Source of the DNA: Octopus sinensis
Taxonomy: Eukaryota
Assembly (NCBI RefSeq): GCF_006345805.1
Contig: NC_043009.1
Coordinates: 37,200,001-37,264,000, forward strand
DNA: 64,000 bases
Direction of reading: 5' to 3'
Under the pieces are notes generated by a model. It was not told where the DNA came from. It saw nothing but the letters and a program-made list of their open reading frames with translations, and did not search any database. The translations under genes were made by a program, and so were the position numbers. Positions 1 to 64,000 of this stretch are shown piece by piece. Position 1 is the first letter of the stretch. Each line of letters opens with the position of its first letter.

Positions 1-201
1 GTTGATAAATTTAAATAATTTTTAAAGTTACTTTTTAAAATGTCCTCTTTCAAAACGAAAGTTTAGCCGCTATTTCATAAGGTTAAACATTTTAAATATT
101 GGACGATATGCTGTATGTTTTCCTAAATACTTTTTAAAATCCTTCAATCCATGTCTAACCCGTCCATTTCTGGCATTATAGAGTTTAGTGCTCTATATAT
201 A

Positions 202-430
202 TTTCTTTACTACCCACAAGGGGCTAAACACAGAGGGGACAAACAAGGACAGACAAAGGGATTAAGTCGATTACATCGACCCCAGTGCGTAACTGGTACT
301 TAATTTATCGACCCCGAAAGGATGAAAGGCAAAGTCGACCTCGGCGGAATTTGAACTCGGAACGTAACGACAGACGAAATACGGCTACGCAGGTCGCCCG
401 GCGTGCTAACGTTTCTGCCAGCTCGCCGCC
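202..430 (-). mobile_element. SINE type C (head GGCGGCGAGCTGGCAGAA), young, in intron 1 of DHDH-A
   Basis: Perfect 18-bp TSD TTTAGTGCTCTATATATA at 184-201 and 431-448; homologous to copies at 24328 and 56182. Confidence 0.9.
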
Positions 431-577
431 TTTAGTGCTCTATATATAGAATAGTTTTCGTCATAGGTTTGCCCCGGTTAAAGTTTGTAGTGGTAAATAA
501 TAAAGAAATTGTGAGAAGTTTATGAAGTTAAAAATGAATAAAATAAAGAGAGAAAAATGTGAAATGTTATTACTTAC

Positions 578-661
578 TTTGTGTTCTGAAGGATTCAGAC
601 ATTGCAAAGCATTGCAGAAATCCGTTGCAATCATACCTGCCGAACAGAGTCCCCAGCGCAT
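578..661 (-). CDS. DHDH: DHDH-like paralog A, coding exon 1 (rest of gene runs off the left edge)
   Basis: ATG then 28 codons MRWGLCSAGMIATDFCNALQCLNPSEHK followed by donor GTAAGT. 25/28 identical to exon 1 of copy B; resembles the N-terminal Rossmann strand of DHDH (MALRWG...). Confidence 0.9.
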
Positions 662-825
662 TTTCCCACCTTTTGAAATGTATTAACAAAATGTCGCAAA
701 TTTCTAATCCTCTTCTTTCGTTTTTCTCTATTTAAATTTATCTCTCCGTAAATGTTACACTTCTTTTGGCTGTTTAGCTACTAGATCTCCTTGAAACCTA
801 GATGTAGCAAAAACTATTACTAGCT

Positions 826-827
<2 letters not shown>

Positions 828-880
<53 letters not shown>

Positions 881-955
881 GGACAGACAGACAGACAGAC
901 AGGCAGAGACAGACACAGACAGACACAGACAGACACAGACAGACACAGAGAGAGA
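828..955 (+). repeat. (GA)n/(GACA)n microsatellite upstream of DHDH-A start
   Basis: Direct reading. Confidence 0.95.
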
Positions 956-1561
956 AAGGGTAGAATTATGAGAGTGGAGAAAGAAGGAACAGAAATGCGA
1001 GGAGGAGGTGTCAAAAGGAGAATTAACATGCTTTAGTGAAACATGTTTGTAAATCCAGGCGAAATAACATAATTAGAGAGAGAGGAGGAGGGGAGATAGG
1101 GGGAGGGGAGAATTACGAGAGTGGGAGTAAAAAGGAAGAGAATCGCAAATGGTGTCGAAAGGAGGAGAATCAACATGCTTTTGTGAAATGTAGATAAAGT
1201 CAGACGAAATAACAATAAACATTCTTAGCCACAGAATTCAAAAAGAAAACATGACCTAAATAGATTTTTTTTTCTAGTTTCAGCTCAGAGCTGCGGCCAT
1301 GCTGATGCACCGCCGTTAGTACAACTTATATTAAAAAAAACTTGTAATTATAAGCTGCTTATAATTTTTATATCACGTATAGTGAAAAATAGCGCAGTTG
1401 GGTTACAGGTTGTCTCACGAACTTGTCACTGGTTCACTACATATCTTAGTTCAGTCATGACAAAAGAGTGTCTGTGACAGAATTTAGAGCAAATACGAAA
1501 AGGGACAATTTAAAAAAAGCAGTGTTCTTTTATTTATCTTGCCTATGTTTACAAGTTTTCA

Positions 1562-2130
1562 TAATCTCTATATATAAAACTGAGAATGTGTGTGTGTGAG
1601 TGCAACACTAAAACTCGATAACTACCCAACTGATTTCATTCAAGTTTTACACATGCATTACTTAAGGTCTATAGAGTGCCATGGGCCCCAAAAATTTCAA
1701 CTTCTTGCCTTATGCGAACCCGGTATTACGTGTCAAATGTGAAACAATAACATCTCTATTGTAATGTGATATAATAGTCTCACTTCCATATGCTTTCAAT
1801 TTCAATAGTTTCGAAATTTTATTTTGGTGTGGTTACTAATTGTAACGGGAGAAATTGATTAGTAAACATTATTATGATAATGTTGGAGTAATGCATGATG
1901 CAACGATAAATATTTGTTGTTATGACAGCATACAGTGGGATGTGGAAGATGGACAATGGATGAAGTTTTAAGGAAACATTCATTTACCGTTATGTTACGA
2001 TACCTTGCCTTGACGGGCAGGTTTTGATACATCCAAAAGCATGCGAAGTAAAGTTTGAGTTTGGGTTCTCTTCATTGTTTAGTAGTAATTACAGAGAGAG
2101 ATAGAATGATGTTGTAAGAGAACAGAATTG
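1562..2130 (+). mobile_element. Helitron-like non-autonomous element remnant
   Basis: Begins TCTCTATATATAAAACTGAGAA(TG)n, a 5' signature I associate with Helitron-derived elements; 3' end uncertain. Confidence 0.4.
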
Positions 2131-3080
2131 GAGCTAGTGAGAGTGTGGGACGTTGTCTTTCTTTTTCCCTCCGGCCGTTTTGTCTGCCTGTCTCTATGAT
2201 TCTAGTGGTCGGTCCACTAACTGATGCTAGCTCTCTCTCAACTCACGAATTTGTCACCAAGGTGACTAAATGATTTTTGCTTGGGGTGTGCTTGCTTATA
2301 TAAAGATCTAGAAGGATAGATAAATCATTGAGAACAATAGATTTAGTTGGTGGTCTTGTTATCTCTATTCTAGCTTTTGGTGAAGTAGAAGAGGTTAGAA
2401 AGGGTCAAGTGGTGAAGACATTATTTCGGCCTAGCTAAAGGATCTGGAAAATGTAAAACTGCCGTCAGAGAAAATCCATTGTTCCATCGTGGGAAAAGTT
2501 CTGTTGCAGTGTTAATTTAAATTTGGGTATGGTGGATCGAATCCACTTCATGCATCCAAGATTCACTACAGACGTATTGTTTGCTTACATTCTATTTGAA
2601 AAATATTTCTCTAAGGGCTTTGTTAGTTGGGAAGAAGTTGGAATATAAAGCCTGAAAGAATAACATTTATGTGAAAGGAAAATAAAGAAATAAAGATAAT
2701 CGTAATATCATAATTTTTTTCAGTTTCAAATTCAACTAAGACTATTATCACTAATACTGGGAACTTCTTATATTTTTTTTTTACATTCTGCCATTGAGTT
2801 TCTCTTTCGTTATCTTGAGATACTTTGAAAAGAATTTCCTCTTTTATATAAGATATTTTGGAGGTTAATGTCTATCTGAGCTGTACAGCTGGAGTATTAT
2901 TTTGGAGAAAAAACATGTGGATTTCAAGTTTGTGTGAAAAAGTGAGCACCAGAAGTAGAGTATATTTATTGTATGATCATTTGTTAGTCACTGATCTCAA
3001 AAACACTTTCAGATAACTAATCAATGTGATAAACAGGGATAGCTAATCTTTAAACCAGGTCCATTTTGTGTGTGCATGCG

Positions 3081-3450
3081 CTACCAACCACATGGTTCCG
3101 GGTTCAGTCCCACTGCGTGGAATGTTGGGCAAGTGTCTTCTACTATAGCCTCGGGACGACCAAAGCCTTGTGAGTGGATTTGGTAGACGGAAACTGAAAG
3201 AAGCCTGTCGTATATATGTATATATATATATGTGTGTGTCTGTGTTTGTCCCCCTAGCATTGCTTGACAACCGATGCTGGTGTGTTTACGTCGCCGTCAC
3301 TTGGCGATTCAGCAAAAGAGACCGATAGAATAAGTACTGGGCTTACAAAGAATAAGTCATGGGGTCGATTTGCTCGACTAAAGGCGGTGCTCCAGCATGG
3401 CCACAGTCAAATAACTGAAACAAGTAAAAGAGTAAAAGGGTAAAAGAGTA
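3081..3450 (+). mobile_element. SINE type B (CORE-like TTGGGCAAGTGTC, internal (TA)/(TG) tract, (GTAAAAGA)n tail), 5' truncated
   Basis: Near-identical to 41839-42232 and 51503-52000. Confidence 0.88.
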
Positions 3451-4165
3451 TACGTAACAGCAAGATGTCTTATTGTTATAAATCGTTCATCTCAAATTTT
3501 GTGACATTTAAAATCCGAAAGTATTTGGAATACCGACATGACACGCTACATAAGGAAAATTCCGCAAAGTGCTGCTGCGAAGGTTTCAAGCACTCTGTTG
3601 TGTGCCTTTATGACTTGTACCGTCACCTCTTCTGCATGACCTTCCCCAGATAAGGTGATCTTGCCGTTGACATCAGTTTGCTATCAACAGCCATCACAGT
3701 AGCACCTTTGCTCGTTACTCATTGTAATTATCACCTGTTTTGTGCTCTGGTGGAAATGTCAAAAAAAAAAATGATCATAGGTAAAAGGAAAATATAGACA
3801 AAGTAAAACAAAGAAAATGCTGGAAAAAGTAGTTGGCAGAGAGGGAGAGAGAGAAAAAGAATCAGACAGACAGACTAAATAGCTGTCAGGTTTGTCAAAT
3901 ATGTTTATAAATCGGACGAAATAATACATTGTTCTCGCTCACTGAGTGCTAAACGTGACAAAACGATTAAAAAAAGAAATAAAAAATAAAAAGTAGCATA
4001 ATCGAAATGAAACTGTTTCACTCACACACAACTTGTTACCAGTTCAAATATTTGAACCCGTCACGAAGAAAATTTCTCGTTGCAGACAAATAGATGTAAA
4101 TACGCCGATTCAGGAGCTCAGATACAACAGTTTGGATAAGGCGGTTATGAGCTGATTCTGTATCT

Positions 4166-4539
4166 GGATGGAAGCACTCCGTCGGTTACGACGACGAGGG
4201 TTCCGGTTAATCCGAATCAACGGAACAGCCTGCTCGTGAAATTAACGTGTAAGTGGCTGAGCACTCCACAGACACGTGTACACTTAACGTAGTTCTCGGG
4301 GATATTCAGCGTGACACAGAGGCCGGCCCTTTGAAATACAGGTACAACAGAAACAGGAAGTAAGAGTGAGAGAAAGTTGTGGTGAAAGAGTACAGCAGGG
4401 ATCACCACCATCCCCTGCCGGAGATCGTGGAGCTTTAGGTGTTTTCATCATAAACACTCACAACGCCCGGTCTGGGAATCGAAACCGCGATCCTATGACT
4501 GCGAGTCCGCTGCCCTAACCACTGGGCCATTGCGCCTCC
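4166..4539 (-). mobile_element. SINE type A (tRNA head TGGAGGCGCAATGGCCCAGTGGTTAG)
   Basis: A/B-box-like head; 12-bp TSD GATTCTGTATCT at 4154-4165 and 4540-4551. Confidence 0.92.
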
Positions 4540-4664
4540 GATTCTGTATCTACACCAACTTGTCTATAGCTACGAATTTTTCTCAATAACAAAATACAGT
4601 GAATGGCTTTATTTCGAGTTCGAATATGCCTAGAGCGTAGTTGAACTAGAAATAAGTTGATATT

Positions 4665-5836
4665 TATATGGTTGCAAGAATAAAATTCGTTCGCTTTTCC
4701 AATGTTATTTGGATAAACACGAAAAATATTTTTATTGAAGTTGTTTTATGTTACCTCCATTCTTCCACAACAGCTTTAAGTTAATCGTTTTTGAAATTTG
4801 AATAAATTTTACCTCTTTTCAGATGTGTAATGATGGAGTGCCAATTACAAACCTAAGTTTCAAACCTACCAAAACCGTTCGAGACATCTGTGCTGTGTAT
4901 CGAGAACGTACTATTACTGAGAGAATTGCACAGAAATCGTTTATACGCATCATGGAAGAGGAATTCGATCTCAATATTTCCCCGTTGTGGCCAAATTTTC
5001 AGTTCAAGAAACATCAATTGAATGAGCTCATCCACGATGACCTGCGCCAGTCCGCTAGAAAATTGGCCAAACAGATCTTTGCTCATTACATTCATTCGAT
5101 GACTAAAGTCCAAAACTCGATGCATGTGTGCCACTTACTCTAAACGAAATAGAAACTCCTGCGTGGACACAAACGCTTGTGTAAGTATGCCTCGCACCAT
5201 CTCCAGTGATAAAAAATTATTACGTCAATATGAACTATAAGAAAGAATAGTTGAGTCCCCAAAAGCGAGCAACATCTTAAGCCAAGCCAGAGCAACATCC
5301 ACAAAGACAATGATTTACTTTTGGTGGGATTAGGAATGGCTAATCCACTATGAAATGCTTGAAAACAATCACACAGTCAGTGCAGTGTTTTACGTTCTAC
5401 AAATGCACCAGCTCAACAAAATAGTCCAGCTGAAACGACCAGACCAGTGATACGACTGTGCTTTTTCAACACAAATCACACACCCACCCATGCCGCTCAT
5501 ATGGTCAGAAATGTTATTCAGGAGTTCGGTTGGGAAGTTCTACCGTACCCACTATATTCTCTTGATACAGCGCCTTATTACTTCTGTTCGGTCACTCTCC
5601 AACAGATTGCGAGGCGCTTCCTTCAACAAGAATTTGAAGCTGAAAAGGTTGCTCGATAAATTCTTAAACTGAAGACCTAGTGTTTCCTGACGTCAAGGCA
5701 TTCGTCAGTTAGTAGAACGTTGGTAAGAAGTCGACAACGATGAAGGGGAATATATTCTTGATCGAGGTGTTAAACTTGAAGATGAATTGCAAGAAATAAA
5801 ATTAAAAGACGAACGAATTTATCTGACAACTCTATA
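4665..5836 (+). mobile_element. Decayed mariner (DD34D-type) transposon
   Basis: Imperfect TIRs (TATATGGTTGCAAGAATAAAATTCGTTCG / CGAACGAATTTATCTGACAACTCTATA); fragments ICAVYRERTITERIAQK, NELIHDD.RQS, GWEVLPYPLYSLDTAP; multiple frameshifts. Confidence 0.85.
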
Positions 5837-6124
5837 AGAGAGAGGGGGAGAGAGAGAGAGAGAGAGAAAATGGTAAAAACATCGCCAGGAAGAGTGTCAA
5901 AAAAAAATCCACGATTCCTTTGCGCGTACAAAACAATTATAAGGAAACAAAATCCCTGGCGTAAATGTATTGGATTTCAAATTACAACTGTTCATGAAAT
6001 ATAATTTTTCTTTGTGAATTGCTTTTTAAAAATTTACCCCTATGAAAAAGGTTTAGCTATTATTTCATGAAGTATATTTTAAGTACAAGACGTCTTTCTC
6101 TCTGAATACCCATGTTATTAAAAG

Positions 6125-6268
6125 CCTTGGGTTGGCAACTAAGTTCCCGCCGTTTTTTTAAATTTAAATTTTTTAAAAGGTTTAATAAAAAATAACAACT
6201 AATTAATCAATAATGTATTCACCCTTGTTGTTTACAACTTCTTCCCAACGTTCAACAAGATTTTCAAT
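6125..6268 (-). mobile_element. 3' end of a second mariner element
   Basis: TIR GGGTTGGCAACTAAG; minus strand reads IENLVERWEEVVNNKGEYIID*; cut by the pogo insertion. Confidence 0.75.
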
Positions 6269-6269
6269 A

Positions 6270-8480
6270 GGGGAGACCGGGGTTAGTTGACTACATTTTT
6301 TACATTTTCACTGACAGAGCAATACTGTTTAATGTATTACACGCATAAATCAACCACAGCAGAAGACTTACGAAGCTAGAGATCTCATCTGCTTATTGTC
6401 TGGATTTATATTTTGTGCATTTTCTAAGACCACTTAAATGTGTCAACTTGCCCTGATACCGGGGCAAGTTGACACATTTAATAGGGTATGTTGACACATG
6501 AATGCATTTTCTTGGAACATACATGTTAGTGGACAGAAACACATGATATAAGCTTGTTGGTTTGATTAAGGGCCTTTATTACGGTTTCATTACATATCAT
6601 CATCAGAGTCACAATTTGGGCATGTGTATATTGTCAGACCTGGTGTGCATGCCTCGTGAGCCCAACCTTTACAATCAGAGCATTTAAGCCACACTTCCCT
6701 TCCTTTGCTGTTGGAAAAAGGCTCGCAGCACACTAAGCAATAGCACTCTTCCTCATCAGAGGTATCACTTTCTTGAATTTGAACTTTTTTCTTAACAATT
6801 GGACCTTTTCTTTTCGTTGACCTGCCCTTACTGAGTCCCTTTCCTATCGTTCCTTTATCAATGTTTGTCTTCTTTTTACTTTTACTATGATTGCTATTTT
6901 AACCGGCGAGTCAGTGAGGATTTTAGAACAACGTTTCTTTCTTCCTCTGGTTGATTCTTTCCTAGGGCCTGCTTTGGGTAGTGGACGGGTTTGAAATGGT
7001 GAAAGAAAAGACCAGACGGATATGTTGCTTGAAGGCCCAGGTGTTGCAGGTGCTGAAGGCCCAGGTGCTGAAAGTGCAGGATCCGGTCGGTCAGTGACAT
7101 AGCTTGGTGCAAAGTTGCTGTCTGTGAAAATGTTGCGATTAACAGGGCATATTCCTGTAGAAGAAAAGCCACTAAGGATGTTCGTCGAAGTTGCAGTCAA
7201 TGGCCATGCAGTTTTGACAATACACAGAATGTCACAAATGGTCATGGTCTGGCCAGGATGGTTGATATGCCAGTCATCAATGGCAGTGTTTGTGTACTTC
7301 TTCAGTGGTCCATAGACCGCTTTGTCTAAAGGCTGTAACCTGTGTGTGCAGTGAGGTGGGAAAGAAAGCATGGTGATGCCATTGTCTGAGGCATAAGTCA
7401 GCCCCTCAATACTAAGGTGGGAATCGTGATTGTCCAGTAAGAGAAGGCACGGTGACTGCTTTGAACATTTCACATTCCTCACAAGGTGTTGAAGGAATTT
7501 CACAAACTGCTCCTCACACATCCAAACAGAAGGATTAGCACCTCCATCGCTGCCTGATGGTCCATTGTTCAGGAAATGTGGCCTAAAGTTCATCCGGGGA
7601 AAAACAAAAAAACGGTGGTATGCTGTTTCCAGCGGCATTTACACAGCATGCCAATGTGACCCTTTCCGCTCTTGGCATTTTTCCCACTTGCTTTGTTCCT
7701 TTCCTGGAAATAATTCTATTGGGGCGCTGCACAGTTGTTATGCCAGTTTCATCCATGTTGTAGATACTGAATGGATCAAATTTATACCGAAGCATCACCT
7801 CAGCAAGTTGGTTGAAAAACATAGCAACATTTGTCTTGTTGAAACTTGTTGCTCGGGCCAACCTTGTTGCCTGTGGACTTCTTATGGATAAATTTGTGTG
7901 TCGTTGAAGATATCCAGAGAACCAGTCTTCACTTGCCATTTCTGTCTCATGCCAGGTTGGAGGAATATCACATCCATGTGCCTTTGACAACTGAAAAGCC
8001 AATTTCCGCACATCCTTTGGAGCAAGCCCATAGTAAATTTCTGCGGCAGCCAAAACATAAGCCTCTGACTGATTTTCGAACTCGTCGGTGAGAACTTGCC
8101 GTGGCTTTTTGTATCCACTAAGACTGTGATCGTTGTTGTTTGCTTCAGCGGCCTTGGTGCAGTAGCGAGGCAGAGATTTTAAAGGGATGTCAAATGTCCT
8201 CGAAGCTTCCCGCAAGGAGATGACACGAGCTCGGACCTGTTGAATAGCTTGTTGGATTACATCTTGTGGAAGGGTTGCCCTCTCGCTTTTGCGTTTGTAG
8301 TGTCGCACCATGACAATTGTAGATCTAGGTCTGTAAAGAGAGAGAGAGAGGGAGAAAAAGAAAAGCATTTTAGCTCATTGCATAATCCAACAGTGAAAGC
8401 AAAACAAAGCTCTGAGTGTTTACCTACTTTTTAGTTTCAAGCATGCCTGGTCACGGCATAATTTCATGCTTATACATCAG
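6270..8480 (-). mobile_element. pogo-superfamily DD35D transposon with C-terminal PHD finger, frameshifted (CDS remnant 6590-8311); 5' TIR missing
   Basis: HTH/CENP-B-like N-terminus (MVRHYKRK...), NMDETG, LLLDNHDSH...QPLD (35 aa spacing), C-terminal CLVCCEPF...WLKCSDCKGWAHEAC...YTCPNC; terminus TA|GGGGAGACCGGGG; at least 2 frameshifts. Confidence 0.9.
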
Positions 8481-8594
8481 TGGTACAGCTTACAAAGCTG
8501 AGGCAGTATACAAGCTGTTGACTAAGTAGGTAGCGGTATGAAGATAGAATAGGTTAGTATAGATAAAGATAGTTGATCTAAAACTATAGTCTTA

Positions 8595-8976
8595 GAAGCA
8601 CTCCGTCGGTTACGACGACGAGGGTTCCGGTTGATCCGAATCAACGGAACAGCCTGCTCGTGAAATTAACGTGTAATTGGCTGAGCACTCCACAGACACG
8701 TGTACCCTTAACGTAGTTCTCGGGGATGTTCAGCGTGACACAGAGAGTGACAAGGCCGGCCCTTTGAAATACAGGTACAACAGAAACAGGAAGTAAGAGT
8801 GAGAGAAAGTTGTGGTGAAAGAGTACAGCAGGGATCACCACCATCCCCTGCCGGAGCCTTGTGGAGCTTTAGGTGTTTTCGCTCAATAAACACTTACAAC
8901 GCTCGGTCTGGGAATCGAAACCGCGATCCTATGACCGCGAGTCCGCCGCCCTAACCACTGGGCCATTGCGCCTCCA
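8595..8976 (-). mobile_element. SINE type A
   Basis: Near-identical to 4166 copy; TSD CTAAAAcTATAG / CTAAAAaTATAG; about 260 bp upstream of DHDH-B ATG. Confidence 0.92.
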
Positions 8977-9233
8977 CTAAAAATATAGAAAGCAATACAT
9001 AAATTACTTAATGAATTGATCCAATGTACCAGACATGAATCAAATTGTTCTTAATCTCCATATCTTAAAGTATGTAATTCTTAAAAAAAAAAATCGAAAG
9101 ACCTTAAAAACGAAAGACAAAAATTGCAAACTTAAAAGTTTGCTAAACATGTTATCTCCCTTGTACAAAGTTTCTAGGGCGTCGTGTCTCGGTAACTGTC
9201 GACACTTTATTAGTGTATTTCAAAGGCGAAACA

Positions 9234-9317
9234 ATGCGCTGGGGACTATGTTCAGCAGGTTTAATTGCAAACGATTTCTGCAATGCTTTGCACTGTTTAA
9301 ATCCTTCAGAACATAAA
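9234..9317 (+). CDS. DHDH: DHDH-like paralog B exon 1
   Basis: MRWGLCSAGLIANDFCNALHCLNPSEHK then GTAAGT donor (phase 0). Not in the ORF track because it is short. Confidence 0.93.
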
Positions 9318-10134
9318 GTAAGTAATGATTTTTTTCCTTTCATATTTACCTATTAATTTTTAATTTTATAAACTGACGCAGTGACATTTTTAATTTCATT
9401 TCTTCTGTATTCGCACTTAAGAGCTTCAACCACTCTTCTTGCATGTGGGTCAGCTCAGACTGCTGATGAAAGCCATTCCATAGAGAGCATTAAACTGTAA
9501 CTATGGCAGAAAAAAAAAGATGGAATGGTCACAACTGGAAAGCTTCTAAAAACACGGATATTTAAAGGGGAAAAAAGCCATATCATTTGAGTGTAAAACA
9601 TTCAGCTTTATGAAATAGCAGCTAAACTCACGTTTGAAAGAGAAAAATTTTAAGTAGTAATTTATCAACAAAACTTATTTCAGTTCCTCAGCAATCCTAA
9701 CTCGAAACAGTACTTCTACGCTCGGGACTTAATTTCTTTATAATTGTTTTAATAATCCATAGCTTTGTATGCAAAAAGGAATCGACCAACTTATTTTACC
9801 CTTTTGAAAATTCTTGTTCCGTGGCAATTTTTTTTTTTTATATCTTCCTGGCAATGTCTTCTAATGTGAAAAAAAAAAATGTTAACCGATGCAAAGAAAA
9901 TTACTAAATTTATCGTGGGAGAGATTAAAAAAAAAACACAAATACATATGCATACGTATATGTTTCATATTTAGGTTATGTTTATTTGGATTACTACTAA
10001 AGGGTCGCTTCGTAACATTTGGCTGTCAATAGAGGAGAATGTTAACTGCTATTTCGTCAGTTATCTGAATGTGCTCGACATAGACCTAGTGACTGCTTTA
10101 TCTGCTCCTTACTGCCCCCCTCTCTACCGCCTCT

Positions 10135-10169
<35 letters not shown>

Positions 10170-10285
10170 TAGCAACGTTTCCTGTTACTATCACCATCAG
10201 ACAATTAGGTTTCAAATTTATCTCACTTCTGAAAGGTCACACGTAGAGAAGCAGTCATGTAATCGAAAAGCATATCACAATCCTT

Positions 10286-10495
10286 TCTAATTTAGGCACA
10301 AGGCATGTAATATTGGGGGCGGGGAGGAGAGTTAGTCGATTACATCGATTCTAGTACACAAATGGTACTTATTTTATTGACCACAAAAGGATGAAAGGCA
10401 AAGTCTACCTCGGTGGAATTTTAACTCAGAACATGAAGACAGACGAAATGCCGCTAAGCATTTTGCCGTGGTAACGATTCTGCCAGCTCACCACC
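10286..10495 (-). mobile_element. SINE type C, older copy
   Basis: GGATGAAAGGCAAAGT..CTCGG and CTGCCAGCTC motifs. Confidence 0.8.
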
Positions 10496-10690
10496 CTAGA
10501 AAAGCATATCATAATTATCAGAACACGAAACTGCTCAACTAGTCGGGCGTTGTAGCTTGGAGCATTGTACTACAGGAGTAGAATAATGAATGAAAATGGA
10601 AATGAGGAAAGCTTCTAGGAAGAAAATATGTGCTTGCGTAGGGATGGCGGTGAGGACTGAGAAGGGAGTGGTGGACTGTTTATGTTTAAC

Positions 10691-11347
10691 TGCATGAAAC
10701 CCGGCAAATTTAACGGATCTTTACCCTTTGACCTACAGATTTAAAAAAATAATTTTTGTAACTAAACACTTTCAAACTTCGGACACTGGTAGAATCTTTT
10801 ACTCGTAGCATTTTTGAGAAAAACTTATATTTACGAAGTTGTTTCACGTTAAAGTTATAGTATTTCGGTAATTTCAACCAATCAATGACGTGTATTCAGC
10901 TGAATAAAATTACTGCCGTTTTTTGTCAACAACTATCGGCGGTGAATTTTTCGTTTGTCACTGTTATTTATGACATCGTTCGTGCGTTTGTACTGGTTTT
11001 AGCTTTAAGGTGTTAGGGTATTAGGGTTAGGGTTGGGGTTAGGATTTTAGGGTTAGGGTTGTCATAAATAACAGTGACAAACGAAAAATACACCGCCGGA
11101 AGTTCTTATTGACAAACAACAGCAGTAATTTTATTCAACTGAATACACGTCATTGATTGGTTGAAATTACCGAAATACTACAACTTTAACTTGAAATAAC
11201 TTCGTAAATACAAGTTTTTCTCAAAAATGCTAAGAGTAAAAGATTCTACCAGTGTCCGAAGTTTGAAAGTATTTAGTTACAAAAATTATTTTTTTAAATC
11301 TGTGGGTCAAAAGGTAAAGATCCGTTAAATTTGCCGGGTTTCATGCA
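10691..11347. mobile_element. Foldback / MITE-like element: ~285-bp inverted arms around a telomere-like (TTAGGG) spacer
   Basis: Arms 10691-10975 and 11060-11347, about 94% complementary by eye; possible 4-bp TSD TGCA; 84-nt spacer with ~6 TTAGGG-like units. Confidence 0.88.
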
Positions 11348-11487
11348 TTTTTGTCCCAAAATTTAAAGCAATTATTATTAACAGTAGATTCATAAATCTT
11401 TATTTATTTGTATACACTATTAACTACCATCCATTCCAATTATATCTACAATTATATAAACTTTACTTTATTTTGCTTTCCGTTTAG

Positions 11488-11599
11488 ATAACTGCAGTGG
11501 TATCCAAGTCTTTAGAGAAGGCTAAAAAATTAGCTGACGAATTTAAAATACCAAATGTGTATACCAGCTATGAAGAATTTGCCAAAGATCCCAACATAG
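11488..11599 (+). CDS. DHDH: DHDH-like paralog B exon 2
   Basis: tttag|ITAVVSKSLEKAKKLADEFKIPNVYTSYEEFAKDPNI+G|gtatga; 112 nt; matches DHDH ...IPKAYGSYEELAKDP. Confidence 0.93.
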
Positions 11600-11647
11600 G
11601 TATGAAATGTATTTAGCCTAAATCATATTGTAAATTTTGTATATTAT

Positions 11648-12075
11648 TTTACTCTTTTACTCATTTTTACTCTTTTACTTGTTTCAGTCATTTGACTGCG
11701 GCCATGCTGGAGCACCGCCTTTTAGTCGAGAAAATCGACCCCGGGACTTATTCTTTGTAAGCCCAGTACTTATTCTATCGGTCTCTTTTTGCCGAACCGC
11801 TAAGTGACGGGGACGTAAACACACCAGCATCGGTTGTCAAGCAATGCTAGGGAGACAAACACACAAACACATACACACATACACACATACATATATATAT
11901 ATACATATATACGACAGGCTTCTTTCAGTTTCTGTCTACCAAATCCACTCACAAGGCATTGGTCGGCCCGGGACTATAGCATAGGACACTAGCCCAAGGT
12001 GCCACGCAGTGGGACTGAACCCGGAACCATGTGGTTGGTTAGCAAGCTACTTACCACACAGCCACTCCTGCGCCT
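11648..12075 (-). mobile_element. SINE type B, full length, in DHDH-B intron 2
   Basis: Head GGCGCAGGAGTGGCTGTGTGGTAAG on minus strand; TTGTAAATT repeated on both flanks. Confidence 0.9.
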
Positions 12076-12597
12076 ATTTTGTAAATTCCTTTAGATGTTT
12101 TAATACACTGCATTTGATTTGTCGTATACAAATTCAATTTTAACAACTGTTACTGTAATGTCTGGTACTGGACGACAAATAATAGACGAAGAAATGTATA
12201 GAATGGAATAGTAAGTTCAACTCTGAAAATGTGCCTTATGGACGAAATAGCACTGGATCAAGACGATTCCGGATACGCTGTGACGTATATATGCACAAGT
12301 CTCACCATAACAGGAAAATAGATATGAAAATTATGAATATGATGATAATTAACATTATCATCAATAATGATAATTCCAATAATAATAGAATAGGCATAAA
12401 TATTACATTGTGTTTCCTTAAAGTTGAAGGAATTAATAGCCAATTTACAAACACTTGTTAAGATTTCCTCTTTTACCAAATATTCTATATCAAAATATAT
12501 TGCTGTTAAGTATTTTATTATATGTGTAAACAACACTTTCAGTATGTAAATAAATAACTTTGACAAAAAAAAAGTAATTCTATTTTGTCTTTCTTAG

Positions 12598-12761
12598 ATC
12601 TGGTGTACCTTTCAACTGCAAACAGTTTTCATCACCCTCTTTCCATTCTTATGCTTAACAATGGTAAACCAGTTCTGTGTGAGAAAACCTGTGCTTGTAA
12701 CACGAAGCAGACACAAGAAATGATTGAACTTGCAAAGTCAAAGAAATTATTTTTCATGGAG
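12598..12761 (+). CDS. DHDH: DHDH-like paralog B exon 3
   Basis: cttag|(D)LVYLSTANSFHHPLSILMLNNGKPVLCEKTCACNTKQTQEMIELAKSKKLFFME|gtatgt; GKPVLCEK and LFFME family motifs; phase consistent with exon 2. Confidence 0.95.
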
Positions 12762-13305
12762 GTATGTCTTTTAATACTAAAATAGTGTATGTTGGTACGA
12801 TGTTGTTCTCTCTCCCTATATAATCCCTAATGAAGAAGACCCACAATCAAAATCTTTCCAGTCATAACCATCACGTCTTTTGATGGTTGTATTTGTTTAT
12901 GTAATACATTACCTGATATATCTTTCCTATCATAAGACCCTAGTGTAATTTAGTTTCTTTTTCTAGCAGACTGAGTAACTATGTAAAACAATGGTTCTCT
13001 GCTATTTTCCCCACATGCATTCTTTTCGCCATATTTCAAAATTCCACTTGCCACTTTGCAAATATTCTAAGTCAAAAATGTCATTCCTAATATGCTTATA
13101 ATAGTGAAAAATCGTTCTTTTTTTCAGAAGTATATACACATTAATTGAATTATTTCTGTGACTGAGTTTTTCAAATTTTACAGCTATAGAAAATGTTGAA
13201 ATTCAAATCTCAAAAAAAAAATAGGGTTTTTTTTTTTTGTCAAATACATAATTAATTTTCTTGAAGTGTATTTCAGTAAACAAAATGTTTAATAGTATCG
13301 TAGTG

Positions 13306-13506
13306 CAGTGGTTTTCAACCAGGGTTCCGCCAGCACAGTGCAGGGGTTCCGCAAGAAGTTACAAAAATGCTAAAATCGGCAGTAATTTTTAATTCTCCTG
13401 TGCAGATATGTGTGCATAAGACCATTAAATTATTGCACAGGGGTTCCTCGAGCCAATGGAATGTTTCCTTGGGGTTCCGCTCCAGCAAAAAGTTTGAAAA
13501 GCACTG
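13306..13506. mobile_element. hAT (Charlie-type) MITE, 201 bp
   Basis: TIRs CAGTGGTTTTCAA / TTGAAAAGCACTG; perfect 8-bp TSD TCGTAGTG (13298-13305, 13507-13514). Confidence 0.9.
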
Positions 13507-14624
13507 TCGTAGTGTATTATAGAACTTTATATATCAATTTATCATAAGATTAGTCTCTAAGAAACCTGTATCTGTTTATTTTATTTTCCCTTTTTCAATT
13601 GTAGTATAGATTGGAGGAATGCTTAAAAGGGAACAATGCATTCATTTTTTCTTTCCAGTTTACTTAATTTTTCATTCGAAACGGGGTTTAAAATCGTTGT
13701 TGACACGAATTAAAGCTACTCATTATATTGTTCTTTGTGTCACTGTCAGATAGGAGTCACACGTCAAGGACCAAAAGGTGGGGGATAGTGTTTTTTGTAT
13801 TGGTTTTGGCGTTGGTGGTGGTGTGGATGATGATAGACGTTTTTGGTGGTCGTCGTCGTATTGTTCTTGTTAAGTGTATTGTCGTCGTTTAATCTCGAGT
13901 CAGTTATTGATCGAAGATCAAAAAACATATCCTTGAACTTCTAAAGTACACTGGTACAACATTATCTCACGTGATTACCTTTTATTTTAGATGAAGTCGT
14001 TTATGTTGTTCATACGATTGTTGCTATTGTCGCCGATTATTAAGGAGTCGGTGGGTTGGTAATAGTAGAAGTTGTAAACGGACTTGATGCAATTTTTAAA
14101 TACTTAAAATTTATCCGACTTTCCGGAGCGGTGAAATTACAGAGCATATTCCCAAGTCAGTGGTTATGCTTCATAATTTCCGTATATGCGAATTTCCGAA
14201 ACCTGAGATTGTCGTAACACGGAGGATGTCTTTATATATTTAGTATAAACATGCGTTATCAATTTTTTAAAAAAATTGATAAGTGTGTTGAAAAGCTTTA
14301 CGTCTTCTTGCTCTGTTATATTGTGCATGGATGTCGACTCCATCATGAGTTGGAGTCGGCAACGATGTCGAAAGGCCGTACAGCAGACTCGATAGGCACA
14401 AAGATGAGGGAGATAGTAGTAAAATATTAAAGATCACAACTCGGGGATGTGTTTGTTTTAATGACTTTTTCCTACTTTTATTTAAATATATCTCATGATG
14501 TATTTCTTCCTACCTTAGTTTATATGTTCCTATCGTGTCTTTCTTTCTGCCTTACCCTTCGTTTTCATTTCTGACTTTATCTATATTTCTTTATAGTTTT
14601 GCTTTCGCGTTGTCATTCTTTCAG

Positions 14625-14874
14625 GCTTTGTGGTCCAACTTCTTCCCAGCTTACAAAGCCCTTAGAGAAATCATTGACTCTGGAACCATAGGAAAAATAC
14701 GCTACGTAGATGCAGCTCACTTTTACGACTTATTTTCACGTGATTTTGTATCACAGAAGTCTTTGGGTGGAGGAGGTCTCTTGTGTACTGCTGTGTATGT
14801 AATATGGCTTGCAAGATTTGTATTTAAACAGGATCCCGAAACTATTACTGCTGTTGGAACGATTGCTGACACAG
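14625..14874 (+). CDS. DHDH: DHDH-like paralog B exon 4
   Basis: ttcag|ALWSNFFPAY...SLGGGGLLCTAVYVIW...TIADT+G|gtaatt; 250 nt. Confidence 0.95.
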
Positions 14875-15948
14875 GTAATTATATAATTAATAAAATTGTA
14901 ATGTTTCTTGTGTACCTCCTTTATTGCTTTTGATAATTTTACGATCACAATTCTATCCTCTTTACTCTCTTTAATTGAGTATCCGTATTCCTTGACGAGT
15001 GGGATTTCGTATGTGTAGATGCTTAAGAAAACAAACCTACACATCCATAACACATCTCTCACATAACTGAGTAAGCAAGTATAACTAAAATAAACGTAAG
15101 TCATTATTTTGAAAGGATCTCAAAGTTAATAGAAGAAATAAGTATCATTCAAGGAATCATCTTCGTTTGAGTTTATAATACTGAGTCCCTGTACTCTTAA
15201 ATAATTTCTCATCATTGAACAATAAATACATATTAATAATTAAAGAGAAAGTGAAACACAACTTTAGTTTTAAAAAATCAGAGAAAAATGTCGGCATATT
15301 CTCAATAAAGTTATTATACTTTTAGAGAGTGTTAAATAAAGGAAGATTTGCATTGTTGTAGAATTATAGAGCCTTTTAAATTTTACGATGCTGTTATATT
15401 TACCTTTGTTAATTTTTGCAATAACATCAAAAACATTCGTTATACATCTGACACAGCGAAATAGAGTGGAGGAATATATTATCTCTGGCCAGGCTAAATT
15501 TCCTTCTACGACGTAGATGAGTTTCAACACATAATATTCTTTGCTAAATTACAATTATTTCTCAATAACGAAATAGTTGAGAAAAATTACTTTTGAAGCC
15601 AACGAAGAAACCTCCTATACTATCACTCGACCTGTAACAAATGACAGCTTCTTCAAATCACATCTTGCAAACTAAACGGGTTCATTTGATAATAATATAG
15701 TCCTAGATATATTATGGCAGTAAAAAAAAACAGTATAGTCATAATTTGTATGCTTTCCATCATACATCTGTACAACTACAGCTCGAAAACCAACTTTCAA
15801 ATGAGAGACAGAGTTGAGAAGGCTGTAGAACTGAGAGAAAGAGCGTGATATGATAAAATAAACTGTTTTCCCTTAAAGTGTAAGCTCGTATATGTTTGAA
15901 TTGAGCCATCCCAAATCTGAGCCATTTAAACTATTTTCATTTCCTCTG

Positions 15949-16331
15949 TGGAAGCACTCCGTCGGTTACGACGATGAGGGTTCCGGTTGATCCGATCAAC
16001 GGAACAGCCTGCTCGTGAAATTAACGTGTAAGTGGCTGAGCACTCCACAGACACGTGTACCCTTAACGTAGTTCTCGGGGATATTCAGCGTGACACAGAG
16101 AGTGACAAGGCCGGCCCTTTGAAATACAGGTACAACAGAAACAGGAAGTAAGATTGAGAGAAAGTTGCGGTGAAAGAGTACAGCAGGGATCACCACCATG
16201 CCCTGCCGGAGCCTTGTGGAGCTTTAGGTGTTTTCGCTCAATAAACACTCACAACGCCCGGTCTGGGAATCGAAACCGCGATCCTACGACCGCGAGTCCG
16301 CTGCCCTAACCACTGGGCCATTGCGCCTCCA
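15949..16331 (-). mobile_element. SINE type A in DHDH-B intron 4
   Basis: TSD CATTTCcTCTGT / CATTTCgTCTGT. Confidence 0.92.
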
Positions 16332-16935
16332 CCATTTCGTCTGTACCCAAGTCATATCCTCTCTGATTTACGTGTACACATGTTAGAAACATCCTATCAT
16401 GCACTGAGGTGATTTGACTCAAACGTGTTTAATTCTACATCATATCACACAGCATATAATGAAGTCTCTTAACTGTACATCTCCATAGATAGTCTGACTG
16501 TAAGATTTGTTTATATATGCATAATTCATTACTGAGAAGGTTTATATCAGTGGCACCATGTGTTAGATTGAATTAAATTGTAAATGAATACAGAAGAGCC
16601 GTGTGTTGGTATCAAAAGGAAAACCCGAGGTTTGGATGGCCTTTATCATTTTTGGTGAAGATTCCCCTCCTTGCATTAAACCTCTCCTTAAACCTCTACA
16701 TCATCTCATGGTACACCAACGTATACAACTTATGCTTCTAGATCAAAGTTTGACTCTATTGAGTGTTAAAAAATGAAATGTTAAAGGATTGAGACGTCTA
16801 TAGAGATCAGTTGTATTGCAAGGCCATGCAAACTTGAGGGAAAAGTTTGATGATGGCTATGGTGATTTGTATGGCATGATTGCTTTTATGAGTAATAATG
16901 AAATATAAGAAATGTTGTTGTTTCGTTTGGAAAAG

Positions 16936-17060
16936 GTGTCGACCAATCTGGCAATATTATTCTGACTTATAAGGATGGTGCCAGGGCCTCTTTGTCTTAT
17001 AGCGTTGCTGTGAATGGAAGACGTGATGCATATATTTATGGAACCAAAGGCAAAATTTAT
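16936..17060 (+). CDS. DHDH: DHDH-like paralog B exon 5
   Basis: aaaag|(G)VDQSGNIILTYKDGARASLSYSVAVNGRRDAYIYGTKGKIY|gtaagt; 125 nt; matches DHDH GVDD...GTKG. Confidence 0.92.
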
Positions 17061-17303
17061 GTAAGTAACCTTTAATTTAACGATATTTTAGCGTTAAATT
17101 TGTTAATCTAGAATTTAAATTTACCTACTATTATAACCATTATTTACATTTAAAAGGTAAGATATATCATTTATATAAGACTTGTACTACATCTAACATT
17201 TATTAAATATAGTTATCGATTAATCTATTGTACTAAGTCTAAAATTTATTACAAGAAAATTAAACTACCTGAATGTATTTACTATATGTTCCTGTTTTAA
17301 AAG

Positions 17304-17454
17304 ATACATCCACCATTTTGGAGTGCCAGCAAAATTGAGGTGAATGGAGAAGAAAGAGAATTTCCACCCCCCAAGTCTGATGCGAAGTATAATTACCCCA
17401 ATAGCGCTGGATTAGCTTATGAGGCCGAAGATGTCCGTCTGTGTTTTGAGAAGG
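17304..17454 (+). CDS. DHDH: DHDH-like paralog B exon 6
   Basis: aaaag|IHPPFWSASKIEVNGEEREFPPPKSDAKYNYPNSAGLAYEAEDVRLCFEK+G|gtaagt; 151 nt. Confidence 0.93.
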
Positions 17455-18289
17455 GTAAGTGTTTCATAATTCTTGTTTCTTTTATACTGTGAATACTATC
17501 ACATATCTAGATATCGTTCTGACGAAACCTAGAGAAATACCCAAGTACTTCAATTTCATCTACCTATTACCTCAGTCTACTTGAGTAATAAAGGTAGAAT
17601 GAGGTATTTTTACCTCTTGGCTGAAACAGCTGTAAGTTATTTTCCCAATTTATATTCTTGTATGTTATTTTGTAATAATTACTGATATCCTTATATATTA
17701 ATATATTTTATATCTTATATGTAAAGCATAATATGTTATACATGTATGTATATTCTTTTAATTGTCGGTTTAGTAAATAAATAAATAAGTTAACATAATA
17801 TAATGGCTAAAAGTTGATGAACCACCTATTGATCCCCTCCACTTTCTTATTGCTATATAAATTAATGGTAACGTATCTCTTTACCTTCACCCATTTAGTA
17901 CACTAAATAATGTAATTGCAATGCAATAAAAAACACTTGTGTATTAATAATTGGGTATTCTACCAGCAGTATATTTGATAGATATTATCCCTTAGTGGGT
18001 TGGATTCACAACCTCTAACTTTCTTGGAGTTATATATATATTTATATATATATATATATATAGCATGTGGGTGTGAGCAGGGAAAAGAAACTGCTGTTGC
18101 CGTGCTTCTCCCTTCATTAGCTATTACTATAATCTTCATAACCACGGATAGGAACAGAACAATCAGTGAAGAAGTCAGTGGTCACAATCTTTGTACAGCT
18201 AGAAATATTTAGCTGGACGTGGGCATGGCTCTGTGGTTAAAAAGTTCACTTTGTAACCACGAAGTACAAGTTCAATAACGGGAGTATCT

Positions 18290-19145
18290 TCTCTCTATGC
18301 TTATGATGACGAACATCTTCGTAGTGAAATTTAGAGACAAGGTGTGGAAACTTATTTCCATCACTGTACATAGTTTTCCTTCCACGTCCCAAATCACTAT
18401 GTCTGGTCTATTATGCTTACATCTTGTTGAGATTTTTCTTCCGACGGATCACCTTATACAATATTTTGGCAACAATATAATGTCTTGTATGTAGATACTA
18501 ACACGAAGACATTTTTGGATATCTGCTTGTGATGTAGTTGTGGAGGCGCAATGGCCTAGTGGTTAGGGCAGCGGACTCGCGGTCGTAGGATCGCGGTTTC
18601 GATTCCCAGACCGGGCGTTGTGAGTGTTTATTGAGCGAAAGCACCTAAAAGCTCCACGAGGCTCCGGCAGGGCATGGTGGTGATCCCTGCTGTACTCTTT
18701 CACCACAACTTTCTCTCACTCTTACTTCCTGTTTCTGTTGTACCTGTATTTCAAAGGGCCGGCCTTGTCATTCTCTGTGTCACGTTGAATATCCACGAGA
18801 ACTGCGTTAAGGGTACACGTGTCTGTGGAGTACTCAGCCACTTACACGTTAATTTCACGAGCAGGCTGTTCCGTTGATCGGATCAACCGGAACCCTCGTC
18901 GTCGTAACCGACGGAGTGCTTCCAGTCCAGCGATGTAGGTGATATCTTCGGTATTAACTCGACAAAGTCTGCATCGGTTGTCACATTTTGGTGTATTACA
19001 TGCGTTTCTGTCTGTTTCATGCATCAAGAATTTAGTTGCTATTTCCTGTTCCTGGATAGCAAACGTATGCCCTTCAAAATGAGTTAGTGATCCTGTTGTT
19101 GTTCCGCGATAGTCTGCTTTGATATCAGTTAAAGTGATGAAGATA
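18290..19145 (-). mobile_element. REL-endonuclease LINE fragment (R4/Dong-like), interrupted by a type A SINE
   Basis: HFEGHTFAIQEQEI, CRLCRVNTEDITYI zinc knuckle; reading continues across the SINE into HNRPDIVIWD..KLCTVMEIS (PD-D-E REL motif). Confidence 0.8.
18541..18924 (+). mobile_element. SINE type A
   Basis: Full head and tail; ~10-bp TSD GATGTAGtTG / GATGTAGgTG. Confidence 0.92.
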
Positions 19146-19686
19146 CACACACTCTCTCTCTCTCTCTCTCTCTCTCATGCATAAATAAAGTCAGTGGAAT
19201 TATCTCCCCTACATGCTTTTAGAAGTTAGACCCTACTATCTGTCATCCCCCCACCAGAAACCCCCAGAGATCATCTCTGTCTCGGATATTTTCAGTTTAT
19301 TTTACAAGTCTTCACAGACACAAAAAACCCACCTGAATGTTGTGCGCGCGCACTTCACTTATGTATCTTGAAGAAAACTTGTAAAGAAACTAGAAACAGT
19401 GCTTTCTTTGAGCAAGTCTTTTGCAATATTGGCCCAGAATCCAGTCACATCGATCAATGCTTCATTGGATTCCCTACTTTGCAGTTAAGTGGTGAGCTGT
19501 AGGAAGATAATTTCTCTTTCCAAAACATTATCTACCAATGCAAACATGAGAAAATATGTCAACACTTAAAAAAAATATTTCCTTCTGACATAAATAAACA
19601 TTGAATTTATCTTCCTCTGTATCAAAATATTAAGGTTTTTTTGTAATTCCTTTTTACATTTGTTTTTTTTCTTTCTGTTTCTAAAG

Positions 19687-19790
19687 GTCAGCTGGAATGT
19701 CCTGCTCACACTCATTCTGATACTTTGTCAATTATAAAAGTTATTGACGAGGTTCGACGACAACTCGAAGAGACGCATCAGAAAAATTAA
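19687..19790 (+). CDS. DHDH: DHDH-like paralog B exon 7 (terminal, TAA)
   Basis: ctaaag|(G)QLECPAHTHSDTLSIIKVIDEVRRQLEETHQKN*; the joined CDS gives an uninterrupted 329-aa protein. Confidence 0.92.
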
Positions 19791-19882
19791 GGTCTTTATA
19801 CGGAGGAAGAAAAAGAAAATATAGCTATAAGAGAATAGAGCGTTTACTTACAATTATTGATAATCTAGATTATACATACATG

Positions 19883-19970
19883 CAGAAGTTTATCATTTAG
19901 ATATAAATGAGTATGTCTAAATATGCTACTATATGCATGAGAATACATACATAAAACAAAACCTACGAAT
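19883..19970 (+). mobile_element. 3' UTR fragment of the REL LINE family
   Basis: CAGAAGTTTATCATTTAG...CTATATGCATGAGAATACA..CATAAAACAAAAC matches the reverse complement of 44995-45082. Confidence 0.7.
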
Positions 19971-19989
19971 TCAGTTTCGAATCTAAGCT

Positions 19990-20890
19990 CGGAGAAGGAA
20001 GTGTTAATTTTTACAAGCTGATGTGAAATGTTTTCGCTTTGACGTACTATAGCACGGGCTCTTTTCCAAGTAAGCTTTAATTCGTCTTCCGAAAGCAATT
20101 TAGAATGGGCAGTCTCATCACGAATACCGGAAATCAAACATTGCAAAGCCATTTCGTTTTCAAACATTTTCAGAGGAATCAGATTGTATTCACACTCAGG
20201 TAAAGCTTGTTGTATTCTGGCAATGAAATCATTGCAATCTTTTTCAAGTTTCTAATTTAGTTTTGTAAAACAGAAACGTGCTGTGTACACATTTTTTGCA
20301 GGTCCCCAAAGTTCATTCAGTAAACCAGCACTTTAGTTAATGTCGCAGATTCCGTAATTCTTAATACGTCAAAGTGTCTTTGTTCTTCCTTCACGAGAAA
20401 TTGGCGTAATAACTTTATTTTGTGATATTCTGATAAATTAATGGTTGGTTGTAGTACCGGAAGTACTTCTAAATAATCCAAATAATCCAGCGATTCCGTA
20501 TAGCGGGGAATGGTTTGTCTGAAGTAATACTCCAGTTGTGTGGGTAAAGACAGCATAGCACACATGTCTGTCCTCGGCGCCAGTTAATAAGTACCAGTCA
20601 TATTCCGGTAATATGTAATTCAGGTCATAGCCTAATGAAAACAGAATACCGAACGCCTGCTGTAAATAAGACCGGCTTTAAAAAATATCCTTTCTTTACT
20701 GGGTTCTCATAAGAGGCGTCTACATCATTCTGACAGTCTTCAAAACATTTATTGTTGCAAAACAATTTACAGCAGGTTTTATAGATAGGAAAAGAACCAA
20801 TCAGAATTAACCATCATGCACACACATACACGCTCCCGCACGATAGACTGAATGACACATAACAGATAATCGTTAGTTCAAGTTGTAACA
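19990..20890 (-). mobile_element. Decayed Gypsy (Mag-like) LTR retrotransposon 5' end: LTR, PBS, gag remnant
   Basis: LTR-like 20890-20590 starts TGTTACA and has CCAAT, TATAAAA and AATAAA. PBS-like TGGCGCCGAGGA at ~20571-20582, followed by an ATG. gag-like reads FIARIQQALPECEY, QCLISGIRDETAHSKLLSEDELKLTWKRA. Confidence 0.6.
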
Positions 20891-21574
20891 TAAAGTAAAA
20901 GAGAAACGTAAGGAAACTAGATACCATTGTTCTCAATGTGATATGTCACAGCGTGTGGTACCGTTTTGATTTCTACCATACGGAAGTTAAATTTGTAATT
21001 CACGTGATTGTAAATACATGAAGTTGGTCTGACTTGTGATATCGAGTGATCTTATTCAGGAAAAATACTGCATGAGCGTCCTGCACAGAGATATAATTTA
21101 GGTAAATAAACAGTAATTGCACTAAAGCGGTTGACGTAAATATACGCCGAACGTTACCTCGTACCGAGTGCTGATCACAATCGGCGAGATTATCGTTGCC
21201 GCGCGGTTGATGTAAATATACGCCGAACCATTGTCGTGCGCTAATTGATGATCTCAACCGAGATGATTACCGTCAATGCAACCTTGTTGCTTGATTTTTT
21301 AAAAAAAACCGTTGTCATGAGGTTCACCACTTTAAAATTCTGATTGCCAAACAGTTCTTGAAAACAAACGACACAATTGCCTTTTAACTTCCGTCTTACT
21401 TTAGTATTGTACAAAAAGCTTCACATCTTCATTATTAAGATACTGTTCACAGAGTATTCAATTAGATAGGGAACTCAATTTTTGTTTGTTTACCTTCTTG
21501 ATAATAAACTCCAATAAAATCTTCGAGCGCGTTGTTGATATTAAACTGATAAAAGAAAGTTTTAAAACAAATGA

Positions 21575-21645
21575 GAAATCTTTGAATCTGCCTACCATTG
21601 CAGGCGCACCATCAGATGTGTAGGCAACAACAATACGTTTCACAT
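21575..21645 (-). mobile_element. hAT transposase micro-fragment
   Basis: AYTSDGAPAMVG matches the TDGAPAMVG catalytic motif of Charlie/SPIN-type hAT transposases. Confidence 0.6.
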
Positions 21646-21659
21646 TGTTTTAAATAGGA

Positions 21660-22490
21660 TTTCGACCGTGCTTAACTACCTTACTATAGATACATGCTAG
21701 ATATCCTACCATACATCCCGAAAGGTCCTTTCCACTTGAATGCTCGTGGCCATCTTCAGACAACGAATTATTAAAGCCACACAGCGATAATTTCAGTTAG
21801 AATTTCAGCCGAGGGTGCGATAACTGCTTTCCTTCCCTAAATTTTCTTAAATCGTGCGCCATCCTTTAGCTTGGCCCGCTTGTCTTCGAGCGAGAAGCTC
21901 TATATCGCCCTATAGGATGCCACTTCTGCGAAGGAGATCATGCCAAGGGTACTGCCGGGGCTATTTTTTCTATTTTGTTGCTATTGATTTTTCCTTTATC
22001 ACTTGCACTGCTTCCGTAGTTATTATTGTTATTGGAATTGCTGTTGCTGTTGATGTTGTTGTTGCTGTTGTTAAGCAACAAAACGGGTAAGGGTGATTAG
22101 GTGATGGTCTAGAGCTTAGGGGCGGGAGACCCCAGACCTTGGAAAACAAAAAACTTTGATCGTCTTGTTGTAGTCGAGGTCTCTTCGTTGACGCCCGACA
22201 CCACTGGGAGGTGGCCCTCGAAGTCGCTGGAAATGGAAATCTCCAGGTCCAAATTCTTGAACGGCCTGCTGTTGCTGCCGTTACGGTCAATGATGATATT
22301 GACTCATTGACTGCTGCTTTTACAACTGTTGCTGCCGTTGTTGTATCTTTTATTAATGTTGTCCAAGTTGCTACTCTGTCGTTCTTCGCATTGCCAGTAG
22401 TGTTTTTAGACATTGTACCTTCAACTAAGAAACGTCCTCCTCTTTGGAGGGGAGAGTGAAGTATGGAAAACCTCAACGCATGTCGTACTT
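21660..22490 (-). mobile_element. Probable decayed LINE ORF1 (5' region)
   Basis: GC-richer block with Thr/Asn/Gln low-complexity reading frames and an SFAEVAS motif; several stops. Family assignment is weak. Confidence 0.35.
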
Positions 22491-22739
22491 ATCTCCTATC
22501 TCCTCCAAGCTCGCTGAGGGAGATACGAGATAAAATTACTTTCAAAACAAAATCTGAAATTTCTTTCAGCAAATTTGAGTCTCAGAAGGGCAATAAATAA
22601 AGAAACCAACAACCAACTACTTGGAATTTTGATTGTCTTAATAAAACGGTATGTAACAAAAAATTTTAAATGACTGTTCAAGATATATAAAACATGGCCG
22701 ATCCAAAGTGTGTCATGCCGATACGAACATAATAACAAT

Positions 22740-22953
22740 AGTTTCAAATTTTGCCACAAGGGCAGCCATTTTGGGGGAAAGGATAAGTCGATTACATCAA
22801 TCTCCATTGTTTCACTGGTACCTAATTTATCGACTCAGAAAGGATGAAAGGTAAAGTCGACCTCGACGGAATTGAGCTTAGAACGTAGTGACGGGCGAAA
22901 TACCATTAAAGCATTTTGTACGGTGCGCTAATGATTTTGCCATCTCACCACCT
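22740..22953 (-). mobile_element. SINE type C
   Basis: GGATGAAAGGTAAAGTCGACCTCG core. Confidence 0.8.
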
Positions 22954-24327
22954 TGATGATAATACCAAAAAGTTTTGCTTTATTCGATCTCTTTATGATC
23001 TGAGTTCTTGCTGATTGAATTATCCCGTCATCCAACCTACCGGCAACATTCAGTCTTTTGGTGACTTCAGCAGAATTCAGATTGTTGCAAGCATTTGGTA
23101 CTAAGTCTCCGATTTTATAACTCCCTACTTTCCTCACTATAGTCTCAGAGACCCTGAAAACAAAAGCTAAGTTGTCCTTCAGTTCTTGACAAAGTGGCAG
23201 ATAAAACAAAATGCATATTGTCCCAATAATAGAATGTTACAATCACATGATGAGTAATGTTGGGGAATACACTTTTTCTACCATAGCTAATATCAGACAA
23301 TGTTAAATTGGTACAATAATCATAATTTTACTCTTTTTAAAATTTCATGGTGCTTCTTCAAACTAAAATGATATAATAAACTACCCCTGTTTTGCAGAAA
23401 AAAGTGTTTGTGACCAAGGCCGCCAACACTTTTTTCTGCAAATTAGGGATAGTTTATCCTGTTCATGTTATATTATTAGCATTATCCTACGTTTGAGTAT
23501 TAAAAAAAATTTCTTCTTTAACTTTCTAAGACATCTCAACGCTTCTAAAGCAAACTTTGTTTGTTTACATTCATCGTAAAACAAATTTCTGATTTGTATA
23601 TTTGAAATAAGTATATTTTCCAAGAAACATTATTATTTTTCGGCAAGCAATTAATTACAAATGTGACATAGCTGATTATTATTCAGTGTAGCAAAGTTGT
23701 TTTCCCAACAGATATGTGTACTGATTAACATTTTAGCTAGTAGGTAAATGACATGGGATATAACTCCGATATGATAGGAGTTGCTTCCCTTTGCAAAAGA
23801 TCACATGGCTCAGTATTGTTCGACGAGTCATCTTAGAAGATAGAAGAATGAGTGAAGAAGATAACGTAAGAGAGGGAAAGAGAGAGAGGGGGGAGAGAAG
23901 GTGGTAGAAGAGGGAGAAAGACTGGTAAAATAAAATAGTTCTGCAAAAAAAAAAAATTAGAATTGTTTCCACTTAAGTATAAGCTCGTATATGAACTGAG
24001 ACATCACAATTTTGAACCATTTAAATTATTTCCCGTTCCTCTGTACTCAAGTCATGTCCCCTCTGATTTACGTGTACACACGTTAGAAACATTCTATCAT
24101 ACAAAGAGATGATTCGATATAAAAGTGTTTAATTCTACGTCACAACACGCAGGAAAGAATATAGAAAAGTTGGTTTACAGGGTTGAAAGTGCATGAGTTT
24201 TAAGTGAAATGTAGTTTAAAATATTTTTTTATATCTGAATAATTGTAATTGTCGGGCAAGATCAATGAGATTAACTCAATAGACGAATCAATGTATATGT
24301 ATGTATATCAATATGTATGCTCCATAT

Positions 24328-24540
24328 GGTGGCGAGCTGGCAGAATCGTTAGCACACCGAGGAAAATGTTTAGAGGCATTTCGTTCGTCTTCATGTTCTG
24401 AGTTCAAATTCTTCCGAAGTCGACTTTGCCATTTATCCTTTTCGGGTCGATTATATGAGTACCAGTTCAACACTGGGATCGATGTAATTGACTTACCCCT
24501 CCCCCGAAACTGCTGGCCTTGTGCCAAAATTTGAAATCAA
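24328..24540 (+). mobile_element. SINE type C
   Basis: GGTGGCGAGCTGGCAGAATCGTTAGCAC head; CCAAAATTTGAAA tail. Confidence 0.85.
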
Positions 24541-24954
24541 TATGTGTACTCTAAATTCATTTATTAAATAAGCAGTACTTTACATCAGCATTGTTGTTTC
24601 AATACATTGTGGTATGTCTTCATACGTAGAAATTAATATGTATTAGAAATTAAGGTGTTTTTATATGTAGATAATACAAATAACACATAAAATCATAACA
24701 GAACTTAGTTTTGAAGGTAAAAAATCAATAAACAAGACGAGAATGTTAATCTCACAAGAGAACTGGCTATGAATTTGAATCAAGATTATCTACTAAGATA
24801 AATTCAACTGGAAAATGTCGAATATGAGTGGCCAACGTGCGTTGGAATGAGAGTCCCTAGGAATTTATGGATAAAGGCAGAGCATCCTAAACGTAATGAA
24901 GAAAAGGTAAAAGTTTGAATACCGCTTTACCAATCCTTTTCATTTACACCATCG

Positions 24955-24994
<40 letters not shown>

Positions 24995-25062
24995 TACACA
25001 CACACACACACACACATGCTGAACCAAACGCTGTTAGATTAGCAAGTCAAACAACATACTAA

Positions 25063-26410
25063 AGCGACATGACTGTAGTGCCTTGTCCTGACCCTACCAT
25101 CTCCAAACTAGAACGCATTCTCTTCCGCTTCTTGTGGAAAGGATGCGTCCCGATGGTCAGGCGATCCATTTGCTGTCAACACCCGTTAAAAGGAGAACTG
25201 GGCATGCCGTGGTTGATGATGCGCAGACTCGCACTGAGACTGCGACAGCTCCGGCTCTACGTAGACGACGGTGAACAGGTGTGGTCGCCGTTTGTGAGGC
25301 ACGCTTTCCCGCAACTCGCCTCCATGACCGAACTACAGTCGTGGATTAAAAAGAGGCCGAGGAAGGGCGAATGGCACCGCGAGTGTCGCGTTGCTTTCAA
25401 GCAACTATGCCGTCCCGGGTCGACCTTGAGCGACTTCAACACGACCAAAGCATTCTATAGGGGATTAGTGGCGGGGAGGTACGACGACGATCTCGGGACG
25501 AACCTGGGCATCGACGAGGAATACCTGACCCGCCTGTTCAAGACGACTTTGGGGCCGGGACCTATGGACAACTTCCAGAGATCCCTGGCCTAGCAGTGCT
25601 ACCGAGAAGCGCTGCCCGTTCGGGATAAGCTCTACAGACACGCCTCGAGAAACGCGGGGCCGACCAACCCGAGATGCGGTCAGAGCGACGAAACTGTTCT
25701 GCACGCATTCGTGCGGTGTCCAACCATTTCCGACCTGTGGGCTTATGTCGAACGACTGCTGTCACGTGTGGGACGAGTCTGTTTATCAGCCGAGTCTATC
25801 GTCAATATCGCCACGCCTCCTTCCTTTAAACGGGAAGGAAGAGCTATTTTCGTCATACTTGTAGCTATGGCAAAAGAATGTTTCTGGTGGAGACAAACAC
25901 TTTCCTCTCTGGTCAATCTCTCATCGACCTCTTCAAGTATCACTTCAAAAGGAAAGTGAGAGTAGAGAGGCAAGTTTTGTCTAGCGATTGTTTCAAAAAA
26001 AGATGGGTGAATGTAGCAAGGATGGCACGTATGAATGACGAAGCCACCTTGAGCATAATCCTATGAAGCCGGAAAAATTTAAAACAGAGAGTTACTTACT
26101 TGCAAATAAATGTGTTAACATGTGACATTATTGACCGAGGTTACCGTGGTCTTTTTCGTAGGCTTTTCTATCCACGGATAAACCTTATCTGCTTCCCCCT
26201 TTACACTTTACATCACGGCATTTCTGTGATACACGATCCCTATTGATCGTTTTTTTTTTTTTCTCTTTTTACGATACATTTTGATCGAAAACCTACCCCG
26301 CTTTTTATTTTTATTTTTTTTATTTTTTTTTTCTCCCCAAAAAGAGAAGCTCTACTTTGTAATTTGTGCCCTCTGTGCTCAGCCCAGTGTGGCTAATAAA
26401 GAAACATAAT
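25063..26410 (+). mobile_element. 5'-truncated Tx1/L1-like LINE (ORF2 C-terminus + 3' UTR)
   Basis: LERILFRFLWKG...RRSICCQHPLKGELGMP, Cys-rich C-terminus (RCGQSDETVLHAFVRCP), T-rich 3' UTR ending AATAAAGAAA; stops and frameshifts. Confidence 0.8.
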
Positions 26411-27371
26411 ATTCTGCTATTCTCATACGTGAAAATTAACATCATTGATAATCGATAATACTGCTGATGATAATGACGCCGACAGTGATTTTTAGGCTAG
26501 TAAGGCAACTCGAGATATCCTATAACGGGAATAAAGTGTTAGACGATCGCTTCTCCTTCTTGAAAGACCTACTTTCAGAGGAGTTCGTCACAAGGTTAAT
26601 ATCTAGCTGTTGCTTCCTTTCGTCTCAGTAATGCGAAATGAAACGCCTTGCTAAAGAACACAACTCACCTCCACCCAAGGAGTTGAACTCGTTACGTCAT
26701 GTGTCAACCATATATTGAAAACATATATTCTCTAAAATTTGTAAAATCCATTAAATTTACATATTTCCATGTTCCAATTCAGTCCAGTAAAAACTTTCTC
26801 TTTACCGCCATTTTCAAGCAGGTTATAGAATTTAAAAAGAAAAAAAAAAAAACTTCAAGAATATTTATTGTGAAAATTGATATTTTCTTTTAAGAATTTT
26901 ATCATATTCGACAATTTTAAAGGTTATAAAATATATTTTACTTTGTCTTAAAATACAAGCTAACACATACATACACACGCGCGCGCACACATTCGCAAAT
27001 ACACACAAATAAAAACAGTTGAAAGGTATTATTGAAGAGATTCTGCACATATCTTCTCATAGGCTAAAATAGATATTTTCCACCCATACCCTCTGTTCCG
27101 TTAGAAAATTAGCTTTCTAGACTAGACATTTTCAACAATGTTACAATATTCAATATTCCATCTATGCTAAATTTAATGAAATACAGACCGTATTTCTAGG
27201 AAAGGACGTAGAAATTAGGCAAATAAGGTAGCTCTTTAGCCTTCTTAAATATTATGATTACCTCCCCTACTCACAGTCCCTGGCACGTTGTAAAAAATGT
27301 ACACCTTACATTATTCAGAACCAGAACCAGAAACCGCCATCTATGCAATTTCTTTTCTTTTATGTAATAAT

Positions 27372-27590
27372 TAGGTTTCAAATTTTGGCTTAAAGCTAGC
27401 AATTTCGTGGGGCAGGGAGTAGATTACATCGACCCTAGTGCTCAACTGGTGCTTATTTTAGTGACCCTGAAATTATGAAGGGCAAAAATCGACCCCGGTG
27501 GTACTTGAACTCAGAAAATGGTAAGTCGGAAGAAATGATGCTAAGCATTTTGTCAGGCGCGGTAACGGTTCTAGCAGCTTGCTGCCTTAG
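27372..27590 (-). mobile_element. SINE type C, degraded
   Basis: GATTACATCGACCC and GCTAAGCATTTTG motifs. Confidence 0.75.
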
Positions 27591-27779
27591 AAAGATTAAA
27601 TATAAGCACCAGAAATTAGTTAAAAGAATTCTGTGGAAGTAAACCGAGGGTTCTTTCAATGAAAAGGAACCTGTTCTGGATCTATTTACCTTTTTCAGTG
27701 ATCCCATTCTCATATTAAATGCATTGCAATGGAAAAAATATATACGCCTTGCATAAAGAAGTTAAAATTTTTCTTTTGT

Positions 27780-28100
27780 ATAAATCCTGTAAAAATGCAT
27801 CTCAAGCCGTCGAGAATATCAGTGCTGCATGTTGGATGAGAATTTGCACAGCAGGAAGAGGAAGTAAATGACAATAAATTTCGAACTGGAAATATGTGAC
27901 TGAATAACAAGCTAAGTACATGCCCTCCGTCAGTGGTCAATGATGAAACATTGAAATATGCCGTGGGGGCTAATCCTGGGACTATAGTTTGAGCTTTGCC
28001 AATAATTTGAAGGTTTCAAAATCGACTGTAGGACGTTCTCTTACAACGATCGTTAAAGTGAAAAAGACAAAACAAATTTGTTCTACATGGATTCAGCGCT
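27780..28100 (+). mobile_element. mariner N-terminal fragment
   Basis: PSVVNDETLKYAVGANP, VSKSTV, IVKVKK: HTH region of mariner transposases. Confidence 0.65.
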
Positions 28101-30847
28101 GTAGTTGTGAAGAAGTAATTTGTACGTAGTCTGTTTTTGAGAGCTGTAGTATTGGACCTCTGTCTAATCATTAAAACATTGATTTAATTATGAATATACA
28201 AAGAAATTATACATTAATCCCTATTTTTGTAAGCAGTTGTATCCGTAAAAATTTTATTTGCAGAGAGCAGAAATTGAAAGAAGATATATGAAATGGACGT
28301 GTGTGTGTCTGTGTGTGTGTGTGTGTCTGTGTGTCTGTGTGTGTATGCGCGCGTGTGTGTGTGCGTGCATGCTTGCGCGTGTGTATGTGTTTACGATAGT
28401 TAATTTATGGAAAACATTGTTAAATTTTTGTAATGCAAGCATGTGAATGAAAATTAAGTACAGACCTCTACATGCTAGCTAGATCTAGTAGAAATAGCAG
28501 CCAAATCTCCCTCAAAACACCCTAATGTCTTAATCCGACAATTCTGCCTATTATGTAGTTTGAATGAGAAACTGTAACTAAAGATTAAGATTATTAACCC
28601 TACAAAGAGGTGAAAGAAGAGAGACAGCATTGCGAAAGTTTTGGCTGAATGTCATCCTGTACTCCCTTGTTTCTAGCGAAATGGTATATGCCGGCTGTTT
28701 GAGCAACTGACTGTTTTAATGGCGGAACCAACAGGGGAATTCCATAAGAAAAAGTATGGGGGCTAGGAAAAAATACAAACCGCATTCCAATCTATGCACC
28801 CGTCTCCATATATGTGCCATTTTTCACGCGAATCCACCCAGCCGTTTGGCTGTGAACCTCAAGACAAGAAAGATCACCTATGTCCAATTTATATTATACT
28901 AGCAGTTAAACTCGGTTTCACCCGGTCTGTTTGGATGATGTGGGTGTGATCGTTTTCGGTTAGGCATAATCTATAACAGCGTTTCTCAACCTTATCATTT
29001 CCGGCCCCCTGTTTCGATTGGAGCCTCCAGCTGTATGAAAATTTCTTCCCCCCACACCTGTCAGAAAACAGCTTCAGATCGATTTTCTCGGTAAGTATGG
29101 GGGCTAGGAAAAAATACAAACTGCATTCCAATCTATGCACCCGTATCCACATGTATGCCGCCCATGTCCAATTTATATTATAGATTATATATATTATATA
29201 TATCCGTTTTCGCAAACACCAACGATTGCTTTTTTACTATTTTCATATATATTTCGTTGGCGACAAATTTCTCCCAAGCATTCAATTAGCTGTGACTACA
29301 CGCTACTAACAACGCTCAACGAGGCAGAAATACATCTAGCATTCTCATTAGCTTTTGCTGGGACAACTTTTTTTACCCCTCGATATATGTTATGTTTTTA
29401 AACAGTACATTTCCATAAGAGATATCCCTTGACGACGAATATGGCTGTAAATTTTCCTTTCGCGATATCTTCACACTACGTATGATACACAGATGACTGT
29501 ATAGAGAGGGAGAAAGGGGGAGAGAGAGAAAGAGAGAGATAGACAACACAAAAGAATGGAGAATTATACATTTCTAATCAGCCTATGTGCGTTTCATATA
29601 TAACTGCATTACATAATTCTGGGATTTATTAAACATGCAAATTAATTTATCTATATTTAATCGACTAGGATTCTACAGAGATCGATAAAATTACATCAAC
29701 AAATCCTTCTCAAAGCTTCCTTGCGCTGCTTGGGATAGAGAACAGAAAACAATTTATGGGAGACAGTAGTAAACTTTATTTTTGGCCAAAGCAAGAAGTA
29801 GGTGTGTATATCAGCAGACTTAGGAATTATAAGTTTGAGGTAGTATTGAAACTCATACCGCTGTTAAACCGTTATTGACCGCAACAAATATACAAACGAG
29901 GCAAGTATACCTAAGGTGTTCATAAAAAAATATGGAATGTCATTGATCAGCATTAATTTTAAATATTGGCTTTGAAGGGTAAACAGATTAGCTAGCGAGA
30001 ACCCCAATGGAAATAATCAGTGAATTATTTTCTGAGGAATATATTTCATTTAGGGGAGATTTTTTATTCTTAGAGGAATATATATTTAAAGTTCAAAATT
30101 TCAGATAATAGCAATATACTGATAAAAACCTAAATTTAAAAAAAAATCTAATTTAAAATTAATTAGAAATAAATCAAAAATGAAAATAAAAATATTTATT
30201 ATAAAATTAAGAATATAATAACTGATTAAAAGGAATTATACTGGATAAATTAAAAACAAAAGAAAAATAATTAAATAATCAAATTGTGGAGTCTTAAGAT
30301 TTAAATAATAACAATGGCAGGAATAACGGCATCAACGCTACAATCCAGTAGGAATAAAAATTTGAAGAATAAGTAAAAGAAATTTCATTGAAAAGTATCT
30401 GATATATTATGGTGAACTAACCATTACTCCATTTATTAGGGAAGTGTGCGTATGTACATACATACACACACACATATACATACACAGATATTTATATATC
30501 TATCTATATACACACATATATGCATATATGTGTGTATGTATGTGCAAGTGCGTTTGTGTGTATGTGTATATATATACACACACACAGAGGTTATTTGTGG
30601 GTTAACAAGGCTACTATTAGCTTCTTGCCGAGAGAAATCCGAGCAATTATCAAGCAATTATCAAGCTCGGCTATTGTTTCGGTACTGCTCCGCTTTTCAC
30701 GCCCTTCCATATAAATGATTTCATGCGATATGTTATGTAATATCCGCTGTTGACTGCATTGGTGTGACATTTCATCAGAACAGCATCAGAAGGTGCGTTC
30801 TCGCATTGAGCTATGATCAGTTACATTTATTCATTTACGTGTAATGG

Positions 30848-31222
30848 CGTTTAAAACGGACTGATACCGAAAAAAAAATGTAACTACTGATAAAAATGCG
30901 CTAAATTCATTCTTCATCTCCTTATTTGGATCATACGTTGCTCTTTGTAAACACCACACAGTGGTCTTAACGTTGATGTACCTGCAATTTCTGCAGCAGT
31001 TTTCATTTTCCTCTTGATTCCAATTAAAAAACCTAGAAATAACCGGGAGTTCCGACTGTCTACACGATCAGGACCGATAACATACAGACGTTTAAAACGG
31101 ACTGATACCGAAAAAAAAAATGTAACTACTGATAAAAATGCGCTAAATTCATTCTTCATCTCCTTATTTGGATCATACGTTGCTCTTTGTAAACACCACA
31201 CAGTGGTCTTAACGTTGATGTA
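30848..31222 (+). repeat. 133/134-bp direct repeat (30848-30980 and 31089-31222)
   Basis: Copies identical except poly-A length (9 vs 10). Confidence 0.95.
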
Positions 31223-31274
31223 TATATGTATATATGTATATATATGTATATAAATATATAATACATATATATAT

Positions 31275-31305
<31 letters not shown>

Positions 31306-31484
31306 TAAATATGTATGTATGTGTGTGTGTATGGTTTCAGGTCTCTCTGTTCACTTTATAGATAACGATTTAATGATGGTTGGCAGATATCAGAACTGAT
31401 CAGAAAAACACTTTGCAGAAATTATAAACAAAACCCATCGGCTCTTGCTTAGACTTAAAAATCCGAGTGCTTCTGACTGACCAC

Positions 31485-31489
31485 TCTCT

Positions 31490-31546
<57 letters not shown>

Positions 31547-31759
31547 CCTCTCTCTTTCTCTCTCTCTCTTTCTCTCTCTCTCTTTCTTCTCTCTCTCTCT
31601 CTTTCTCTCTCTCTTCTTTCTCTCTCTCTCTTTCTCTCTCTCTCTCTTTCTCTCTTTCTCACGCACGCACACGCACGCACACATACACACAACGCAGATG
31701 ATGAATATTAATATGAAGAACGTGTTGTTTAATTTTAACTTCCCATCTTCTCTATGCAT

Positions 31760-31790
<31 letters not shown>
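31485..31790 (+). repeat. (CT)n microsatellites in the 3' region of DHDH-C
   Basis: Direct reading. Confidence 0.95.
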
Positions 31791-31819
31791 TTCGTTTTCT
31801 GATCTTCCTTACAATGTCC

Positions 31820-31923
31820 TTAGTTCTTGTGTTGTGTCTCCTCAAGTTGTCGTCGAACCTCATCGATTATGTTTATAAGCAACAAACTATCAGCGTGGGT
31901 GTGATCGGGACATTCGAGATGAC
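31820..31923 (-). CDS. DHDH: DHDH-like paralog C exon 7 (terminal, TAA)
   Basis: ctaaaag|(G)HLECPDHTHADSLLLINIIDEVRRQLEETQHKN*; same length as B exon 7. Confidence 0.92.
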
Positions 31924-33310
31924 CTTTTAGAAAAAGAAGAGAGACAAACTTCAAATGATAGCAAAAACAAATATTGAAACGCACTAAAAAGAACAAGAAA
32001 AGACAATAAAATATTTAATTGCGTAACATAGACAAATACATATAAATATGATGTCATACAACGTAAATTCTTGAGTTATTAGAAAAATTCTCCGCCGCCT
32101 CTAAACGATGTGTCACAATTACCAATTGGCAATGAGAACCAGTTCCACTTGAGAAGGGGAGATAATCATAATAATCAAGTATTCTCCAAAGCGGAAATTC
32201 TATTAAGGAAAAAGACAAGCTTATTGTTTTAGTGATAAAAAGTTTTTATTTTACGCAATAGCAATCATTGGCATGACCATTGTTCGACCTACTTACATCT
32301 ACAGTAGCCAAGGGAATTAAACTTATACAAATAAAAGCAGAATACATTTATGGCCTGGGTGCTGTTTAATGTTGACAAAGAAGTTATCTTTCGACATATT
32401 AATTAGTTATCTGAAGAAACAGGAAGATAGAGGGCTGCAACAGTGTTTCTTTTTTTTCCATTCAGTCATGTGTATAGGAGAAAACAGATAAAAAAAGATA
32501 TAGTCGTATGTTTAATTATAAATGTAAACATGTAGCTATAAAAGAACAATAATACAACTCTATATTACAAACCAACGAAATAGTGACCACCTTTACAATG
32601 CTACTGTTATTGCTTTCCCTTCCTTTGCGTCCAATAACATTATACTTGTTCCACGTCCTCGTGTTGTTGTGTTTTCATGTCTGGATTAACTATATATATA
32701 AAATGCGAGTGAAGATGTGTACGTTTTCATAGTGACGTATAAGTACGCACGTGTGAGCGTATGACTAGACTATGAAATCTTAATCTTATTTTACATAAGT
32801 AGCAGAATTATAACACAGTAATCTCCCTTTATATAACGGTATTTTTTCATAGCGTTTTTTCAGATGGCCAGATAACCGAAGAGATGGTGTTGTGGATTTC
32901 CGCTTCGGCATCTGAAACTCAGTGTTTTATCTTGACTATTGAGTAATTGTAACATATTATTTTATATATATATACGCTGGACTGTATGAACATGTGCATG
33001 TGAGAACGTATTATTGTATGTCTATCTTTATGCCGGTATTGATGAGTGTACAAGAGCCATAACGATACGCGAAACAGACCCAGTGGAGCGTAGCACACCA
33101 TGTGTGACTCGTAATCAAGTTGTATCGCATCACTGGCCATTAAACGGTATCAACTTTATTAACACTTTTACAATGCTACTGTTATTGCTACATGTTATGA
33201 TGTGTGCGAGCGTATGTGTGTGCCTGTACGAGCATTTGTACGAGCGTATGTACGAGCGTATATATATATATATATATTGCTAAACCTCGCTAAGATAAAT
33301 ATTTCAATTA

Positions 33311-33377
33311 ACCTGAAGATTGACTGTAACCATAACTCGAATTATTACGAATTGTACAGCCATGAAACGATCGTAGT
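33311..33377 (+). ncRNA. Minimal hammerhead ribozyme-like motif (Penelope type)
   Basis: CUGAAGA - stem II (UGACUGUA/UACAGCCA) - GAAAC-GAUC-GUA; core intact, stem I only 2 bp. Confidence 0.5.
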
Positions 33378-33599
33378 GTTTTACTCTTTATCTTTTATTA
33401 AACTTTTAATACTTTTGATATATATTTAAAATAATATAAATTAATTAATTTTATGTATTGGCTTATGTTTTTCATTGTTTGATTTGCCTAATAGTGGTTT
33501 TATCTCTAATTTAATATAATATAATATAATATATTTTACTATAAAATTTGATTTAATCCTAAATCTGATTTTTCCCTCTAAGTTTGAGTTTATTCCCTA

Positions 33600-33654
<55 letters not shown>

Positions 33655-34297
33655 TTATAAATGTCTATCTACATACCTACAAACATACATGCTTACATAC
33701 ATACATACATCCACAAAAATAGGGATTCAAAGAATCAAACAAAGCACCGTGTGCGTGACATTCCGATAACTCATGGGCATGCTTTGACATGTACCTAATT
33801 ATCCGTACTATAACAAATACGATCTCATTTACAAGCTAAACCTCCACACTTTACTTTTTCTCTGTATATTTTTTATGGAATGTTTTCACTTATTTAAAAC
33901 CTGTGAGGATATTCAACCAAATCCTTGGGAAGCAAAACCTTATGATTATTTCATTATATAGTACTTTACTTCTTTTCTTTTTAGTTTTTGATTTTACAGT
34001 ATTTTCCCAGAAATTCTTTATATTTATCTAATTATCCTTGCTTTCTTAATACATTCCACATACAGTCATTATAGTTTTTGTAAGGGTTAAGTCTTCCAAA
34101 CACATCTATTGCCTGCTACTATAAATTGAGAAAATTTGCTAATTTACAGATCTGATATTTGAGTTGCCATGCTACGTCGTGATGTGAATCAGTTTATTAT
34201 GTTACAATACAATAATGTTCATAAGTATGCAAACGTACATACATACATATGCGCACACACGAACACATAATACATACATACATACATACATACATAC

Positions 34298-34612
34298 ACT
34301 CCGTCAGATATGACGACCAGGGTTCCAGTTGATCTGATTAACGGAACAACTAGCTCGTGAAATTAATGTGGCTGAGCACTCCACAGACACGCATATCCTT
34401 CACGTCGTTCTCAGGGAGATTCAGCGTGACACAGATGGTGACAAGATTGGCCCTTTGAAATACAGGTACTACGTATTTTTGACAACTGAGTGAAATGGAG
34501 CAACGTGAAATAAAATGTTTTGCGCAAAGACACAATGCGCCGCCGGAAATCGAAATCACGACCATACGATAGTGAGCCAAATACCCTAACCATTAAGTCA
34601 CGCGCCTTCACT
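34298..34612 (-). mobile_element. SINE type D (different head, type A tail)
   Basis: Shares GTATTTCAAAGGGCC...TGTGTCACGCTGAA...GGAGT tail with type A; head like 53840 copy. Confidence 0.8.
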
Positions 34613-34626
34613 ATGCATGTGTGCGT

Positions 34627-35293
34627 GTTTCCAATGTAGTTGTGTCCGCAACCCGAGCAGGTTATTACATAAATTAGGTTCTCAGAGGCACAAGTGAGAC
34701 TAGTTTTAATTGTGAACATCTATCCTTGTTTGAAAAAGAAATCCGAGCCTTGAGAAAGAGAACCACTCTACATAAATAGCAAATCCTTTTCCCGTAATAC
34801 AGTAAACATATAGAAAAATGTGCAGATAACATCAAACCAAATTTCACAGTCTTCCCCCTCTACTAGTGCAAAGACACAATCTCTCCACAAGAACGTTGAA
34901 AAATACAGAACACGTCTTAATATGCACGCATAACCAACTTTTTACATATTTCAATTCACGAATGCATCACTGAATATAAATCCCCTGACTATACAAGTTT
35001 TTCGAAACCTTTTTGTCTGTACATATATATTCCCCTCCCATAACCGAAAACTGAACAGTTATCTCCCTTGCCCACAACTATAACAATAATGACGATATCC
35101 AATTACCTCCCCTTATTTTTCTACTTGTGAAGTCATTCACTCGTAAAGTCATTCACACGACGTGGACAAAATTTCTTCTTAAGAAAATACTTATTCAAAT
35201 AAGTAACACATAATATGAATAGCGATAGCGAAACCGGTCGATATATCAAAAATTATATTAAAACTATGTAAAGTGTATTTTCCTTTTTTACTT

Positions 35294-35369
<76 letters not shown>

Positions 35370-35560
35370 ACTTATAAACAAGAGCAAAAGAAAAAGTTTC
35401 TAATGCTATATATGCCGAAAATAGACTTAAATCGTCAATAACCATATAATTCAAGTGCAAGTAAGTATCTCATTTATTTCTTATCGTATTTATCGCTGAC
35501 GACGAGAAAATTCTATCAATTAACTCAGAAATCGGGTCTGATTCGATAATAACGGAATTT
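34627..35560. mobile_element. Penelope-like element 3' end with inverted GIY-YIG segment
   Basis: Minus 34627-34740 reads FTIKTSLTCASENLIYVITCSGCGHNYIGNT. Plus 34745-34930 continues LRKRTTLHK...KHIEKCADNIKPNFTVFPLY. The downstream UTR carries hammerhead-like motifs. Confidence 0.75.
35485..35554 (+). ncRNA. Type I hammerhead ribozyme-like motif
   Basis: Stem I UUAUCG/CGAUAA; CUGACGA; stem II GAG..CUC; GAAA; stem III AUCG/UGAU; AUU cleavage triplet; C.A mismatch at base of stem II. Confidence 0.55.
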
Positions 35561-35852
35561 TTTAGAAATTTCTGTCGGCTTGCTTCGCGATGCGTGCTTA
35601 TAGTGATGTATTATATAGTTATTGACGATTTAAGTCTATTTTCGGCATATTTGGCATTAGAATTTTTTTTCTTTTGTCATTGTTTATAAGTTGTTTATAA
35701 ATTTAACCTTTAAAGATCCTTTTTTTAATATGCTAGCCATTGATAAAATTTTCATAAATTGTTTTATATACAGCACACAGCTTGACATAAAAACAAACAT
35801 TAATACGTGTGTATTTATCCACCTGTATCAATATGTATATATATATATATAG

Positions 35853-35889
<37 letters not shown>

Positions 35890-36619
35890 CGTGTGTGTAT
35901 GTATGTGTGTGTATGTGTGTGTGTATGTGTGTGTATGTATGTATGTATGTATGTTTGTATGTATGTTTGTATGTATGTAAAGAAAAACACACACACACAT
36001 GTATTTAATATACATATATGTATTTATGTGTATATATATAGAGAGAGAGAGTGGGAGAGGGAGATAGATAGATATACACTGGTATATGTGTTATGCATAT
36101 TTACATAAGTGTGTGCACGTATGCATGCATATATACATGTAAATATTTATATCTATATAACTATATATAGTACAACGAGGGCAGTCAGGCGGAAACTTCG
36201 ACGTCACTTTCAACCTTCTGCTATAAAGTTAAATACACATGTAATGTAGTAAAAATGTAATTTTTCACTTTGATGATAAATTGTTTTATATACAGCACAC
36301 AGCTTGACATAAAAAACAAACATTAATACGTGTGTATTTATCCACCTGTATCAATACGTATATACATATATATATAGCTATATGTTTTTTGTGTTTTTGT
36401 TTTCACGATTCTTGTGAAACTATTGAAACAGATATCGATGTATTTTGGCGAAGGATTCTGTCATGATTTTAGTTCCTTGCTTTTTACTAAGTAATACATT
36501 AATTTGTCATTGTCACCCACATCGATTCTGTAGCTTTTTTAATCTATTCACTGAGAATGTTTGTCTCCTGCTATATTATTGATAATGGCGGTGGTGGTGA
36601 TTGTGGTGTTGACTCTATG

Positions 36620-37099
<480 letters not shown>

Positions 37100-37802
37100 T
37101 GTCATGATAGGGGAGAGTTCATTTGTATGTTGTGTATGCCTTATATTTTAGGCTTTTTATTGTTCTGTCAGCTCCAATAGGCTCTATATATATAGTGGTG
37201 ATAGCCATTAGTATAGATGCATTGACACAGGAATGGAAATAAGATATATCAAATCTACACATAAATGAATAGATGCTCACCACCATAAAGATACACCATC
37301 TCTGCAATCATACGCATCACACAAGAACATGACCACCACTGCCGCTAACATTTATCATCATTACAACTTTTAATACCGCCATCACCACCATCACCACCAC
37401 CATTACCATCATGGTCATTAGGACCACCACCACCACCACTAACTCCATCCACATACATGTCCCCCACCACCACCACCACAATATATCAAGTCCAGTCCAA
37501 ACACTAGAATAAGCAATCACAGAGAGCTCATTGAGAAGGCTACAGATGCGTGGTGAAAGATTTTGAGAAATGAATAATTAAAGGAATGTAAAACATACAC
37601 ACACACATACACACATACCCATACACAAACACACACACACACACACACACACACCACACACACACACACACACACACGCACACACACACACACACATATA
37701 TATATAACGGGAAGCTTTATGAAAATAAACAAAAGACGAAGGCAGGTGGAGTACAAACAAACAATTGTATTAGTATGGTGCTCAGGAATATAAATAAAAC
37801 AA

Positions 37803-37841
37803 GTCTTTTACGTTTCGAGCCTACGCTCTTTAACAGAAAGA
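37803..37841 (-). ncRNA. Degenerate minimal hammerhead-like motif
   Basis: UCUUU-CUGUUAA-A-GAGC(GUAG)GCUC-GAAAC-GUA-AAAGA; stems intact, two core substitutions. Confidence 0.5.
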
Positions 37842-37965
37842 TACACAGAAAAGAAACACGGAGAGAAACAAGGAGAGAAAAAAATGCGTGCAGAAGCTAG
37901 CGATTCAACCTATATATATATAATATATATACATATATATATATATATATTATATATATAATATA

Positions 37966-38000
<35 letters not shown>

Positions 38001-38349
38001 ATATATATATAATATATATATATGACAAGTTTCTTTACGAAATCCAACTTACAAGATGTTGGTAATAAATATTTTTCCAAGGTGTTGTTGCGTAGTAGTA
38101 TTGAACTAGGAACCATGTGGTAGCATAGCGAACTTCTTAACCAAATAACCAAACCTGTCTCCACCCGGTACAGAGTTTATGACAAGATAAGAACCACTAA
38201 CGTCTTGGCGGATTGTCTGGTACAATAGGGAATCGACCTTCCGTGAGCAATGAAAATTAGTACCAGCTAATAAAAGGGAATAGCACAGTAGTAACAGATT
38301 GCGTCACTGGTTACGCCCACATACGTCATACATAATTACAACAACAACA

Positions 38350-38380
<31 letters not shown>

Positions 38381-38444
38381 TTATTATTCACATATATATG
38401 ATAGGCATTTCATTATAAAGTCTCAGAAGTTATCGAAGACTTAC

Positions 38445-38595
38445 CCTTCTCAAAATACTGACGGACATCTTCAGCCTCATAAGCCAACCCGTTGCTATGG
38501 ACGTAAGTATATTTAGCATCAGATTTGGGAAGCGGAAACTCTCTTTCTTCTCCATTCACCGCGATTTTATCCGGACACCAGAATGGTGGATGTAT
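38445..38595 (-). CDS. DHDH: DHDH-like paralog C exon 6
   Basis: ttacag|IHPPFWCPDKIAVNGEEREFPLPKSDAKYTYVHSNGLAYEAEDVRQYFEK+G|gtaagt. Confidence 0.93.
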
Positions 38596-38624
38596 CTGTA
38601 AAAAGAAACTAGTGTCTTTTATGC

Positions 38625-38948
38625 ATTAAACGATAAACAATAAACTTCGCCCTTTTCATGCCTAGCCAGGCTCATGGGCTCAGTTTCCTGGTTTCTGTGG
38701 CGTATATGTTCCCCCCAGCTGGACGGGACGCCAGTCCATCGCAGCGTTACTAAAGAAACAGGAAGAGAGAGTGAGAGAAAGTTGTGGCGAAAGAGTACAA
38801 CAGAGGTCGCCACCACCCACTGCCGGAGCATCGTGGAGCTTTTAGGTGTTTTCGGTCAATAAACACACTCAACGCCCGGTCTAGGAATCGAAACCGCGAT
38901 CCTCCGATCGCGAGTCTGCTGCCCGAACCACTGGGCCATTGCGCCTCC
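38625..38948 (-). mobile_element. SINE type E (type A head + V-domain-like tail)
   Basis: Type A head followed by GATGGACTGGCGTCCCGTCCAG, resembling the V-SINE central domain; lies 30 bp from the DHDH-C exon 6 acceptor. Confidence 0.75.
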
Positions 38949-39169
38949 CCTTTTATGCATGAAGACAATTTTTAGTTTGTTTATTTTAATTTTCTTTAAT
39001 ATTAATGTTATAAATGTTAGATTTAGTACAATAAATTAACCATTCAATAAATTTACTAAATTTTAAGTTTAGTACAACAGATTTGAATGTCATCCACTTT
39101 ATTTCTAGATTAACAAACATTAAGTTACATTTCCAAAAATATTTATCTCTAAATCAAAGGATTACTTAC

Positions 39170-39294
39170 GTAAATTTTGCCTTCAGTTCCATAAATATAT
39201 GCATCAGTTCTTCCTGCCAACGTAGTATTAAAGGACAATGAAGCTCTGGCACCATCCTTATAAGTCAGAATGATATTGGCAGATAGATCAGTAC
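39170..39294 (-). CDS. DHDH: DHDH-like paralog C exon 5
   Basis: gaaaag|(G)TDLSANIILTYKDGARASLSFNTTLAGRTDAYIYGTEGKIY|gtaagt. Confidence 0.93.
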
Positions 39295-39419
39295 CTTTTC
39301 CAGATGAAACAAGTAAACACATTTTCTTATTGGTTATTGTCACGCACAGACTGGCGTAATGCGGTGAGCTCGAAAACACGACTACTTTTGTTGGCATTTG
39401 AACAAAAACATACGTATAT

Positions 39420-39425
39420 ACTTAC

Positions 39426-39456
<31 letters not shown>

Positions 39457-39653
39457 CATACATACATACATACATACATACATACATACATACATACATA
39501 CATACATACATACATACATACATACATACATACATACATACGTACATACATGAGGATATGGAGCTTGCAAATCCAGTACTCAAGATTCAGTTTCAACTTC
39601 ATACCTATTATTATTATTATTATTATATTATTATTATTATTATTATTATTATT

Positions 39654-39748
<95 letters not shown>

Positions 39749-39800
39749 CATTATTATTATTATATTATTATTATATTATTATTATTATTATTATTATTAC
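39420..39800 (+). repeat. (CATA)n and (TTA)n(TCA)n(TTA)n arrays
   Basis: Direct reading. Confidence 0.95.
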
Positions 39801-39849
39801 TGGAGCAACAAGATACATACCAACCCGTCTAGAGCAAAGTATGGCCGAA

Positions 39850-40760
39850 CTTGCGATCTCGGGGAGAGAATAAAAATCTTTAATTCATATGCTACAAATG
39901 ATCACGATATCTGGGACTATAAAAATCTGCAAGACCTTCTTATGATTTAAAGGGTGTATTTAAACGAAGAAATTACGAATAACGAGTACTGCACTTCTAA
40001 AAACGCGAATAAATGCCTATTTATATGCATGCAAATAGGTGACGAATTTCCTCTTAGATTAAATTATCCGTAGTTAGATCCTTTCTAAACTGAACTTTAA
40101 AATCTCTCTCAACCAAAGAAGTTCTAAATAAGGAAACCCTATGTGTAAAACTAACATTAGTAAATAGTGAGTATCCCAATAGGTTAGTAGATCAAGCCAT
40201 TGAATAATAACAAAACAAATTCAATCACACTGTTATAAGAGACAGAGGACTGAACAAAAGTCCCTATACCATGCATATCGCATGCCGCCACAAGATTTGA
40301 AGAAGCAGCTGTTTGTAGCATGTTGAACAATCTTGTAGAGATCCCCTTGTTGGCTTTTAAATAATTTTTCTTAGTGGAAGCTCTGGTTCTTTCTTCAGCT
40401 ATTTTTATTGTTGCAGAGGAATTATACTTGTTTGGAAAGAATTTTATCTGATATTGTGTATTGAAACAAATTTATGACGTTGTAAGAAATCTGCAATCTG
40501 GCTAGAGAAAATAACTCTTCGAGTATTTCATTGGAATATATTTTCTCTTGGTCATGTTGTAGATATATAATGAATGTCTTTGACACTGGTGCAAAATAAA
40601 ACAAATATCGGTGTAACGTTATCCGTAGGATTTGAATGGCTGCCATAATCCTATTGCTATGCAATTCTTTTATATAACATTCACCAAAAGTATTGTGACT
40701 TTAAGTAGATGCCAGCATGTTATCCGAAACTCTAAAGTATGTAGTTGCGTTTCATTTTTT
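39850..40760. mobile_element. Two decayed Penelope RT fragments (plus 39850-40230, minus 40270-40760)
   Basis: TLVNSEYPNRLVDQAI (+); RYLFYF...FSLAR...TISD (-); both resemble the PLE RT-thumb/linker region. Confidence 0.45.
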
Positions 40761-41052
40761 CCTATATTGACATGTATTTATTGATCAGCAATGATAAATT
40801 TGTTGAATTTGCTGCTTATTAAAGAATGTTGGGTCCTAGCATTGAAAACTCAGAAAAATGGTTTCTTGGACATTATTTATATCTTCTACTGGTTATCTTC
40901 TACTAGGTTATTTTCCTATGCCTCTAGGCACAAAAACATTAACAATTGAATAATGTGACAAAATTATAGAAAATAGAACTGTCAGTAAAATTATTAAAAT
41001 CCCTAGAATAGGTATACAAGCAACAAGAAACCTTTATTAATGACACGCTTAC

Positions 41053-41302
41053 CTGTTCCAGCAATTGTACCACAAGCAGTAATAGTTTCAGGTTTCTGTC
41101 TAAATATGAAGTTTGCAAGCCATATTGTATATACACCAATTTCCAACAGACCTCCACCACCCACGGAGCCTCGAGATATCTCTTCTTTTGAAAATATATC
41201 AACTAAGAAAGCCACATCTAAATAGCGTATCTTTCCTATGGTTCCAGAGTCGATTTCTTGCTTAATATTTTTGTAAGCCGGAAAGAAGTTGGACCACATA
41301 GC
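41053..41302 (-). CDS. DHDH: DHDH-like paralog C exon 4
   Basis: ttttag|AMWSNFFPAY...SVGGGGLLEIGVYTIW...TIAGT+G|gtaagc; 250 nt. Confidence 0.95.
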
Positions 41303-41838
41303 CTAAAATGAAAAGATTTATGTGAAAGGAGAAAAAGAGCAATAAAGCGATAAAGATAGCTCGGGATAAATAAAAACGAAGAAAAAGGAATAAAAAAAAT
41401 AAGATATAAATAAAAGCGGTAAGAAAGACATAATAAACGATATATTTATTAGTTACTTCATGTGTTATGACCTCCAATATCTTCCCTAACTTCCAGCTTA
41501 TTAAGTTTACTGCACATCCTTTCAACATACTATGCAGCATTTTTAGCGATGAAATTCCTCACTAACTATAGAATTCTATTTTAGTACACGCCACAATCAA
41601 TATCATAAAACACTCCATTCACTATTTTGAGTGCGAAAAGGGCTGGGAATTGGTAGAAATATTAAAACGTCGGGAAAATACTCTGCAAGTTTCTTCACAT
41701 TTTACTTCATCTCCCAAACGTAATTTTATTTCAGCCCAACGCACCGGTTACAGAGCCCCAATTCAGTCACATGACTGGCTTGAAACAGAAGCAAAATCGC
41801 TCACAATCACACCCTATCACCATAAAAAAGTAAGGATA

Positions 41839-42232
41839 GGCGCAGTAGTGGCTGTGTGGTAAGTAGCTTGCTTACCAACCACATGGTTCCGGGTTCAGTC
41901 CCACTGCGTGGCATCTTGGGCAAGTGTCTTCAACTATAGCCTCGGGCCAACCAAAGCCTTGTGAGTGGATTTGGTAGACGGAAACTGAAAGAAGCCCGTC
42001 GTATATATGTATGTATATATATGTTTGTGTGTCTGTGTTTGTCCCCCTGGCATTGCTTGACAACCGATGCTGGTGTGTTTACGTCCTCGTCACTTAGCGG
42101 TTCGGCAAAAAAGACCGATGGAATAAGTACTGGGCTTACAAAGAATAAGTCCTGGGGTCGATTTGCTCGACTAAAGGCGGTGCTCCAGCATGGCCGCAGT
42201 CAAATGACTGAAACAAGTAAAAGAGTAAAGAG
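41839..42232 (+). mobile_element. SINE type B, full length
   Basis: Family consensus head and tail. Confidence 0.9.
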
Positions 42233-42249
42233 TATACAATCGATAATGT

Positions 42250-42565
42250 AGTCTTAATGGTTAGGGATATTCGGTTCGCGATTGTAAGCTCGTGAGTTCG
42301 ATTCCTGGCGGGGCCTTGTGTGTATTGAGTAAGACGCCACCTTATTTCACATAGCTCCTTTCCACTTAGCTGGCAAAAATTAGTAGTACCTTTATTTCGA
42401 AGGACCAGTCTCGTTACATTCTGTGTCACGCTTAATCTCCCAAAGAACTACGTTAAGGGCACGTGTGTTTATGGAGTGCTCAACCACTCACACATAAATT
42501 CCACAAGGAGGTTGTTCTTGTGTCCGGATCAACTGGACCGGTCGTCATCGCAACCGGCAGAGTGC
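42250..42565 (+). mobile_element. SINE type D, older
   Basis: Head TAATGGTTAGGG...GAGTTCGATTCC; type A-like tail. Confidence 0.75.
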
Positions 42566-42706
42566 TAGCTATAACCATCTATAAAATATAACAGAAAAGG
42601 TCAAGGTCGGGAAGATTTTGATCATGGATCTACTCCATTAAGGCTGATGTGGGGCGAAACAACGAAACTATGTCAAAATACTTAACTTTAGTATTAAAAG
42701 ACATAC

Positions 42707-42870
42707 CTCCATGAAAAAAATTTTCTTTGACTTTGCAAGTTCGATAATGTCTTTTGTCTCCTTTGTGTTCTGACCGTAGGCTTTCTCACACAGAACAGGC
42801 TTGCCATTGTTAAGCATAATGACGGAAAGAGGATGATGGAAACGGTTGATGGAAGAAACGTACACCAAAT
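42707..42870 (-). CDS. DHDH: DHDH-like paralog C exon 3
   Basis: catag|(D)LVYVSSINRFHHPLSVIMLNNGKPVLCEKAYGQNTKETKDIIELAKSKKIFFME|gtatgt; 164 nt. Confidence 0.95.
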
Positions 42871-42945
42871 CTATGGGAAAGATGGAATAAAATTCATTTT
42901 TTCTTGCTACCAAAGCAATACATATAAGTGTGTTTGTGTGTGTGT

Positions 42946-43023
<78 letters not shown>

Positions 43024-43319
43024 CTTTCTTCCAAGGAATCTAGCGCTCTTAGCTTAGTTTTTCCTTGGGGCTGGCCAGATTGGAGCAATCTCGAGAGTAT
43101 AACCAGCCGAAATTGCAAAGATAATTTGGAACTCGACTGAGGAAAGAAATCTCCGAGTGACCCGTCCTTGTTTTCTCCCCCTTTTTGTATCACCTGTCTG
43201 GATGTATTGCGTTCTTGTCACATTTTTGTATTTTATATGTGTGTGTGTGTGTATTTATGTATGTATGTATGTATGTACATGTATATATGTATGTGAATAA
43301 TTATATACATACATATACA

Positions 43320-43370
<51 letters not shown>

Positions 43371-43840
43371 TAAAGCTATAAGGAATAGCATGCAAATATT
43401 GCATTGGAAAGCCGGTGGGTCTCGAACCTACATCATCTATAGATGGAGAGATGTTCTAAAATTGGTCCAAAGCAATCCTTACAATATCTCTATACAGTTG
43501 AGTAACTTTATTATTACCAATGCCAATTATGTTGTTGATGTCAACAATTTCATAAAGTTTTCTGAGAACAGTGATTGGAGAAGTTCATGACATACAGCTA
43601 TAAAGAATAGCAAGCAAAGATTCAGTTAAAAAAACTGTTTTGAGTAAAAAGAAATCGAAATGTTGCTTTGGTCCAATGATAGAAAATCTTTCATGTCAAC
43701 AGGAGATATGGGTTAGAGCCCCACAGGCAGTATTTGATTTTTTTATATCCAAAGAGTTTTTCACCCTAATTTTAACGTGCTATTCTTTACAGATGATGAG
43801 CTTCGAGAGCCACTATTGCAAAATTCATATGACATCAACA

Positions 43841-43928
<88 letters not shown>

Positions 43929-44841
43929 AAATTTATATACATACGAACACACAACTAAATATACATTTATATAGATTGTTAGGTAGGTAGGTGTGTGTGT
44001 GTGTCTGTGTTTGTGTTTCCATGCGTGAGTTGTTTTACTTTTCTCTCATGAAAACTCTCCCTTCTGCTACTCAACTCTAAAGAATCAGATCTTATCATTG
44101 CTCAATGAAGTCAGCTAGCACGCATTGCTTAGGAAAGCAAAACAACGATAGCTGTATGATCAATGTAGCAGTTAGATCAGTAGTTATGTGCTTCAACATT
44201 AAATTATCTGGAATTGTTCACTCAGAGGTAAACTTAAATTGATAATTTTCTAAGCTTATATTGAAGCAAATCTGTCGTGAGGTATTGTCAAAAATAGAAA
44301 CACCGACACAATAGACAAACATTGTTCATTGTCCTCAGTTATTTATTATTTGGCCATAGAGATCATATTTCAGAAAAATATAAAAATATGAACGGCTAAT
44401 AACAAAGAACACTATTTCTCAGCTGAACCATTTTACATTCAACAGGATTGTGAGTAGATATATTAATACTTTGCGAAGATCAAATATATCAAACTGGACA
44501 GTCTTTTGAAGCAAAAATAAAGCCGTTTTGTCATTATCGGCTGATTTTGCCATGGAAAGGGACCAACTGTGAAGACTGACCAGTATTATATACTCGGCAT
44601 TTCCTTTGTTGCGGAAATTGAAGAGGATATCGAAGAGGCCTCTGTGTAGTGTGCGTGTATGTATGTATGCATGTATGTATGTATATATGTATGTATGTAT
44701 GTATGCATGCATGTATGTATGTATGCATGTATGTATGTATATATGTATGTATGTATGTATGCATGTATGTATGTATGTATGTATGTATGTATGTGTGTAC
44801 GTATGTACGTATGTATGTATGTATGTATGTATGCATGTATG

Positions 44842-45217
44842 TCACTATTCAGCTTCATTTCAAGATTTCGTGTCGATAGAGAAAAAGCTGGTATCTAACC
44901 TAGACCCAAGGCTCCTTGGAATTTCAACAATATCAACAAGATATTTTTGCATGTATATGTGTATAAGTGCAGTATTTAGAGTCCGTGTATGTGCAGATTT
45001 GTATGTTTTGTTTTATGCGTGTATTCTCATGCATATAGTTGCATGTCTGGACATGCGCATATATACTTAAATGATAAACTTCTGGAAAGTTTTACAGATT
45101 TTTACAGTTCCAGTTATGACCTGGATCTGTACAATTCGAATCAACTTTCTCCTTTTGAGAAGCCTTTTTTCTCAAGATTGGTACTTAGGAAGTGCGTTAC
45201 ACATCCCGGTGCTTCAT
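44842..45217 (-). mobile_element. 5'-truncated REL LINE flanked on both sides by (CATA)n
   Basis: Homologous to 55680-55790 (GYVTHCLNTNLEKLGFSK region) plus 3' UTR; (TATG)n at 44655-44841 and 45218-45270. Confidence 0.75.
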
Positions 45218-45285
45218 ATGTATGTATGTATGTATGTATGTGTATGTATGTATGTATGTATGTATGTGCATGGATGTATGCGTGA

Positions 45286-45445
<160 letters not shown>

Positions 45446-45469
45446 TAATAATAATAATAACAATAATGG

Positions 45470-45738
45470 CTTCAAATTTTGGCAGATGGCCAGTAATTTG
45501 GAAGTCCTACCTCCGCCAAAATTTTGGGGAAGGGGCTAGTAGATTACATCTACTCCAGTGCTCTAGTGGTACTTATTTTATCGACCCCGAGGTATGAAAG
45601 GCAAAGTCGAACTCAGAGGAATTAGAACTAAGAGAGAAAAGACGGACGAACTGCTGCTAAGCATTTTCCCCGGCGTGCTAACGACTCTGCCAGTTCGCCG
45701 CCTTAGTAATAATAATAATAATAATGATGATGATAATG

Positions 45739-45796
<58 letters not shown>

Positions 45797-45985
45797 CAGC
45801 AATTTTCGCGGGTGAGAGAAGTTAATCAATACCATCGAATCAAGTATTTGGCCAGTCTTATCAATCTGGAAAGTATGAAAGGCGAAATTGATCTGCAGGA
45901 TTTGAACTCAGAACGTAAGACGCTGGAACACTTGCCGCAAGACATTTTTTACGATACGTAAACGATTCTGCTAACTCGCAGCTTT
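45470..45985 (-). mobile_element. Two tandem type C SINEs with expanded (TTA)n tails
   Basis: Copies at 45470-45703 and 45796-45985; the (TAA)/(TGA) arrays at 45286-45465 and 45705-45795 abut their 3' ends. Confidence 0.8.
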
Positions 45986-46020
45986 TATTAAATTCTAATT
46001 CTTAAAGCGTGGAAACCACT

Positions 46021-46155
46021 CCTAAACGTGTGTTTTGCTCATGGCAGCATCCTTGTAAGCTGTTTGAAGCATGACAACCGTTTCGGCTGCCGTTTTCCTC
46101 AGCAGAAAACAGAATTTCACGGAAGCACGCTGTTCCTTCGTTTCAGGCATCGCAA
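46021..46155 (-). mobile_element. mariner N-terminal fragment
   Basis: EQRASVKFCFLLRKTAAETVVMLQTAYKDAAMSKT. Confidence 0.75.
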
Positions 46156-46959
46156 AAATCGACGAACAGGGGAGAAGCACTGAAAAACGAAGACGCACTA
46201 CGTGGCAGTACGAACGCACAGGACGACGCCGGTCGGCAGACTGATGCTGAGGGTCGCCTCAAGTGGCTTCTAGCGGCGGAAGCCTGAACTACAACGGGCT
46301 TGTCCCACAGAGAACGTTTCCGGTTACTTTTGGGTACTTCCTCGTATACCCAAGTATTGATTTCTATTTCTCCTTTTCTGTTTGTTCCACCAGATTTGCG
46401 TTTGTGTGTGTGTGTGAGAGAGATCGCGTGTGTATTTTCTTCATGTGTGTGTCTATGTAAATGTATATATATGTCTGTATGTATATTTATGTGTGTGTAT
46501 TTATCTGTATATGTATGTTGGCACATTTTGACCTCATCTGTACACCTGCTTCCATTCATAAGTGTTTTTTCCATATTCCTATTCATCCATTTTTCATTTT
46601 ATTCATCAATTTTATCTCGTTTTATTTCTCTGATTTGACTTACATACCGCCACCCTTGCGGCTGTAACAAAATTTCGCTATATCTGTGTGTGGGGGGATG
46701 CATTCGTGTGTGCGTACGTGTGTCTCTATGCGACTGTATGAATGTGTGTGCGTGAGTGTGTCCGTTCACGTACTTAAGATAGTTCTGTCGTCAGGTGTAA
46801 CTTTTATCAGCAAACCTTCCACCACCGCCACGATTACTCTCACTCGAAACACTTCTTTTACCACCACCAGCCTTCACACCTTCGCCTTCACCCTAGCAAC
46901 ACCAACACGTTCACTCTCACTTCCGTCACTGCCATCACTGTCTAATATATCGCCATCAA

Positions 46960-47540
46960 TTTCGTTGATTTTCTTGCATTTCATTCAAACAAATATCTTG
47001 AAGATATGTTCGAACTTATTACCGACGTGAATCTAACAACCTGCTGACACAGATAGTTACCAACTTATCAGTAATGCTGTTAAAATAAAGTACATGCTCT
47101 TGTCACTCAATGTAGCCATCACGATCCCCTCCATAGATGAAAATGTGTCTATCCTGCGAGAGATTTTATCCACGAAGAATACATTTGGGAAATTCTCATG
47201 GAGAACAATCTTAAGGAAGACACACAAAAAGGAAGAACTTATAGTAATGTCAATGACCACCTCAAATCTGCAATATTCGATTTAGCAGCTTCCTGGAAGG
47301 CACTCAAGACTGTCACTCAAGCTAAAAACTTTCCGTATGATTTTGATGGATCTGAGACAAAGGATTTTCATCGTATGTTTCAGAGTGAAGGTGAAACAGG
47401 TATTACATACGATGGCGTTAGAATCTGGATTGAAGTCGCAGAGGGTGGCACAGGATACCAAGCGTTAACAGGAGAAATAGCGGAAGAAGTTCTCGTTGGT
47501 GACAGCAGAGCTGATGAGGATGATGACGAAAACAAAATAT
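46960..47540 (+). mobile_element. Tigger/Jerky-like (pogo) transposase C-terminal remnant
   Basis: LKSAIFDLAASW, DFDGSETKDFH, GYQALT.EIAEEV and acidic tail DEDDDE. Confidence 0.55.
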
Positions 47541-47815
47541 TGTTCAAGAAATATACACAGGCATGGTTGTGTGGTTAAGATATTCGCTTTGCAACTGCCT
47601 AGATTCGGGTTCAGTACCACTGCGCGGCATCATTGGCAAGTGTCTTCTATTATATCATCAGATTGACAAATGGCTTATGAGTGAATTTCGTAGACGGAAA
47701 CTGTCCATATGCAAAATGGTCCAACTTACATAGAATAGAAATGATATCGAGAATTAAAAGGGTTTAAGAAAAGTATTACAAACCCAACAGTTGTTTCTGG
47801 GGGCTCGGTGGTCCA

Positions 47816-48880
47816 AAATCATCATCATCATTGTTCGACGGTGGTCGAGACAATGGAATTTACTATGCTACGCCAGACTTCACGGTCCATCATGGCATTA
47901 CGGAGGTCCTGTTGCTGGATGCCTGTATCTCTGGAGATTACATCAGGGTAGGAGAGTGTGCGCCCTCTGGCATTGCGAGTAGATGGCTTCCAGAGGAGGA
48001 GAGTAGAAATTACCTCTTTTTCAGCTCTACAACAATGTCCAGCAAACTGGACTCTCCTACCTTTCACAAGAGATGACACAGGTGGTAGTTTCTCATATAT
48101 TTGCATTTTGGTTGGATGGCGCCTCCACGAGAGAATTTGAGCTCTCATAAGGAGGCGAGTGTAGGTTCAATCCAACCGCCTCTCAAGCTTCTTTGATAAC
48201 GTCCAGGTTTCTGAGCCATATAGTAGAATTGGTTCGACTGTGGCTTTGAAGATTTCAAGTTTGAAGTCTCTACTTAGATTTGATGACCAGATCTTATGCA
48301 TGTCATTACAGGCTGACCAGGCCATACCCTTTCTAGTTAGAAAGTCTTTTCCAGATGATGATATGTATGACCCAAGATATTTGTAATCAGAAACCATATT
48401 TAAGGGCGCATTGTTGAGAGTATGGATGATGCAATCACTGTTGGACAGGCACTTGTTTATATATTCAGTCTTGGCCTCATTGAGGTAAAGACCTACACAA
48501 TTTGAGGCTTGTTCGAGAGATTGTAAAAGTGACTGGGCATTGGAGAGAGAATCACTGATAAGAGCGATGTCGTCAGCAAAGTCAGTGTCTGCCAAGTATT
48601 CAGCTAGGTGTCTGGAACTTCTTCTTGGTTTTATTTCAAAGGCCTTGCCAGAGATGGTATCAACTGACATACGTAGCACATAGTCAACGACAATGATGAA
48701 AAGAAATGGGGCGAGTGTGTCTCCCTGCAGTATTCCGGCTTTGATTGAGAAAGATGATGTTTCTCCGTCAGGGGTTAAGATGGTTGAAGACGTATCTGTG
48801 TAGAGGACCTTGATGGCAGAAATGATTTTGTCTGGTATCCCATAGAGCTTAAGGATTTCAAACATCTTGTACCTATCTAT
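47816..48880 (-). mobile_element. 5'-truncated RTE-clade LINE
   Basis: RT motifs GILQGDTLAPFLF, FADDIAL, YKYLGS, LLYGSETW; (TGA)n tail after the stop; one frameshift. Confidence 0.9.
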
Positions 48881-49702
48881 CCAAAATAATGCTTGTAGAT
48901 TGATTCCATCGTCGGATGAGACGAGCCTCCGTCTTCAGGGACAGATCTAACGTTTGAGGTGTTGAAAGAAATAAGTTCAACACAAATGTATATGTGTATG
49001 TCGCCATTTTAAAATGTATATCTTACTGTTTCTCTACCAGTTGAGAATTGTAACAGTTATTAGCACTGACTTTAGCAGTTAGAACTAATTCCTGGTCATA
49101 TTCACGACGGTCAACATTATTTGTTGCATTCAGGCAAAACTGAGCGTTTTTGTCATCATTACACGCCTGACAAACATCGATTCAGTGGCAACAGATCATT
49201 TTCTGTCGGATACCAAACAGTCGATGACGATTAGGTAAAGCAATGAAACGAACTCATCATAAGCAAGGTTTTATCTTATGTTTTATTCCATATTTGCTTG
49301 TACGGTATATCTTAAGACGGAGCAGTCCTAGCCTGAATTTATTCTTATTAATTCTTACTTGGGCTCTGAACAATACCTCATTCAAAATCATGTCGTGTGC
49401 GTAAAAACAGCCAAACGTGCGCGCGGACACGTACATGAGAGAATGAAAGTTCTTGGTAGTGTACAGTAAAATGCATTGATACTGATGGAAACAACAGTCA
49501 CAAATAATGGCGATGTCTTTTCTTTATATACAAATATAAAGCGTCTTCATTTTTCTAACAATGATCCAATACTCTTTACTACTTTTTCTTCACGACCAAA
49601 ACTATTCGGTTCCTAATACACCCACGCACACACACACGCGCGCGCGCGCGCATGCATATATACATACTACATACATATGTGCATGAACACACACAAATAT
49701 AT

Positions 49703-49753
<51 letters not shown>

Positions 49754-50619
49754 GTGTGTGTTGCGTTCCATTACTTGATAAATGAAAAAATGTATAAACA
49801 AACGACCTAACGTATATTGAATGTAAAGACGAACGGAAGACACATATATCATCTCAACCCCGTTAGCACAAATTATCACCGGTACCACTGCACCCACCGC
49901 TATTATTGCTTCCACCTCTGCCACGGCATCCACCTCCATCACATCAAATATATAAAGATGTATATGCTTTACATAGTTATAGGATATTTTTCATTGCTTA
50001 TCGACCTATGAGTAATTATAAACGTTAATTGACTGAAAAGGATTAGAGGCATTATTCTGGATGATATTTCAGAGAATGAAAAATAAACCCACGCCATAAT
50101 TATTTAAACTCTAAGAAATTCAGAACATTATGGCCGAATGAACATGATAATCACAGTTAAATTTTGGTTTCATTGAAAGATCAGTTGTGAACACGCTTAC
50201 ACGAGCAGATATTTACAATTTCACAGAAACTGAAAGATTTTAATACATATTGGCCGCGGGAAATCTGTATGATAAAAACTAAAGTAAAAAGAATATAATT
50301 CTCCAAAGTTTATGCACAAATCTGGATAACAAAATCGTTGTTGCAGGAAAATGTTTAATTGTATGTATGTGCGTGTGCCCACGCATGTGTGTTTATGTGA
50401 AGTTATGAAAGCAATTTAACATTAGACTGCAGGATTACTCAATACTTTTTAGTAGAGTACCCATGAGATTGGAGAGGAAGTCCTGTTACATTTTTGACAT
50501 GAAAACTATGAGGATACTTTTCCTATACTTACGGTGCAATAAACATTAATTTTTACTAGCTAATATTTTCTTTTGTTTTCTTTGCATAATACTTCATACC
50601 ATAGGGATTAAATTCGTAT

Positions 50620-51360
50620 TGATTTTATTATTTTATGATGAGTCTAGATCTGAGCATATCAAACACAGCATGCTGTATGAATTCAAAAAGGACTCTAGAG
50701 CAACAGAAGCAGTAAGGAATATTCGCTCTCTCTATGGAAATAAGCCTTAAGTTTCCGGACCTGCCAACCTTGGTTTGGCCCGTTTCGTTCTGGGAATTTT
50801 TCTCTTGCAGACTCCTCTCGATCTGGACAAACAAGTTCTCTCAATATCAGCCTTCTGAAAACCATCATAAAACACGATGAAGTAGGAAACATGTTAAAAC
50901 TTGGTCGGTAGGACCTTCATCATCTAACTGCTTCGTAGCTTAATCAAAGCGTTGTCATCTGCTCATTATTGAAAATTAGGCTCGCTACCAAAACATTCCT
51001 GGGTAGAATCATCATGAGAAATGAAAAGTGGTCCGTCTATAATTATATCCAATGTAAACGTTAATGGTTAGTACCCAAGGAAAATGCAGAACCTATTTCC
51101 ACACCAAGACCACCCCCGAAAAAAGTTATACTCTGTATTTGATGGAATATAAATGTTAAACAAAAACGAAACAGTTAATGCGGAGATATATTGTTGTCAA
51201 TTAGAAGCATTAGAGAAAAGCATCTATTATTGGTCAATCATTAAAGAATATTGCTTTAACACGATAATGCAAGACAACATATTGCAAAAGCTATCGGAAA
51301 AAGATTGTGGCACTAAATATGGAAGTTTTGTTTCAACTTCTTTATTCTCCTAACTTGCAT
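50620..51360 (+). mobile_element. Decayed mariner transposase
   Basis: MLYEFKKDSRATEAVRNI, RSGNFSLADSSRSG, NEKW, ETVNAEIYCCQL. Confidence 0.75.
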
Positions 51361-51502
51361 AGCAACATTGTTTGGAGGGCCAAGTCACTCAGAAAAAGAG
51401 TGACACTAAATATGTTTTACCTCAAGCTTCTTACTCCTCCACCACCACCACCACGCTCCCTTTGACTAATATGTTTCCAGATCATTCCAACATTATTTGG
51501 AG

Positions 51503-51728
51503 GGCGCAGGAGTGGCTCTGTGGTAAGTAGCTTGCTTACCAACCACATGGTTCCGGGTTCATTCCCACTAAGTGGCATCTTGGGCAAGTGTCTTCTACTA
51601 TAGCTTCGGGCCGACCAAAACCTTGTGAGTGGCTTTGGTAGACGGAAACTGAAAGAAGCCCGTCGTATATATGTATATGTGTATACATATATATATATAT
51701 ATACGTGTGTGTGTGTGTTTGTGTGTGT

Positions 51729-51786
<58 letters not shown>

Positions 51787-52000
51787 TTGTGTGTCTGTGT
51801 TTGTCCCCCAACATCGCTTGATAATCGATGCTGGTGTGTTTACATCCCCGTAACTTAGCGTTTCGGCAAAAGAGACCGATAGAATAAGTACTAGGCTTAC
51901 AAAGAATAAGTCCTGGGGTCGATTCGCTCGACTAAATGCCGTGCTCCAGCATGGCCGCAGTCAAATGACTGAAAGAAGTAAAAGAGAGTAAAAGAATAAA
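51503..52000 (+). mobile_element. SINE type B with expanded (TG)n
   Basis: Family consensus head and tail. Confidence 0.9.
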
Positions 52001-52438
52001 AGAAGGAAAACAATTTATAAATTGTGAAGAGTTAAGAATGGTATTGAGTGTTTATTTGCTTCGAACCATCAAGAATTTTATGTCCGAAGGAGTAACAATT
52101 TGTCAAATAAATGGGATTATGCTAACAATAATGAAGGGACATATTATTGTGATTAAATGTATCAATTTAGACCAAGGAAGCATTTCTCTCATTCCCATCT
52201 TGAAATGCGAAAGGACTTTCTTTCCAAAGGTTTATTGGTTTTTATCAAGAAAATGTTGGCAATAAAAATGTAGGTGCCGGCGTGGCTATGTGGTAAGAAG
52301 CTTGCTCCCACCCACATGGCTCCAGTTTCAGTCCCACTGCGTGACAAGTGTCTTCTACTATAGCCTCGGGACGACCAAAGACTTATGAGTGGATTTGGTA
52401 GGCGAAAACTGAAAGAAACCCGTCGTATATATATATAT

Positions 52439-53411
52439 TGATACGAGTAGGTCAACTGGTAAACAACTGCTTTTGACCTACTTTGCTGGCTTGGAGTCTG
52501 GAAGTCTACAATCTAAAGTTATTGTCCTTTGTTCTGTCAGATTCACGAAAGAGTGATGGCTTTTGGAAATACCCCTACCCTTTTGCCGGTCAGGGAAGGG
52601 TCAAGGAAACTACCCTATAAAAAAAGGCAGGAGCTGTGAGTCTGTCAGTCAGTTCAGCCGGAGAAATTGAGGTGGTAACAAGGCAGATGGGATTACGATG
52701 GAAGCGGCCAGTTGAGAAAGACAGACACACAATCTGAGAGATGATAAGCGAGAGCGTGACAGTGACAGCGTTGAGAAAGACAGACACAGAGGACTGAGAG
52801 CGAAGATGGGATTACGGCTTGAGGCGGCGACGGCTATTATAGTAGGAATTGAAACGGTATGTGTTGTTGAGTTGTGTTGAAATGTAAAAGAATTGATATG
52901 TGAATTAAGTAAAAGACTTGCTGATGTGTTATAAAGAACAGTGCTAAAGAGACTTTAAAAGAAGGAGAAATACTTTGAACTGTAACGTGAATTGTTGTGA
53001 TTTGAACATTGTATAATGTATTGAACTGTTCTGATTGGACTGTAACGTATCGTGAACATTATTTGATCTGAACTTATTTGTCTATGAACATTGTATATTG
53101 TATCTGCATGTTTGAATGCTTTGATTTGTTGTATACCTGATGTAACTGGGTTTTATTTGATGTTGTAATAATTGTTATAAACCGTTGTTAAATGTAACCA
53201 ATTGCCTTCCGCCGTTTCTCTTTGTGTCTCTTCTTCCTACTGTTGTTGTTGTTGTTGTTTAGTATCTCCGGTCGCCGGTTTCGCTGCTGCCATTCTTCCC
53301 CGCCGAATTCTCTCCTTTCCGTGGCGAACTCTTCCCCGATCGATCGAGCCGGTCAATCGTCGTCGCTCGACTTGGTAGGGTCCCGGGTTGAGCAACGGCA
53401 GGTTCGTAACA
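52439..53411 (+). mobile_element. Solo LTR (~973 bp)
   Basis: Ends TGATACGA...TCGTAACA; ATAT on both sides; TATAAAA at ~52617; no coding region. Confidence 0.7.
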
Positions 53412-53443
53412 ATATATATATATCTATATATATATATATATAA

Positions 53444-53492
<49 letters not shown>

Positions 53493-53731
53493 TCTATATA
53501 TATACACACACATATATATATTGGAAGGTTTGGAGATGATGTACAGTATTTATTTTAGACAGAAAAGACGTACTCAGAATATATATATATACTATAATAT
53601 ATATATATATATATATCTATATATATATATATTATATATATTATATATCTATATATATATATCTATATATAATATATAGTATATATATATATATATATAA
53701 TCTATATATATAATAATATATATATATAGAT

Positions 53732-53763
<32 letters not shown>

Positions 53764-53767
53764 TATC

Positions 53768-53806
<39 letters not shown>

Positions 53807-53839
53807 TCTATATATATATATATATATATAATGTATGCG

Positions 53840-54150
53840 TGAGGGCGTGGCTTAGTGGTTAGGGCATCGGCTCATGATCGTAGGTTGTGAGTTCGATTCC
53901 GGCGACCGTTGTGTCCTTGAGCAAGACGCTTTATTTCACGTTGCTCCAGTCCACTCAGCTGGCAAAAATGAGTTGTACTTGTATTTCAAAGGGTCAGCCT
54001 TGTCACTCTCTGTGTCACGCTGATTATCCCCGAGAACTACGTTAGGGACCGTGTCTGTGGAATGCTAGGGCCTTTGCACGTTAATTTCACAGCAAGCTGT
54101 TCCGATTATCGTATCAGCTGGGACCCTCGTCGTCGTAACCGGCGGAGTCT
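53840..54150 (+). mobile_element. SINE type D
   Basis: GAGGGCGTGGCTTAGTGGTTAGGG head, GTCCTTGAGCAAGAC body, type A tail. Confidence 0.8.
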
Positions 54151-54564
54151 TTTATATGTATGCATGTATATGTGTGTATGTATGTATGTATGTATGTATA
54201 TATATATATATATATATATCTATATATATATATATATATCTATATAATATATATGTATGTATGTATATGTGTGTATTTGTCCCCCCACCATCATCTAACA
54301 ACCCACGTTGGTGTGTTTACGTCCCTCTAACTTAGCAGTTCGGCAAAAGGGAAGGATAGAATAAGTACTAGGTTTGCAAAGAATAAGTGCTGGGATCGAT
54401 TCGTTCGACTAAAGGCGGTGCTCCACCAAGACCGCAGTCAAATGACTGAAACTAGTAAAAGAAGGATTTCGAATTTCCATTTGATGACGGCTGATAAGCA
54501 AAACCTCCGAAGTCATTGTGAACCCTTTATTGCAAAACATACATACATACATACATATATACAT

Positions 54565-55800
54565 CACGTGTCACTAAAGAATATTATAGCCGAATAAAGA
54601 AAATTTGGACCGCGGAACACTCTGCATTCAATAAAACAGTGGCCTACAACGTGTTTTTGGTGCCAGTACTCATACCAATATTTGGGCTGCTAGACTGGAC
54701 ACTTGATGAGATCCAAGCCATTGTGGTGAAAACTCAGAAGATACTAACAAGCTCACATAATTTCCGCATCAACAGTGATGTAAGCCGTCTTTATCTAAAA
54801 CGAAAACAAGACGGCAGAGGCTTAACATCGATCCAAACTGCCTTTGACTGTCGTATCATATCCCTTCAGCAACATCTTTTAACCATCAAGTGTCGAAGTG
54901 AATCCCTTGACCAAGTTTGCATACATGAGGCCGATAACAGCATTAGACTTGGCGGGCAGCTCTTTGAGCAGCATTCTCTGTTTGATAACCTTAATTACAT
55001 CCCCAAAAAAGTCGCACGTCTCTACTGCAACATACCATCACATGAAAGGATGAGCTTATATCAGTGGAAGACTAATGCATGGATATGTTAGTAGAAAGCT
55101 CCAAGGTGATAGTAACATTGATCATTAAAGCAGTCTATCATGGACCAATAACCGGATTACTAACTCCCACTTTGAAAGGTATGTGTTTGCAATACAGGAA
55201 CAGGAAATATCAAATACCTGATGCTCAAAAGGGACAGAGATGCAGGAAAAGCCGTTAAATGTGACAACCGATGCAGACCTTGTGGGGTTAACACCGAAGA
55301 TATCACCCACATCATAAGCAGTTGTCCTAAAAATGTCATCTCTGTATTATCTACCCATAAAACATGAAATCCGTCGTAAGGATATCTCCGAGGACAAAGA
55401 AATAAGAACCCACAGTATGGTAGAAGCCATAGCCACTCATAATAAAAGGAGTACGGGTGGAATGTACCAGTGACTCAATAAAATCCAAACACAGGAGACT
55501 TGACATAATGAGTTGGGATAAGAAGAGAAACTGTATACAGTTGTGGAAATTAGCTGCCCAGCGGATGTTAACATAAAGCTGAAGATCAGTGAAAAATAGA
55601 ATACCTACACTGAACTATGGAGAAATCTGAAGTTACCTTATCCAGATTACAAGTTCAGGTTTATACCTGTAATTATTGGGGCACTGGGATATGTAACACA
55701 CTGCCTAAATACCAACCTTGAGAAATTAGGCTTCTCAAAACCAGAAAGGAGAAAGCTGATTCGAAGACTACAGATCCAAATGATAAACTTCTGAAAAGTT
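54565..55800 (+). mobile_element. 5'-truncated REL-endonuclease LINE (R4/Dong-like)
   Basis: SDVSRLYLKRKQDGRGL, FAIQEQEI, CDNRCRPC, VVEISCPAD, IPVIIGALG; frameshifted; preceded by (CATA)n. Confidence 0.85.
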
Positions 55801-56181
55801 TTATACATACGCACGCATGCATACACACGAACGCACGCACACACGCACATACGCATACGCACGCACACACTCACCCACATACGCATACGCACGCACGCAC
55901 ACATGACAGACCTTTGTACATTTTTTACGTTCCAAATTTCACTAAGTTGTTGGCCAACCTCCAAAATGTGACGGTATATAATTTAGAATTTATATAATTA
56001 AAGTTATATTCTTGACTAAATGTTCAAACATTATTTACTTTCGGCTCTCAATAGACTTTATTCAAATCATGCTTAAAGTCAACAAAATAAAAACGTGTAA
56101 ATCATCTGCACAATGTTACAAACCAATAATTAGAAAGCAAATCCACAACAATGTTGTAACGACAATATTTGGCGAAACAAA

Positions 56182-56610
56182 GGCGGCGAGCTGGCAAAAA
56201 CGTTAGCACGCCGGGCGAAATGCTTAGCGATATTTCGTCTGCCTTTACGTTCTGAGTTCAAATTCCGCCGAGGTCGACTTTGATTTTCATCCTTTCGGGG
56301 TCGATAAATTATGTACCAGTTACGCACTGGGGTCGATGTAATCGACTTAATCCCTTTGTTTGTCCTTGTTTGTCCCCTCTATGTTTAGCCCCTTGTGGGC
56401 AATAAAGAAATAAGAAACGTTAGCACACCGGGCGAAATGCTTAGCGATATTTCGTCTCTCTTAACGTTCTGAGTTCAAATTCCGCCGAGCTCGACTTTGC
56501 CCTTCATCCTTTCGGATTCGAAAAATTAAATACCAGTTGCGCACTGGGGTTGATCTAATCGACTGGCTCCGCCCCCAAAATTTCGGGCCTTGTGCCTAGA
56601 GTAGAAAAGA
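56182..56610 (+). mobile_element. Tandem (dimeric) type C SINE
   Basis: Full copy 56182-56412 directly followed by a second body 56413-56610 with the alternative CCCCCAAAATTTCGGGCC tail. Confidence 0.85.
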
Positions 56611-56805
56611 ATATTAGAAGAAACAATCGAGGTATTGAATAGTATTTACAAACGCGTAGCTAAAATTCTTCATTGTTGTGTCTGTAATGGAAATAGTCGT
56701 CCTATTACTGCCTTTTCTACAAATTTAAATAAATTAAATATGAATTAAAATATTAAAAAGTTTATAAAATAATATACAAAGCATGATTGTGTTAGTTCAG
56801 AAGCT

Positions 56806-56950
56806 CACTTTGCAATCTTGTGGTTTTGTTCCACTGCGGGACACCCTGGGCGAATGTCATCTATTATAGCCCCGGTTCGACTCATGCCTTCTGAGCAAAT
56901 TTGGTAGACGGAAATTGTGTGGAATCCCTTCGTATACATATGTAGATAAG

Positions 56951-57022
<72 letters not shown>

Positions 57023-57220
57023 GTGTGTTTGTGATCATTAACGTGTGACAACCGGTTTTGACTTATTTTTGTCTATGACACTTAGTGGTTCGGCAAAAGA
57101 GACCGACAGGAAAAGTATCAGACTTATAAGTACTAGAGTTAGAGTCAATTTCTTCGTTTAAAATCTTCAAAACGGTGTTCCAGCATGGCCGCAGTTCAAT
57201 GAGAGAAACAAGTAAAAGAC
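56806..57220 (+). mobile_element. Old type B SINE
   Basis: TTTGGTAGACGGAAA, GGTTCGGCAAAAGAGACCGA and CCAGCATGGCCGCAG motifs. Confidence 0.7.
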
Positions 57221-57277
57221 GTAGAAATAGAAGAAAAAAAGATTTACAATCAAATTTAGACTAAAATTATTTCATAC

Positions 57278-57389
57278 CTATGTTGGGATCTTTGGCAAAT
57301 TCTTCATAGTTGTCATACACGTTTGGTATTTTAAATTCCTCTGCAAATTTCTTAGCTTTCTCTAAAGATTTGGATACCACCGCAATTAT
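57278..57389 (-). CDS. DHDH: DHDH-like paralog C exon 2 (exon 1 not found in window)
   Basis: tctag|IIAVVSKSLEKAKKFAEEFKIPNVYDNYEEFAKDPNI+G|gtatga; 32/37 aa identical to B exon 2; first ~35 nt of the intron also similar to B. Confidence 0.92.
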
Positions 57390-57520
57390 CTAGATGAAAA
57401 AAAAAGCAAATAATTTTGAAATAAGCAATTAAGTTTTGGTCTTTTTATGGTAAATAAAATTGTCGATACTTTGTTGATGCACTACTACTACTGCGACTAC
57501 TACTACAACAGCTGTTGCTG

Positions 57521-57587
<67 letters not shown>

Positions 57588-57594
57588 ACATTAT

Positions 57595-58290
57595 GTCTAT
57601 GAAATATCCCGTCAATAAGAACGGAGTCTCACCCCTTTATAGACTTTGTGATGGAAAAGATATCACCAGCCTCATATTTGAATGTAGTAAACTTGTACAA
57701 AGAGAATACAAACGAAGATACAATATTGTACACGAGTTCATAGTAAATGATGAAAAGAATGTAATAATATAATAAGATATAATATAATAATTATATTATA
57801 ATAGTATAATATAATATGCTAATATATGTATAATAGTATATGTTGGTGAGAGTTGAAAGGTAGTACAAACATCAATCGAAATGCAGTGGGTGAAAACGAA
57901 GATGCTAAGTTGTGAAATTGCAGTACTCAGTGTGTTCATATGATTGAGGCAGGAAGGCCAGACATTGTTATCGTATAAAAAAAGGAAATACAGAGCACAA
58001 TAGCGGACGTAATATCTCCTAGTGACAACAGAATACATGAGAAAGAACAGGAAACGATTGAGAAATACCAAAAACCCGAATGTAATGTTGAAAGAATGTG
58101 GTACATAAGAAAGAGTTGAAATTGCGTCATTGGTAGTGGGTGCTCTTGATACAATGATGTACAAAATAGGAATGAAATTATGAATAGGATGAACTGGAAT
58201 TGAAATTAGAACTAAACTATCATAGAAAATCAAATCGCATTATTAAGAACTACTAGGACTGCTAGGATTATAAGAAGGCGCTAAAAATTG
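57595..58290 (+). mobile_element. REL LINE C-terminal remnant flanked by (CTA)n arrays
   Basis: RLCDGKDITSLIFECSKLVQREYKRR; RPDIVIV..KE...IADVISPSDNRIHEKEQE.IEKY. Confidence 0.7.
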
Positions 58291-58433
58291 AGTTGGTGGA
58301 AAATGCATCCCCACCACCACTTCTACCTCCAAATATTTTCGTTGGTCGTGCCCTTTACACAAGATTTTCCTACAATCCTACAACAACTATGACTGCCACT
58401 ACTACTACTGTCGCTGCTGCTGCTGCTACTACT

Positions 58434-58482
<49 letters not shown>

Positions 58483-58884
58483 ATTTCGCCTATAAAAAAC
58501 TTCCCCACTAGTTTTATGTCGTGTCTTCATTGATTGATCTGTCAAAGTCTTTCGTTACACATCTGTAATCTTTTTCCTGCAACTGTTTTCTTTTTGTGGG
58601 GAGTGGAAAGATGAGGAAAAGATAAACATTCTATATTGATGGCGAATTTATAAAGCTGTGTGTGTATGTATGTACGTATGTGTTCATAGTTGTGCTTGCA
58701 TATGCCCTATGTAGCAGGAGTAGTGATCATCAGTAGGGTGGTATAAGTACACATAAGTTTGTGAGCGCATGCAAATATTTAACTTTTTTTCTTTTTCATT
58801 TTTATTCTTTTGGCAACTTGACTGAATTGAATTTATGGCGTTATCGATCAATAGATAAGCTGTTGTAGATTTAGGTGTACGGCT

Positions 58885-59244
58885 GTGGAGGCGCAATGGC
58901 CCAGTGGTTAGGGCAGCGAATTCGCGGTTTCCATTCCCAGACTGGACGTTCTGAGTGTTTATTGAGCGAAAACACTTAAAGCTCCACGAGGCTCCGGCAG
59001 GGCGTGGTGGCGAACCCTGCTGTACTCTTTTACCACACCTTTCTCTCACCCCTTCCTGTTTCTGTTGTATTTCAAAGCGCCAGCCTTGTCACACTCTGTG
59101 TCACGCTGAATCTCCCAGAGAATTACATTAAGACTACACGTGTCTGTGGAGTGCTCAACCACTTGTACGTTAATTTCACGAGCAGGCTGTTCCATTGATC
59201 GGATCAACTGGAGCCCTCGTCATCGCAACCGACGGAGTGCCACG
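58885..59244 (+). mobile_element. SINE type A, older
   Basis: Perfect 12-bp TSD AGGTGTACGGCT (58873-58884, 59245-59256). Confidence 0.9.
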
Positions 59245-59334
59245 AGGTGTACGGCTACCATTGTTAGTTCATCTTCTGTTATTTTTCTCACGGTATCCAA
59301 TGTATCCATAGTTGTCACAATTCTGTCTGCTGGG

Positions 59335-59735
<401 letters not shown>

Positions 59736-59787
59736 GTCTCCCTGTCTATCTATCTACCCGTCAGTCTGTCTAATTATCTATCTATCC

Positions 59788-59955
59788 TAGGCGCAGACAT
59801 GACTGAGCGGTAAGAAGCTTGCTTCTGAACCACATAGTTCCGGGGGGTTTCAATGTCACTGCGTGGCACCTTGCGCAAGTGTCTTCTACTATAGCCTCGG
59901 GTCGATCGAAGTCTTGTAAGTGGATTTGGTAGACTGAAAGAAGCCTGTCGTATGT
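59788..59955 (+). mobile_element. Type B SINE head
   Basis: AGGCGCAGACATGACTGAGCGGTAAG...CAAGTGTCTTCTACTATAGCC. Confidence 0.75.
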
Positions 59956-60183
59956 TGTGTGGTGCCACCATACATACTATATATGGTGTGTGTGTGTGTG
60001 TGTTGTGTGTGTGTGTGTGTGTGTGGTGTGTGTGTTGTGTGTGTTGTGCGTGTGTTTGTGTGTTGTGTGTGTGTGTTGTGTGTATATATAGAGAGAGAGA
60101 CAGGCAGACAGATAGTTCTCTTTAGCTGACTAGCTGGCTGGCTACCTGTCCTTCTGTCTGCCTTTCTGTTCATCTGTATACTG

Positions 60184-60237
<54 letters not shown>

Positions 60238-61414
60238 ATTGATGTTATTTGCATATGTCGTTAATTTATCTTATCTCCAATGATTCGTTCTTTTATCTCT
60301 AAGGTGAGATGAAGTACATATTAATATTAGTTAATCGTATTATCTCTGAAGTCGGGGTAACGTAAGTAATCAAATTTGATAATCCATCGGAATTTTAAGA
60401 ACTGTGGGAATAAAGACAGAAGTTCTATTTCGGCATTATTTATTGATTCATTGCGTTGTGTTTAGACAATGTTGGTAGCGAATAGATGCTGTCGACTTTT
60501 TTTCTTGTCCACATTACTTTCCCATAATGCCAGGTGTTTCTCTAAAATAGGTAATAATTCCTTTAGACTTCTGTTCTATAATAATAACTGAGAGGCAAGG
60601 CCTTTTGGATGAAGGTATATTGACCGCAATTCGTGATAAAACGATATCAAAAATGATGGAAAACACTAATGTCTAATTCTATACTTATTTTGCCACTCCT
60701 TATTATTGCATAAATAACGCATAAAGGTTGACTGAAGTTAAATAACCATAGCAAGATCATTTGTTTTTGGCTGTTCTATTGTAACCAAATAATAGATACT
60801 AATATATTTTGGTAGCCCGTATTGACTGTCTATGAATCACACGAATGGACGTATATATTCTGCCATATGTTAAGGGAATCAAATTTAGGAGATATGCTCT
60901 AAATTCAAGCAATACAAAATAGGTGTTTAATTCGCGTCAGTTTCAAACTTAATTGAATTTTTGTTAGAGAATGTAGGGAATGATATAGCATATAACTACT
61001 TTAGATCACAGGTATAATATGTCCGCTCAACAGAGGAGCCAGGCAGGCAGCAATTTGATATAAGCATTAGGTCACTGATATAGTGTTATCTTTCCTCTAT
61101 CTCTGCATCACTGAACAATCCTTAGAAATTAACGTTAATTGCTTTAACCTCATCAATTTTGGAACGTCTGCTAATATCATGGATACTCCCCTCTCTTATC
61201 CCATAAATTTCAAAAGATAACAGAGGAGACTCCAGGGTGAATCGTACATCACTTTATTCTCTTTTCTAATGTCAGAAGCATGGTTTGACTTCATTAACTT
61301 CAAATTTATAAAATATGCATGTGTGCGTATGTGACTCTTCATACTGAAAATCAGAGGATGCAAGCTGAAACGTCAAGCGATATAATTAAGGTAGGTATAT
61401 AGAACCTGAAATTG

Positions 61415-61422
61415 TATGTTGT

Positions 61423-61512
<90 letters not shown>

Positions 61513-61515
61513 ATG

Positions 61516-61585
<70 letters not shown>

Positions 61586-61904
61586 TATGTCTGTATGTAT
61601 GTATATATATATATATATATAGATATATATATATATATAGATATATCTAATATATATTTATGGAGGTATGTATGTCATGTATGTCTGTATGTATGGTATG
61701 TAATGTATATATATTATTATATATCTATATTATATATTGATAGAGAATGTAGTATGTATGTCGTATGTATGTCTGTATGTATGTATGTATGTAGGTTATG
61801 TATTTATGTATGTATCTATATTATATATATATATTACTATAATATATATACTATATGTATTATGTATGTATGTATGATGCTAGTATGTATGTTAGGTATT
61901 TATG

Positions 61905-61955
<51 letters not shown>

Positions 61956-62029
61956 ATTATATATATATATATATGTATGTATGTAGTATGTATGTATGTA
62001 TGTATGTATATTATGTATGTATGTATATA

Positions 62030-62067
<38 letters not shown>

Positions 62068-62120
62068 TGGCGTATATATATATATATCTATTATCTACGC
62101 ATACATATATATTTTATATA
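61415..62120 (+). repeat. Long degenerate (TA)n/(TATG)n tract
   Basis: Direct reading; the noisy pattern may include assembly error. Confidence 0.9.
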
Positions 62121-62131
62121 TAGAATCGCAC

Positions 62132-63340
62132 ACAGGGTGTTCGGCTTAAATCTGATGGTTTGCACAAAAGGAAAAGAAAGCACTATATCTCAATCAAAAA
62201 CAAAAGTTGTTTTTTTTTTAAATCATAAAACATCAACTAGATTATGGCTGGGAGATAACTGTTTCCTCAAAAGTAATCGCCCTCAGCTCCCACCACGGCC
62301 TTAAAACGGCTCCGGAATCTGGTTCATGCGTTCATCAGTGTCCCTGGGAAGATCTTCGAACACCTCCTTGATCTTGTCTACCATCTCAGCCTTGGTATTA
62401 CAGACAGAGCAGTTGGTATCTTTCTTAACCGCGCCTCACACGTAGTAAGTCATGTTTGTTTGTTCCTTCTCGAGCCATACCTGGCTCATAAGGGCCGGTT
62501 TCCCGGTTTCCTTGGCGTATAGGTTCCCCACCTGGACGGGACGCCGGTCCATTGCAGGTGAGCTGCAAGATGCAGAAGGAAAGAGTGAGAGAAAGTTGTG
62601 GCGAAAGAGTCAGCTGAAGTTCGCCATTACCTTCTGCCGGAGCCGCACGGAGCTTAGGTGTTTCGCTCATAAACACACACATCGCCCTGTCTGAGATTCG
62701 AACCCGCAATCCCTCGACCGTGAGTCCGCTGCTCTAACCACTAGGCCATGTGCCTCCACTAGTAAGCCGTGCGATTACAATCGGGAGAATTAGGAAGCCA
62801 GAAAATGGGGCTGGTGAAATCGTAGAAATTCCCCGACAACTACTTCCGATTCTTTCCGAATACAGCAAGGAGTCAAATCCTGATCCCACACTTATGAGCT
62901 CCCTCGGCAACTCTTTCCAGTCAGCGTTTGACTACAGTCTCCAGCAGCTTCACATAGCCGTCGGAATTTAGTCTGAAGCCCTGTTCAAATACGTGGAGCG
63001 GCATGATGTCACCCTGACAGGAGACACCCCCAAACCATGACAGTTTTGGGGAACATCGTTTACATGACGATTATGTCACCACTTACAGAATTTACAGTGT
63101 TCACAGAGCATTGAGCAGCAGTCATGTTGTCGGATTTTGATACCCGGCGTGAATCATCATAACACAGGTAACTTTTTTTCCAATATTCAGATATTTTCCA
63201 ATCCCCCATGTTAGCTAACTTTTTCTCAACTACAGTTTTAGTCCTTATGTTCTCCAACGCCGTTGACCGTTCACCAATGCATAAAACTGTTCCTGAAAAA
63301 TGTAGATATAAATATCGTCAAATTTAATCCGAACACCCTG
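62132..63340 (-). mobile_element. maT/Bmmar1-like (DD37D-type) Tc1-mariner element, internally decayed
   Basis: TIRs CAGGGTGTTCGGcTTAAAT / ATTTAATCCGAACACCCTG; minus strand TVMVWG, WLPNSPDCN, YYVWGAV, KAVVGAEGDYF*. Confidence 0.75.
62451..62759 (-). mobile_element. SINE type E inserted in the maT transposase
   Basis: Type A-like head, V-domain-like tail; TAGTAAG on both sides. Confidence 0.8.
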
Positions 63341-64000
63341 TATACGTATGTGTGCATATTTGTGTGTGCGAGTGCCTCTGTGTGAGCATGTGTGTGTGTG
63401 TGTGTGTGTGTGGTGTGCGCGTATATGCGCCACTGTAAAATCTGTCTCTTTTTTTTAGCTGTGTCTCCATGTGCTCTGTAGGCTAACGGATCGACGAAAA
63501 AGATTGATAAAATAAGTATTATACTGAAATATGAACTTGAAGCAATATGATTAACAAAATCAGGTCTTTTCAACTTGAGCGGTTTCAATTCTTGTATGGG
63601 CTGTGAAACAACGTACTGAAAATGTTGACTATTTTGAAATGTTACCAACATTTTGCATAATTAAATTACCAAGTAACTCTTTGGTACTACAGATTATAGT
63701 AGTTCATATGGTTCTGTATATATATATATATACATCTGTATTAGCCTATGTGTAAGTAGGTATATTATACATATATACGCAACTGTCTCATATACGCAAA
63801 TTTCTCATACAATTTATGTATGACACATTTCAAGTGGCAGGCTATTATTAAGTACAATTGAACATAAAATTTAGCCATCTTGTTTTCCATCAATTATTTA
63901 TGACTATTCTGAAAATTTTCCATACCCTAATGACTCCGATGAATAAAATTTGACGCCAATTATGATGTTTGTGCATTTATTGCTTCTCCGGAGAGAACTT

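What the first reader, a model, noticed from the sequence alone, without database searches (positions are those of the whole stretch)
12598..14874. DHDH-B is intact but has lost the catalytic Asp (to Cys) and the EKP proline
Seen: CEKT-CACN instead of CEKP; GGGGLLCTAVY instead of GGALLDIGIY; WSNFFP instead of WTRFFP. The reading frame and splice sites are all intact. Established (recalled numbering): Lys97, Asp176, Tyr180 and His79 form the active site of mammalian dimeric DHDH, and EKP is a Gfo/Idh/MocA hallmark. Lys, Tyr and His equivalents (K95, Y178, H77) are kept. Asp176 becomes Cys174, with two further Cys right after the Lys. Inference: altered chemistry or substrate, redox or metal sensitivity, or a pseudo-enzyme/structural role. 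Cephalopods have recruited GST and ALDH as lens crystallins, so a similar recruitment is a hypothesis to test.
Basis: partly seen in the sequence, partly recalled or inferred. Interest (0 to 1): 0.7.

Follow-up and report, generated by a model that had tools for sequence, protein, structure and literature searches.

The report
Octopus DHDH paralog with cysteine active site
This is an intact, evolutionarily conserved octopus copy of the sugar/dihydrodiol dehydrogenase DHDH in which a normally catalytic aspartate is a cysteine; it belongs to a small octopus-specific gene family that shares this change, so it probably has an altered job rather than being broken, but nothing about it is yet tested at the bench.

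Summary
Window 12598-14874 holds exons 3 and 4 of a seven-exon, 329-aa gene (9234-19790, + strand) with GT-AG at every intron. It is identical to RefSeq XP_029644133.1 of Octopus sinensis.

Aligned to monkey dimeric DHDH (PDB 2O48), His79, Lys97 and Tyr180 are kept. Pro98 is Thr96 and Asp176 is Cys174. Cys97 and Cys99 follow the lysine.

These are not assembly errors. The same codons occur in the O. bimaculoides and O. vulgaris orthologs and in further paralogs.

It is not a decaying pseudogene. dN/dS against the O. bimaculoides ortholog is 0.18 (p = 2e-8). It shows no rate acceleration against an Asp-keeping paralog. The AlphaFold model has pLDDT 97.6 and TM 0.94 to 2O48.

EKT and WSN are shared by nearly all octopod DHDH paralogs, Argonauta included. 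About 19% of 252 close DHDH-like proteins lack the Asp. What marks this subfamily is the Cys174, Cys99 and Gly176→Ala/Ser combination.

Most likely it is an NADP(H)-binding DHDH paralog with a remodelled substrate and proton-relay site, arising from an Octopus tandem expansion. Activity, expression and the lens-crystallin idea remain untested. Interest is moderate to low.

The parts
9234..9317 (+). DHDH-B exon 1. Starts at the ATG and encodes MRWGLCSAGLIANDFCNALHCLNPSEHK, the first strand and glycine-rich turn of the Rossmann fold.
   Evidence: donor GTAAGT
11488..11599 (+). DHDH-B exon 2 (ITAVVSKSLEKAKK...DPNI, ends in phase 1).
   Evidence: AG/GT boundaries
12598..12761 (+). DHDH-B exon 3. 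Carries H77 (12630-12632) and C93-E94-K95-T96-C97-A98-C99 (12678-12698), i.e. the EKP motif reading EKT followed by C-A-C.
14625..14874 (+). DHDH-B exon 4. Carries W123-S-N125 (14631-14639), GGGGLL-C174 (TGT 14784-14786), T175, A176 (14790-14792) and Y178 (14796-14798).
16936..17060 (+). DHDH-B exon 5 (..VDQSGNIILTYKDGARASL...GTKGKIY).
17304..17454 (+). DHDH-B exon 6 (IHPPFWSASKIEVNGEEREFPPPKSDAKYNYPNSAGLAYEAEDVRLCFEK).
19687..19790 (+). DHDH-B exon 7 with the TAA stop (..QLECPAHTHSDTLSIIKVIDEVRRQLEETHQKN*).
578..661 (-). Exon 1 of the divergently transcribed neighbour, XP_036364211.1 (P0290, 333 aa). It is another Cys-type paralog (CEKTCACN, GGGGLLCSTVY). The rest of the gene lies beyond the left edge of the window.
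31820..57389 (-). Paralog 'M' (identical to O. sinensis P0030), exons 2-7: 57389-57278, 42870-42707, 41302-41053, 39294-39170, 38595-38445, 31923-31820. Its motifs are CEKAYGQN and GGGGLLEIGVY (Asp→Glu). Exon 1 lies about 4.6 kb beyond the right edge of the window.
2604..2666 (-). Relic of an exon 4 (acceptor plus about 50 nt, ALYSNFFPTNKALREIF followed by a stop), roughly 2 kb upstream of the neighbour's exon 1. It is debris of the tandem duplications.

Best explanation
DHDH-B is a functional, selectively maintained paralog of dimeric dihydrodiol/D-xylose dehydrogenase (Gfo/Idh/MocA family). It arose in an Octopus-specific tandem expansion.

**What is kept.** It keeps the Rossmann NADP(H)-binding scaffold and the Glu-Lys, His and Tyr catalytic residues.

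**What has changed.** The substrate and proton-relay side of the pocket has been rebuilt: Asp176→Cys174, Gly178→Ala176, Cys99 added, and His152 and Phe161 at otherwise conserved pocket or loop positions.

**Most likely function (inferred, not shown).** It still binds NADP(H) and acts as an oxidoreductase whose substrate range and kinetics differ from canonical DHDH. The ancestral activity would be covered by sister paralogs that keep the Asp.

**Shown here:** gene structure, residue mapping, cross-species conservation, purifying selection, fold.
**Inferred:** cofactor binding, residual catalysis, changed substrate.
For: - **Gene and family.** Intact 7-exon gene with GT-AG introns. Pfam PF01408 at 3.9e-21 and PF22725 at 1.4e-23. 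Best solved relative is monkey DHDH 2o48, E = 1.5e-20 on two exons.
- **Fold.** AF2 model has pLDDT 97.6 and pTM 0.94. Foldseek top hit is 2o48, with TM 0.94 and rmsd 1.3 Å over 320 columns.
- **Residue conservation.** H77, E94, K95 and Y178 fall in columns that are invariant across a 93-sequence family alignment.
- **Cross-species conservation.** C174, T96, C97 and C99 use identical codons in O. sinensis, O. bimaculoides and an O. vulgaris paralog locus. The Cys is shared by P0286, P0287, P0026, P0027, P0290, P0291 and P0292.
- **Purifying selection.** dN/dS is 0.18 against the O. bimaculoides ortholog (dS 0.14, Fisher p = 2e-8). It is 0.20 against the Cys-type paralog (dS 0.37).
- **No rate acceleration.** Tajima relative-rate test against the Asp-keeping paralog with Argonauta as outgroup gives 28 vs 28 unique changes. 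The ortholog pair is 94.8% identical, against 85.4% for the Asp-type pair.
- **Pattern of divergence.** Differences between Cys-type paralogs cluster at residues 144-190, 226-230 and 247-254. That pattern is expected for diverging ligand pockets.
- **Phylogeny.** Octopod paralogs are monophyletic, with Asp, Glu and Cys types side by side.
Against: - No biochemical or expression evidence for this gene was reachable.
- In a related family member the homologous Asp→Ala mutant lost activity (PMC5969746). A Cys here could therefore leave the protein catalytically dead.
- The nearly invariant Gly176 is also lost, and 9 of 52 family-conserved columns deviate, which puts DHDH-B in the top 10% of deviants.
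- Purifying selection shows that the protein matters. It does not show that it catalyses anything.
- The roles I assign to Asp176 and Tyr180 in mammalian DHDH rest on recalled literature that could not be retrieved.
Confidence: 0.5

Rival explanations
1. Pseudoenzyme or binding protein. The fold, and perhaps NADP(H) or ligand binding, are retained but hydride-transfer catalysis is lost. The protein would serve a non-catalytic role such as a ligand or cofactor buffer, a regulator, or an abundant structural protein like a lens crystallin.
For: - The conserved Asp of the K-D-H/Y relay is gone, together with the neighbouring Gly and the EKP proline.
- D→A abolishes activity in scyllo-inositol dehydrogenase (PMC5969746).
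- The family has precedents for non-catalytic members: GFOD1, which lacks cofactor binding, and GFOD2, which has EKA (PMC11612644).
- Strong purifying selection is compatible with a non-enzymatic function.
Against: - Lys, Glu, His, Tyr and the Rossmann glycine positions are all kept, unlike GFOD1.
- The DHDH subfamily uses Tyr rather than His as the acid/base partner, and that Tyr is intact.
- Nothing links this gene to lens. The known cephalopod crystallins are GST- and ALDH-derived (my own knowledge).
- Multiple Cys-type paralogs diverge mainly in pocket loops. That looks more like substrate diversification than scaffold use.
Confidence: 0.27
2. Thiol-based chemistry or regulation. Cys174, possibly together with Cys97, Cys99 and Cys93, forms a new functional thiol site beside the nicotinamide. 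It could be a covalent thiohemiacetal-type nucleophile, a redox switch or disulfide, or a metal site.
For: - Cys174 and Cys99 arose together. Both are conserved in all full-length Cys-type genes except P0293, which has Gly at 174.
- Cys at this column is almost unique. Among 252 homologs only 3 have it, and 2 of those are octopus.
- In family structures the homologous Asp side chain points at the Lys (PMC5969746). A thiol there would therefore sit in the catalytic centre.
- Asp→Cys needs two nucleotide changes (GAY→TGY), so it is not a trivial drift step.
Against:
- The co-occurrence of C99 and C174 reflects a single ancestral event, so it is not independent evidence.
- One subfamily member replaced the Cys by Gly (P0293), and another is truncated (P0001).
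- I know of no precedent for covalent Cys catalysis in Gfo/Idh/MocA enzymes.
Confidence: 0.15
3. Decaying duplicate or annotation and assembly artefact. The substitutions would reflect relaxed constraint in a redundant tandem copy on its way to pseudogenisation, or wrong bases in the assembly.
For: - The cluster does contain debris and broken copies. There is an exon 4 relic at 2666-2604.
- A truncated Cys-type copy, P0001, is broken inside exon 4 at a second locus.
- One copy has Lys→Gln (CEQT) and a frameshifted exon 4.
Against: - dN/dS is 0.18-0.20, significantly below 1.
- All exons and splice sites are conserved in length in three species.
- The key codons are identical across species.
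- There is no rate acceleration.
- The fold is predicted with high confidence.
Confidence: 0.04

Closest known systems
Mammalian dimeric dihydrodiol dehydrogenase / D-xylose 1-dehydrogenase (DHDH; monkey enzyme, PDB 2O48, 2O4U, 2POQ, 3OHS)
   Same: - Same family and same predicted fold: TM 0.94, rmsd 1.3 Å, 37% identity.
- Same length class (329 vs 334 aa).
- His79, Glu96-Lys97 and Tyr180 equivalents are present.
- Same two Pfam domains.
   Different: - Pro98→Thr, Asp176→Cys, Gly178→Ala and Arg127→Asn.
- Cys at +2 and +4 after the Lys.
- It is one of about 10 paralogs in two clusters on one octopus chromosome, rather than a single-copy gene.
Other octopod DHDH paralogs: Asp-type P0029 and P0031, Glu-type P0028 and P0030, Argonauta P0032
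   Same: - 68-79% identical, with the same exon structure.
- They share the octopod-wide EKT/EKA, R35K and WSN changes.
- They lie in the same tandem clusters.
   Different: They carry Asp or Glu at position 174, Gly at 176, and no Cys99. DHDH-B and its Cys-type relatives alone have C99 with C174 and A/S176.
GFOD1/GFOD2, the human Gfo/Idh/MocA pseudoenzymes (PMC11612644)
   Same: They are animal members of the same superfamily with a degenerate EKP motif (GFOD2 EKA, GFOD1 DRT), proposed to have non-catalytic roles.
   Different: GFOD1 lacks the cofactor-binding residues, whereas DHDH-B keeps them. The sequence relationship is distant (PDB 8y7p, E = 2e-4).
Inositol and scyllo-inositol dehydrogenases and 1,5-anhydro-D-fructose reductase (K-D-H triad enzymes)
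   Same: They share the fold and the Lys of EKP. The Asp aligned to C174 is part of their catalytic triad, and its Ala mutant is inactive (PMC5969746).
   Different: They use His where DHDH uses Tyr, and they are only about 20% identical. DHDH-B lacks the Asp.

Membership tests
Gfo/Idh/MocA oxidoreductase superfamily | N-terminal NAD(P)-binding Rossmann domain (PF01408) plus C-terminal alpha/beta domain (PF22725 / PF02894) | tested here: met
   PF01408 at 76.4 bits (cut-off 24), PF22725 at 83.6 bits (cut-off 27), PF02894 at 32.2 bits (cut-off 22.9). The AF2 model matches more than 500 PDB family chains.
Gfo/Idh/MocA oxidoreductase superfamily | Consensus GxxVxCEKP motif, with Glu binding the nicotinamide carboxamide, a catalytic Lys, and Pro | tested here: not met
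   The motif reads GKPVLCEKT. Glu and Lys are present, but Pro is Thr. Pro is present in 217 of 252 close homologs, and Thr in 10, of which 6 are octopod. The substitution is shared by nearly all octopod paralogs.
Gfo/Idh/MocA oxidoreductase superfamily | Conserved Asp four residues before the His/Tyr acid-base residue (K-D-H/Y relay) | tested here: not met
   The position is Cys174. Asp is present in 203 of 252 homologs. D191A is inactive in scyllo-inositol dehydrogenase (PMC5969746).
Dimeric dihydrodiol dehydrogenase (DHDH) orthogroup | Closest sequence and structure relative is DHDH, and the gene groups with animal DHDHs | tested here: met
   2o48 is the best PDB hit by sequence and by fold. 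The nearest non-octopod proteins are animal DHDHs at 40-49% identity. The NJ tree places the octopod clade beside decapodiform DHDH.
Dimeric dihydrodiol dehydrogenase (DHDH) orthogroup | Active-site set His79, Lys97, Asp176, Tyr180 (residue roles recalled from the monkey enzyme literature) | tested here: not met
   Three of four are present (H77, K95, Y178). Asp176 is Cys174.
Dimeric dihydrodiol dehydrogenase (DHDH) orthogroup | NADP+-dependent oxidation of trans-dihydrodiols or D-xylose, and homodimer formation | not testable with these tools
   Needs recombinant protein. Only the monomer was modelled.
Cephalopod lens crystallins (recruited enzymes) | Very high, lens-preferred expression | not testable with these tools
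   No expression data were reachable. Literature searches found only an ink proteome, and it contains a different paralog, A0A6P7T245.
Processed or unprocessed pseudogene | Disrupted frame or splice sites, or dN/dS near 1 | tested here: not met
   The ORF is intact with GT-AG introns. dN/dS is 0.18, p = 2e-8.

The most novel reading that the evidence does not exclude
The Cys-type DHDHs (C-E-K-T-C-A-C plus Cys174) could be an Octopus-specific invention of a new active site on the Gfo/Idh/MocA scaffold. A thiol placed next to the nicotinamide and the catalytic Lys/Tyr could give covalent chemistry (thiohemiacetal or thioester, aldehyde-dehydrogenase-like) or redox- or metal-gated chemistry. This could relate to quinone, catechol or melanin-type metabolites, which cephalopods handle in quantity. 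A sister paralog is present in ink.
Probability: 0.1. Interest if true: 0.65.

Novelty: new variant of a known kind. Interest (0 to 1): 0.33.

Why it matters
If the Cys-type proteins are active, they would show that the Gfo/Idh/MocA K-D-Y relay tolerates or exploits a thiol. That would also point to an octopus-specific metabolic specialisation created by tandem duplication: about 10 DHDH-like genes, against one to three in the other animal genomes I am aware of (my impression; not counted here).

If they are inactive, they would be a second animal example, after GFOD1/2, of a conserved pseudoenzyme in this family.

Either way the result is of local interest to enzymologists and to cephalopod genomics. 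It does not bear on a long-standing open question. The gene is already annotated by homology in RefSeq.

Tried and rejected
1. **Wrong orthology at first.** I first took the O. sinensis locus L001 (protein P0001, 188 aa, broken inside exon 4) and the O. vulgaris locus L003 (P0027) as orthologs. From that I provisionally concluded that O. sinensis had lost the gene.
   - One search showed the window protein is itself O. sinensis XP_029644133.1.
   - Searches place the window at CM016871.1, about 37.20-37.26 Mb.
   - L001 and L003 are a second, paralogous cluster at about 55.85 Mb. The 'loss' conclusion was withdrawn.
   - The window-P0027 dN/dS of 0.20 is therefore a paralog comparison. The ortholog comparison is with O. 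bimaculoides L002.
2. **Pseudogene or assembly error.** Rejected.
3. **Literature searches.** They also found no open text on the monkey DHDH active-site mutants. The family review PMC4941211 is not held.
4. **Cys-Cys distances.** These could not be measured, because the predicted model's coordinates are not exposed to scripts.
5. **RNA and repeat scans.** Rfam over the whole window gave no hits. The intron between exons 3 and 4 has no direct or inverted repeats of 18 nt or more.
6. **Transcript contigs.** I found no contigs carrying the exact protein. Each ortholog is recorded on its genome contig only.
7. **Unused search.** The exon 3+4 query had already returned Logan genomic fragments of other paralog types only.
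Full report
**What is at the coordinates**

The window is AT-rich, repeat-laden animal DNA. The interval 12598-14874 spans two coding exons and the 1.86-kb intron between them.
- Exon 3 (12598-12761) translates to (D)LVYLSTANSFHHPLSILMLNNGKPVLCEKTCACNTKQTQEMIELAKSKKLFFME.
- Exon 4 (14625-14874) translates to ALWSNFFPAYKALREIIDSGTIGKIRYVDAAHFYDLFSRDFVSQKSLGGGGLLCTAVYVIWLARFVFKQDPETITAVGTIADT.

I located the remaining exons by tblastn with homologs and by tblastx between the two paralogs in the window. The full model is 9234-9317, 11488-11599, 12598-12761, 14625-14874, 16936-17060, 17304-17454 and 19687-19790. Every intron is GT-AG, the phases are consistent, and the 990-nt ORF ends in TAA.

The 329-aa product is an exact match to XP_029644133.1, 'trans-1,2-dihydrobenzene-1,2-diol dehydrogenase [Octopus sinensis]'. 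Window 28820-64000 is 100% identical to O. sinensis CM016871.1 around 37.23-37.26 Mb. The window is therefore CM016871.1:37,200,001-37,264,000.

**The residue claims**

A phmmer alignment of the two exons to PDB puts monkey dimeric DHDH (2o48) first, at E = 1.5e-20. It maps the residues as follows:
- H77 to His79
- K95 to Lys97
- T96 to Pro98
- C174 to Asp176
- Y178 to Tyr180

C97 and C99 follow the lysine.

**Family membership and fold**

Pfam finds the Gfo/Idh/MocA Rossmann domain and both C-terminal domain models above their cut-offs. An AlphaFold2 model built on a 93-sequence alignment has mean pLDDT 97.6 and pTM 0.94, with no low-confidence segment. Its best structural match is 2o48, with TM 0.94 and rmsd 1.3 Å over 320 columns. 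The protein is confidently predicted to adopt the DHDH fold.

**Are the substitutions real and old?**

Yes. The O. bimaculoides ortholog locus (L002) has all seven exons with identical lengths and GT-AG boundaries, and 93-97% exon nucleotide identity. The codons for H77, C93, E94, K95, T96, C97, A98, C99, C174 and Y178 are identical in O. sinensis, O. bimaculoides and an O. vulgaris Cys-type locus. The O. vulgaris ortholog protein P0287 is 99% identical and has the same motifs.

**Is the gene under constraint?**

Nei-Gojobori dN/dS is 0.18 against O. bimaculoides (dS 0.14; 19 nonsynonymous vs 27 synonymous differences; Fisher p = 2e-8). It is 0.20 against the Cys-type paralog P0027 of O. vulgaris (dS 0.37; p = 5e-16).

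A Tajima relative-rate test against an Asp-keeping paralog, with Argonauta as outgroup, gives 28 vs 28 lineage-specific changes. The sinensis-bimaculoides protein identity is 94.8% for this gene. For the Asp-type pair it is 85.4%, if that pair is orthologous. This is not a decaying duplicate.

**Genomic context: a tandem expansion**

The window holds three DHDH genes.
1. **DHDH-B**, on the + strand.
2. **A divergently transcribed neighbour.** Its exon 1 is at 661-578 on the − strand. This is XP_036364211.1 (P0290), also Cys-type. The two start codons are 8.6 kb apart, separated by transposon remnants.
3. **Paralog 'M'**, on the − strand (exons 2-7 from 57389 to 31820). It is identical to P0030 and has CEKAYGQN and GGGGLLEIGVY. 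Its exon 1 lies about 4.6 kb past the right edge.

A short exon 4 relic sits at 2666-2604.

A second cluster at about 55.85 Mb on the same chromosome (L001, orthologous to O. vulgaris L003) holds more copies:
- a 337-aa gene;
- a Cys-type copy truncated inside exon 4 (P0001);
- a copy with CEQT (Lys→Gln) and a frameshifted exon 4.

I initially mistook this second cluster for the ortholog and thought O. sinensis had lost the gene. One search corrected that.

**How unusual are the changes?**

I aligned 252 close DHDH-like proteins, taken from the two large searches.

| Position | Commonest residue | Other residues |
|---|---|---|
| EKP proline | Pro in 217 | Ala 14, Thr 10 (6 octopod), Ser 9 |
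| Asp176 equivalent | Asp in 203 | Ala 11, Glu 10, Asn 5, Gly 4, Cys 3, Tyr 3, Leu 3, others |
| WxR arginine | Arg in 217 | Asn 9 |

Two of the three Cys cases are octopus. The third also lacks the Lys. Non-Asp variants are therefore found in about 19% of close homologs, for example in amphioxus, a frog, Littorina and cuttlefish (Tyr).

Within octopods, EKT (or EKA), R35K and WSN are shared by nearly all paralogs, including Argonauta. They predate the Octopus expansion and coexist with Asp in some paralogs. Specific to the Cys-type clade are C99, C174 and A/S176.

Against 52 columns that are at least 80% conserved in non-octopod homologs, DHDH-B deviates at 9: I5L, R35K, F43L, P96T, R125N, R161F, D174C, G176A and G323E. 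Only 24 of 245 other sequences deviate as much. The deviations concentrate around the active site. The cofactor-binding glycines and Glu94/Lys95 are intact.

**Phylogeny**

An NJ tree places all octopod sequences in one clade next to decapodiform DHDHs. Argonauta branches outside an Octopus radiation into at least five groups:
- Cys-type
- CEQT-type
- Asp-type
- Glu-type X4
- EKA/Glu-type M

The Cys-type group includes P0286, P0287 and P0026 (orthologs of this gene). It also includes P0027, P0290, P0291, P0292 and P0293. P0291 has regained EKP while keeping Cys, and P0293 has Gly instead of Cys.

**What the Asp does elsewhere**

In scyllo-inositol dehydrogenase the EKP Lys and the homologous Asp are described as conserved across the family. 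They are part of a K-D-H triad and water-mediated proton relay, and the K, D and H alanine mutants lose activity (PMC5969746). GFOD1 is a family pseudoenzyme, and GFOD2 carries EKA (PMC11612644). An uncharacterised solved member, 3e9m, has Gly at this column.

The specific roles of His79, Lys97, Asp176 and Tyr180 in monkey DHDH rest on my recollection of the primary literature. I could not retrieve it.

**Interpretation**

My estimates for the competing readings are:

| Reading | Probability |
|---|---|
| Conserved NADP(H)-binding DHDH paralog with a remodelled substrate and proton-relay site, still an oxidoreductase with altered specificity or kinetics | about 0.5 |
| Non-catalytic binding protein or pseudoenzyme, including the crystallin idea | about 0.27 |
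| New thiol-based chemistry or regulation | about 0.15 |
| Decay or artefact | about 0.04 |

Arguments for retained catalysis:
- Every cofactor-side residue and the Tyr/His/Lys set are conserved.
- Sequence differences among Cys-type paralogs cluster in pocket loops (144-190, 226-230, 247-254).

Arguments against:
- The Asp is important in related enzymes.
- The neighbouring invariant Gly is also lost.

**Expression**

No transcript or tissue data for this gene were reachable. The only relevant paper is an O. vulgaris ink proteome. It identifies a different paralog, A0A6P7T245 (LOC115218668, 337 aa, with three unique peptides), which corresponds to the 337-aa gene of the second cluster. The lens-crystallin hypothesis therefore remains untested.

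**Verdict**

This is a new active-site variant, a small Octopus-specific subfamily, of a known enzyme family. It is already annotated by homology and is of moderate to low general interest (0.33).

Noticed in passing
window 1-64000 with loci L001, L003, L004, L005: Octopus carries a sizeable lineage-specific DHDH expansion. Three genes touch this window. A second cluster at about 55.85 Mb on the same chromosome holds at least three more, including a truncated copy (P0001) and a Lys→Gln (CEQT) frameshifted copy. Catalytic-position states vary between copies: Asp, Glu, Cys or Gly at 174, and EKT, EKA, EKP or EQT at the motif.
   Followed up: partly
L001:1-5677 (O. sinensis, second cluster); PMC10142993 supplement: The 337-aa paralog A0A6P7T245 (LOC115218668) was detected by shotgun proteomics in octopus ink, with 3 unique peptides. 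This is the only protein-level evidence found for any octopus DHDH paralog. It hints at a link to ink or melanin (catechol/quinone) metabolism.
   Followed up: partly
window 4802-8374: Transposon remnants lie between the two divergently oriented DHDH genes. On the − strand there are pogo/Tigger-like ORFs (DDE_1 at 6847-7638, HTH_psq at 7586-8374, and a Cys/His-rich ORF at 6593-6898). On the + strand there is a mariner-like HTH_48 fragment at 4802-5140.
   Followed up: partly
window 25063-25956 (+): A non-LTR retrotransposon fragment: long ORFs with a weak zf-RVT match. It is 81% identical to a copy inside the intron of the paralogous gene in L001, at 10723-11647.
   Followed up: no
window about 11650-12080, with copies near 3046-3430, 41836-42250, 51500-52030, 54270-54460 and 59790-59940: A dispersed short repeat, roughly 400 bp and 80-90% identical between copies, ends in a sequence that looks tRNA-derived to me (..GGGACTGAACCCGGAACCATGTGGTTGG..). 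I suspect a SINE family, and it also occurs in L001 and L004. Rfam gave no hit at gathering threshold.
   Followed up: no
window 15955-16330; 8640-8870; 4220-4444; 18540-18920; 38620-38950; 58880-59240: A second dispersed repeat family carries a conserved ORF-like stretch (..SSTRLRQGMVVIPAVLFHHNFLSLLLPVSVVPVFQRAGLVTLCVTLNIPENYVKGTRVCGVLSHLHVNFTSRLFR..). It is present on both strands in several introns and intergenic regions.
   Followed up: no
window 30400-62200 (many sites, e.g. 39400-39870, 44570-45470, 61390-62150): Dense microsatellites and low-complexity tracts, such as (TATG/CATA)n, (AAT)n, (GA)n and (CA)n, fill the 14-kb intron 2 of paralog M and its surroundings.
   Followed up: no
P0034 and P0035 (Acanthosepion pharaonis DHDH): Cuttlefish DHDH keeps EKP but has Tyr at the Asp176 position (GGGGLLYIGIY). 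This is an independent loss of the Asp in another cephalopod lineage.
   Followed up: no
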